From Haliotis rufescens (lineage: Eukaryota), in NCBI RefSeq assembly GCF_023055435.1, contig NW_025964223.1, positions 37,634,001 to 37,698,000 of the forward strand: a stretch of DNA of 64,000 nucleotides, read 5' to 3'. A program made the translations under genes and the position numbers. Shown in pieces: positions 1 to 64,000 of the stretch. The stretch's first letter is position 1, and each line of letters starts with the position of its first letter. The notes under the pieces were generated by a model. It made no database searches and was not told the DNA's origin. It worked only from the letters and a program-made list of their open reading frames with translations.

Positions 1-1465
1 ACTTTGGGCCAGCTATAGTACACACACAGGCACTGTACAGTATTGGGGACCAGCTATAGTACACATACAGGCACTGTACAGTACTAGGGGCCAGCTATAG
101 TACACACACACTGTACAGTATTAGGGACCAGCTCTAGTACACATAGAGACACTGTACAGTATTAGGGACCAGCTATAGTACACACACAGGCACTGTGCAG
201 TATTAGAGACCAGCTATAGTGCACATAGAGGCACTGTACAGTATTAGGGACCAGCTATAGTGCACATAGAGGCACTGTACAGTATTAGAGACCAGCTATA
301 GTACACACACAGGCGCTGTACAGTATTAGAGACCAGCTATAGTACACATAGAGGCACTGTACAGTACTGGGGACCAGCTATAGTGCACATAGAGGCACTG
401 TACAGTATTAGGGACCAGCTATAGTGCACACACAGGCACTGTACAGTATTAGGGACCAGCTATAGTGCACATAGAGGCACTGTACAGTATTAGGGACCAG
501 CTATAGTACACACACACACACTGTACAGTATTAGGGACCAGCTATAGTACACATAGAGGCACTGTACAATACTTTGGGCCAGCTATAGTGCACATTGAAG
601 CACTGTACAGTATTAGGGACCAGCTATAGTGCACATAGAGGCACTGTACAGTATTAGGGACCAGCTATAGTACACACACACACACTGTACAGTATTAGGG
701 ACCAGCTATAGTACACATAGAGGCACTGTACAATACTTTGGGCCAGCTATAGTGCACATAGAAGCACTGTACATTATTAGGGACCAGCTATAGTACACAC
801 ACAGGCACTGTACAGTACAAGGGACCAGCTATAGTACACACACAGACACTGTACAGTACTAGGGACCAGCTATAGTACACACACAGGCACTGTACAGTAT
901 TAGAGACCAGCTATAGTACACACACAGGCACTGTACAGTATTAGGGACAAGCTATAGTACACATAGAGGCACTGTACAGTATTAGAGACCAGCTATAGTA
1001 CACACACAGGCACTGTACAGTATTAGGGTCCAGCTATAGTACACACACAGGCACTGTACAGTATTAGAGACCAGCTATAGTACACATAGAGGCACTGTAC
1101 AGTACTAGGGGCCAGCTATAGTACACACACAGGCACTGTGCATTATTGAGGACCAGCTATAGTACACACACAGGCACTGTATAGTATTAGGGACCAGATA
1201 TAGTGCACACACAGGCACTGTACATTATTGAGGACCAGCTATAGTACACACACAGGCACTGTACAGTATTAGGGACAAGCTATAGTGCACACACAGGCAC
1301 TGTGCAATACTAGGGGCCAGCTAAAGTGCACATAGAGACACTGTACAGAACTAGGGGCCAGCTATAGTGCACATTCAGACACTGTACAGTACTGGGGACC
1401 AGCTATAGTACACATAGAGGCACTGTACAGTACTGGGGACCAGCTATAGTGCACCCACAGGCACT
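1..1465. repeat. ~41-bp tandem satellite (GGGACCAGCTATAGTACACACACAGGCACTGTACAGTATTA), truncated by the window start
   Basis: About 35 visible tandem copies with variable CA/TAGA core; each unit has the palindrome ACTGTACAGT. Confidence 0.95.
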
Positions 1466-1522
1466 TGTACCTGATCCTTTGAGGATGCAACTGTTTACTC
1501 AACATACAGACAATGACAGATG

Positions 1523-1757
1523 TACCGTATTCGACGTAATAAGCACCCATGGCGCTCTCAACATTAGAACTATGGGTCTCTTATTAGAATATAATTTTGG
1601 TGAGAAAAAATAGAGTTGAAAGATTGTCAATATTGTGGTTTATGCTGACAGCCTGGAACGATACAAAAGAAAAGTCTGTGCGTATTATACACGACAAATA
1701 TACTTTTTCAGAATTTAATTGCCCATAATTAAGGGTGCATATAACACACGAGTGCAC
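1523..1757 (-). mobile_element. Partial pogo/Tc2-like MITE (same family as 13596..13919)
   Basis: Begins TA-CCGTATTCGACGTAATAAGC; reverse-complement similarity to 13735..13921. Confidence 0.7.
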
Positions 1758-1835
1758 ATGTTGTTATGCAAGCATCGTGGCATACAGGTTCAGAAATAAT
1801 AAAGCAAACATGTCAAAGCATCATGACATGGTATC

Positions 1836-2965
1836 ATTGCAATCTTGGCCCCTCTTGGACAAAGTGGACAATTGTTAGAAATGTCGTATTCATTGTCAAC
1901 AGATGCAGTCCTGGCCCCTCTTGGACCAAGTGGACAATTGTTAGAAATGTCGTATTCATGGTCAACAGATGCAGTCCTGGCCCCTCTTGGACCAAGTGGA
2001 CAATTGTTAGAAATGTCGTATTCATTGTCAACAGATGCAGTCCTGGCCCCTCTTGGACCAAGTGGACAATTGTTAGAAATGTCGTATTCATTGTCAACAG
2101 ATGCAGTCCTGGCCCCTCTTGGACCAAGAGGACAATTGTTAGAAATGTCGTATTCATTGTCAACAGATGCAGTCCTGGCCCCTCTTGGACCAAGTGGACA
2201 ATTGTTAGAAATGTCGTATTCATTGTCAACAGATGCAGTCCTGGCCCCTCTTGGACCAAGTGGACAATTGTTAGAAATGTCGTATTCATGGTCAACAGAT
2301 GCAGTCCTGGCCCCTCTTGGACCAAGTGGACAATTGTTAGAAATGTCGTATTCATGGTCAACAGATGCAGTCCTGGCCCCTCTTGGACCAAGTGGACAAT
2401 TGTTAGAAATGTCGTATTCATTGTCAACAGATGCAGTCCTGGCCCCTCTTGGACCAAGTGGACAATTGTTAGAAATGTCGTATTCATTGTCAACAGATGC
2501 AATCCTGGCCCCTCTTGGACCAAGTGGACAATTGTTAGAAATGTCGTATTCATTGTCAACAGATGCAATCCTGGCCCCTCTTGGACAAAGTGGACAATTG
2601 TTAGAAATGTCGTATTCATTGTCAACAGATGCAGTCCTGGCCCCTCTTGGACCAAGTGGACAATTGTTAGAAATGTCGTATTCATGGTCAACAGATGCAG
2701 TCCTGGCCCCTCTTGGACCAAGTGGACAATTGTTAGAAATGTCGTATTCATTGTCAACAGATGCAGTCCTGGCCCCTCTTGGACCAAGTGGACAATTGTT
2801 AGAAATGTCGTATTCATTGTCAACAGATGCAATCCTGGCCCCTCTTGGACCAAGTGGACAATTGTTAGAAATGTCGTATTCATGGTCAACAGATGCAATC
2901 CTGGCCCGTCTTGGACCAAGTGGACAATTGTTAGAAATGTCGTATTCATGGTCAACAGATGCAGC
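1836..2965. repeat. 66-bp minisatellite, ~17 near-identical copies
   Basis: Period of 66 bp (10 units between 1861 and 2521); produces spurious 22-aa-repeat ORFs in several frames. Confidence 0.95.
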
Positions 2966-3439
2966 CCTGTGCAATTACATTTTTGTGCTAAGTAATAAAT
3001 TTTGCTTGAAGGTAGTTACAATCCATTTCCTACCCTATAAACCATCTTCTGATTCTTATGAAGTCACACAATTAACATGAACTGGCCCTTGCCTTCACAG
3101 CAGATTTCTCTGTTGAATGCTGATGTTTCTAACTTGGTGATGTTTATGGTAATGCTGTTCTTGTTATTTTATTATCTGCATCTCCTCTTTTCTTATGACA
3201 CTTTATTGCCAGGTTAATGCACCTTGGGTGAAGCTATGGTTCAATCATCGACGAATGTATTAATTTGCCACCCTATTACCAGCAACGTCCTTTAATTCAA
3301 CGTTGAAATTAGATAATGTGCAAAAGCTCGCGTAATAAATAAATCTCTAAAAGGAGTATCAAAACGTTTTCATCCTTGCCTACATCCAACTGTAATACTT
3401 TTGTGAGCTTTAGTTATTTTTCAACAAAGTCCCCTTGCA

Positions 3440-3765
3440 GGCCAGGACATTTATTCCATGTCAGTCATCGCCATGTTGCAGAAGGTGAAATCTTAGTCTG
3501 TAACCAGACCTCTACAGCAGCAACAAATTATTGGTCCTCATTAAATCTCCGACCACAAAAGTGTTTTACCCAAATCTGAAAACAGGTAGCAATCACAAGA
3601 GGTCAGATCTGGTGAATACGCTGCATGAAGTACAAGCCTGTCTCCACATTCCCATACTGCAACATGACTGGTGTTAACTCATGCAATCTTTTCAATAAGT
3701 TAGCATAACATGCGCCATTCATAGTCCTTCCCCATGGTAAATAATCAATGTGTATTACTGTCCTA
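3440..3765 (-). pseudogene. mariner transposase C-terminal relic
   Basis: Minus-strand translation gives VIHIDYLPWGRTMNGACYANLLKRL and HAAYSPDLTSCDCYLF (YSPDLAP-type motif) with stops and frameshifts. Confidence 0.75.
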
Positions 3766-3929
3766 AAGCTTAACGCAACATGTTAATACACAATGTGTAC
3801 ATTATACATTATCGAGCGATCGAACTCGCTCTATTCGACTTTCCGAAAAGTGTTGTTATCTCCCTTTGCAAAGAAAATTAGAGTGATGTCCCCTTTTCAC
3901 GTTCACTTCCGTCGAGTAAACCTTCAAAA

Positions 3930-6076
3930 TTGCGTGAATACCTACGGGAACGAAATCAAAAGGTGACTGGGATAAGAGCACAAGTTTTAGCGCGAGCAAG
4001 AGGGGCGAAGGCACTTCGTTTGGATGCAACCACCTTAGTACAACCAAGTAAAGGCGTTATATCCTTGCAACGGAAGCTCGTCACACCCAGCGGATATCGA
4101 ATGCCAGACCCCACTACATTAATGATTGGATGGAACGATGCTGTTGAATCATTGCCGGAATTCTCAGAGAAGGAAATCTACAATTATATGGTACTTAGCA
4201 ACCATAGGACTTCAGACACGAAACCCATGATGGCTAAACGACAAATGAAGGCAGTGGTGTTTTACCAAGATAGACATGTTCACGGCGTAGCTCTACACAA
4301 CATCCATCACAACTGTGACCATATGTTTGTCAGATGCCGTGTCATACCATCACTACCAACAGCGGATCCTAAGAAAAGCCCCGATCACGAAGTTTGGGCA
4401 AGTCTCTCAAAAGTTACAGGTCGTGTTCATTCAGCAAATTGTACTTGTGCAGCTGGGTATGTAGACTTTGCATTTATATAACTACAGTCGTGTCATCTAT
4501 ATCTAGATCGCTGTTTTTTTACAAACAAAACGTTTAAAAACCTTTTCAAAGAAAATATGTTCCAAATATTAAGTTTGATCAAAAGATTTGTAAATTATTA
4601 ATTCCAAATACCAGCAAAGTAATTGATACATTTTAAAATCTCTTCCTTTGTGGGACCTCTCATTCACTTTTGTTAATTTAAATAAATAAACAGATTATTG
4701 ATATTGTTGCTTATTAATATGTGACATCTTTAGCTGATTACATTAAAAATAATAATTATTTAGGGTGAAATAGAGGAAACATGACTGTGTCATTTTATAT
4801 GCATTTGATTGTTATTTCATAATATTAAAGCTAGAGTCCAAATAATATTAATAAATATAACTAATTTTGTTTTTGCAGTGCCGGGGAGGCTTGTAATCAT
4901 GTATCAGCCCTGCTTCATGCCCTTGCAGAAATTAGTCAGAAGAAAAAGGATGGTTTGCTTTCATGCACATCAGTTGAGTGCAAGTGGAAAATTCCCAGAA
5001 AAAGGAAGTTGGATCCAATGAAATCGGATGACTTGAACCTGATGTCAAGTGGCAGGAAGAGTCAACAAAAAGGTACTGGGACTACACAAGGTACTGTCGG
5101 AATACAGAATGGAACAATCAACAAAAGATCAATGTGTCCCAACAGCAACATGCCACAGACAACAATAAATCTCACAAGATTTAATAAGAAGTTAATTGGT
5201 CATGAAACAAAAAGTAAATGTGGATATGTTGTTAATACAACTACTGTTACTCAAGCTCCTGAACCTATGCCAGAACTTCCAAAAATACCATGCATTGATC
5301 GTTGTATTCCTGACTATGTTGATATTAAATCGCCAACCTGTCAAACTACCTTTCAAAATTATTTTGATTCCATGAAAGTGTCAGAAAAGGATGTGAGGTC
5401 AATAGAGAGAATGACAAGAGGACAACATAAAACAAAGTTTTGGAAGGAAGCCAGATTGGAAAGGATAACAAGTTCACAGTTTGGCAAAGTATTTATCCGA
5501 CAGACATCTACAGCTCCAGATAGACTTGTATGTGACCTAATGGGATATCGGGGCGAATTTGGTAACAGACATACCAGATGGGGACTTTCACATGAATCGG
5601 CAGCAAGGCGGCAGTATATCAACAAAATGGCAGGTCTTCATCCACAGTTGAAAGTGTCTCAGTGTGGACTAATTGTGAATACAGACTACCCTTACCTTGC
5701 AACTAGCCCTGATGGACTTGTGTCATGCACAGATTGTAGTACATGTAGTAATCAACATGGCTTAGTAGAGATTAAATGTCCATCTGTTTTCAGAGATCTA
5801 ACACCAGAAGAGGCTGCATCAAATACAAATTTCTTCTGCCATATTGTGGACAAAAATGTGACTCTAAAAGAAAACCATGCATACTACTTTCAAGTACAAG
5901 GACAGATGGCCTTGACCAAAAGAACTTGGTGTGATTTTGTGGTGTGGACTCTCAAAGGGATATCTATTGAAAGGATTACATTTGACGAGAACAAGTGGCA
6001 TCAGATGGTCACAAGGCTTCGCAGCTTCTATCTGTCAGCCATTATTCCTGAAAAATATACCCTACGTGTCCAGTGA
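3930..6076 (+). CDS. Transposon ORF2: SAP-like + SWIM zinc finger + YqaJ/lambda-type exonuclease; exons ~3930..4456 and 4879..6076
   Basis: GT-AG intron 4457..4878 joins CTCAAG|AGEACNHVSALL (SWIM CxC..CxH) in frame; nuclease motifs RITSSQFG, WGLSHE, SPDG, EIKCP, YYFQVQGQM; start codon uncertain (first in-frame ATG at 4101). Confidence 0.85.
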
Positions 6077-6483
6077 GGTGTTTCACTGTATTAGATTGAC
6101 CGTTGCACTACCATCTTACCAGTTGTTTTACCCTATGCTCACTCAGTCAATTCAATGTTTCACTCAATACCATATCATATCTTTCTTTGATAGTCATAGA
6201 TACTTACCATTCAATGGGTGAATTGTTACTTAACGCCGCATTCACGGCGACTGACCATTCAGATAGTATGTCGCTTAGACATAGGATATCTTCTTCTCCT
6301 TGTAATTTCTTGAACCATTCTATTAAGCCATAACATATAATAACATATTTTCTGTAACGTCTTGAAATGACAACATGGACAACATGATTTAAGAAAATCA
6401 TCAAGCTTTTATTTCTTTCATTTTTAGTTATTGTCACAAAAATTAGAACCATGGGACTATGATCCTGCTGTCACAGCTAAAAC

Positions 6484-8110
6484 ATGAAATTGTTTATGTT
6501 CTTATATGAAGATAAACTCACACTCATGAGTACACAAAAAGAACTTTTAGAACGCCAGCTTGTTTCCGTCAACGAATCAGTGAAACTGTTGGAAGATAAA
6601 ATTATCTCCAAAGCGGATCAACACTCTCAAAACATCATCAACACTGCTTGTCAAGCAGTCAAAGACAGAGAGCACAAGTCCACACATGAAAAATTCAACA
6701 CCAGATTTGTTAGCCTACAACAGGCGGCTATCAAATCTGACCCCTTCGCCGCCAAACTATACGTGCAAGGGACCCCGACCCAGAAACGGGCCAAATCTCC
6801 CAAGTTTCGCCCCTCGAGACAACCATCACGTGATCGAGCTCGTGGACTACGCAGACCACGACAGAACTTCCGCCCCGACAGGGGCAATCAAGGAAACAAT
6901 TCGCGGGACCTCAAACGGGCCCTAGAGCTGTTGTCGAAACACCTCAACTTCAACAACAACAGTTTGTGCAATAAACTTTCTAATCTGAATCTGAACAATA
7001 ACTCAGATAATAAAACTGGTGAATCTTATCATGACAACTTTGTTATCAATCTTTCCGATTATGACCTTAATCCATCTGAATTAGAGGTTCTTAACAAGGG
7101 ACTCACTTTTAGCCCCACCCCTAGATTTACTGACAAAAGTAAAACCTTTTCCGACCTGAAACAATTTTTCAGAAAATTATGTCTCACTCATTTTTTCCAT
7201 GATTCTTCCATTGATGGCACTTCACACCCGCTCCAAAACACACTGGATCACAAATTCGGTCCCAAAAGCACTTGGACCCCTAGACCTTATACCGACCCAA
7301 CACTAGAGTCGTTTATCAAAGCAGTCTCCAATGATTTTAACAAACTTGGTAATATAAAATTCACATCAGTCTGCTTGTTTACTCTGCTAGTTACTCTGTG
7401 TTCATTAGTCATCCACTGGCTTCCAATTAGCTTAATCACCTCTCTGTGTCCATCAACTAGTCACTGTAACAACTTAGATGTCAATAAGTGTATATATACC
7501 TATGTTGTTTAGCCCTATCCATCACTTGCTTGATAAAGGTGTTAGGATCTACACCGAAACGTCGCACTAATTGTAATAAAGAAGTTGTTCATCCATAGAA
7601 CTTGTCTTACTTCAGGACAGTACTACACTACCCACCCACCCACCAAACCGCAAATTAGCGGCAAGGTAGTCAACTTCGTAAATGAGAGTTGCAAAAGAGA
7701 AGGATGCAAAATCTGCAACTCCTTAGGTAAAACACATACGTTTCGCAGCTCGACATTAGGCAAAACATTCAAAATCCACAAGTTTGAATGTACAAGTAAA
7801 AACATAGTTTACTTGCTAACTTGTAACAAATGCAAGAAACAATACGTTTGAGAATCCAAAAGAGAATTTCAGACTAGACTGAAAGAACACTTTGCAGACA
7901 TCAGCTACAAGAGAGACAAACCTGTAGCTAATCACTTCAATAGTGATGATCACAGCACCAAAGATGTTAGATATAACATCATAGCACAGCTCAAGGAAAA
8001 CCCTGAGTCTACTGACACCACAGTTAAGAGGAGAGCACTTGAACTGAGGTGGATATTTGAGCTAAAAACGTTCCACCCGCACGGTCTCAATGACAGAATG
8101 GTTGGCTGAT
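6484..8110 (+). mobile_element. Penelope-like retroelement remnant: N-terminal ORF and GIY-YIG endonuclease, RT missing
   Basis: FVINLSDYDLNPSELEVLNKGLTFSPTP (PLE N-terminal motif); CKREGCKIC..CTSKNIVYLLTCNKCKKQYV*ESKR..RLKEH..PVANHFN..ELRWIFELKTFHPHGLN with one stop; true element ends not resolved. Confidence 0.85.
7527..7566 (+). ncRNA. Minimal type I hammerhead ribozyme motif (U3:A8 variant) in a Penelope pLTR-like insert (~7350..7612)
   Basis: TGC-TTGATAA-A-GGTGT-taggatct-ACACC-GAAAC-GTC-GCA: core, 5-bp stem II, palindromic ACGT stem III, short TGC/GCA stem I; AATAAA at ~7575. Confidence 0.7.
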
Positions 8111-8392
8111 TAATTTTCCCCCTTTGGTCAACTTGCTACTTATATGAAGAGTCAGGATTTTTATATCAATGCTTTGATTCAATAAGTAAAACAAAAATAG
8201 ACAACCAGTAGGTGGTCATGTCAATAGTCATATTGGACAAAAATAGACTTATTTGTCTAGACTTATTTGGCTCAATGTTTTCAATACAAAATTGTTATCA
8301 TGATACCATGATTATTAAGTTTAAATACAGCAGAAAATATCATGTGACCATTCACATCTGGAGCTGCAATAAGATTATGCTAATCCTACTAA

Positions 8393-10573
8393 TTACAGAG
8401 CAAGCAAGGAACTGTCATCAAAGAAGTAATTGTCATCAATTTCTTGGTCATGAGGATAAAGAGGGGGAAGCAGAGTAGTCAAAGCATTACAGATTTTCCA
8501 GATTTTGTTTACAGATTTTGAAATTGTAATTGTAATTATACCCTGCAAAATTCTGAAATTCTTGACACGTTCCATGTGCCTTTCAACATGGATTCTCAAG
8601 TTCGCTATTCTCCTAGTTTGTTCAATTTCTACAGCAGTCAGCTGTTTTCTCTTATGTTTCTTTGGTGGAATTATTAAGAGTATACCTCTTGGTGTTGTCA
8701 AGTCTGAGATTGTAAATCCCTTATCCGCCATGATTGCATCACCTACATCACACAAATCTAAAAGTCCTGATTCTACTGTTATTTGCCGGTCACTTATAGC
8801 TCCTGACCACAAGTCAGAGACAAAGCTAACAACACCATTTGGAGTGACACCAACAAGCGGTTTAAATGTTATGTGACTTTTATAATGACTGTACATTTGT
8901 GACTGTTTACCAATAGAGTAAGGTTTTTCTGTAAATAATTCTGTACAATCTATAACAACCCTTGTATTTGGATACAGATCTTTAAAACCTTGAGGCATAG
9001 TTGTATTAATAGTATCCATTGATGGCCAGACAACTAGGAAGGATAAACTGTTGTACAAAATATCAATCCATCTATTAATGATATCAGCACAGCAGCTTCT
9101 GGAAATATGAAATCGCTTTGATAAATCAACAACTAGGAGTCCAAGTCTAAGACGCATCAACACTAGAAAGAACTCGTCTATCAAAGACAAAGATTTAGGG
9201 CGTCCGATATTGGATGTTGGATAGTCCCTGTCATGAACCTCAGAAAACTCGTCAAATAAACATGAAAACTTTTCTGCATCCACAAGACCTGTATAATAGG
9301 TTACCAATTCTGAATCATTCTTCACATCAAAAAATGTTAAATCAGGAAGTTTGACTTGAGTGGCTTGATTGCGAAAGACTTTTTTATTTTCAGTCTCAGT
9401 CTGAGTCATTGCACAGGATGTTTTCACAGGATTTAAACACTGGAACATTACATCGTCAGTTTGAGTAGACATGCTTCTAACTTCCACCATTTCTGTTTGC
9501 GATGATCCATATCTTTTGCAACTGATGTCGTCTTCACACACAGCCTCACAGTAGTCATGCAGCATAATTGATGCAACGTCATAGGATCTGTCAAAATAAT
9601 AAATAGCTTTTCATCACATTAAATATATAGTTTTTTTCCGATATTTTGAGGTTAAAGGAATTAAAATTAATAAAAAATAAATTAACATAAATCTGTTAAT
9701 ACAAAAGCTAATATAAGAAGTGTATTATCAAGTTTATTGGTCAATGCTCTATTATATTTTATGCTCTCTATATATATTTTATGTTCTTTATATTTTATTG
9801 TTCTGTAAGTAAGAGAGACTACACCATGATTTTTATATTTTGTCTTGTTAAGCATAACTTCTCATAATAATCAACAAATTCAAAAAAGAGAAAAAACTTA
9901 TGTTCCCGCTGTACCTGGCACCTTGACTGAATGTTGTGGAATGATGTTCAATTTCATCAGACTGAGGAGTCCCTCCATGTACCTGCATAGTCACTTTGGG
10001 AGATTCAGGGTCACAGGCCTGCTTGAATGGGCTTTCATTTGGCTTCGAGGTATCAACAAAGTCAGCATCAGACACCTGCAACAAATTATCAACAGACACT
10101 GAGACATTTTTTTTCTATTTATTCAAACAAATAAGATGAAAGAGAGGATACATAAAATTTTAAGATCAACACAACTTGAAACGTTTTTGTTTGTTTTTTT
10201 CATTTCAAGTTTTAATCATAGCACTTTTTTCACAATCACATAACATTCACAAACGATAAAACACATTAAATACACCAACAATAGCATAAATCTTATAAGA
10301 ATCAACATAACTCACTGTGCAAGTACTGTAATTTTTCTTCGGAAAAATCGATGGAACATCATGCCCTATGCCTGGACCGTTACCACCCACGAAATGTTCT
10401 GAGCAAATTTCCGTGTGCTTGGTCACTGTGAGGTCTTTTCTCACTAACCGAAGTCGCCTTATCCACGCTTGTCGTAGGGACTTGCTTACTGGAATGACGT
10501 GTAGAGATACTATTCTTTCACCGACTATCTTTCCCCTAAAATTGCTACAAATACAGCAGTATTGCTTCCCCAT
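8393..10573 (-). CDS. THAP + HTH + DDE_Tnp_4 (ISL2EU/Harbinger-type) transposase; exons 10573..10316, 10075..9915, 9587..8393 (~537 aa)
   Basis: THAP motifs C..C, W, ICSEHF, VPSIF; catalytic VIDCTE, MADKGF, RIHVERHMERVKNFRIL; two GT-AG introns join in phase (258+161+1195 = 1614 nt) with no stop. Confidence 0.88.
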
Positions 10574-10857
10574 TTTGACAGCTTCGAAGCAGCGCGCTGT
10601 TTTCGACGGAAGTTGACAGTACTCGGCGGAAGTTCATTCAACCAATTGAAGAGTTCCAACTCAAGACGGATAACTCTCATTGAACTTGACTTTTCGGAAA
10701 GTCGAATACATGTATATATATATGTGTGACGTCAGACGGTGAGTGCACGAGGAATGACGTAATACATTGTGCACCTCGGCATGCAGTTATCATATACTAT
10801 ACACAGCGGAACAAGCCGATTTAACTCGGAATGTTTTACAAATTGCAGCGCCATCTG

Positions 10858-10975
10858 GCGTTCTTTATTGTCAACGTCCTTTCGTGCTCACTGACGCTCT
10901 TTATTGAAAACGTCCTTTCGTGCTCACTGTCGTTCTTTATTGAAAACGTCCTTTCGTGCTCACTGACGTTCTTTC
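10858..10975. repeat. 36-bp tandem repeat (~3.3 copies), probably subterminal repeats of a truncated IS3EU-like element ending AATGGCCGCCCATA
   Basis: GTTCTTTATTGAAAACGTCCTTTCGTGCTCACTGAC repeated. Confidence 0.7.
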
Positions 10976-11729
10976 GTACACATTGTTCTTTCTTTTCTTA
11001 TGACGTCTTTTCGTAACATTTGACTATTAATATTGTATTTTGACCTTTAGTAGTAACATTTAGTTCTTTATTCGTAATATTTGACCTTAATTGCGTACTT
11101 TTATCCTTTTTTTCAACTTTGTATTTTTTGACCGAATGGCCGCCCATTATGGTGGACGAGAGGGGACATCGCTTTCTCGCTCTATCGCTTTATCGCTTTA
11201 TCGCTTTCTCGCGGTTAAGCAGTATCCCCTCTTGACCACTACAGGGGCCGCATGTGATATCAGCTGCAATTGGGAGGTAATGTTGAACTTTTCCCACTAT
11301 TTACTTAAAACATAATTTAACTGTACAGACGTAGGTGATTTTAAAACAATCCACCGATTTTTGCGTAAAATGTAATTGATTTATTTATGGCCCTATTCAG
11401 TTGTATGTGACCATCTCGCCGAAAGCGCGTGGCAGATCATGGCCATACGCTCTAAATAAATCAGGTTAAAATCTAAATATATACTTTTCAAAAGAAGTTA
11501 AGAAGACTATGGTTAATTAGTCATGGCTGATTGTTTTGCAAAAATACAATCTTATAATTGTTGGTGTTCTATAACTTGTTTTCGGTAGTATATGATTTAC
11601 AGTGTGTCATAAGGTTGTCCGTAAATGTTCTTTTTGACATTTGATGTATGTTTAACTTGAATTGTGTTTCTTGTCTTGTGCAAATCTACAAATATATGTA
11701 CTTGCATATAGTAATTTGATAAACACCGC

Positions 11730-11893
11730 TGTGAGTGAGTGAGAATGGTTTCACGTCGCTTTTAACAATAATCCAGTTATATCATGGGTAACACCAGAAA
11801 TGGGCTTCACACATTGTACCCATGTGGGGAATCGAACTGGGTCTTCGGCTTGACGATCGAACGCTGTAACCACTAGGCTATCCCACTGCCCCC
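11730..11893 (-). mobile_element. tRNA-derived SINE (family A) inside the IS3EU-like element
   Basis: Box A TAGCCTAGTGG and box B GTTCGATTCC on the minus strand, (ACTC)n tail; homologous to 18417..18586. Confidence 0.8.
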
Positions 11894-13595
11894 ATCGCTG
11901 TGGCGTTACCACAGTTAATATGTGTACTTGTGTAAACTACACATATGGAGAGACATAATTAGTATGGCCACATAGTTAAGGTTGATAACAATATGAAATG
12001 AATTACTATGATTATCTATAACATATATTAAATCAGCTATCATTGTGATATGTTATGTATATCTTAAGTATAGTTTTGTCAAAATTATGTATGTGTGTGT
12101 GTGTGTGTGTGTTTCCGACTCATTGTCTGTGTAAAAAGGTAGTAGATAACAACATAACTCATATCAGAACGCACAATTGTTAACCATACATTTTAAATTG
12201 ATAGAGAATTGCTACATGAATATGTATATTCCTGCCTGAGCCTATACTATAATTGGATATCTAGTCTCCCCTGGCGGGAAAGTTAAACTTTATTTTACAA
12301 GCACTTTAGCATTAAATTTAATTCCCGAAGACAGTTTGATCGAAAGTCATTATAAGAAACGAGTTGTTTAAAAAAAATATTTACAACGCATTTCATTTCT
12401 ATTGTCCAAGGAATGGGGGTTACGGGTTAATGACGCTCTCGAAAGTCGTATATGTGACTTAAGGTAGAGACATATATCTAATTCATCTGTATTTTGTAAG
12501 GGAAACATAACTGTGTACATGTATGCATAATGTACATGCAACTTAATGAACATAATTGTGATCCCGAAATCGGACGAGCACGTATTCGGCTTCAATTCCA
12601 AACTAATTACCGAACAAAATAATTCTTTGGACGTTGCAAACAATACAAACTGTCTAATAAAACTGACATATATGATCTCCTTTTTATCAGTTTTAAGTTT
12701 GATGGAGAAATGGGGGGGATACTATGAACAAAATGAAAATATGAACAGTGACTATCTGTATTCTTTGAATCTTGCTTATTTATTACACTACAAGAAAATA
12801 TGCAAGCTAAACGAGAAAAAAGTACGTGTGTATTTTGTAACATATTTATCTACTACAAGATGTTTAAAAAATATAATCATAAGAGGCAAAATAGCGGTGA
12901 GAATTACAGGATCACTAAATATCAGCAAAAACCGTTTTAATGTACGGCATTATGGGAGATATTGCTTTCTCGCTCTATCGCTTTATCGCTTTCTCGCTCT
13001 ATCGCTTTCTCTCGGTATAGCAATATTCCCTCTTTGGGTTTTAAACATAAAAGAGAGCTGAGATTTTTCCAGTCGCATTTCAAATTATACATATGGACGG
13101 AATGTTGAAATTTTCTCACTATCTACTGAAATATAATTTAACAGTACAGACATATGTGCTTTTATAACAATCCACGTATTTCTGCGTAAAAAAGAATTTG
13201 ATTGATTTATGACCCTATTTAGCTATTTGATCCCCCGCCCCTAGGCCAAGTTATCAAAACAAATAGCAAATAACACCGCTCAATAGCGATGAGTAGTACG
13301 TACTTCCTAAAAAGCAATGGTGTTTTCCTAAAAACAACGCTTATATCAACGTTTATTCTGTTTGCGGAGTAGATGTCATCAAAGTGGAAGTCCTCATCCA
13401 AGCAATGGTAAATACTACCGGATGTCCTTTATGTAATTTCTAGTTTTTGGATGACATATTGTTCTCAGTAACCGTAATGTGAAAATAGATAATTGATTGG
13501 TTTTATATTCAAGTTGGTATTTCCGCTATTCAAAGTGTTCAGTGAGGCCGTCTTATCAACAGTCATTTCTGAGACATAAATGCAAAGTATAATTA

Positions 13596-13919
13596 CCTTA
13601 TTCGAAAGTAATAAGCGCCCCGCTCTAATCAAAGCCCACGGCGATATTTGCTAAAATATTGGCTAGTGAACAATCCCAATTAGCACCCCTTGCGATTGAT
13701 TAATGTACACAAGACTTATTTATTCGCGTATAATACGCACTCGTGCGTTATATGCACCCTTAATTATGGGCAATTAAATTCGGGAAAAATATATTTGTCG
13801 TACATAAACATTTCAGGCTGTCAGCATAAACCACGAAATTTATCTTTCAATTCAACTTTTTTTTTCCGCAAAAATATTATTCTTGAGAGCGCCCTGGGCA
13901 CTTATTACGTCGAATACGG
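13596..13919. mobile_element. pogo/Tc2-like MITE with TA TSD
   Basis: TIRs CC(T/G)TATTCGA..GTAATAAGCGCCC / GGGCACTTATTACGTCGAATACGG; an empty site with a single TA is present in the sister element near 54755. Confidence 0.8.
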
Positions 13920-14414
13920 TAATTATGTCTAAGCTAATTTTTTTGCATTTATAATTAACGTTAATTTCAAGATTTACAGCACATACTATTCAAAAGAAGT
14001 TAAAGAACACCCGATTCCTTCATATGACTATGGTTAGTCATTAGAAGAAGCAATAGGGCGAGAAAGCGATAGAGCGATAAAGCGAGAAAGCGATAGAGCG
14101 AGAAAGCGATAAAGCGAGAAAGCGATAGAGCGAGAAAGCGAGAAAGCGATGTCCCCTCTCGGCCACCATAGCCCATAGATGGCCACAGCTTCAACCATTC
14201 ATGAATATTCCGTGGTGATTGACCCTCCATGGTAAAACATTTGATGACTGCTATACACTCAAGCTTAAACCATTTCAATGCTAAGGAGTTGGGTACATTA
14301 GAGTTAAAGTAAATTATCGGCAAGAAACATGCCAAACTGTGAAAGATTACTCTACAAACACAGGTCAATACAAAAAATATGTGTCACACATTAGCATCAT
14401 AAAACCCAGATATA

Positions 14415-15867
14415 TACTGAACAACACACGTTCCTGTGACATTGAATAAGATTTAATGCAAAGTTATATAGTTATATTTTTTACCAAATCTGCAACAATT
14501 TCGGTTTGCAACAGATAAAAGACTCTGTAAGTGTGCAAACGGTTTAATTTGACATACTGACCTCAGAAAATGCGTGATTTCATAAAAAACATGAACATGC
14601 CAAAATGTCAATATTCAAATCAATAGCGTGTGTGTCCACCTCTGGTTGCGATGCAAGCAACACATCTTCGTCTCATGGAATGGACCAGGCGCCGCAAGTC
14701 CTGTGGGATATCTGTCTATATCTGCTGGAGCATGTTTCGAAGTTCCTGGAGTAAATGTGGAACACGTGGTTGACGTCGAAGGCACCGATCCATCTCATCC
14801 CACATGTGCTCGATTGTTGAGAGATCCGGGGAACGAGCCGGCCAGGGGATGGCTTTCACGTTGTTTTGTTGAAGAGAATCCTGAACAAGTCGAGCAGTAT
14901 GAGGCTTGGCGTTGTCATGTTGAAAGGAAATGTCTGGGCCATGACGACGCAAAAACGGTAGAACAACAGGGCCGATGATCTCATCGCGGTAGCGCTGTCT
15001 ATTGAGATTTCCCTCTACGACAATCAAACGGGTCCTCTGTCTTGCTGTAATCCCACCCCATACCATACCGCTACTGCCCCCGAACCGATCTTCTTCCATG
15101 ACACAATGATTGACGTAACGTTCACCTAGACGTCGGTACACTCGAATCCGTCCATCACTGTGGCTGAGGTGAAAACGAGACTCGTCAGTGAATAGAACTC
15201 CCCACTGCATGGCCGCCCACTGTACACGTGTTTGACGGTGGTTTCCTGTCAAAATGGGACGTCTGGCGGGTCTACTGGCGACAATCCCTGCACATCTGAG
15301 GCGACGACGTACGGTTTGTGAAGATATTCGTCGAAGAATTGTTTTCGTAGGTGTGTTGTTCGAATCCAGTTGTCTTGTCGATTATTGGTTACGCGTGGCC
15401 TGCCACTCCGAGGATGGTCTCTGACTGCATTCTTTTGTTGCCAACGTTGTCATAAACACTAAATGGCGTTTCTGTGGACGTTAAATTGTCTTGCAACATC
15501 ACGTTGACTCGATCCTGCTTCAAGTATACCAATGGCTCGCAGACGCTCATTTTCGAACAGGCGTGGCATTTCGTAATGTTGAATAATTGCATAATTTTGT
15601 TGTTTTTCTGAACGGTTGTTGTCAGCACGATGCTAAACAATGCATATGGAATCCCCTTAACGCACATGTTTTTATACCCATTCTTTGGTAGTGAAATGCA
15701 TGGGGCTTGCATAAAAGTCAACTTTTGCATGGAATGCATGCTTTTCTGTAGCAGTTGCGTTTTTGTGGCTTGATTCCATACATATACTACAATTTTGAAA
15801 ACCAAACTTTACTTGTTTGAAAAATACACTAAAATATTGGTGTCACAGGAACTTTTGTTGTTGAGTA
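14415..15867 (-). mobile_element. Tc1-family transposon, decayed; transposase pseudogene ~15569..14620
   Basis: Imperfect TIRs TACT(G/C)AACAAC..GTTCCTGTGACA flanked by TA; motifs MPRL, GRPRVT, FTDESRF, FQHDNAKPH, WPARSPDLSTIEHMWD; internal stops. Confidence 0.9.
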
Positions 15868-18416
15868 TATATGCCAGGTTAAAAACTTACTCATATCCCT
15901 TTGTGCACTTGTAAGATACACCTTATGTTACAACAATCAAAACAGTGGAAGCATATGTGCCTCATCCAAGATAATTTAGTGTGACAAATAGTGGACATTC
16001 TGGACTCCACCGACATTTATAATACGGCCTGTTATTAGTTATTGGTGCTGCCAAATATTTTGACCCATTGTATTACCGTGTATGATTGTAATCCAAATAC
16101 TGTGTAATTCAATATAATTTGATAACTGTTCATTGAACGTGTGTGCCTATTTACTGATTTCACAATTTAGTTCTGTACATTGTGATTTGAATTTTTCAAT
16201 CAACATGTATCAGCTATGGAAAGATCAGTTGCATTTTAATTTTTTAACAAAATGATAATATAAATGTAATAATGTCATAAAATGGACAACATTATTTTTG
16301 AGAGGGAAGTGTGAAGTGAGTTTTTCCCCATAGATGTAGCTGGGCAACACAGATGAACGTAATGGCCAAACGATCGCATTCAAAAGTGGGAGAGATGACA
16401 ATTGGTATATAGAGAAAAGTTACTGCAGATCAACGTTAAAATTCCAGGAAATACCAAATGTCCCCCCCTTCATAAAATGGACTTGTCTGACATTGCCGAG
16501 GTCGAATTGTATTACGTGAGTAATCATTATTTATATACAGGTAAATACTTTTAAAGCTTACATATTTCATTAACATCCTTGAAGAGGCTGTACAAAATGT
16601 TCATATCTCATGTAAAGAAAACACTGTAGGGAGAATAAACCATTAGCGGCTTCATTGTAAACTCTCCCTGCAGAGTTTTATTGTACGATAAACAATGACC
16701 ATGAGTCTTTCATTTCTATGATTAGACTCAAGTGCATTTGGCATGGATTTTAGGAACGCTTCTTTGTGACACTTTAATGACGTCTACGGTCAAAGGGGGG
16801 CGACTCTGACATGAACATCGATCACACCTCTTTCAACAACTAATTATTGTTATTGATTTATCATTAATTGTTAAAGTTGATTATATCTTGAATAAATGTT
16901 TGAAGATTTTATCACGTCTCCTTCCTATTTTGCAGGTGGCTACATTTTGGCGAGCGTGCCAAGATCGGCTAGGAACTAGAAAGTGCGATCAAGGGTGACT
17001 CTACATCATGGCCACGGAAGAGGTACAGGACCTTCTACTTGACATCTAGTCAAGACTGTATTCCATTACCGTAGAGAGAATGAGACAGGTAATTGAGAGC
17101 ATAGACATTCCTATGAAGACAGTAAAGACCGACACCAGATTATTGCAATCGAGAGATATTTGGAGGTCCACCACAAGGATATTGATGCTCTCAATAGGAC
17201 CCTGGAAGTAATCGAGTCACAGTGCAACACCAACACAAAAGTCTCAACATCATCAACTGAGAACCGCAAGGAACTAAAGATAACCGTCTAAAACAAGCAG
17301 CAGAGGGAATCAGCTTCATAAACCTTGTCCGACAAATTGATATGGCCAAACAGAGGAGATATAACAATACTGAAATCGTCTGGGCAGTGGTTAAGGCAAT
17401 TCATCCATCCCAACAACTGTGGGGATATTTAGAACTATAACATCAAGAGTCCATAGTGTGGAAGCAGAAGAGGATAACTCAACAATGGCTGGCAAGGACA
17501 TTCTCAAGGAGCTGAATGCCGAAGTTGCAGCTCTTCGTCAAGAACTCAGAGATCAGAAACAGAATGTGAACGGTTTGTCAGGAAATGTGACAAGTGAGAA
17601 CAGTCAGGAGCGAGATGTGGACACTGCTTCAAGTGTGGTTCTGAGGATCATTTCTAGGCAGGATGCAAGCAGAATAGACATTTGGGAAATGGAACATGGT
17701 CAGTGCCCAAGGGAAACCATTGACCAAGACTGTTAGTGACCCAAAATGTAAACAGTGTGGTCGAAAGTGTGAAAAAGTTTGTAGTGGGTGTGGTGTGACA
17801 TTCCATTTGTAATCAGAGATGTCAACACGTAGACTGGTCTAATCATAAGATTTTAGCTATAAGTTAGATAGTGAGTCTGTTAGTTTGGGTACTTCATTGT
17901 CAGCTAAAGATCAAAGTTGTATTATAGAGTTAATTGGTAAGAAATGTATTGTGTTGTGTGTTCTAAGTGGCAATAAGACTGAGGTTCTATGGGACACTGG
18001 AGCACAGGTTTCCTTTGGCCATCAACGTGGTTGAAGAAGCACTTACCAACTGAACAGCCAAGACCCATCACAGAACTGCTAGCAGATGTACACCTCAACG
18101 TTCGTGCTGCAGATGGTACTATAATCCCCTTCAAAGGTTGGATTCCCTTGACATTCAAACAACTGAAAGGACAAGAGAAGCAAGTCCCTGTGCCCTGTCT
18201 GGCTTTCTGATCACCAACTCCCCTGGAATAAACAAACCTCTTATAGGATATAATGGCAACGAGCAATACCTTCTTGGAACTCCATCGAGCATTGAGACAA
18301 CTGTGGATGTGATACAATCAGGCATGCCAGCAGTGGAACACAAGACCCAAGCTGCTCTAGTAAACTTCCTTGGGAAGGACAGAGAAGATGTGATAAGTTT
18401 GGTGTCTCTGGGAAGA

Positions 18417-18586
18417 GTGAGTGAGTGAGTGAGTATGGTTTTACGCCGCTTTTAGAAATATTCCAGCAATATCACGGCGGGGGACACCAGAAATGGGCTT
18501 CACACATTGTACCCATGTCGGGAATCGAACCCGGGTCTTCGGCGTGACGAGCGAATGCTTTAACCACTAGGCTACCCGACCGCCCC
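18417..18586 (-). mobile_element. tRNA-derived SINE (family A), full length
   Basis: 11-bp TSD CTCTGGGAAGA (18406..18416, 18587..18597); boxes A and B; (ACTC)n tail. Confidence 0.9.
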
Positions 18587-21585
18587 CTCTGGGAAGACAA
18601 GGAATCAAGATTTCTAAAGGAGAGACAGTTGAGGACCAACTTGAGGGAGAAGACAACTGCTGTATTCAAGCCTAATGTGTGCAATGACATTCCAGAAGAG
18701 ATTGAGATCTTAGGAAACAGTACAGCTGAGGCAAGGTATGATAACTTCTGTGAATGTGTTCATCACTAATACCTCAAGTTGAGACATTTCCCTCAGATGC
18801 AAGACCAATGTAGGCAGCCTCCACAGTGTAAAGTCAGTGTTTCTACTGGTTGACAGAGATGACACCCAGGATCAGGAAATAGACTTGAAGGCAACCACAG
18901 TCACAGACATTCCACCTCCTAAAAGGGACAATGATGAAGTATTGTGGCAACCACCTGTAGACATCGGACAGGACTTCACTCAGGAACAGCAAGAGCAGAT
19001 CAAGAAATTCTTGTTTGAGGAATCAGAAGCATTCTCTAGGAATGATGATGAAATCAGAAAGGCAACAGACTTAAGCCTTGAAATTCGTCTGAAAGATCAC
19101 GAGCCCGTTCAGCAGAACTACATTGCTATTCCAGGAGCACTTTACAAGGAAGTCAAAGAGTAGCTGCATGATCCTATCCAGAAGAATTCCATCAGGAAAA
19201 GTCGATCATCATACTCAAGTGCCATGGTGTGTGTCAGAAAACGAGATGGATTCCTACGTCTATGCATAGACTACAGGAAGCTCAACCAGAAGACGATCAG
19301 TGACCAGCAGCCGATCCCTAGAATACAAGATGCACTCAATGGCCTGAAAGGAAAGTCTTGGTACACGCTACTTGACCAGGGAAAAGCCTATCATCAGGCA
19401 TATGTGAAGGAAGAATGTAAACCTCTCACAGCCTTTGAGACTCCATGGGGCCATTACGAGTGGAATCGGATACCGTTTGGATTGTTAGGAGCACCTGGCC
19501 AATTCCAAAGATTAATGGAGGAGACCCTAGGAGACTTGCGAGACACCTGCTGCTGTCCTTATCTGGATGATATCCTTGTAGTCTCGGGATCTTTTGAGCA
19601 ACACCTGGAAGATTACGGGAGGTGCTCAAGAGACTCAAGGAGAAGAGCATCAAGCTGAAGCCAAGAAAATGTGCGATTTTCAAGATACAAGTCCACTACC
19701 TTGACCACCTTGTGTCCAAAGATGGATACCAGCAGTCGAGGCTCTGAAAACCAAGGAATCAAGACTATTGGAGACCTTCGTAGATGATGCTTGGATTTCT
19801 AAGTTACTACAGGAAGTACATCATTTTTCTATCATTGTCAAGCCTCTGTACAACCTGCTGAAAAAGGAACCAGTCTTACAAAGGAAAGAGAAATTACATT
19901 GCAAAGGACAAGTGAAATCATCTTCCAAAGTAGTGTGGACCAATGAGCAACAACAGATCTTGGAGCAAACCATCAACATGTTGCTAAAGCCTCAAGTCAT
20001 GACATGACTTTGAAAAGCCATATATTCTGCACACAGATGCCTGTCAGGAGGGTCTTGGGGCTGTATTGTACCAGAAGTCAGAAGATGGTAAACTACGGAC
20101 TGTGGGATATGGATCCAGGATACTAACTCCTTCAGAAAAAAACCTACCACATGCACTCTGGCAAACTTGAATTCCTGGCTTCGAAGTGGGCAAAAGTGAG
20201 AAGTTCAGAGACTATCTATACTACGTTCCCAGCTTTATTGTATATATGGATAATAACTCACTCACATATACATCTTAACAACAGCAAAACTGGATAGCAC
20301 ACATCACAGATGGCTTACAGAATTGTCAGACTTCAACTTGGAGACTAAATACAAGCCTGGTACCAACAACAAGGATGTCGATGGACTATCAAGAATGCCA
20401 CTAGATATCAACAAGTATATGACCGAGTGTACAGAGACTGTCATCACAGAATGCAAGGAAGCCATAATACATGCAAATATAACCGGAAAACGACCAATTA
20501 CCTATATGGATATCTGCATTTTGCAGTGATGCATCAGTATTACCAGAAGAAGCCATCATTACACAGTTGCATAACGGGTTGTCTCAAGAGAAAATAAAGA
20601 AAGCTCAAGAAAAGGATAGTGTAATGAAGCCAGTTCTAAGATACAAGATCATGAAGAAAAGACTAAAGATGGATGAATCAAGTTCCCTAAATCTGTCCAT
20701 TGATGAGAGAATGCAAGACTTACCTACAAGGAGTAGAAGAGAGAACACAGCTTGTATTACCTGCAGTTTACAAACCACTTGTACTCCAAGAACTCCATGA
20801 TAATATGGGACACCTTGGAGCCAACCGAGTTCTTGCACTAGCCAGAGAGAGATTCTTTTGGCCTAAGATGAGAGAAGATATAGAATTCTCTGTGACAAAG
20901 AGATGTACATGTATCAAGGACAAAACACCAACTTGCCAGACAAGAGCACCAATGATACCAGTCCAGACTACAGCACCATTTGACCAAGTATCTATTGACT
21001 TTCTTCACCTGGAAAAAAGCACAGCAGGATACGAATACATTCTAGTAGTTGTCGACCACTTCACTTGATTTGCTCATGCGTACCCCACAAGAAACGAAAA
21101 GGTGAAGACGGTAGCAGAGAAAATCTTCAACGATTTCATCATGAGGTTTGGATATCCAATACATCTCCATCACGACCAAGGCGGAGAGTTTGAGAATAAG
21201 ATCCTCTATGAACTTCAGAAACTAAGTGGTATTCAGAAGTGCAGGACGACCAGCTATCATCCTCAGGGGAATGGAAAAGTCGAGAGGTTCAACCGGACAT
21301 TGTTAATTACGCGGAACGATTCCACTGGCTTTTCACCATTTTACCTCATGTATGGAAGATCACCTAGGCTACCCATCGATCTTGTCTTCAATCACCATGA
21401 AGAAAAGAGTTAAACCATCCAGGACGGTACCAACAAGTGGAGAACAAGAATGGAGGAGGACTATCAACTGTCATTTGAGCACTATGACCGGAAGGTAAAG
21501 AGTGCGCAGCTGCTACCTGGTGATCAAGAACTTCTAAGAAACTTATCAGAGCAGTGAGGACCAGGCATACTGAGATCACATTGGG

Positions 21586-21851
21586 TTGGTTGGTTGGTTT
21601 GTTGTTTAAAGCCGCACTCAGCAATATTCCAGCTATATGACGGCGGTCTGTAAATCGAGTCTGGACCAGACAATCCAGTGATTAATATCATGAGCATCGA
21701 TCCACGCAATTGGGATTGATGACATGCATCAACAATGTCAGCGAACCTGACCACCCGATCCCGTTAGTCGCCTTTTACAACAAACATAGTCACCTTTTAC
21801 GGCAAGCATGGGTTGCTGAAGACCTATTCTACCCCGGAATCTTCACGGGTC
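21586..21851 (-). mobile_element. SINE-like retroposon (family B), full length
   Basis: 13-bp TSD AGATCACATTGGG; (AACC/AAC)n tail; at least 5 further copies in the window. Confidence 0.9.
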
Positions 21852-23416
21852 AGATCACATTGGGGAGACCAAGTGTACACCATTACCAAGAACATTGGCG
21901 ATGAAAGCCCAGTTTATGACATAACTCCTGAAGATGAAACTGGGAAAACAAAGGTGGTACACAGGAACTTACTCTACCCATGCGATTATATTTAGACAGA
22001 CCTCAAGAACCCATCCAGAAAACAAGACAGAAGATCAAAAGAACAAGACCAAAGTCAAGACAAAGGACAAGACAAGGACAAAGTCTTTGGAATTTAAAGT
22101 ATCTCAGTTTTGTTCAAAGTAGCAATGTTGACTATCCAAAAGAACCCATATCTAAACCACTTCCTGCCAGAGATATCCTTGAACAGACTGATAGAATTGC
22201 CCAACAGGACAGAGAAGAACCAGGAGAGGCTACTGACTTTGAAACTGCAAGTGAATACAATTTTGAATCAGAGTCTGATTCTGACCAAGACTTACCGCAA
22301 GAAGCTGTGGATCAAGATGGAGATGGAACGAGACAAATTGATGGAACTGAGGCTGCTACTGCACCACCTGATGCATCAGGAGAAGTTCCTCCTCGTAGTG
22401 CAAGGATCCGTCGACCCCCAGCACAGCTGACCTGTGACACTGTAGGCAACCCATCCAAATGGCGTCTACATCCTGGAGTTCACTTCTTCCAAGCAATGCT
22501 GATCCATACCTACCAGTACCAGTACTTCAGGCAACCCATGATGTTCAGAGTGAGTGCCTACCCACAGATGTACTCAGTTCCAGTAATTATGTTATTCTAC
22601 CAGGGAAAGATGATAACAAGTGCTGAGAACTGAGATAAGAAGTGATGACTGTAGACATTTTTTGTGAATGAAGAGCGTGATAGAGATTATAAAGTGTGGG
22701 GCTGTTTGTTCTTGGTGAGATTGCCATTGTATACTACTATTGAATTTTGAAAGGTGTATTAAAGGTTGTGTGATTGGATAATTGTCCATCAGAATTTTGT
22801 AGTTAAGTCTGTCTATGGATGAGATGTAACAATTGTAGATCGATCACAGTCACAAGGTTTAGTAATGTCATTGTTGTGGTGAATTAGGGGTATCCAGCTG
22901 TATTGTTAGTGAGTACTGGTATGACCAATGCTTTAAGCCTTTGCTCTTGAGTGAAAGTTTTAAACCTTGTTATTATTTACATCACATTGTAAGCAATATC
23001 ATGTCACACTTAAAGTGTTGTTATTTAGTGTAGCTAGTATGTTTTACCTCAAATTGATTGGTAATCTAGGGTGATAGATAAGTATCATGTTTGTAAATAT
23101 GTTTAAACTAAGGTTAGTGGTGATGTGTGAACTGTTGGTAGTAAGGATACCTGCTTTGTCTGATGTTAGGATAACATCAATTTTTGTGGGGGAGTGTGTA
23201 ACAATATGATTAGATTAAAGTGCATTCGGCATGGATTTTAGGAATGCTTCTTGTGACACTTTAATGACGTCTATGGTCAAAGGGGGACATGACATGAATA
23301 TTGATCATGCCACTTTTACGTGATAGCAGAATGCAGCCTTCTGATTGGTTGCGGCCTGAACGTCCTTGTACCATGTTGATTATATCTTGAATACAAGATT
23401 TCATCGCGTCTCCTCC

Positions 23417-23924
23417 CAATCTCATTAAAATCATATCTTAGTTCTCGCTGCCGCTAAACAAAGATCTGAGGACATCCCATTACGGCTCATGTCAGAACGA
23501 CTTTTCGCGAACTCTGACCGACCAATGGAATTACTGACAAGAAGTCGACATTAGCCAATCAGAAGGCAGCTTTCTCGTGTTTTACAACTAATTTCAAATT
23601 GGCGACCACGCTTCAAAACATATTTTGACAAAATCTCGCTTAAAAATTTGAAACCTGAACAAAAGGACATTCCCAAATGGCTAATATATGGTCTAGAATG
23701 TATAGATTCAGTCGTTAAGCCCATAACTATCGTTCGGAATACTCCGTTTTAAAGTTTCTGCGGCTGCATGATTAGAAATCACATTCCGACTGTCACTTTC
23801 ATGATCTGGTAAGCGACGCTCTGATTGGTCGGATGAAAGGTCGTTCTGACGTGACCCCTAATGGGATGTCCTCAGATCTTTGTTTTGCGGGAGCGAGAAC
23901 TAAGATCTGGTTTTAATGAGATTG
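23417..23924. mobile_element. MULE-like foldback MITE inserted in the Gypsy 3' LTR
   Basis: Long imperfect TIRs CAATCTCATTAAAA..AAAGATCTGAGGACATCCCATTA; 9-bp TSD GTCTCCTCC (23408..23416, 23925..23933). Confidence 0.85.
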
Positions 23925-25613
23925 GTCTCCTCCCTATTTTGCAGGTAAATATAATTAACTAGGTCTTTAAACTTTGGACATTGTTAGATAATGAATCACA
24001 TTTATGTAGGTTTTATATCACATATATTTAATCTGAATTTGTGGTTAGATATTTCACGGCAAATGCCGAAGGTCAATAGTGCCACTCAGAAACGGTCTAG
24101 TCACGTTTTAGTCATTTATCTTAAATAAAAACAATTTTTGTAAGTATATTTTGAGTAGAAGGTGTTATTATATACTTTGCTAACAATCTTACTGTTCAAA
24201 TGTGATTATGTATTCTCCAACTTTGTAAACAAGAGTCTTTTGGACGTATGCTTTAACCTGTATAAGTTACATTCGCTGTAAGATGTGTTACTGTAAGTGC
24301 TATGTAAACTACACAGCAAAGGGAGATAACTACTGTGGGGTCATGCATAACATCGCTACGTAGTATCAAAGCTATACTGGGTTGTTTTGAGTAGGAATTT
24401 CGTTGTTAAAGGGGCACCCATCTCTGGCTTCTTCTCGGGTGTCTAACAATGACAGCTAGGGCTCACTAGCTGCTGTGAGTCGATTTGCTCACTAACGCAA
24501 CTGAGCGTGACAAGAGACTGGGCTACCGTCTGTAAGCACAGCTAAATAAACTTTAAGGAAATATCTGTTTTATGCATTTTTAAACACTGATTGGTATCCC
24601 GTGAGCTATAAAGATTTTGACAAAAGGCGCAAATTTATTAATTTCTTCAGCCTAAACAGACAAAAAGAACGGTGGAAGCTCATCGGATATTGTTATTTGG
24701 AATTCCCCCGATGGTTAGAGTTTAATTTTAAAAGTATCCCTGCAGTGAAAGCATTTTCGGATTTGGGATTGCGTGGATAATACGATTGCTACTCCCTTGT
24801 TGTCATCCATGTTTTCTGGTATAATCCTACACCCCTGTCTTTGTCGTCATTCACTTGATACTCAGTTAATGAATTTATTACAGGTATAATTAGTGGTAGC
24901 ACCACTCAGATTACCTAACGGGTTCTCATTTGCATTTCTTGTGTCTGGGGTAATTATTTAATCTAATTGCATGTTTGAAGTGGGGTGAAATGTATGTTAC
25001 GTCATCTGCACGTGGCAGCCCAGCAAGAGGAGTGATCAGTCAATTTACTTTTTTCTAAATCAACTGATCATTCCTTGCCATCAAAGGATCAACAGAAAAT
25101 AAGTTGATTGGTTAATCACTGTTATCTTACAGTTGGATTTGTCAAAAGTAAGTGTTTACATGTGTAGGTTTACTACAGCAGACGGAATATACTCACATCA
25201 TGGCGCGAAGTGCCAATGTAAGAACAACATACTTTGTTCAAAGGATAAACCGATAATACGTTGAGTGATAGCTCATTGTCACGTGGGCTTTCTCAGCTGA
25301 CCGTTGAGACTTTACACCTAAACAACTATAAACTTAGTGATCAGTTGAGAAACGAACACGGGTCATATTATCCAGAAACGCTATATATATTCTAAAATAT
25401 TTGATTGTTACAAAGACACCTGACAAGTTTCTGTGTACAGCTGCAGATGTATGGGATATTGTTCCTTTATGTGGATAATCACAGATACATTCCTTGAACA
25501 TGATAACTGCCTGATATTATACATATTACTTTGGTAGGTTGTAATTATGATATTTGCATTTTGTTTTCATTCATTTGCTGTAGCATTGAACAGATTTATT
25601 CTTGTTCCTCTAC

Positions 25614-26112
25614 TTTTTATCCCCCCGGCATATAATGCGGGGGGATATGGCGATCAGCCAGTCTGTCTGTCCGTCCGTCCGTAATCATTTCCTTTTCCGG
25701 GGCAGAATTCGAAAACCATTCAGTGTATTTGATCGAAACTTGGCAAATCTATCAGGCACATACTGAAGTGGTGCCTTTTGATATTTGGGAATTTTTCTAA
25801 TTTTTATTTTTTAAATTTTTTATGGAATGAAGTTGGACATAGACTCAATTGGGGATGGGGTTCGTTTCCGGGGACGAATTCGAAATCCATTCAGTGTATT
25901 TGATTGAAACTTGGCAAAGCTATCAGGCACATACTGAAGTGGTGCCTTTTGATAAAAATTTTTTTTACGAATTTTTATTTTTTACAATTTTTATTGAAAG
26001 AAATTGGACCTAGACTCCATGGGGAATTCTCCATAGAGAATTGCACATTTACTAGTGGTTACTTTACAGACAGCTGCCGGGGGGATATGTCATCTTTCTG
26101 ATGACTCTTGTT
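25614..26112 (+). mobile_element. Helentron-associated/DINE-1-like (HINE) non-autonomous element
   Basis: 5' T-run plus ATCCCCCC..GGGGGGATAT hairpin, (GTCC)n, two internal ~170-bp repeats, 3' stem-loop GTCATC..GATGAC then CTTGTT. Confidence 0.8.
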
Positions 26113-26173
26113 TGTTGGGAAGTTCTTCAATGCGGGATAGACGTTGTTTTCACAAGCCTTTTCGTTTGTAGGC

Positions 26174-26570
26174 GTGCATATTTTATAGTCAATGTATAAA
26201 ATGTAATTCACTCAGCAATCTATAAAATATCTGAATATTTCAGTAATTTACAAATTGACTGAAACATCTGTCCATTTATTTAACAGACTGACTAACAATT
26301 ATTACGAGGTTCAAAAGGGTTTAAAACATCACAATAGACTAATTATGCTAGGATTAGAAGCCAAAACTATAGAAATGTACTGACTTGTGTTTTCTTTTAA
26401 TCCTATCACTAGGTGATGAAATTAAAACATAAAAAATGTTTGGAATTCATTATCATAACATCATAAATGAACAGATTTTTCAGTCAATTTGTAAAATAAC
26501 TGAATATTTAGGCGTTTAATAAATTGCCTAAGAGAAAGTTTTACAGATTTTGACTATATAATATACACAC
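26174..26570. repeat. Imperfect long inverted repeat (foldback MITE-like)
   Basis: AATATTTCAGT..TTTACAAATTGACTGAAA..TCTGT is mirrored by ACAGA..TTTCAGTCAATTTGTAAA..ACTGAATATT. Confidence 0.55.
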
Positions 26571-28039
26571 AATAAAATGAGCAATGCTCAGGTGAAATAT
26601 TTACTTTGTGTTGCAAGTCAAAACAGTGTACGAAAATCGCACAATACCAAGCAAATGACTTCAAAACTTCATCACCATTACCGATGCTACCCACAAAGAT
26701 ACCTACATTTCCTTATTATTTTCATGACTAAATTGTATTTCATTTTGTTGATCAATATGACCATATGCCCTTATACTATAAATGAAAGCGGCAAATGCGC
26801 TTACGAATGGCACAGTACAGGTCGTGAACTTGTCTAGATTTCTGCTCTATCATCCGGGTACTCACAGGGAACAAAGGCATCAACCAGTCCCGGGAAATTT
26901 CTGTAGATCAGTGCCCCTTTAATATTAACAAAAATGTTTTTAGCAAAGAATATTACTTTATTAGTGAACTGTATTGATAGATATGCACTTTTTATGATCT
27001 TTTTGACGCTTTGAAGAAATTGTTTGAACAGATGTGTATTTTGCAAATGTAACTATTTTATTGTGCATGATTTTTACAAATTCATGTCAAAAACTTTAAT
27101 AATTTATATTTAAAATTATTTCCTTTATTTGCATGTCAATTCAATTACAAAACTTAGCACAAATAATTATTGAAATAATTATTTTTACCTTTTGTTATTA
27201 TCAATACATGTTTATAGCAATATGTAATTGTACGACATTAATCTTTTAAAGCTCAAAGAATTATCTGTAAATACTGTAAATATATTAAGGCCACCTTGTT
27301 TAATCCTCTTGTACTTTGTTAAAACATGGAGTAAGATATCTTCTGATCTATTGTATCTATTGCGCCATGCTTAATAGCATTACAAACTAATTATTGTTAA
27401 TGATTTATTATTAATTGCTTGTGCCATGTTGATTTTATCTTGAATAAATGTTTGAAGATTTCACCACGTCTTCTTCCTAAATTGCAGGTGGCTACATTCA
27501 TGCACTTATAACTACACACTTGCTGGAGGACAGTTTGTACACCATGTACACGCAGTACTTAATGTAACATACAAACACTTCTGTATGCAATAGTCAAATT
27601 TGAAATACAAATCTACAAGCATACTGTTACATTCAACATGCACACTGTCAAACATAACATTGATAGTAATACAACCAAGTACTTCACAATCACCTTGCCA
27701 ACAATGAGTATTGTTTCAGGTTTTAACAACAGTAGACTCAGACCACAGATCAAGGAGCTACCCACCTAAAATAAACTGAATACATTCTTCCCAGTTTCTA
27801 CCAACTATTGAAATAAGAATGAGCTGCTTCTCTTAATTCTATACATTTTGGTACCATGGCTGTTTTAGAATTGCAAGGCATAGCTGTTCCCCAAAGCAAC
27901 AATGATAATGATGATGATGATACTGAATGCTGTAAGTTAAAATAGCAGTTTCGGTGCCACACAGTACTGACAGAATTAAGTGATTGATCCATTAGCATTA
28001 ATCCTTATTTCCAACGGCATACATTTGGCACGGGTGGAT

Positions 28040-28990
28040 CCAGGGAGCAGATATTTGGGTGCTGATCCAGATGGGGGATGTTGGGGTGCAGATCCAGAAG
28101 GGGATGTTGGGGTGCAGATCCAGATGGGGATGTTGGGTTGCAGATCCAGATGGGGATGTTGGGATGCAGATCTCGATGGGGATATTGGGATGCAGAACCA
28201 GATGGGGATATTGGGATGCAGAACCAGATGGGGATATTGGGGTGCAGAACCAGATGGGGATGTTGGGGTGCAGAACCAGATGGGGATGTTGGGGTGCAGA
28301 TCCAGAGGGGGATGTTGGGGTGCAGATCCAGAGGGGATGTTGGGGTGCAGATCCAGAGGGGGGATGTTGGGGTGCAGATCCAGATGGGGATATTGGGGTG
28401 CAAAACCAGATGGGGATGTTGGGGTGCAGATCCAGAAGGGGATGTTGGGGTGCAGAACCAGAAGGGGATGTTGGGGTGCAGAACCAGATGGGGATATTGG
28501 GGTGCAAAACCAGATGGGGATGTTGGGGTGCAGATTCAGAAGGGGATGTTGTGGTGCAGATCCAGATGGGGATATTGGGGTGCAGATCCAGATGGGGGAT
28601 GTTGGGGTGCAGATCCAGATGGGGATATTGGGATGCAGATCCAGATGGGGGATGTTGGGGTGCAGATCCAGATGGGGGATGTTGGGGTGCAGATCCAGAT
28701 AAGGGTATTGGGGTGCAGATCCAGATGGGGGACGTTGGGGTGCAGATCCAGAGGGGTATGTTGGGGTGCAGATCCAGATGGGGGTGTTTGGGGTGCAGAA
28801 CCAGATGGGTGTTTGGTGTTGGGGTGCAGATCCAGAGGGGGGATTTTTTGGTGCAGATCCAGATGGGTGTTGGGTGTTGGGGCACGGATCCATATGGGGA
28901 TGTTTTGGTGCAGATATAGGGGGGATGTTAGGTGGGATGCAGATCCACAAGGGGGATGTTGGGGAGCAGGTCCAGTGGGAGATATGGAAC
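28040..28990. repeat. G-rich ~26-bp minisatellite (TTGGGGTGCAGATCCAGATGGGGATG)
   Basis: About 35 copies with unit length 25-28 bp; open in many frames. Confidence 0.95.
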
Positions 28991-29315
28991 CAGAGGGGAC
29001 ATGTGGGGTGCATATCCCCCCTTTTCTGAACAGTCAAAGTTTATGTATTAAGAAAAGATAGATACAGAGTGCCTCGCTCCCACACATGTAAAGCTATCGA
29101 GTGTTTTTGCTCGCAAATGACTTGGTTAGAGTGTGCATCCCATCTTTTGTCAAAATTCTGGATTCAATTGTTTTGGAGAGTCAGCACGGACCAAATATGT
29201 CTGTAGTGCCCATTTCACGTTTCCTAGTGAATCAGATAGGATGTACAAGAACATCAAGATGATTGTCCCCTTGTATTCTGCAGCAGCAGGACAGCATATT
29301 ACCTTACTTTCTGTC

Positions 29316-29497
29316 ACTGGTACATATCATTGTCTAACTTTTTTAGTTCTCAGACTGGTACATATCATTGTCTAACATTTATAGTTCTCAGACTGGTACA
29401 TATCATTGTCTAACATTTATAGTTCTCAGACTGGTACATATCATTGTCTAACATTTATAGTTCTCAGACTGGTACATATCATTGTCTAACATTTACA
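29316..29497. repeat. 38-bp tandem repeat (~4.7 copies)
   Basis: CTGGTACATATCATTGTCTAACATTTATAGTTCTCAGA. Confidence 0.9.
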
Positions 29498-29582
29498 TGA
29501 TGAAAGTGAGAAATATCCAGTACTTGAGCGGATCTCTCAGAATTCAACCAGTCATTGTCTTTCAATGCACTGCAGCTGTGTG

Positions 29583-32500
29583 TCACCGGTCCTGCCTCTG
29601 ATTACGGAGACGTGCACATATACCAGTGGTGGTGTTCATGTTGATGTTGTCATCACGCACAATATCGATCTCAACCTGTGGGTCTTGGTCCAGTGTGCTG
29701 AACAGGTTCTCCTCACTCCCCCCGAGCCCTTGGGTCCCCCCCAACTTGGCGTTCTTGCAGCTCTTCAGGTGCCGGGTCAGGTGGTACTTGGAGTAAAAGG
29801 ACTTGCCGCACTCAGTGCAGGTGAAGTTGCGCTCCTTGTTGTGCACCAGCATGTGTTTCTTGTAGTTGGCTAGCCTGTAGAAGACCTTCACACACAGGGC
29901 ACAGGGATAGCACTTCTCCTTAGTGTGCTTCAGCTCATGAGACTTCAGGTCGGAGGGGCGAGCTATCTTTGCTGAGCAGAATCGACACTGCAGTCCCTCT
30001 CCACCTGTGTGGATAATCATATGAGACTGTAGATGGGCCTTCTGACGAAATGACTTGCTGCAGATGTCGCAAGTAAACTTCCGTTCACCTAAAACAAATA
30101 TGACATTTTATTCATTTTTTAAATGTTTTTTATGTTTTACTTGAAAGGAAAAAAGAATCCCAAAGTTCTATCTGTCATTTTAAAACAGGGAAACATGAAA
30201 TGGTCAAGAAAAGAGGTATGACCAGGGTCATGTTACTGCAAAATCTGATGTCCTTGCTGTTATGAATCAGAGTAAATGTTACCAGCAACATGTCTTGTTA
30301 TCAAACTTGATACAAATAAACAACTCTCCCTGAAACCAGTTGATCCTTTATATACTACATACTGTCGGCTGACATTACCTCATCCATCCTCAACATTGGG
30401 CAGTCCGTATTGTGTATATATATACATCATGTGTACAATGACCAGTGACATCTTGCAGGCATAACTCCTATGTATTCTATGTATGGCTTAGTTACCTATA
30501 GATTTAACTGTCCTAAAGTAAACTTAGAACTAAACGTGCAGGGCAGACTTCTCATAGAGGTATTTATTGTCACTGTTAGAATGAGCTGCAGTACCAGAAT
30601 CCCATATGCCCTACTTTGTCGCAGCTGGATTTCCAACTGCCAGTTAATCTGTACAAATTCACTGGCTTGAATTTCTCTTTTTGGTTCACAAACATCCCAG
30701 AACTATGTGAAAAGCTGTCAATCCCTCATTTAATTATTGGTAACGTTTGGTAAAAATTCAAGCAAAAATTCCAAACTTTTACTTGTATCCACAAGTATTT
30801 TCTAAACTGACTCCATCCCTCCCTACCTGTATGTATGTTCTGGTGCTGGCGGAGGTTGCTCTGGTCGGAGAACTTCTTGCCACAGTGTGGGCAGGAGAAG
30901 GGCTTCAGCCTCATGTGCAGGGCCACCATGTGGGTCTTCAGCTTGGTGGTGGAGGTGAAGCGTCTGTTACACATCTGACACGGCCAGCGCCGCGAGCTGG
31001 AGTTGGGGTGGTCCGTCTTCATGTGTCTACTGAGGCTCTTCCAGTCACTGAACACTTTACTGCACACATGGCAGTAGGGACAGTTGGAGGGCCAGAGCTG
31101 GCTGGGTTTAGCTGGCAGACCTGTATATGATGCAGTAAACTGGGGTGAGCATGGGGGATAGCTCCTGCTTCAATAATATTATATATTAACAGCTAAAATA
31201 GTATTGTAAAACTATTGTAATAGTACTGTGAGGCTATGGTGAGTTTGTTTTTCTTCCCATAATGTGTACTTCCTCTGTGCAGTATTGTGTCCCTACGTTC
31301 TTAATACGAGGGTGGAGTCATATGTTCTGAGCCCCACATATGTAGCGGCCATAAAATTCCCGTGATGGGATTCGAACTACGGACCTTCTGATCAGATGTC
31401 GAACACCTTGTCCACATGACCAAAGAGGTTAACTCCATCAGCAAGCAGACAAGGTAAGGATGTCATCCGTTGGATGACTCCACGCCCTGCTCCATATGGA
31501 AGGAAGTAGGTAATCGGGAAATATTTTGTGGTGGACATTACAATCAATCTTTATTCATAAAGCAGTGGATGCCATAGGCCCATGCTGCAGTTACATCATT
31601 GCTTGAGAGAGTAACAGCATATACATTGGTACATTCATATACATTGTTCACCCAAATGTCTTAGTTGCACTGATTTATTTACAAAAGTTGCAAGATTTGT
31701 AACAGTTTCTGTTTGTTTTTTTAAGTCATTAGTAACTTAAATTTAAGTAATGTTGGATATAAGTAGAATTCTGGGGGTATATACACGCTCCTGAGATTGT
31801 CATAAGCATAACACACAAGTACACAAGTATTTGTCGCATTGTGACAATGCCCCCAACCGCTACAAAATAATAACATACATAAGTTCCCTAAATTTAAGTA
31901 AAGTAGTCACACAATATTTCTCCATGATATCCACATAAATTTGAGCTACAACACTTTTAATTGCTTTTATCGAAAACCGGAAGTTGTGATTTCATGTGTT
32001 GGACAATATAGAATATCTTCAGAAGGATTTCAATTCAAAACCTACAGAATCAACAAGCAGTCCAGGCATGAAACAATATCCCTCCCTGAAATTTAAAAGT
32101 ATTTTAGTTTATTGGTGGAACATTTTCACTGCAAGTAAAGTAAGTAAAGTTATGCCTCATGAGTTTACATAGCTGCTACATCTGCTACATCTTCCCCCTA
32201 CACAGAAAGTTCCTAAGTGTGCCTGGAGGTTGGTTTACGACAACAACCAATACAGATGTCTCTGATGTGTAACCATAACTGCCATTATGTTGGATGTTGG
32301 ACAATGAAGCTGTGTGTAACTCAGATCGCTCTAACCCAGTATTGCATCCGTGATCAGATACCTTGCGCAGGAATGAATGAGAAGGGAGACAATCATATCA
32401 GTGTATTTCCTCATCTTGGAGATGGGTTTTTGTGAGGTATAGCACTGACATTGTATTGGTGAATTCTTCTGTCAGGAGGTGATTGTAATGTGTATAGAGA

Positions 32501-35500
32501 TTAGACATAAGACATTGAGATGTCCAACCAGAAGTGAATCTTGTGGGATGCTCAGCAGGGAAGACTTTCAAGAGAACAAACCATCCTCTTTCAGTCACTC
32601 CATTTCCTTAAGAGCATCCTTACTGACTTTATATTCTGAGGATCAAAGCCAACTAGATACAGCCTTTGTCTTGAGGTAACCCTACTAAGCATTGTGCACA
32701 CACAAGTCCTTGCATAATAATATTGGTGTGTGTTTTTCTGTTGTCAAATCACCAACCATAGAACTGTATGTGCTGCCTTGTGACTTGTGAACAGGAACAG
32801 TCCATGGAAGAACACCAGGATACTGTTTTCTTTCCACTGCAACAAACTTTCTTTTGGCAATGAAACATTTGACTATAACAGCCTGTATAGGAGTTGCTTC
32901 CTTCAGGTGTGGAGGATTTCCTCTTCTAGCTTGCAATTCTTCATTTACATTGTCTGAATGAAATATACCCCCTGGTTCTTGAGATATTGCGCAAAAAAGA
33001 TCGCATTTCTTGCCCTATAAAAATCCACCCAGATCGGATAACATTCATTCGTTATTAAATTGCTACCACATGCCAAGACAGACAAGAAATCAGTGACACC
33101 AAGCCCGATGCATTTCAAGTCCACCTAAGGACCATATACAGGCTCCAGCAATGGTATCAGACCACCAACACTACAGATGAAGTGGAAGACCAAGGGTACC
33201 ACCCGACGTCAGGATCATCAGATTGTGCGACAGCATCTTCAAGATCGTTTTGTTACTGCTGCGGAAACTGCTCGACAGACCATGGGGACACACCAGCGAC
33301 ACATTAGTGCGGACACTGTGCGTTGACGATTGACGAGCAGACACCTTCACTGTCACAGGCCACGGGACCGTCTTCGGTTGGCAACACAGCACCAGCATTG
33401 GCGCCACCAGCAGTGGAGAAAAATCCTCTTCTCACACGAGAGCCGTTACTGTATCTCAACAGCAGATGGCAGAGAGAGGGTCTGGCGACACCGTGGGGGA
33501 CGTTATTCACATGCTTGTGTTGTTGAGAGAGACTCGTGGGGTGGTCCAAGCATCATGGTGTGAGGTGGAATTGGTCTTGCACAGAGGGTCGGCCCTGTGG
33601 TCTTCCAGAACATGGCTCCAGGGAGAGGCAATGGTGTCACAGCAGCCTGGTACATTTAGGTCTTGAGACCACACGCCATACCTCATTTGGCATGCCGAAA
33701 CCACGAGTTTCAGCATGATAACTCCCGTGCCCACACTGGGAGAGCAACAAGAGTTGTGCTCCAGCAGAATGGCATCAGAACTATGCAGTGGCCTAGCTGC
33801 CCTCAGTCCCGATTTAAATCCCATTGAGCACCTGTAGGACGAGATTCAAAGACGGCTGAATGACATCCGACCAAGGCCGACAACTGTAAGTGAAGTGCGT
33901 CAGGCGTTCCTCAGAGTGTGGGCTCAAGTGCCTATGGCCTTCATCAACTGCCTCATCTATTCTATGTATCGAGGTTGCACAGCAGTCGTCAATGCACATG
34001 GCAGAAACATTTTCTCAGAGACTGGGGTTGTGTTTCACTTTAAGAACGTTTGACACTTTAATTTCAACCTCGTTGATCAGTTTCATCTTTTTAATAAAAA
34101 AAGTACTGCATGCCAAAATTGCTCGTAGGATGATTTCGTTCAATATACAAACTCAGATTTCAAACTAGATATGTTATATACATGTCCTTGTTTCCACAGA
34201 CATATCAAAACCAAATACTCACAGATTGGAACAGTTTCTAGATGAGTGTCATATAAATACCATTTTTCAGGTTTGGATAGTATACCACCATTTTTAAAAA
34301 CAATTTTCGATTTTTCTAAATTTACAGATAACTGGTGACTTTCACTGAAACATCCCAAAAACATTAACACGTTTTTGTAAATCATATGCAGAATCTGCGT
34401 GAAGCGCAAATAATAATAGAAATAGTTGCATAATATCTGGATGCATTTGTATCCCATGTTCACAGTTTGATTCGATTTGTATAGCTGACTCATTAATAAA
34501 CATGGAAAATAAAAGTGGACTTAACACACATCCTTGTCTTACCCCCAATGGACAATCAAAATCTTGTGACAGATTATTGTATTCCCCCTTTACATACTTA
34601 CAGATGGATGTGACAGCATTTAGCATTTTCGGCGAAACACCTCTATGTTTCAGTACAAACCACAGTTTTGATCTATCAAGTCAGATCAAAAGCCTTTCTG
34701 AAATCAACAAATATGGCATAAAGCTTACCTTTCTTTCTTGATAAATGACACTGAATAATGGCTTGGAGGATGAACATGTTCATTACATTACAAGATCTCT
34801 AGAGGTATATTCACAAAAACTTGCTGTGATCAAGTGATCTTGCAAAAAGTGGGCTTTGACACCAAAAGCCATCCATGAAGTACAAAACTTGGGAAGGACT
34901 CTCCTTCCTATGGCAAAGTGATGAGGTGGGTAGCAGAGTGGCAGAGAGAGCCTTGAAGACAACCCGTCCTGGGTGGCCTCTCACATCAGTAACACCAGAA
35001 ATGATCTCGAGAATTTATGACATGGTGATACCAGGACATGACTGAGCATTATGTTGCTATTTCATAGGGCATTTCCCAAGAGAGAGTAAATTCCATTTTC
35101 AACTTTGTCAATGAAGAAAGCACCAGCTCATTGGGTCCAAAGCTTCTGTTTGTTTGTTTGTTGTTGTTTAACGCCGCACTCAGCAATATGCCAGCTAATT
35201 GATGGCGGTCTGTAAATAATCGAGTCTGGACCAGAGAATCCAGTGATTGTTATCATGAGTATTGATCTCTGCAATTGGGATTGATGACATGCATCAACCA
35301 AGTCAGCGAGCCTGACCACCCGTTCCTGTTAGTCACCTCTTACGACAAGCATAGTCGCCTTTTAAGGCAAGCATGGGTTGCTTTAGACCTATTCTACCCT
35401 GGATCTTCGTGAGTTCCAAAGCTTCTGATATCTGATCAAACAGGCAACACATGTTTGGAGCTGATCCAGAAAGGTTCTTGCAAAGATTTGTGACTATGGA

Positions 35501-38500
35501 AGAAATGTGGGTTGACCACTTCCAGCTTTAGTCCAAACAACAATCAAAACAATGGAAGCACTTGACATCACCATCACCATCACCAAGAAGGCAACTGGAA
35601 AGGTTATGGCCTCTGTGTTTTTGGATGCTGAAGGTGGACTATGTTCCAAAAGACCAGAGAATAAATGGAGCATATTATGCTGCACTTTTTAGGCAATTAA
35701 ATAATGAAATTAAGACAAAATTAGGCTGAGAAAAGGTGTGCCCTTCCACCAGGACAATGCAACAGTGCACAAACCAGTCTTTGCCATGGCCACAATCCAT
35801 GAGTGTGGCTTTGAACTCATTTAAGCACCATCTTGTTTTCCTCATATGGCTATGTCAGACTTCAATCTGTTCCTAGACACGAAGAAATTTTCAGCCGGAA
35901 CCATTTTGACTTGAACTATGATGTCATAGCAGCTGTGGCGAACTTAATGGACAGCCAAAAGGAGCACTTCTATGAAACCGGGAAATATTCCCTTCAAAAT
36001 CGTTGGCAAAAGTGTCAAATGAAAGGAGATTATGTTGAAAAATAAATCATTTTCATGTCCTTAGGTCAAGTGTTTCTATGTGAGGCTAAGAACATATCAA
36101 TCAAACCTGGTACTCAATTATTATTTTCATGACATTAAGCTTCACTATGCTCAAGCAGGATCACTAACCTAAGAGTTTTGCGTAGTCTTTAGCAAACCAG
36201 AAAAGCAGCTCAGACCCAGCCTCCATATCCTTGTTAGTTATGAAGAACAGCTCCGCGCCACGCTGGTAGACCACCACATTCTGATCCTGCAGTGTGGGTG
36301 CCGGCTTTACGTACATCAGCCAGTTACACTCAGCTTCATCGCTTACATCAACCACACTGTGATGGTCACAGTAGAATATCTGAAATAGACAACGCCTTAT
36401 ACATCAGCCAGTGACACGCTCATCACTTTCTTCAATCACACTGTGTCTCCCACCAATATATTGCATAAACATTTGTAAGACATGAATCTTTCTCAGCCAT
36501 GCATTTTTAAGCCATGTGACTGTCTCTAAGCCATGTGTCTATAAGCTCTGCGTCTATAAGCCATACAACTCTCTCTCTAAGCCATGCGTCTATAAGCCAT
36601 GCAACTGTCCTTAAGCCATGAATCTGTAAGCCATGCATTTATAAGCCATGTGACTGTCAGTATGTCTTGAGTCTGTAAGCCATGCAACTGTCTTTAAGCC
36701 ATGAATCTGTAAGCCATGCATTTATAAGCCATGCGGCTGTCAGTATGTCTTGAGTCTGTAAGCCATGCGGTTATAAGCCATGCAACTGTATTTAAGCCAT
36801 GAATATGTATGGCCATGCGTTTATAAGCCATGCAAATGTCAGTATGTCTTGAGTCTGTAAGCCATGCAACTGTCTTTAAGCCATGAATCTGTAAGCCATG
36901 TGGTTATAAGCCATGCAACTGTCAGTATGTCATGAGTCTGTAATTTGTGCATATATAAGCCATGTGACGATCTTTAAGCCTTGTGTCTGTCAACCGTGTC
37001 TACAAGCAGTGAGACCATAAGGTAAGTGTTTGTAGCATGTGTGTCTGCAGCTGATGTATCTGTAAGCCGAACACATGCACCTGTAATCCACTCACCTTCC
37101 AGGTGAAGCTGCTGGTGTAGGTGTAGGTGTCTTCAGAAACTATCTTCCCTACAAGGGGACCAAACTCTGTCTTCTTCAATATCTTCTCATTGGTGAAAAC
37201 ACCTGCAATATTAAGAAAAAGTGAGGCCTAAAAAGAAATAACCTTGTGGTTCCGATTACCTCACCTACCAACCCTAAACAATGCTTCCAACCTAATGTTC
37301 TTTCACTATTAATTAACTTGATTGACATTTGTTCCGCTGTTTTCTCTTTCGCCAGTTTCCCAATAACAATGAAGCTTGCATAACTGCATGTATTGTCTGT
37401 GTCAATGAACATTCGATAGCTCCATGCAGTGATGCGAGTATTCGGTTACACAAAATGACTATACAGTGGGCAGTGCATTGAGTTTACAAACTTCTCACAT
37501 GTGTACTCTGTCCTGCATTACTTGACATCATGCTGATTTACTTTCCACCCAAACGTGAGAGTGTAAATGATGAAATGGTGACCTGGAACATAGCATTCAG
37601 TTCAACTATCTTTGTTGTCCTTTAAATTGTAATTTTGTAAATTAAAAAACATACCTATGAACCTACCCTAATTCTAAACTTGCTGTAATCGGAACCACAA
37701 TTTGTGTGTGTCTTTATTAATGAGGGTTTTTTCAGGAATACAAGACAGCTGGCTATTGAAATGAATGTGTATGGATTTAAGCTGCTTTTAGAAATATCCT
37801 AGCCATATGATTGTGTGGGTTACAATGAACAGGAATCACTACTGAGAATACTAGCTCTATTACATATCTGCCATAAATCCTGTATTTTGGCTTCAATCTC
37901 ACTAACAAAAATATTCAGATTTTCAACAGATGTCCTCTTCACTGTGAATTACACAGAACTAGTTATCGCCAAGTAGTCTTGTAACTACCCAAGCCATGAT
38001 GTCATAATGGCGGCAACCTCACTTTTTTCCCTCATCTACTACAAGAGGTAGATGAATTGGAGAGGTGGGAGGGAGTAGTTCGCATGTAATAGAGGTAGTA
38101 TTCTTGGAATTATTAACAATAACTATTGTTCGTGATTCTTACGAAAATTCCACCTCTATTACATCTCTGCCAGAATAAACGGGAGGGACCCAGTGGGATC
38201 TGCCTCTAGTAACTCGCTGTGTAATTGACAGCAATCCTCTTCTGGAAACCATTATCTACTGATTCTCATCCTACTGAGATAATTTCCTCTGAACTTGGAC
38301 TTGAAAATCAGAAACTATGTCAATAATCAGTGAAATATATGATATTATCACTAGATTTATTGTTATATTTGCTGATTTTGACCATAATAAACCTGGATTA
38401 GTGACCTATAATACCGACAATCACATCACTTCCGGTACATCACTTCTGGTTCTGACATCACTTCCAAATATGACGTCACTTCCAGTATGTCACTTCCCTA

Positions 38501-41500
38501 TTTGGTAATGACGTCTCTCTAGGTCTATTTCCTGGTTAGAAGGACTTTGTTCAGCTGTTTCCGGTGAAGACGTCACTTCCGGTCAATGGTGATAGATGAC
38601 ATTCCCTCTAGGTCCGACTGCACGTCACATAAGTAAAAGCTGGTGAAGGTGTTTTGTGAGGCAGGAGGTGATATCCTTGTTCAAGGTGGTCTTACAGGAT
38701 TGAAAGAGTATCCTTCTGTGGTGTCTTTGTGGGTCTGTAGTCGAGAGATAAAACTTAAGAGCTATGATGGGACATAAGAGTCTGTCTGGTTGATCCACTG
38801 TTGGTCCAAATGCCGGGATTGTATACTGTCTATGACCCAACGGTCCCATTGTGGTAGATTGGTTCTTGGCTATGAATTCTGGAATCGATTTTATATTAAT
38901 AGAAGTCTAATGTTGATCATGGTGGGTAAGACTAGAATAGTCTAAGGCATGGTACTCCGAAACTCTTGCTGCTGTACCATGGCTAGCAGAAACGATGTTT
39001 TCCTGGCTTTTTTAAGTAGGATAGCCTTCGCCATGGGTTCGTAAGGTTCCGTTAACAGTGCCTATAATAGCACAGAGAGATTCCAATTGGGGAAGATACA
39101 TGGGGTCCTAATATCTTCTAGTAGAAAGGATTTCATTAATCTGTTGAGGATGGGATGGTTTCCGATAGATACAGAATGAAGGGCTGATCTGTAACCTTCC
39201 ATCGTCCCGTGTCTGAACTTATTGTCTTGAAGTAGATGAAGAAGGAAGTCCGCTATCATAGGGATTGATACAGCATTATCAATAATCCCAAGTCGTCTTC
39301 TCCACTGGACAAACTTGTCCCACCTGTTGTCACATATAAGGGAGAATGAAGGTCCACAGCATCCAAGGCAAGCTCAGAGTAACCGGATGTTTGCATCTTC
39401 TGTGCGATGACTTCCAAGCAGTTAGATGGGCAGATTTTTGTGGAATATCCTGGCCCTGGGCTATCGTAGCAGATCCAGGGGCTATCTGAAACTGGGGCTA
39501 TCAGTTTTATTACGCAATCTGTCTCCTCCACCTTGTGGATGACCTTGTCTAGGGCTGATCATGGTGGGAATGTGTAGCCAAATAGATTTGTTCAATCCAT
39601 CGAAAGAGCGTCAATCTGGTGAGCTCTTTGGTCGGGAACTGGACTGACATAAACTAGAAGTTGGTTCTGGCAGGTGGGGAATGGATCTATGTGAGGTATG
39701 TCCCAAATCTTGGTTTATCCTTGATGATCTGTGGATGTGATGTCCATTCTGTTGCCACTATTCTCCCCCGATGTGAGAGGCTGTCGGCCAGTATGTTCAG
39801 CTTCCCGGGAATATGTCCCGCTTCTATCCGTCAGTTGAAGGAGTCTGCCAAGGCAAAACATCGTGTAGTCTCCATCATCAGAGAGTTGGATCTGGTTCCT
39901 CCCTGCTTCTGAATATAGGCCACTACTGTGGTGTTGTCCGTGGCTATGACAACTGATGATAGATGAAGATGTATCCTCCATTCCAGGATGGCATAATAGA
40001 TGGCCTTCATTTCCCTGCAGTTGATATGAAGGATCTTCTCCTCTGTGCTCCACAATCCCTGTACTGTGAGATTGTCCATATGAGCTCCCCATCCCGAAAC
40101 TTGATGCGTCTGTGAATAGATGATGGTGTCGGATAAGTCAGCGGGATGCCACTCAACACATGTTCTCTGTGATTCCACCAATGGAGGTCTTGTAGCAAAG
40201 TTGGAGGTAAGTGAGACTGGAATTCTAAGCCCTTCGATCTACCCTCAGCCTTCCTCCAAAGGTCATATCCTGTAGAGATGTCAGGTTGCCTAGCAGAGAC
40301 ATCCACCACCTCAGCGACTTCTTGGGTTGACTTGAGATTGATTGGATCATCTTTACAGTCTTTGTCGAATCGATCCTCTGGTGGACATAGATATCCTCTG
40401 GCTAGCTGGAATCTTGCCCTGATGTATATAATGTCTTGGACCGGAGTGATCTCTGACTTGGCTGGGTTGACTAGGAAACATAGGTAAGTCATAAGGTGGA
40501 CCAAGAATGTTCTGATGTAGCTGATTTTTCCCTTGGTCTGCCGTTAAGAAGATAACCATGGATTAGAACTAGCTGGAGATGGGCGAACTCGATGACTGGC
40601 ACTGTAATTCTGGTGAATAGCCAAGGTGCTATTGCTATCCCGAATGGTAGGATTTGGAATTTGTAGCGTCGGCCATTGATTTTGAAGCGTAGATATTTCC
40701 GAAATGATGGGACGTGAAGATATGTATCTGTAAGATCTAGGCTGATAAGCCTTCTTCAACGTTGACAGCAACTTCCGTATGGACTCCATCTGGAGTTTTG
40801 GAGGCGACACCAGACATCTCTTGTTGAGGGTCTTTAGATCTATTATCATCCTCATCTCGATTGTGTTCTTCTTCGGGACTAAAAAGACTGGTGAGTAAAA
40901 ACCTTTGGAGTTATTTGACTTCTTTAGTTCCCGAATGGCTCACTCCTTTAGTAGTTTCCTGACGGCCAATTCTGCAGCTGCTAACTTGGCACCGGTCAGG
41001 TGAAACCTTCAACCCATGGTGTGTATGTTCAGGCTCCGATGTTTCCTGAAGTGTAGCTTGTAACCGTGAGCCACGACGTCTAGAATGACCTGGCCGTGGC
41101 TTGTCGGCTGGCCGTGCAGCTCAGCTTGTAGCTCTTGTGTAGCATGGCCTGGTGACCTACTACCAGGTGCTAGATTGTCACTACTACTATTGTAGGTGTT
41201 GACTCTAGCACACACAGGAAAAAGTGAGGTTGCCGCCATTATGACATCATGGCTTGGGTAGTTATGAGACTACTTGGCGACAACTAGTTGTGTGTAATTG
41301 ACAGTGAAGAGGACGTCTGTTGAAAATCTGAAAATTTTAGTTAGTGTAATTGAAGCCAAAATACAGGATTTATGGCAGATAGAGGTATAAGATTCGTAAG
41401 AATTAGTTTTTTTTCAGATGATATTTTTGTGTATAAAGCTTGTATCATCACATCACTCCATAGCACAAGCCTTCAAACTATGACCTGCCATATCCTGTGT

Positions 41501-44500
41501 CTTGAAAATATTGTACAACAAGCATGAAATACTCACAAGTCGTTGCCATGGAAACTCGAAATTTATTTTTTTAAAATCCCAAACTATCAAAAGGCACCAG
41601 TTCACCACTAGATCTATCTATGTGCCAAGTTTGATGAAGAAATATAGTACGGTTTACAAGATCTGCTCCGGAAACGAGGACTACCACCATTTTCAGTCTA
41701 AATCAAAGTCGTTACCATGGAAACTCGAAAAATAACTTTTTTAAAAATCCCAAACTATCAAAAGGCACCAGTTCACCACTAGACCTATCTATGTGCCAAG
41801 TATGGTGAAGAAATATAGTATGGTTTTCAAGATCTGCTCCGGAAACGAGGACTACCGCCATTTTCAATCTAAATCAAAGTCGGTGCCATGGAAACTCGAA
41901 AAAGTTTGTTTTTTTAAATCCCAAACTATCAAAAGGCACCAGTTCACCACTAGATCTATCTATGTGCCAAGTATGGTGAAGAAATATAGTACGGTTTTCA
42001 AAATCTGCTCCGGAAACGAGGACTACCGCCATTTTCAGTCTAAATCAAAGTCATTGCCATGGAAACTCGAAAAAATGTCTTTTTAAAAATCCCAAACTAT
42101 CAAAAGGCACCACTTCACCACTAGATCTATCTATGTGCCAAGTTTGGTGAAGAAATATGGTATGGTTTTCAAGATCTGCTCCGGAAACGAAATGTGACGG
42201 ACGGACGGAAGGACGGATGGACGGCACCCATTCCTATATCCCCCTTCCACTTCGTGGCGGGGGATAAAAATCAAGGCTTATCACTCAACACATGCAGCCA
42301 GCTTCTATGCATAGAATGATCTCTCATTACAAATATCCTTTACATCCTGTTGAGTAACCATGGAAGCCATACCCACCCAGGTTGTTGACATTGTCTGCAG
42401 TAATCTTAATGCGGGAAGTCTGCAGGATCAAGCATGTTGGCAGTGTCAGTTTGGCTCGAGGTAGCACTGGTCTGTCAGCTACGTAGGTGTAGTTCATCTT
42501 ATGGTAGGTGCATCCGTTCTTGTAGCTGTTGTTACACTCCACACAGTCTTGAAAAACAACACAGGTCAAGTTCTTACACCCACAGACTGTAACAACACAC
42601 TGTCTCAGGTCAAGTTCTTACACTACACAGGTCAAGTTCTTACACTGCACAGGTCAAGTTCTTACACTACACAGGTAAGATTCTTACACTACACAGGTCA
42701 AGTTCTTACACTACACAGGTCAAGTTCTTACACTACACAGGTCAAGTTCTTACACTGCACAGGTCAAGTTCTTACACTACACAGGTCAAGTTCTTACACT
42801 GCACAGGTCAAGTTCTTACACTGCACAGGTCAAGTTCTTACACTACACAGGTCAAGTTCTTACACTACACAGGTCAAGTTCTTACACTACACAGGTAAGG
42901 TTCTTACACTACACAGGTCAAGTTCTTACACTACACAGGTCAAGTTCTTACACTACACAGGTAAGGTTCTTACACTACACAGGTCAAGTTCTTACACTAC
43001 ACAGGTCAAGTTCTTACACTGCACAGGTCAAGTTCTTACACTACACAGGTAAGGTTCTTACACTACACAGGTCAAGTTCTTACACTACACAGGTCAAGTT
43101 CTTACACTACACAGGTCAAGTTCTTACACTACACAGGTCAAGTTCTTACACTGCACAGGTCAAGTTCTTACACTACCCAGGTCAAGTTCTTACACTGCAC
43201 AGGTAAGGTTCTTACACTACACAGGTCAAGTTCTTACACTACACAGGTCAAGTTCTTACACTGCACAGGTCAAGTTCTTACACTGCACAGGTCAAGTTCT
43301 TACACTACACAGGTAAGGTTCTTACACTACACAGGTCAAGTTCTTACACTACACAGGTCAAGTTCTTACACTACACAGGTCAAGTTCTGACACTACACAG
43401 GTAAGGTTCTTACACTACACAGGTCAAGTTCTTACACTACACAGGTCAAGTTCTTACACTACACAGGTAAGGTTCTTACACTACACAGGTCAAGTTCTTA
43501 CACTACACAGGTAAGGTTCTTACACTACACAGGTCAAGTTCTTACACTACACAGGTAAGGTTCTTACACTACACAGGTCAAGTTCTTACACTACACAGGT
43601 AAGGTTCTTACACTACACAGGTCAAGTTCTTACACTACACAGGTAAGGTTCTTACACTACACAGGTCAAGTTCTTACACTACACAGGTAAGGTTCTTACA
43701 CTACACAGGTCAAGTTCTTAGTCATTCACACAACCATGAACTGTTGAAACTCAGCCGATACTCAGACACCACCACAGAGACCACCCACTCTGCATGAAAT
43801 CTGAACAGGTTCCTGAGTTATGGGGCAGCCCCTACAAGGTAGACCACTACAGATGTACAATTGTAGTGTATTTCAGTGACTTCTACTCACACAGTCCCGA
43901 TAGTTTAGGTGTGTTGTCCAGAGCTGGTGGAGGTTCCGTTGTCTCCTTGGGAGGGAGGGTGGCTCGATCCATGTCTGGGACATCTGTTGGCTGCTTCAGC
44001 AACATGTCTATCACTGTTGGCAACAACATCAACAACAAGCATCATTGGGATAGTTCTAGATTATCTTGTCTGGAAAGAAGCTGTAGACCTGTGTACATAA
44101 TGTCATTCCTGTAGCATGCCTATGTCAGTTGTACTGATTGTATTTGTTAGACCTGGGCAATACAAAGAATCCGTGTCATTGAGTTGTTCCTGTAGCATGC
44201 CTATGTCAGTTGTACTGATTGTATTTGTGAGACCTGGGAAATACGAAGAATCCGTGTCATTGAGTTGTTCCTGTAGCATGCCTATGTCAGTTGTACTGAT
44301 TGTATTTGTGAGACCTGGGAAATATGAAGAATCCGTGTCATTGAGTTGTTCCTGTAGCATGCCTATGTCAGTTGTACTGATTGTATTTGTGAGACCTGGG
44401 AAATACGAAGAATCTGTGTCATTGAGTTGTTCCTGTAGCATGCCTGTACTAGGAAACACGAAGAATCTGTGTCATAAGACAAACAGACATCAAACAATGT

Positions 44501-47500
44501 AAAGAAATTAAGTATGTGAGTTATATTTAATGCCGCTTTGAATAGTCTTCCAGTTATATCAAGGGAAATCAACTTTATATGGGAGGAAAGGATGAGGTGA
44601 TGCAGGTCTCAGATGTTTACCCACAAGCATGGGTATGGATGCTGACAAACTAAGAAACATAATCAGGGCAAACCAGGATTTGAACACACAGTCATAGGTT
44701 TCTGGCATGCCCAAGGGACGCAACTGTGCACAGCAAATTGCGGTGCCTTAGACAACTTGGCATTGAGAATTAAGCATGAAAGTGAACAGGTCCATGTCAT
44801 AAGAGCTTAATTGTTAAAAGTAAAAACTAGAATCAAATACTATTGCAGCAAACCTCAAGGATACAGGACCCCACTAATTTTGAACTCTGTTATACTATTT
44901 ACAACAAACTGGAAACGAAGTGTAATTTATTTGTTTGAAATGTTACATTTAAGACCTATGCTTTTTCACATTTAATATACATGCAAACATGTCTCTTGTT
45001 AATTATTAATGGTAGTCAGTATTTTATTTATCCTACAGAACAGTAATAGTTCAGTGCTGACACAATGAAATGTCATGGTGCTGTGTGGATGCTCACCGGA
45101 CATGTTGGCCAGGGTGAAGGCCGGGGCTGCTGGCTCTTGCCCCTCCACCTTGTCTCGGCCCTGGGGGTCATGATTTAGAGGCACCACAGTGAGGGGACTG
45201 GTAAGGTACAGACGAGTCGTCAGGTTCTGACTGGCAGGGTCGGAGGGAGACAACACACCAGATGTCTGGAAGTGATTGGACAGATGCATCATGGGAGAGA
45301 GACTGCTTGGGGGTGGAGCTGGGTAGTTCTCCCCAGACACCTGCGTGGAGGCACCGGTAGCCACAGACACATGAGCAGACATGGAGTTGGCTATCAGTGA
45401 TGACTGGTCATTAGATTCCGGCAGGTGACAACCAGACTGTCGTAGAAGGTGCCCCGGGGTCATCTGCTGTGTGTCCACAGGGGTGAGTTGGGGGAAGGAT
45501 GGTGATGATGTGCCCTGCGAGCGGGGAGGGTTGAAGACAATCTGACTTCCAAGAGAGGTGACTAGATTGTGGTGAGTGAGAGACTGGATGAAGGGGTGAG
45601 ACAGGCAGGTCTGAAGGGACTGTATGTCACTGGCAGCCAGAGTGGAGGACTCCTGTGTAGACATCACTGGCATTGGCATCGGGAACTGTGCTGGACACAA
45701 ACATCACACTGATTAGTAGACATCCCTATCACATCAGTGGGAGTTGTTTGTCGTAAACTAAAACACCTCACAGAGAATAAACCATGAGGGGCACAGCTCT
45801 GAGCCAATTATTCTCCCTGCAGTATTTTATTTACGATAAACAACTCCCACTTGTCGTTTCTTAAATAGACCTTGATTATCGATCATATCATTTTAACTGG
45901 GGGGCCCCCATTTCGTTTGAAGAAAATGAAAGTGATATGGGAGGTGGAATCTGATTGGTCAAAAGGGGGGACATAATTTGTAACAGCCACTGGTGGCCCC
46001 TACAATCAAGACACAAAATTCCAGCCTAGTTTGCCAAGGGTGGAAACTGCACTTTTTACAGTCAGTTGGTGGGATACACTGGTGTGTGATACTCTAGGGT
46101 TGAAGTCACCAAAATATACCGCACACCAAACAGACACATACATGAGTAAGATCATAAATGGCAGAGCAAGCATGAATATAGTTGAGGTGAGCTAACACAT
46201 GGATTATGTGACGCCCTTACATGAGAAGGTGGAGGCAGCCTGGTGGTGGTCACTGGGCAGTGGCTGTCCAGTGGTCGGCTGTGAAGGGGTGTCCGCAACT
46301 GAAACACCTTGACAACACACATGTTTGAAAAAGTACACTCCCAAATGCAATGATATTTGCACAATCGATACAGATGTAAACATGATAAATATTGTCAGGT
46401 ATTGTTTATGGTTAATAAATCAATCTTGAAATTAAGAATCCATAAAACAGACTTTTGTGGCATTAAAAGAATTTCAAGACTCAAGACTCTTTTATTCTGT
46501 AATAAGGCCTCCAGCCAAGAGTACATGTGTATATAATCAAGTCACAACAATTTTAAATTACAAACAACAATTACAATCATTAAGAAAAGATCTACTATAA
46601 TCATCAAAAGTAAGTGAAGCACTCGTAAACTATATATAAAGTTGTCTCCCTTTAACCTCTGAGATAAACCTGCCTTGCCTGTGTGCATTTAACAATATAC
46701 AGTGCTAAAGATTCTGACAAAGAATTATCTGTCATAACTTTCTCAAATTTGTCGAGAGTACAAAGATTACTGGTGCAAATACTTGGCAAAAGCATATTTC
46801 TGAATTTGTTACACAAGTAACATGATGTAATAAAATGAACTTCATCCTCCACAATTGATACACTCAGATTATCAAAACAATATTTACATACTCTATCCTC
46901 TCTAGCAACTCCTCCCCACCGCCCAATTTCAACAGCCAGTTTGTGGTTACCACATCTGAATCGACTAAGAACAATTCTTAAATTTTTACTCTTCATATTG
47001 TGCAAATACCTTTCAGGCTCCAACACTGATTTGATAATGGAATAATTATTAAGCTTACTTGTTTCACTTATAGATAGTGCCCATGTTTGTTTCCAACAAT
47101 CCTGCAACCTTTCCCTACAAGTTCTAAGGAAATGGGTTATGTCACCAACACCCTGAAAGAATTTCATTTAACATGAATGCCTCTTAGGCCTTAATAAATT
47201 AATTATAAAATTCTCATCTGGCAGGTATAGTTAATGTACACAGATGTTGTGAACATTTTATTCATACAATTGTTTAATAAAAAAATGCCTGTCGCCTCAT
47301 ATAATTTATTGAGACCATAATACATCCTGGTCCAAGACACAAGAATATATAGAGAAATACTAATCATTGCCCATAGCCCATTAAAAGATCACCAACTAAT
47401 TTTCATCTTGCAAATGTGACTGGTTTACCTGAGTCTTTTTTCTCTACAGAAGTTTTCTTGTAGTTGCATGACTGACTTTACCCCTTATCATTAACATGAT

Positions 47501-49161
47501 GCAAAATACACACAAGTCCTTGACCATCTTCAAGACTAGCTGATTGTTTATGAATTGACGATATAAATTTTTTCACACTCTTTCCAAGACATACCTTGGG
47601 TTCCAACAGGCAACATTGTCTGTGATGGTGTTGCAGCAGACACAGCGGAAGATGTGACCACACTTGCTGCCATGGTTACAGGACATGGCAGTGGGTGCTG
47701 AGGGGGCACAAGTGACCCTGAAGCTGGAGCAGTAGACGAAACTGTGTTGATAATGTGGGGTAGCAATGTAGAGTCCATCTGGGCTACGGACTGAGAGGTG
47801 GCAGCACAGTACACAGTGGCCCCTGACAACACTGCTGTCACTGGGATATTGCTGCTGGGTGTAGGCACTGTGTCGGGGCGTTTGTGTGTATCTGGCAGTA
47901 TTCTCTGCAATACCGGAGAAAAAGGCAATGCAACGGAATTGCCACAACTAGATGCTGAGTTCATGGACGACAGAATGTTCTGGTTGTGGACGATGTTCGT
48001 TGGAATAGCTTGAAAGATGGTGGATGTAGGTGGTGCTGGTGCTATAGGGACCACATTCTGGGAGGGGTTGCCAACAGAGTTCGTGGCTGGAACCTGTGAA
48101 GATACTGATGACTGTAAAAGGGGCAGGCTGGCAAGAGCTGCCACCAAGTTTGCTGGGAAGTTTAGTGAAATAGCCTGCTGAAGAATGTTGTTAGGAAGTA
48201 TGGTTGGCTTGACAGTGGGTGTGGGTTGGAGAGGAGCGGACATTGGAGGCTGGCTGTATGCACGTCTCGACTCACTGACACTGTCGTATGTACTAGTTGG
48301 CTGGAATGCAGGTCGAAGAAGTGAGCTGATGGGTACAGTGGTTGTGATATATGTTGGCTGTGCATTGTGGGATGAATTCTCAGATGCTGACACTGAGATC
48401 TGAGGAGAGCTTACATCACACGTCAGCTGACTAGAGCTGGGAGTTAAAGTAGCAGACAGTGAAGACACAGACAGGTCACATTGAAGATTGGAGTTCTGTG
48501 CTAGGGAGCTGATGGTGTTTGAATTTGCAGTGTTGTATCTCAACTGGGTGGAACTGTGGCCCAGGTTCTCAACAGAGAGAGATGTCTGAGAGCTTGATAA
48601 ATCACATTGTAACACTGAGTTGCAGTCCCCGGCAATGAGCTGCATTCCATGAAGCTCTTCATTTGGAATTAGAGATTCTTCCGAGCTCTGTGCGTGAGGC
48701 ATTGTTGCCTGGAGCATGCCAGACTCTGTGTGGTGAGACATGGATTGTTGAAGGATGCTTGAGTCTGTCTGGTGAGAGAGAGATTGTTGAAGCATGTCTG
48801 ACTCTGCCTGGTGAGACATAGATCGTTGAAGTATGTCTGATTCTGTCTGGTGAGAGAGAGATTGTTGAAGTATTTCTGATTCTGACGGGTGAGAGAGAGA
48901 TTGTTGAAGTATTTCTGATTCTGACGGGTGAGAGAGAGATTGTTGAAGTATTTCCGATTCTGTCTGGTGAGACAGAGATTGCTGAAGAATATCGGATTCT
49001 GTCTGGTGAGACAGAGATTGTTGAAGTATGTCGGACTCTGTCTGGTGAGAGATAGATTGTTGCAGCATACTCGCCTCATGTTCTGCCTCTGCTCCATTGA
49101 CAGGCAGCAACATGTCGGTGTGTGTTGTGTCATGACCAGTTGTGGCAAGTCGATCACTCAT
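29583..49161 (-). CDS. PRDM4: PR/SET domain zinc finger protein 4; coding exons 49161..47595, 46298..46221, 45690..45097, 44013..43891, 42547..42377, 37202..37096, 36379..36169, 31120..30827, 30088..29583 (~1216 aa)
   Basis: All junctions GT-AG and phase-compatible (sum 3651 nt); PR knuckle YCVECNNSYKNGCTYH; SET motifs GVF, TEFGPLVG, CNWLMYV, ELLFWF; finger array with FSDQSNLR, QKAHLQSHMIIHTG and terminal KYHLTRHLKSCK (C2HC) as recalled for vertebrate PRDM4. Confidence 0.85.
31265..31500 (-). mobile_element. Degenerate tRNA-headed SINE
   Basis: Minus-strand GTTCGAATCCC box B and TGGTCATGTGG box A-like sequence. Confidence 0.45.
32685..32936 (-). pseudogene. PIF1-like helicase fragment (Helitron/Helentron relic)
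   Basis: ERKQYPGVLPWTVPVHKSQGSTY matches the RxQxPL..A.T.HKSQG.T helicase motif. Confidence 0.65.
32965..34146 (+). mobile_element. Second decayed Tc1-family element (PRDM4 intron)
   Basis: GRPRV, LFSHESRY, FQHDNSRAH, SPDLNPIEHL*DE motifs with frameshifts. Confidence 0.8.
34150..34780 (-). mobile_element. Non-LTR retrotransposon RT fragment
   Basis: GVRQGCVLSPLLFSMFINE and LSVNLEKSKIVF..EYL motifs. Confidence 0.8.
34800..36111 (+). mobile_element. Decayed mariner element interrupted by a SINE
   Basis: GKVMASVF, HQDNATVH, RWQKCQMKGDYVEK* motifs. Confidence 0.8.
35149..35414 (-). mobile_element. SINE-like retroposon (family B)
   Basis: 13-bp TSD TCCAAAGCTTCTG; homologous to 21586..21851. 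Confidence 0.9.
36490..37070. repeat. Degenerate TAAGCCATG-based minisatellite with higher-order structure
   Basis: Over 20 AAGCCATG cores at 16-20 bp spacing. Confidence 0.8.
37845..41405 (-). mobile_element. DIRS1-type tyrosine-recombinase retrotransposon, internally deleted and decayed
   Basis: ~160-bp ITRs (37866..38027 / 41220..41381); ICR ~38084..38170 complementary to both termini; RT (MIIDLKTLN, PFGIAIAP), RNase H (HINCREMKAI, TDNTTVVAYIQKQGGTRS), methylase-like DALSMDW..YTFPP, YR (RVSE, LCPIIAL). Confidence 0.9.
41517..42270 (-). mobile_element. HINE/DINE-1-like element with ~170-bp internal tandem repeats (~3.8 copies)
   Basis: GGGGGATAAAAA end with hairpin, (GACG)n microsatellite, AACAAG at the other end. 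Confidence 0.8.
42560..43720. repeat. 22-bp minisatellite (CAGGTCAAGTTCTTACACTACA), ~50 copies, abutting a PRDM4 splice acceptor
   Basis: Direct periodicity. Confidence 0.95.
44105..44475. repeat. 78-bp tandem repeat (~4.5 copies), intronic
   Basis: 26-aa periodic spurious ORFs on both strands. Confidence 0.9.
45736..45851. repeat. Palindromic dispersed repeat; partial copy at ~16620..16695
   Basis: AGTGGGAGTTGTTT(G)TCGTAAA / TTTACGATAAACAACTCCCACT arms. Confidence 0.6.
46477..47155 (-). mobile_element. 5'-truncated LINE (RTE-X-like 3' end)
   Basis: SRFRCGNHKLAVEIGRW..RVCKYC..VEDEVHFITSC; AATAAA plus (GTCTTGA)n tail; 11-bp TSD AAAGAATTTCA. Confidence 0.85.
48710..49075 (-). repeat. Coding 39-bp minisatellite (13-aa SHQTESDILQQSL, ~9 copies) in the first PRDM4 coding exon
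   Basis: Visible in DNA and in ORF 47548..49161. Confidence 0.9.
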
Positions 49162-51009
49162 TGTCTAATCACATACCATCTAGTCAAACTCAGGTACAGG
49201 GCAGCATACTCATCACGCCTCCTGTTGTTTCTGACATATCTGAAAGATAACAACAGATGTTTCAGACTAAAGCTCCATCAGAGTATGAAGCATGAGTATG
49301 ACTCAACAAGTACTAGCTAGCAAGTAGACATGTCCTAAAACATCTTCATTTTGTATACCTTAAAACTGGAGTCCTTAATTTGTTTCAGTAAAGTGTACTA
49401 TAGGTACATCATGGGTTTGGGAATCTCACTTAGACATTGTTAGGACGCGTACACAAATTTGGATGACCTGTACACAAATTTAGATGACCTGTACAAAGGT
49501 CTAAATGATCCGTACACAAATTTGGTGGACATGTACCCATGTATTTTCATATTTCTTGCATTTCTAACAAGTTAGTATAAAGCACGACGTTCGAAACCAG
49601 TTAACCAGTATATATTCATAATTATTTAACCACGGCACTAACTAACACTAACATATCCAAGCATATGTTTTGGGCACTTTTAATTTTATACACTTCATAG
49701 ACATTTTCAAACCAATCGTTAGCAATTAATTAATATCAGTAGTTTCACACATTCCAACATTTTGATCACTTTTATTTCAATAAAACCCATATCATCATTT
49801 AGAGTACATTTCAAACATTCAATTTACATGTCACTCACTGTGTTGATTGGAATAATTGAAGATTCTCACTTGGACTGAACACCAACAACACATTCAGTGT
49901 CACACATTGGCAGTTCACACAGTGATCAGTGGTCTGTGCCCTCTTCCAGGAGCCTTGTTACCAAACAATATGGCTTAAGCAACAATGTTTTAATTGCAAA
50001 CATGTTTTAATCAACGTTTTGCAGCAGAGCTGATACCTTTCAGAAGCAATTGGAAGTACTAAACCGACTTTCCAGAATTTAAGTTATTGTCTCACGACAA
50101 CATCAGATCAATAAAAGCTAATAATCTTTAAAATCATATAAATTTTACAACTATGCTTTTTGGGTACGTGTCATCAAGTTGATTAGGTATGGGTGGATGC
50201 GGGTAAAACTTATCCAAACTCTGTGTGGGAGTCCGCCAAAATATACAAGGTGTGGATCTCTCTGCATTCAGATTGTCCAGTTCCCTTTGTATCACTGATC
50301 ATTCTCCACTTGGGTACCATAATTTTTTAACCAGCTCTTATTCTGCCTAGCTAAATGTACCATGAATTTTCTTTAGTCATAGTATGCAGGTCATCTGCTT
50401 GCATTCAGCATATGCTCAGCACAATCTGAGACTTTCACAAAATATTGCTTCAAATGTGCACAATTCTATGTGTGCATGGTATGTGAAAATACAAACATAC
50501 AAACCTTGGTATATGACTACAGTGTGGTACACGAATGTCGACAACAACCCTACAACTGGCATGAGATCTACACTAGATGTATACAACCATGGTAATATTC
50601 AGGAAATCAATTATGGAACAGCATCCAACTCTTCGTGCCAATGGTGTCCCACAAGAACAAATGAATGTAGACTCGGGAACACTCATGCATTAAACCACAA
50701 TTTTGATCTATGTGAGATATGTTAGGTCATGTTTATAAGAATAGGCCATTGGGTGATTGACAGAACGCATCTGTCTATGAGATCGATGTTTCTCGACCAT
50801 CTAGGCACTAATCAACTGCAGATCCCAGACATCGCTAGAGACACATATATATGTAATTGTAGTTACACAAACCTTGATAACACTTTGCACTTTATTTGAC
50901 GTTGAATGTTCTTTGGTTGCGATGTAAACACGTTATGTTAGTCCTCATCGAGAAACATTACATTTTTTAACTTCGCTTGCACAAGAGTTCCCGAACTCAA
51001 TCGGAATCC

Positions 51010-51177
51010 GACCAAAACGGCACTCTGTGAAACGTTCACTGACCAAAACGGCACTCTGTGAAACGTTCACTGAACAAAACGGCGCTCTGTGAAACGTTCA
51101 CTGAACAAACGGCACTCTGTGAAACGTTCACTGACCAAAACGGCACTCTGTGAAACGTTCACTGAACAAAACGGCAA
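51010..51177. repeat. 31-bp tandem repeat (~5.4 copies) near the inferred PRDM4 5' end
   Basis: GACCAAAACGGCACTCTGTGAAACGTTCACT; candidate minus-strand donor AAG|GTTTGT at ~50872. Confidence 0.85.
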
Positions 51178-51916
51178 CTGAGATTTCAGGTGAACACGGA
51201 ACAGAAATGTTTTGTCCATGAGCGTTTGGTTTAAAAGTGTGAAGACAGTTTGAATGAATACCCACTTGTCTCTCCAAATAAGGTGCTGTATTTCACCAGA
51301 ACGAATTGCCAGCTATGTGGATGTGGTTTGTTTGACATGGGGTTCAAAATACCAATACAAATGTATTCGAGGAAAAGAAAATAACACTCACTTCTACCAA
51401 GGTTCTAAACAAGCAAAATATGTAGAACTGAGTTGAATGTATATTGGGTGTATTGGGTAATTCATTGTTTAATACAGCCTACAAGAAACCATACTTATAA
51501 GAGGCGCACATACAATAATGTTAGTGAGCCATAAAGCGGGTCCACTGCCTCTGTCTATACATTGTACTTAGCTTCTCATTAAGGTTCTCATAAACTCCAT
51601 AATACACTTTTAATTCACAAACAAAGTTAGGTCACTGTGAGACTGTGGGGCTCTTAAATCGCCCGACACCTAGTCGATCTCCCAGACACCAGAGAATATA
51701 TCAAGAAACGAATACAAATCAAGTCTGTAGAATGATTTGGCAAATCTAGACTGCCTCAGCCCTGAATTAAGCATGGTTCTGGGCTCCTCTTGGATTGTAT
51801 TTTATATTTCGTAGACATATATTTTTAATTAACATAACTAACTTTCTGAGACAGTCAGACTAAAAGTTGGTCTATACCACAGCATGTGTGGGCGTGTACC
51901 AAGGACTTACTTCCAG

Positions 51917-51952
51917 CAGAGACCATATAATAGATCTATTATATGGTCTCTG
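51917..51952. mobile_element. 36-bp perfect palindrome with 7-bp TSD (P-element-like micro-MITE)
   Basis: CTTCCAG|CAGAGACCATATAATAGATCTATTATATGGTCTCTG|CTTCCAG. Confidence 0.75.
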
Positions 51953-52510
51953 CTTCCAGAAACTCCTCACAGCGCGAAAGGTATGTTAACGCTTGAGGTT
52001 TGCCAAGCAGGGTTGCTTTTGAAATGGTACCAAGGCCGTAGTTAACCTTTTTTGACAGGGGGGTGCAAATATTTGTAGAAGTATCACTTGTCCCCAACTT
52101 GTATTTTCATGATTCAAATAAAACTGTTTTTTATATTAAAAAAACGGGGGGGGGGGGGGGGGGGGCGGTTACAACAAGCTGCCCTTGTCATTCAGCTTGG
52201 CATGAAAGTCGACGGTGTGTACATTAAGATTTCAGCTATGAGTCGCACTTTTCCTTTGAAAATAACAAATTTATTATTTGATTTTCAATTAATATTATGC
52301 AATGTGAAATATATGCATGTATATATCTAGGAATTTACACGTCTGATAGGTGACGTTTTAATCATAAAAGAGGCTCCACCCTTTTGCATATATTGCTGGC
52401 TTCACCTTTCAAAATGTTTACCCTTTTGTGTACATAACAGGCTTCTCCACTCCCGGGAAAGTACATCTTAATCTACTCTACTGTATAAACACTGCCTCCT
52501 ACCTGTATAT

Positions 52511-53476
52511 ATGGGATCGGGTGGTCAGGCTATCTCCACAGCTCCAAAACCCAAGCACATTCAGTCATTATTCACGGCTGAATTGGAGGCAATTCATCAT
52601 GCACTCAAACTCATTCCGGAACTTCCGGAAGCAAAGGCAGTCGTCCTATCAGACTCGCTAAGTGCACTTCAGGCCATCAGTGGCAGAAACTCAAACTCCT
52701 GGCCAAACACAGTCAACAATATTCTATACGAATATACAAAACTATCGGACCAAGGGCAACAGGTGGAGCTGTGTTGGATCCCCTCTCACATAGATATTCA
52801 TGGAAATGAAAAAGCAGACTCACTGGCGAAGCTAGCTCTAGACAAAGCGGATATACAGCCTATTCCCTTTAGTAAACTAGAGATAAAAAGCAAAATCAAA
52901 GCCTCCATAGCAGAAAGATGGCAAGCCCAATGGGACGCAAGTAAGATCGGCAGATGGCTATACAAAATTCAACCCAAGGTCCAACAAAAGCCAAACTCAT
53001 ACTCAAATGAAAGGAAAATTGAAATTGCTATCTCACGCCTCAGACTCGGTCACAAAAAGCACTATGACAAAGTTTGTTCATCTTGCAATCAGGCTGAAAC
53101 CATTGATCACGTGTTACTAGAATGTCAAGACCATGCCCCAGCCCGGGCTAGTTTAAAACAAGAATTGCAGTCAGATCCGCTATCTGTCATAGATCTGCTA
53201 AAGCCAAGAGATGCAATAGCGAAGGCCAAACTAACTCTATTTCTGGTGACGGACAGTTACTCGAACGTATATAAACAGAGCAGCCAAGGATAGAAATGAA
53301 ATCATATCAATATAAGAAAATAGAAATCATATCAATACAAAAACAGAAATTATGTGAACACCAAACTCACAATAGATAGGTGTACCCTACTCACACACAT
53401 GAGTCCCAAAAAGGGACAGGTCAGCCGAAATTGCCTAGGCAGAAGGCGACCTCCTAAACACTTAATGCAACAACAG
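52511..53476 (+). mobile_element. 5'-truncated I-group LINE: RNase H, CCHC finger and 3' UTR
   Basis: SLFTAELEAI, SDSLSALQAI, WIPSHIDIHGNEKADSLAK, CSSC..ETIDHVLLEC; short CAA tail. Confidence 0.85.
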
Positions 53477-53634
53477 GCTAGCTGACTTGGTTGAGGCATG
53501 CCATCGATCCCAATTGCGTGGATTGATGCTCATGATATCAATCACTGTATTATCTGGTCCAGACTCGATTATTTACAAACCGCCGTCATATAGCTGGGAT
53601 ATTGCTGAATGCGGCGTTAAACAACAAACAAACT
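53477..53634 (+). mobile_element. 5'-truncated family B SINE
   Basis: Homologous to 21586..21851. Confidence 0.8.
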
Positions 53635-53648
53635 TGGCAACGTAAATC

Positions 53649-54110
53649 CATCTTCCCGAGGCACGAGAGTTAACTGACTTTAAAAGTCTAAGCCTCTCCT
53701 ATGGACCAATCAGATTTCCACCTCTCGTATCGCTTGCATTTGCTTCAAACAAAATGGCGGCGCCAAGTCAGGACGATCTGCTCGATTATCAAGATCTATA
53801 TTGTGATAAAACGGGTCTTACATCGCGAAATGCACCAAATCACATGAGTACCTTGATGAAAAACATGAAAAGATTTTTAAAATATCTGTTGACAACGCGT
53901 TGGCGGTGCAGATGCTTTGAAAATCCTGCAATCGACCGAAATCTGCACGACAGATTACGAACCGGATTTCGATTTTGATGCGCGATTTTGATTGGACTAT
54001 GCATAGACTCGTTAGTCCAGCCAAATTGTAACTCCATAATACCAGCCTAGTTCGGCAAGGGTGGAAACGGGACTTTTATAGTCAGTTAACTCTCTTGCCT
54101 CGGGAAGATG
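53649..54110. mobile_element. MULE-like MITE
   Basis: 40-bp TIR CATCTTCCCGAGGCA(C/A)GAGAGTTAACTGACT(T/A)TAAAAGTC; 9-bp TSD ACGTAAA(T/C)C. Confidence 0.8.
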
Positions 54111-54136
54111 ACGTAAACCATACTCTGTTCATCACA

Positions 54137-54176
54137 TGCTTGATAACAGTGTTAGAACCTACACCGAAACGTCGCT
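54137..54176 (+). ncRNA. Second, more degenerate minimal hammerhead motif in a Penelope pLTR fragment (~54120..54223)
   Basis: TGCTTGATAACAGTGTTAGAACCTACACCGAAACGTCGC followed by the same AATTGTAATAAAGAAGTTGTTCATCC tail as at 7570. Confidence 0.6.
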
Positions 54177-54224
54177 CCCAATTGTAATAAAGAAGTTGTT
54201 CATCCGTATATCTTATCCTTACTA

Positions 54225-56366
54225 ATAAAAGATAGCTGAGATTTTTCCAGTCACATTTCAAATTATACACATGGAAAGAATGTTGCATTTTTCTCACTTT
54301 CTACTTAAACTTAATTTAACTGTACAAACGTAGGTGATTTTAAAACAAACCACGGATTTCTGCTTAAAAAGTAATTAATTGATTTATGGCCCTATGAGGA
54401 GTTTTATGGGATCCCCCGCCTACAAGCCCAGTAATCAAAACACACAGCAAATAACACCGCTTATTTGCGCTGAGTAGTGTACTTCCTAAAAAACTATATC
54501 GTATTCCTAAAAAACAACACTTAGGTTATACCAGTGTTTATTCTGTTTGCAGAGTAGATGTAATCAAACTGGAAGTCTTCATTCCAGCAATGGTAACACT
54601 ACCGGATGTTCATTTTCACTCCCAGTGTTTGAATGACATTATGTGGAAATAGATAGTTGTTTGTTTTTATATTCAAGTTGGTATTTCCGCTATTCAAAGT
54701 GTGCAGTGGGGCCGTCTTATCAACAGTCATTTCTGTGACAAAAATGCAAAGTTTAATTAATTAAGTCCACTCGCATTTTTGCATTTAATTAACACCAGCG
54801 TTAATTTCAAGATTTACAGTACATACTATTCAAAAGAAGTTAAAGAACACTCGATTCTTTCATATGGCTATGTTTAGTCATGACAGAAAGCTTTAAAGCG
54901 ATAGAGCGAAAAAGCAATATTTATTTTCTTGTAGTGTAGTAAATTAGCAAGATTCACAGACAACAACTTAATAGTCGTTATTCATATTTTCATTTTATTC
55001 ATACTACTACCCCATTCTTCCTTCAATCTTAAAAATGAAACTTTAAAGGATACATTGAACAAGAACAAATAATGAATTACATATAGACCATACATTGACA
55101 AATAATTGTCAGTATTTTCAGCCACTGTTTGTATTGTTTGTAGTGTCAAAAGAATTATTTTGAAGGTTAACAGATTTGGAGTGAAGCCGAATACGTGCTC
55201 GTCCGATTACGGGATGACAATTATATTGATAAAGATACATGAACATTATGCAGACAAAAGTTACACTGTTATGTTTCCCTTAAAAATACAGATCGACTAG
55301 ATATATGTTTTCAACCTTAAGTCACATATACGTCATTACCCGTAACCACATTCCTTGGACAATAGAAATGTAATGCGTTGTAACTATTATTTTAAAACAA
55401 TTCGATCAAACTGTCTTCGGGAATTACATTTCAAATGTTAATGTGCTTGTAAAATAGAGTCGAACTTTTCCCACAGGTGTGAATAGGTATCCAATTATAG
55501 TATAGGCTCTTTGTTCAAGCAGGAATATTCATATTCATGTAACAATTCTCTATCTATTGAACTGTATGGTTGTCATCAATTGTGCGTTCTGATGTGAGTT
55601 ATGTAATTATCTACCACATAGACCCACACACTAATTAGGATGTCTCTCCATGTGTGTAGTTTACTCGTTCGCTCGTCACTCCGAAACCCATGCAGGTTCG
55701 ATTCCCCGCATGCGTACAATGTGTGAAGCCCATTTCAGGTGTTCCCCGCCGTGATATTGCTGGAATATTGTTGAAATCGACTTAAAACCATACTCACTCA
55801 CTCACTCACATCGGTCTTAATCAAATTACGTACATATACTTGCAGATTTGCACAAGACAAGAGACACAATATACAAGTTGATCATAAATCAAATGTCAAA
55901 AGGAATATTTACGGACACCAGGACGACACACTGTAACATCATATTCAACTAAAAAAAAGTTAAAGAACACCCACAATTATAAGATTGTATTTTGCAATAC
56001 AATCAGCCATGACTGATTAACCATAATCTTTGAAACTTCTTTTGAAAAATATGTGTATAGATTTTAACCTGATTCAGTTAAAGGTATTGCACTGACCCGC
56101 CACACGCTTTCGGCGTGATGGTCACATAAAACTAAATAGGGCCCCAGATCAATCAATTACATTTTACGCAGAAATCTGTTGGTTGTTTTAAAATCACCTA
56201 CGTCTGTAAAGTTAAATTATAATTTAGTAAATAGTGAGAAGATTTCAACATTCCCCCCAATTGAAACAACAAACACATGCAACCCCAACAGTGGTCAAGA
56301 GGGAATATTGCATTACCGCGAGAAAGCGACAGAGCAAGAAAGGCATGTCCCCTCTTGGCCACCATA
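54225..56366. mobile_element. Second copy of the IS3EU-like element; left tip missing
   Basis: Ends ATGTCCCCTCTTGGCCACCATA; 54230..54900 is direct to 13050..14060, and 54920..56366 is inverted to 11148..12800; shares the embedded SINE (55665..55810). Confidence 0.8.
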
Positions 56367-56909
56367 TATATACGCCCACGGGGAGTTTGTCAGTGTTTTC
56401 CTTTGATGTTTAATGCCTCATTCTGCAATATTCCAGTGTTATAACGGCGCCTCGAATCTTCACGGGTGGGGGTTGTAAACTGCCAGGCAAAAGAAATTAT
56501 ACACCCACGTTTGATGGTGGCTGAATTAAAACAAACAAGAAATGGTGATTCGCTGGTGATGTATTTAATACCAGGTATCAGAGTTGTGGTTGGACCTTAA
56601 GGTTGCTGTGTTTCGGCGACTGTGTCAAGCCCTAGTGACGTTTTGAAAACGTTTGTATTTTTTCGGTCTAATCCAATTTAATCAGAAATATATACACTGT
56701 TGCGGGAAGACTGATGGGGTATGCAATTCTACGTTTGTCAGGACCATAGTTATTCTGGGCAATGATTCTGTTGGGAAGCTGAGGGTCTCAGACCAGGCCC
56801 CATCAGTGTCATGCTTATGCATGCTCTTTGCTACAACGACCTGATCACAATGTTAGCAATGCCATATGGTGTCATCGTCTGTCATGTCCTCATACTAGGA
56901 TACCAATGA

Positions 56910-57083
56910 TGTTTTGTTTGTTTGTTTGTTGTTTAACGCCGCACTCAGCAATATTCCAGCTATATGACGGCGGTCTGTAAATAATCGAGTCTGGACCAGA
57001 CAATCCAGTGATTGATATCATGAGCATCGACCGACGCAATTGGGATCGATGACATACATCAACCAAGTCAGCGAGCCTGACCA
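56910..57083 (-). mobile_element. 5'-truncated family B SINE
   Basis: Homologous to other copies; ACCAATGATGT duplicated at both flanks. Confidence 0.85.
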
Positions 57084-57669
57084 ATGATGTAAATGTATAT
57101 CAACAGTGACCAGTGATGTAAATGTATATCAACAGTGATGTGTTAATTCTCCCATCACTGTAATCGACGTTCTTAATGCTTACTCCTTACTCATGCATCA
57201 CCAAACTGCCAATATATACCTGTGACTTATAGACTCTTTATGGCTAATCACCCAACCTCTCGCCGTGCCAAGAAGAATTGTAATGCCTATTGTACCATGG
57301 GCCACTGGCCTCCAAGTACCGAAATACAGTCTCATGTCTCTCATGTCCATACAACTTTGCAGGTGTTGATAGAGGAACTGACACAACAATGACTATGTGA
57401 CTATTGGCCTTTGCTGTACTGTGACCAATGGGCTATTAATGATAAAGAACTTACCACAAAAGAATATATTCATATACACGATACTTATTCCATATCAATT
57501 GCATGCCGTATATGGATCAGATGAGGTGAGGAGAGGAAAGGTGAAATGGACTTTAACGTCGCGTCCAAGATTATTGCACTTATATAGAAAAGTGCATGCA
57601 CGTGTGCGTGTGCGTGTGCGTGTGCGTGCGTGCGTTTTCTGCGCGTGTGTGTGTGCTTGTACTAGTACG

Positions 57670-57881
57670 GACTGATGCCGATTTTATAGTGCTATCCCAC
57701 TGAGGAACAAGAATATCTATACTGACTCCGAGCCGACAAGTACTTGTTTAAGCGCATTAATGCCGAACGCTAGACAAGTAACAATTAGTACCATCTTTTG
57801 ACGTCTTTTGGTATGACGCGTCCAGGGATCAAATCCCGGCTCTGCGGGAGGACGCTCTACCACTAGACCACGGAGGCGGTC
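57670..57881 (-). mobile_element. tRNA-headed SINE (third family) with (CA/GCAC)n tail
   Basis: Minus-strand TGGTCTAGTGG box A and GGATTTGATCCC box B-like; repeat tail 57600..57655. Confidence 0.6.
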
Positions 57882-59266
57882 TGCATCAGATGAGAGATAG
57901 GTTGTCATTTAAAATACTTAATTCAACTCTTGGAGGTGGACGCCAAGGATGCGACTGGTCTTGTAGGTGGACACCTACATTTCAACAATGCACATTTAGA
58001 ACTCAAATGTCTCCTTGACGAAAAGTAATAGGCATGATTAGGTCCTGCAGGTTGCTAGTGATCTAAACAAGTTATTTAGTTTGATTTTAAGGTCATGGAA
58101 TTTGCATGGGCAAACCGGTGACATGACAAATACAGCAGGGTCTGGGAAGACGCACACAATTGAAGTCCGGTAACAGAGGACTCACAGCACCCAGAGGTAG
58201 ATTCAGAATCCTCCCCATGTGTGTTTACTTGTTCGAACTGTACGCAATTGGTTGAAAGATGCAAGATTGAAATGAGCATGGCGTCATAACATCGTCCCAA
58301 CGTTCAGTGACGTATTGAGGATTATTTTCGACTGGTCGCAGTCGTGTTAGGGGACAAGCTCATGAAAGCTACCAGCAGCGTACTGGGTCATAGCACGACA
58401 TTATGTGGTGGCTGCTCCCTAATGGTGTTCACTGGCACCACCTACAATTCGTTATCTGACGACCCGATTAGTCGTTAGTTTGAATTTCAACATAGTAGTG
58501 TGTTGTTTTATGGCAGTGCAATTTATTGTTAAACATGGTTGTAATTGTATAGCATTGTTTCTATTGAGATTCAATAAAAGTTCATTGCATTTTGACAATA
58601 AATAGTTGTCAGGAATGCACTACTATCTAATGTAAGCAGCGCTGTGGAGGTTACTATATTTAGATGCCAGCGTGATCTAGAAACTTCCGGAACAGCTAGA
58701 CTCGCCCAGATTGTATAAAAACTTCTGGAATATAATTAGACCATACAAGAGGGACAAGCGTGTGTCTCTCTCATCTCACATTACCTCAAGACCAGCCGTT
58801 GTGTAAAGATGATTGTTTTTAACCCTGGCTATCCACCCAAGGCGTATTTTGGAAGCTTGACCACTGTTCCTGCGAGGTGAATATTATTACAATTGATATC
58901 ATATTATATAGTGTTTATATATTGTACTTGTACCGCCATTCTACTGTGTTCTGCCATTGTACTTGATGTGCAGTAAATTGTATTTGTGAAGCTAGTTAAT
59001 TTCATAAAAAAACCAATTGTTAGATGTATACCATTTCTTTTTTGTTTGTTGATTTCACATTGAATTCTGGTGTGTACAGATTTCTGGGTTAACTTATTGT
59101 TTCAATTTCGACACGTAACAGTATCAAAGGATGTTTGTGACGAATGATTACATCCGGGTACTATTTTGCTCAACTAAATGTCCTGGTCTCAAAACCATGA
59201 AACATCTAGTGGAATCACCTGGACGTCGCTGGCGCCAACGTCCTGTATCGCCTCATGCACAGTCTG

Positions 59267-59269
<3 letters not shown>

Positions 59270-59321
<52 letters not shown>
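59270..59321. repeat. (GA)n microsatellite
   Basis: Direct. Confidence 0.95.
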
Positions 59322-59325
<4 letters not shown>

Positions 59326-59734
59326 AACATTCAAAGCCTCAGTTAACCTTACAAAAATGATGTCCGATGCAATTCCCTATTTTGACTTGACCCATTGTTC
59401 AAGTGTTTTTTTTCAGATGCCTTGCCTTTGCATGTGTTTGTGACTGGTGCCATCGTTGGGGCAGGATACACTCACCTTTTCGCGAACACTATTTGATAGA
59501 GATTCTTACATGTTGCAAATGATATAGTCGGAATCGTACAATCGACTCTGCTTTTGGCTTTTTGAATATGAAAAGGGTTTTGTTGCTTATATTTACTGTA
59601 CACCGAACCTTTTAGTAACTTGTCTCGGAAATAAAGGTTCTTTAAGATACAACAACCATTTTAATTAGGCCATTATTAACATATCATGCGCATGATAAAC
59701 TATCCTTCATCAAACACACATCAACTAAATGAAT

Positions 59735-60170
59735 CGGGTGGTCAGGATCGGTGACTTGGTTGATTGTCATCGTACCCCCACGGTGTGGATCAAATTTCTC
59801 ATAACACCAATCACCGGATTGTCTTGTCAAAACTTCCAATATTTATATGCCCTCTCATAGCTGGAATATTTGATGAGTATGGCTTTAAACAACAACATGT
59901 ATATATCGTCGTGTGACCCGTGAAGATCCGGGGTAGAATAGGTCTTCATCAACCCATGCTTGCCGTAAAAGGCGACTATGCTTGTCGTAAGAGGCGACTG
60001 ACGGGATCAGGTGGTCAGGCTCACTGACTTGGTTGATGCATGTCATCTTGACCCAATTCTGTGGATCGATGCTCATGATGTCAATCACTGGACTGTCAGG
60101 TCTAGACTCGATTATTTACAGACCGCCGTAATATAGCTGGGATATTGCTAAGTGCGGCGTAAACAAAAAA
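59735..60170 (+). mobile_element. Two adjacent family B SINEs (degenerate 59735..59898; full-length 59915..60170)
   Basis: ACCCGTGAAGATCCGGGGTAGAATAGGTCTTC head through the GCGGCGTAAAC tail. Confidence 0.85.
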
Positions 60171-62646
60171 CGCTGGTACGTCCAGGGTCCGGGTCCACAA
60201 AGCGATATTAGCTCAAAGGTAATCGTAGCTCCCATTCTTTAACCTAGGTTTACGATATTCGTAACACTAAGATCCCTTCGTGGGATGGAGCCTAGGTCGG
60301 ACATGACGTGGCCCGACATGCCAGGGTAGTGATCATGGAGTTCCAACTAGCCCCCACTCGTGGAATGTCCCAGTAGGAGAGTGGGTACACGTTCCCCACA
60401 ACACAGATTGTTTTCTCCCCACTGATAAACAACAATGTCGACCTTATTATACGATCACGGCCCAGTGTTAGCTCCCCTGCCACTTATCGCCAGGTGTCTG
60501 TGGGTGAAGCACTTTGATTGAGTGTTACGTCGTAGTCGGACAAGTCAATGCGGATCACCTATACCTGATAAGAAATAGTTCATATTCAGAATATACATCG
60601 GCAGAGTTAGAGAGGTATCGGGTATTGGGTTTTACATTCTGTTTGTTACTGAGCTCGGACTTCCTGCTTCTACACAACAGTGCAGGGATTGTTTTTGGCC
60701 GTATGAGCTTATTGGAGAACCTCCCCACAGAGACAATAGAATGTTGACCTGTTTGTATGGAAAATAAAATGACGCACTCTTACCAACGTGGAGCCACTTT
60801 GACACGCTCTCTAGGCTCTAAGAAACATTGGATCCCACATACAACAATTGAACATTCACAATGCATTGGGTGAAGGTAACAGTATACCGTCAACTGGGGG
60901 CGGTTTAACGCGATTAGTGTACAGTATATCCACTTAGCGATATCATTTCTGTGCAGGAAACAACGGAGTCCCAGACATCCATGGATGGATTATCCTAATC
61001 TGGCGAGAGTGGTTGGTAATCCAGCGTCAGGATTATAGTACAGGTCGGTATCGACTGCCAGGCATATATCACGGTGACTGACTGAGTGACTGGCGACTTG
61101 GCGGAGGCGATTCGAAGTGTTCGTTTGTCAGTAGTGTACTAACAAGTCTGTATAAACAAAGGGCCTGTATTTCATGTTCTAACTGTGCGATAAAACCCCA
61201 CTTAAGGACTTTGTCATTCTACTGCCCTATAGCTGTAGAACTCTCAATTGGATGGTCGATAGTCAGGTGAGTACAGACTTTTCTGTGACGCAGTTGGTTT
61301 AAACATGGCATATATTTCATTTGGATAAGTTTACTGCAAATACTTATGCTGTTTTACATGTTGTAACAAATGATCAATATCAGCTGACGGTGTGCCCGAC
61401 AAATTTACATCTCAAAGATAAACACGTTAATAACAGTTTGAGGGACATCAAAAACCGTTATATATGCAGTTCTGCTGTCTAATGGATCACGACTCAGCTT
61501 ACTCGTCACTCACCAATCTTTAACGGTCAAACTGTCTTTGTGTGAACACTATGTCAGTAGCGGAGCATGTTTAAAGGCATGTGTATACACCGGTCTGTTG
61601 ACTCTAATTTCTGACTGTGTATAAACGTTAAGCTTAAAGTTAACAAAGAAACACTATTACGGAAAAAAGCCACACCTACACCGGCAGCCACCCATCAAAC
61701 AAAGAAACAACATAAACATACAACAACATATGTAATTTAACCCGCTGGATTAAAAATAAAATCTTCTACACTTCGCTGTGTCCTGGGGGTGTTGAGTTCC
61801 GCTCCTAAGATCTTAAATACGTAAGCGCTTTTCAGCCAACGCGCTTTTCACAGAGGGACTTTATCAATGGTAGGTTGCTTTGTGAAGCCCTTTCATGGCT
61901 GGCCAGACGAACTATATTATGTCAAACACTGGGAAGAAAGGCTGTAGGCAAGGGGTTGAAATCTCAATATCGGATTAGGGTTAATTCCTTTGCCGTTTGT
62001 CAAGAGGTTTTTGTGCGAGTGCCATGTAAGAATCTATAGTTGAAAGTAGATGAATTAACCCATGTTCCGCTAACCGCAGTGAACTCATCTCACTGATTAC
62101 AAGGGTTATATATAATTGTCGCCAGGCACGCGAATATTTCAATCAGATAAAAGATGTCTGAAATGAAAGCGAGCTCATCCAGTCACTGCTTGTCGACTAG
62201 TAAGTTACCAACACAAACCTAAGCTACATGAAGGGTTAATCGACAGCGATGATCGAGAGTTGTGTTTGTACCGCACATGCCATGTACACACCACACATAT
62301 GTTGTGTATGAGAAGTTCCGTGGCATACTTGTATCGAGCTATTTATTAGTTTAATCAGTCTGTGTAAGTACGTTTGCATAAAACGTTTCTTTTTACTTAT
62401 ATATGATTGTTATATTTTAGATGAAATGTTCCATATCGTACCCGTTCTCTTAGTCTGTGGCACTGCTGATGAGGCAATCCATGATATTGGTCATATCTAC
62501 CTGATAATTTTGCTCTTTTTCTTTATTGCAGAAAGCCATATGTTGAGATCCTCTCCCCACAAGCATATAACAAGATGTCCTTGATGAGGGGTTGACGAGG
62601 GGTGGTTCCTGATCATATCACCCTAGTGACCTATCAACCACCCATA

Positions 62647-64000
62647 ATGCCGGTGGCCGTGGAGAAGAAGGTGATGTTCTCACCCGAGTGTCTGGAGAAG
62701 TCTCCAGACATCGACGCCAGTTCCGTCATATTCCAGACACTGGTGCCCCGACGCCGGAGAGACCGGTTCGGCCGTGACACAACAAGTCAGTCTGATTATT
62801 TGCTGTCTGCTACATTATTTCCCACCGGAGTCAGGGCGCCTGCCCTTGAGGAGCTGCAGCAAAAGTGTGGCCCCATCAGTCGAATTGAAAAGCCCAGACT
62901 TGTCCCCAGGGGGATAATAGCCTCGGAGTCTTGGCCTGGGTCAGGACCGAAAGTGCTCACCCTGCGGAAAGGGAAAGAGAGCCCGCCTGACAGCCACCGG
63001 TCATCGCAGAACAGGTCTGAAGCTTTGCACTGCAACTTCCGGTCATACCATTGGTCACAGATGATGAAGAAGAGAGATGTCCGAGATCCTATGTATATCA
63101 ATACCTACTGTCCAGATGAAAGACCGCTTCGGTTTAAGGAAACGTCCTTCCCGCGGATTACCAAGGGCAGACCATGGTCGGTCGGGGAATCTAATCCTTC
63201 AAAACGATTTGTGAGGGTAAGGGATGAGAGAAAGAGTGCTGGCCAGCTGACGTGTAAAACCAGAGTTCAGGGGACGCCACTGCACCCGTCTAGGGAGGCG
63301 TTCCACGCAGTTGCTAACAAGGAGGACAGTGAACAGTATTTTGAAGTGAAGCGCGTGTCAGCTGATGAGAGAAGTCGACCCAGGGGGCAGGGGACGTGTC
63401 TGTACTCGCAGGTTCGTCAGTGTATAAGGCTAGCAAGGAATCATGACCCTAGACGGGGGAAAAAGATTGAGCGGCCGATGAAGTCTGAAATAGGCAAATA
63501 CAGACCATTCTCAACAACCCGGATCCGCACCCCCTGTGTCTCCCCACAGCCGCATTCCTCCTACAAGGAACATGATTCGGCTGACACGTATCGAAGTTAC
63601 GTCATTACGAAAGCTCTTCAGACCAAGATGAGCGGATCAAGGTCAGCGGGAACTATTGCTAGTGGGGTCGTGGCCCGCAACAACACCGCTGCATCTACGT
63701 ACTTTGATGTCGAATCTCAGGTGGTTCAATCAGTGGCAGATAGCAACATGCCAGACAGTGACTGTAAAACATTAAGTGGGGTGTCTCACGACTCAGAGAT
63801 GGGACCAGTGACCAGGCACCAACACGACCCCCTGATTATTGGGCTTGACATTCGGGGGTCCACCATCGTCCCACCGAAGTCGAGCAAATCAAAAGCATCA
63901 GATTCAGACTACAACGACAAACCCGTGGTTACTTTCAGTCCCAAGAAAGAAGCTATTACAACGAGATGCCGCAAAAGATCCAAGACGTCCACCAAGTCAG
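62647..64000 (+). CDS. Uncharacterised protein, more than 450 codons, runs off the window end (MPVAVEKKVMFSPECLEKSPDIDASS...)
   Basis: Manually translated with no stop from ATG 62647 to 64000; polypyrimidine acceptor ending at 62531; candidate upstream donor CAG|GTGAGT at 61266; absent from the ORF track because it lacks a stop. Confidence 0.75.
   Translation, partial: MPVAVEKKVMFSPECLEKSPDIDASSVIFQTLVPRRRRDRFGRDTTSQSDYLLSATLFPTGVRAPALEELQQKCGPISRIEKPRLVPRGIIASESWPGSGPKVLTLRKGKESPPDSHRSSQNRSEALHCNFRSYHWSQMMKKRDVRDPMYINTYCPDERPLRFKETSFPRITKGRPWSVGESNPSKRFVRVRDERKSAGQLTCKTRVQGTPLHPSREAFHAVANKEDSEQYFEVKRVSADERSRPRGQGTCLYSQVRQCIRLARNHDPRRGKKIERPMKSEIGKYRPFSTTRIRTPCVSPQPHSSYKEHDSADTYRSYVITKALQTKMSGSRSAGTIASGVVARNNTAASTYFDVESQVVQSVADSNMPDSDCKTLSGVSHDSEMGPVTRHQHDPLIIGLDIRGSTIVPPKSSKSKASDSDYNDKPVVTFSPKKEAITTRCRKRSKTSTKS

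Follow-up and report, generated by a model that had tools for sequence, protein, structure and literature searches.

Features of the locus

The window analysed here is a 64,000-bp stretch of red abalone (Haliotis rufescens) DNA. It carries an ISL2EU DNA transposon at positions 3835-10705, which is ~5.2 kb long if a nested relic is subtracted. Its two genes, a transposase gene and a nuclease gene (ORF2), face each other, as a previous sequence-only reading had stated and as coordinates and strands confirm. Between them lies a 1,638-bp insertion (6513-8150) that the same reading had overlooked. Three read runs were compared with the locus: X2 is a DNA run, and X1 and X17 are probably RNA, although their nature was guessed. 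The features are as follows, with the evidence in brackets.

3813-3832, no strand: 20-bp hairpin bounded by two AT dinucleotides, just beyond the left terminal inverted repeat (TIR) (a 6-bp stem folds)
3833-3834, no strand: AT target-site duplication on the left side, in a T|AT|A context
3835-3851, forward: left TIR, 17 bp (over TIR positions 5-17, 11 of the 13 bases agree with the end of the close relative L002)
3930-4456, forward: ORF2 exon 1 remnant, C-terminal SAP part and start of the SWIM-like region (comparison with 600-aa sisters)
4457-4878, forward: ORF2 intron with GT-AG borders that interrupts the SWIM-like CxC...CxH motif (seen as a joint in X17 but in neither X1 nor X2; RefSeq P0123)
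4879-6076, forward: ORF2 exon 2, YqaJ/lambda-exonuclease domain (Pfam YqaJ, E 3.6e-18 to 7e-18)
6501-6512, no strand: 12-bp duplication, left copy (pre-insertion joint in X1)
6513-8138, forward: nested Penelope-like relic (tblastn to the 910-aa reverse transcriptase and GIY-YIG protein P0297, E 9e-14 and 1e-20)
7527-7566, forward: minimal hammerhead ribozyme motif with the U3-A8 variant of the core (fold, read by eye)
8139-8150, no strand: 12-bp duplication, right copy (flanks the nested retroelement)
8393-9587, reverse: transposase exon 3, HTH and DDE core (DDE_Tnp_4 E 5e-43, HTH_Tnp_4 E 1e-14)
9588-9914, reverse: transposase intron 2 (joint in X1 and X17, none in X2)
9915-10075, reverse: transposase exon 2 (splice reconstruction, RefSeq model)
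10076-10315, reverse: transposase intron 1 (seen as a joint in X17 but in neither X1 nor X2)
10316-10573, reverse: transposase exon 1, THAP domain, ATG at 10573 (Pfam THAP E 2.6e-7)
10689-10705, reverse: right TIR, 17 bp (inverted match to the left TIR)
10706-10707, no strand: right AT target-site duplication (a single AT is kept here in one X2 empty allele)

Transposase gene

Joining 10573..10316, 10075..9915 and 9587..8393 gives a stop-free transposase of 537 aa, the length predicted earlier, and the protein is identical to RefSeq model P0274. Its matches to Pfam THAP, HTH_Tnp_4 and DDE_Tnp_4 exceed the curated cut-offs, and with the YqaJ match of ORF2 they bear out the previous reading of THAP, DDE_Tnp_4 and YqaJ domains. 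The DDE residues D353, D428 and E475, described as intact, are all there. The PHIS core pattern D(19-29)K(29)D(18-40)D(11-19)P(18-28)R(3)E (Han et al. 2014, PMC4122938) is satisfied, with spacings of 22, 29, 21, 18, 23 and 3 along D353-K376-D406-D428-P447-R471-E475. THAP/HTH/DDE domains, residue spacing, a YqaJ second gene and an AT duplication all fit the ISL2EU assignment made from the letters. The three introns predicted there appear as GT-AG joints in the probable RNA run X17, that at 9588-9914 in X1 as well, and none in the DNA run.

Two residues of this transposase, Pro383 and Thr492, are private: each occurs in 0 of 97 aligned homologues, and contigs of X1, X2 and X17 carry the sister residues at both sites. 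In viral contigs, 59 pattern matches yielded no confirmed transposase relative.

Termini and target site

A perfect 20-bp inverted match joins 3832-3851 to 10689-10708. The longest inverted match in 500 shuffles of both end regions is 13 bp, in keeping with the perfect terminal repeats already noted. The ends of relatives set the element boundary at 3835, and the resulting 17-bp TIR falls inside the ISL2EU range of 6-259 bp. Within the 64-kb window the TIR is found at the two element ends and nowhere else. Pattern scans gave no match in metagenome contigs and one in viral contigs, which we take as chance.

The duplication, described earlier as AT or TA, is present at both flanks. The two are ambiguous from one copy; AT lies immediately outside 31 of the 32 termini listed in related loci. 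Among the empty sites, proposed as a way of fixing it, one X2 allele retains a single AT, but the same allele is also without 22 bp at the left, so that the proof of duplication is not clean. All five empty-site joints listed depart from the flank at or before 3812; the 22 bp left of the TIR, with the hairpin at 3813-3832, are thus gone as well. Such joints would be expected if the true left end were 3813, the TIRs were ~39 bp long and the right end here had been shorn of its outer 22 bp: the segment 3813-3834 is missing from all five, and the X2 allele, in which the flank to 3812 is joined to 10708, would leave a clean AT duplication for 3813-10705. The ends of L002, L003 and L004, however, align in register with 3835 and have T-AT before them, and X17 matches stop at 10708 and at ~3832 (the latter deduced from a joint and bin depth). 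We regard the longer element as rather improbable and keep the boundary at 3835.

The target context is T|AT|A here, in contrast to the A|AT|T described for ISL2EU. The base before AT is A in 21, T in nine and G in one of 31 related ends; L002, L003 and L004 have T. A|AT|T is a preference that varies inside ISL2EU and no exclusion criterion. The TIR starts with TCG, whereas ISL2EU ends are "usually" GG, which is not obligatory (PMC4482050). Among 11 related families with readable ends, ten start with A, one with TCG and none with GG. TCGA termini had been called unusual; they are uncommon but not unique, the L079 group being a second TCG-ended ISL2EU family. Our terminus also lines up in register with the ends of its closest relatives, which begin with A. 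We rejected the idea that it marks a new group.

The nuclease gene in this copy

ORF2 is spliced as predicted, with a joint for intron 4457-4878 in X17 and a match to RefSeq model P0123, and the nuclease catalytic residues (E/D/ExK) are present, again as predicted. The claim that this gene also begins close to its TIR is not confirmed. The first residue of the 574-aa frame corresponds to Leu21 in the sister proteins P0127, P0129 and P0130, which have 600 aa (three of 14 cluster members have this form); the start codon and the first 20 codons are missing, and the earliest in-frame ATG is at 4101. At the other end, a premature TGA at 6074 stops ORF2 six codons early and removes six C-terminal residues. 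The site reads C (an Arg codon) in X1, X2 and X17 contigs. The lost residues take with them a C-terminal R-G-x-x-L, whose R is found in 53 and whose G in 51 of 97 aligned rows.

The N-terminal part had been read as SAP-like and SWIM. SAP appears in the sisters at residues 13-44 with a Pfam E of 5e-5, slightly short of the curated cut-off; SWIM is reported by Pfam in none of the eight proteins searched. The SWIM-like reading draws on the CxC...CxH motif and on a single structural match, in which the modelled region resembles ZSWIM8 (Z 9.3, rmsd 2.6, 99 aligned).

Nested Penelope-like relic

The relic contains an N-terminal domain (7033-7356), a high-copy repeat with a hammerhead motif and a broken GIY-YIG (7657-8097). 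It has no reverse transcriptase, and the hammerhead repeat occupies the place expected for one. AATAAA sites are also present in it. The hammerhead motif gave no Rfam match at E<=5, and a second copy of the motif lies at 54130-54223 in the window. Penelope-like elements with minimal hammerheads (PMC4209133), among which the U3-A8 variant has been described, share the N-terminal and GIY-YIG regions and the motif; the relic differs from them in its missing reverse transcriptase, its broken endonuclease and the position of the hammerhead repeat. Across 3700-10800 there is no Rfam match of note (two weak matches, E 0.47 and 1.9).

State of the element

The family is young, as had been suggested: four full-length transposases are 4-11 residues apart over 537 aa. 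The label "near-intact" given to this copy does not survive: ORF2 has lost its start and gained a premature stop, the transposase has private changes at conserved sites, and a 1,638-bp insertion is nested between them. Almost certainly, the locus is a damaged, probably non-autonomous ISL2EU copy of Haliotis from a young, low-copy cut-and-paste family, with the Penelope-like relic as passive cargo. It is very unlikely that 3835-10705 is itself active and autonomous. Perfect TIRs, an open transposase frame, retained catalytic residues and the existence of empty alleles would agree with activity; so would the fact that ORF2 read from the ATG at 4101 is still 517 aa long and retains the SWIM-like and nuclease domains. 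Translation from 4101 nevertheless excludes the SAP domain, the conserved C-terminal R-G-x-x-L is truncated, Pro383 and Thr492 are absent from the homologues, and this copy's letters at those sites appear in 0 of three contig sets among the differences listed.

Summed X2 depth over the element is ~10x that of the left flank, a measure that is not copy number. The small-RNA run X22 places 22 reads on the region, every one matching in part only.

Comparison with known systems

ISL2EU as described (Han et al. 2015, PMC4482050; Han et al. 2014, PMC4122938) shares with our element the THAP, HTH and DDE transposase; a YqaJ second ORF, an AT duplication, a short TIR and an animal host are likewise in common (PMC4482050). 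The transposase has 537 aa here against 444-544 aa in four Crassostrea gigas ISL2EU families (PMC4482050, Table S2), and the ~5.2 kb without the relic compare with a reported mean of ~4.84 kb (PMC4482050). Unlike described ISL2EU, the present copy is damaged and has a Penelope-like relic inside. For ORF2, the available parts of PMC4482050 and PMC4122938 mention neither a SAP nor a SWIM-like domain.

Three other systems were considered and rejected. PIF/Harbinger has a related DDE core and also two genes, but its partner gene is Myb/SANT and its duplication the 3-bp TWA; here the second ORF is SAP/SWIM-like/YqaJ with an AT duplication, and Pfam finds no Myb family. Spy has a related DDE core, mostly one ORF, and inserts at AAATTT with no duplication, whereas the element has two genes, a THAP domain and flanks other than AAA/TTT. 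KolobokE (PMC9587614) is likewise a DDE transposon with a lambda-exonuclease-like PD-D/ExK nuclease; it belongs to another superfamily with a TTAA duplication and carries the nuclease downstream of its transposase domain, in contrast to the DDE_Tnp_4 transposase, separate convergent nuclease gene and non-TTAA flanks seen here.

The ISL2EU architecture has been known since 2014-2015 and the element type is ordinary, so specialists will find the element itself unsurprising. It is of practical use, because the family is a young one from a mollusc, its gene models have RNA support, and its sister pairs are nearly identical and look intact. A search of openly accessible papers, Repbase Reports aside, found no description of this abalone family.

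Conservation of the nuclease in relatives

The nuclease and THAP transposase genes are paired in other copies too. Of 85 loci, 53 show the two genes in convergent orientation and none shows them on the same strand; in 27 of the other 32, a contig end lies within 1 kb. Five loci sit in records titled bacterial MAGs and were counted as animal DNA in those bins, which is an assumption. E435, D474, E493 and K495 are invariant in all 97 aligned nuclease proteins, and R388 is found in 92. In a first motif census 16 of 53 best matches were without SPD..ExK, mostly covering other parts of the protein; recounted on the core, PD..ExK is intact in 32 of the 33 loci whose match spans it, and stops fall inside three of these 33 cores.

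Ten nuclease pairs from two family groups have dN/dS of 0.06-0.25 at dS 0.22-0.41, and one within-family pair has 1.05; pairs with dS > 2.8 (three of 14 printed) were excluded as saturated. Transposase and nuclease distances across 24 families correlate (Spearman 0.43; none of 2000 permutations as high). Trees built from the homologues found here alone have four clades in common, and L007/L043 group strongly in the nuclease tree only. Convergent pairing, conserved catalysis, purifying selection and co-inheritance indicate a functional ORF2 across the family.

Proposed role of the nuclease

ISL2EU ORF2 had been taken as uncharacterised, and Han et al. 2015 (PMC4482050) do call its function unknown; our search found no functional test, and the available part of PMC12730594 has nothing on the nuclease. 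Phage recombination exonucleases are its best structural and profile matches. The model of an intact sister aligns with LHK-Exo at Z 17.9 (rmsd 2.6, 179 aligned) and with lambda exonuclease at Z 17.6 (PDB 3slp and 3syy for the two enzymes), with the same fold and the W-x3-R, E, SPD, ExK and Y-x2-Q-x-Q motifs kept; unlike these enzymes, ORF2 is fused to SAP and SWIM-like regions, contains an intron and has no annealase partner gene. Herpesvirus alkaline nucleases match less closely (Z 15.1), as does mimivirus R354 (Z 13.8), and because the same fold spans these, it does not fix the substrate. Lambda exonuclease degrades from dsDNA ends, and its Arg28 binds the 5'-phosphate (PMC11611040); R388 of ORF2 would be its counterpart, provided the matched stretch starts ungapped.

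It had been suggested that ORF2 processes transposon ends or donor gaps, and we propose a scheme of this kind, whose first step draws on family knowledge beside the sequence. The THAP-HTH-DDE transposase would bind the TIRs, excise the element and reinsert it at W|AT|W, with AT duplicated. ORF2, judged by its fold and conserved residues, would have lambda-type nuclease activity, with SAP keeping it on DNA while it digests 5'-phosphorylated double-stranded ends 5'->3'. Its target would be the donor-site break, where resection would promote homologous gap repair; the sister chromatid or the homologue would serve as template and the element would be restored. Such repair would raise copy number, so that selection on the element would retain ORF2. 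We give about even odds that ORF2 resects the donor break and favours gap repair; somewhat short of that is the broader proposition that ISL2EU has its own end-resection nuclease (SAP, SWIM-like and lambda exonuclease), which turns a cut-and-paste element into a self-duplicating one. In the sister clade, cut-and-paste proceeds without ORF2: Spy elements with a single ORF are able to transpose in human cells (PMC11304231). The element has no partner single-strand annealing gene, which counts against resection.

A role within the transpososome is less likely but weighs most among the alternatives: ORF2 would be an obligatory part, SAP-bound to the TIR region. It would bring in or activate the transposase, trim the non-transferred strand at the element ends ahead of strand transfer, or do both. 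The second protein of two-gene PHIS elements such as Harbinger is required for excision itself (PMC9179366), which favours such a role, with the Harbinger Myb protein as the model for recruitment or activation. The SAP and SWIM-like domains suit it, and co-inheritance and purifying selection are equally compatible. The transposase, on the other hand, already owns THAP and HTH, Spy transposases act alone (PMC11304231), and a processive 5'-3' exonuclease at the ends would tend to erase the TIRs.

ORF2 might instead serve in counter-defence or turnover at places other than the break, for example by degrading silencing RNAs, excised intermediates or competing elements. We think this improbable. 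Herpesvirus shutoff nucleases and mimivirus R354 are indeed among its structural kin, and the SWIM-like region resembles ZSWIM8; the match to ZSWIM8, however, indicates a common fold and nothing more, the phage enzymes remain the top matches, and a SAP domain points to DNA.

If donor-break resection by ORF2 is true, a transposon would encode control over the host's choice of repair pathway. The 3835-10705 copy is the wrong template for a functional test of the nuclease; the adjacent, intact-looking gene pair of P0130 (ORF2) and P0278 (transposase), together with the 17-bp TIR, offers a ready system for ISL2EU nuclease function.

Structure and coding capacity of the element

As the sequence-only reading proposed, the element is an ISL2EU transposon, a kind already known. 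It combines a THAP-HTH-DDE transposase, PHIS spacing, a YqaJ ORF, an AT duplication and a short terminal inverted repeat (TIR); it departs from the usual ISL2EU element in that it does not start with GG and its context is not A-AT-T, two traits that are variable across its relatives. Han et al. listed 25 ISL2EU families, four of them from oyster, and gave the function of the second ORF as unknown (PMC4482050). Neither a later functional test of that ORF nor a prior account of an abalone ISL2EU family was found in the literature outside Repbase Reports and subscription papers. KolobokE transposons also carry lambda-type nucleases (PMC9587614).

After splicing, the minus-strand gene encodes 537 aa with THAP, HTH_Tnp_4 and DDE_Tnp_4 domains, and removal of one intron from the plus-strand gene (ORF2) yields a frame with a YqaJ domain. 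Four public runs were aligned to 3400-10850. Each of the three predicted introns appears as a GT-AG joint: X17 has all of them, X1 one, and the DNA run X2 none (X1 and X17 are tentatively taken to be RNA). The anatomy and splicing of the two genes are regarded as shown. The main ORF2 contig of X1 is unspliced.

Termini and target site

The ends carry a perfect 20-bp inverted match (3832-3851 against 10689-10708), in keeping with the perfect repeats first reported; the longest such match in 500 shuffles of the end regions was 13 bp. AT immediately precedes 31 of 32 listed termini of related loci, a figure that is consistent with an AT duplication rather than proof of one since the starts were picked partly by AT; 21 of these termini have A ahead of the AT, 9 have T and 1 has G. 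Ends could be read in 11 families: they begin with A in 10, with TCG in one (the L079 group) and in none with GG, the usual start according to Han et al. (PMC4482050). The TCG ends are therefore uncommon, as had been claimed, but they recur.

The end of the close relative L002 has 11 of 13 bases in common with the abalone end at TIR positions 5-17, together with a subterminal motif, which fixes the left end at 3835 and AT as the duplicated target. It also speaks against a TIR longer than 17 bp that was clipped in this copy, an unlikely alternative suggested by the five empty-site joints listed, each of which departs from the flank no later than 3812. A 20-bp hairpin at 3813-3832, lying between AT dinucleotides and adjoining the left TIR, is consequently missing from the empty alleles, as is the AT outside the TIR; we read the two as a small unrelated insertion or filler. 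The hairpin could be what remains of another, collapsed AT-targeting element. X2 also has a joint from 3929 to 10604 with 6 letters in between, a miniature form of the element, about 200 bp long, that has lost its interior.

The Haliotis family and damage to this copy

The closest proteins are Haliotis RefSeq models at 98% identity. The transposase is identical to the H. rufescens model P0274 and ORF2, from its first ATG, to P0123, which identifies the window as DNA of red abalone. Fourteen proteins make up the ORF2 cluster, 10 from H. rufescens and 4 from H. cracherodii, and three of the fourteen are 600 aa long; the transposase cluster has 12, of which four are 537 aa and differ from one another at 4-11 residues. 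The two genes are paired in H. rufescens (P0130/P0278, P0126/P0268), H. rubra, Pecten and Mya, as judged by consecutive accession or locus numbers rather than at the DNA level.

The element had been called near-intact; it is instead a damaged copy. Sister ORF2 proteins start 20 residues upstream, and the frame here opens at their Leu21 with its first in-frame ATG at 4101, so that the SAP domain (residues 13-44 in sisters) is partly deleted and untranslatable. From protein comparison we infer that about 60 bp were lost at 3929/3930. A TGA at 6074, where X1, X2 and X17 all encode Arg, costs the last 6 residues. Neither Pro383 nor Thr492 of the transposase is shared by any of the 97 homologues aligned (83 of them have Pro at column 492), and contigs of all three runs carry the sister residues at both positions.

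A nested Penelope-like relic

A relic inserted between the two genes (6513-8138) is flanked as follows:

6501-6512 and 8139-8150: 12-bp direct repeat

Its sequence is similar to two regions of a 910-aa RT and GIY-YIG protein, the N-terminal one (E 9e-14) and, with a stop inside, the GIY-YIG one (E 1e-20); the RT region is missing. In its gap lies a repeat of very high depth (7380-7630) holding a minimal U3-A8 hammerhead motif, identified by eye only and not reported by Rfam. Such hammerheads have been described for Penelope-like elements (PMC4209133). A second copy of the repeat, 86% alike over 94 bp, lies at 54130-54223.

X1 contains the joint that predates the insertion, and contigs of X17, labelled as a different species, span both relic junctions; the family thus includes relic-bearing and relic-free forms, and the relic is found beyond this locus. 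The element minus the relic measures 5,233 bp. Between 6000 and 8400, the plus-strand AATAAA/ATTAAA sites (6970, 7009 and 7575) all fall within the relic, as does the hammerhead, and the sole minus-strand site is at 6408. Given this placement, the relic could shift the ends of both convergent transcripts.

Conservation and possible role of ORF2

We took 85 related loci by transposase alignment (the best 80 of 376 metagenome loci and 5 others). The nuclease gene is present in 53, always downstream of the transposase on the opposite strand; in 27 of the other 32 the contig stops less than 1 kb from the transposase. PD..ExK is kept in 32 of 33 loci spanning the nuclease core, and 3 of the 33 have a stop codon. 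dN/dS is 0.06-0.25 for the nuclease (10 unsaturated pairs, two family groups) and 0.05-0.16 for the transposase; one within-family pair gave 1.05. Distances for the two genes correlate across 24 dereplicated families (Spearman 0.43, reached by 0 of 2000 permutations), and their trees have four clades in common and one strong conflict (L007/L043). The two genes are thus conserved and co-inherited.

ISL2EU elements L082-L086, several with full TIRs, lie in contigs whose titles name bacterial MAGs (Dehalococcoidia, Nitrospirales); the likeliest explanation is that DNA of an animal host was binned with them. Some distant ORF2 relatives (P0088, P0089 and P0090) have an additional cysteine-rich C-terminal extension. 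PF00628, which we take to be the PHD finger, was assigned to several other protein matches of the homologue search.

The fold of the intact sister P0127 was modeled with AlphaFold (mean pLDDT 75). The model is structurally similar to LHK-Exo (Z 17.9, rmsd 2.6, 179 aligned), to lambda exonuclease (Z 17.6) and to the alkaline nuclease of EBV (Z 15.1). Its similarity to ZSWIM8 covers residues 95-230 (Z 9.3, rmsd 2.6, 99 aligned); that to SAP domains is weak (Z 5.5-5.8). By analogy, we infer that ORF2 would act as a lambda-exonuclease-like 5'-3' dsDNA exonuclease. R388, kept in 92 of 97 aligned rows, appears to be the counterpart of Arg28, through which lambda exonuclease binds the 5'-phosphate that it needs (PMC11611040).

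From what is known of the family (PMC4482050), the DDE transposase would cut and paste with an AT duplication. ORF2 may then resect the donor break and favor gap repair that restores the element copy, a reading that we hold with about even confidence. An obligatory transpososome role has a precedent in the Myb protein of Harbinger (PMC9179366), but is less likely: Spy elements, single-gene members of the sister clade, transpose in human cells (PMC11304231), so a partner protein is not necessarily needed for the chemistry. For the same reason we prefer donor-break resection over a counter-defense role, which seems quite improbable.

Surrounding sequence

An element of about 3 kb at 11148-14170 has inverted arms of 65 bp (91%) that repeat 8-bp units. 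A third array lies near 12950, and the element showed no recognizable long ORF. Diverged copies of one repeat lie in opposite orientation at 1515-1755 and 13737-13929, about 12 kb apart, with the transposon between them. Other features of the window are:

1-1500 and 1700-3060: tandem arrays of 41-bp and 66-bp units
14716-15381, minus strand: Tc1-type transposase fragment
18783-22633, plus strand: LTR-retrotransposon pol fragment (RT, integrase zinc finger) with stops inside
29583-31169, minus strand: exons of a probable host C2H2 zinc-finger gene
52472-53293, plus strand: RNase H-bearing retroelement fragment
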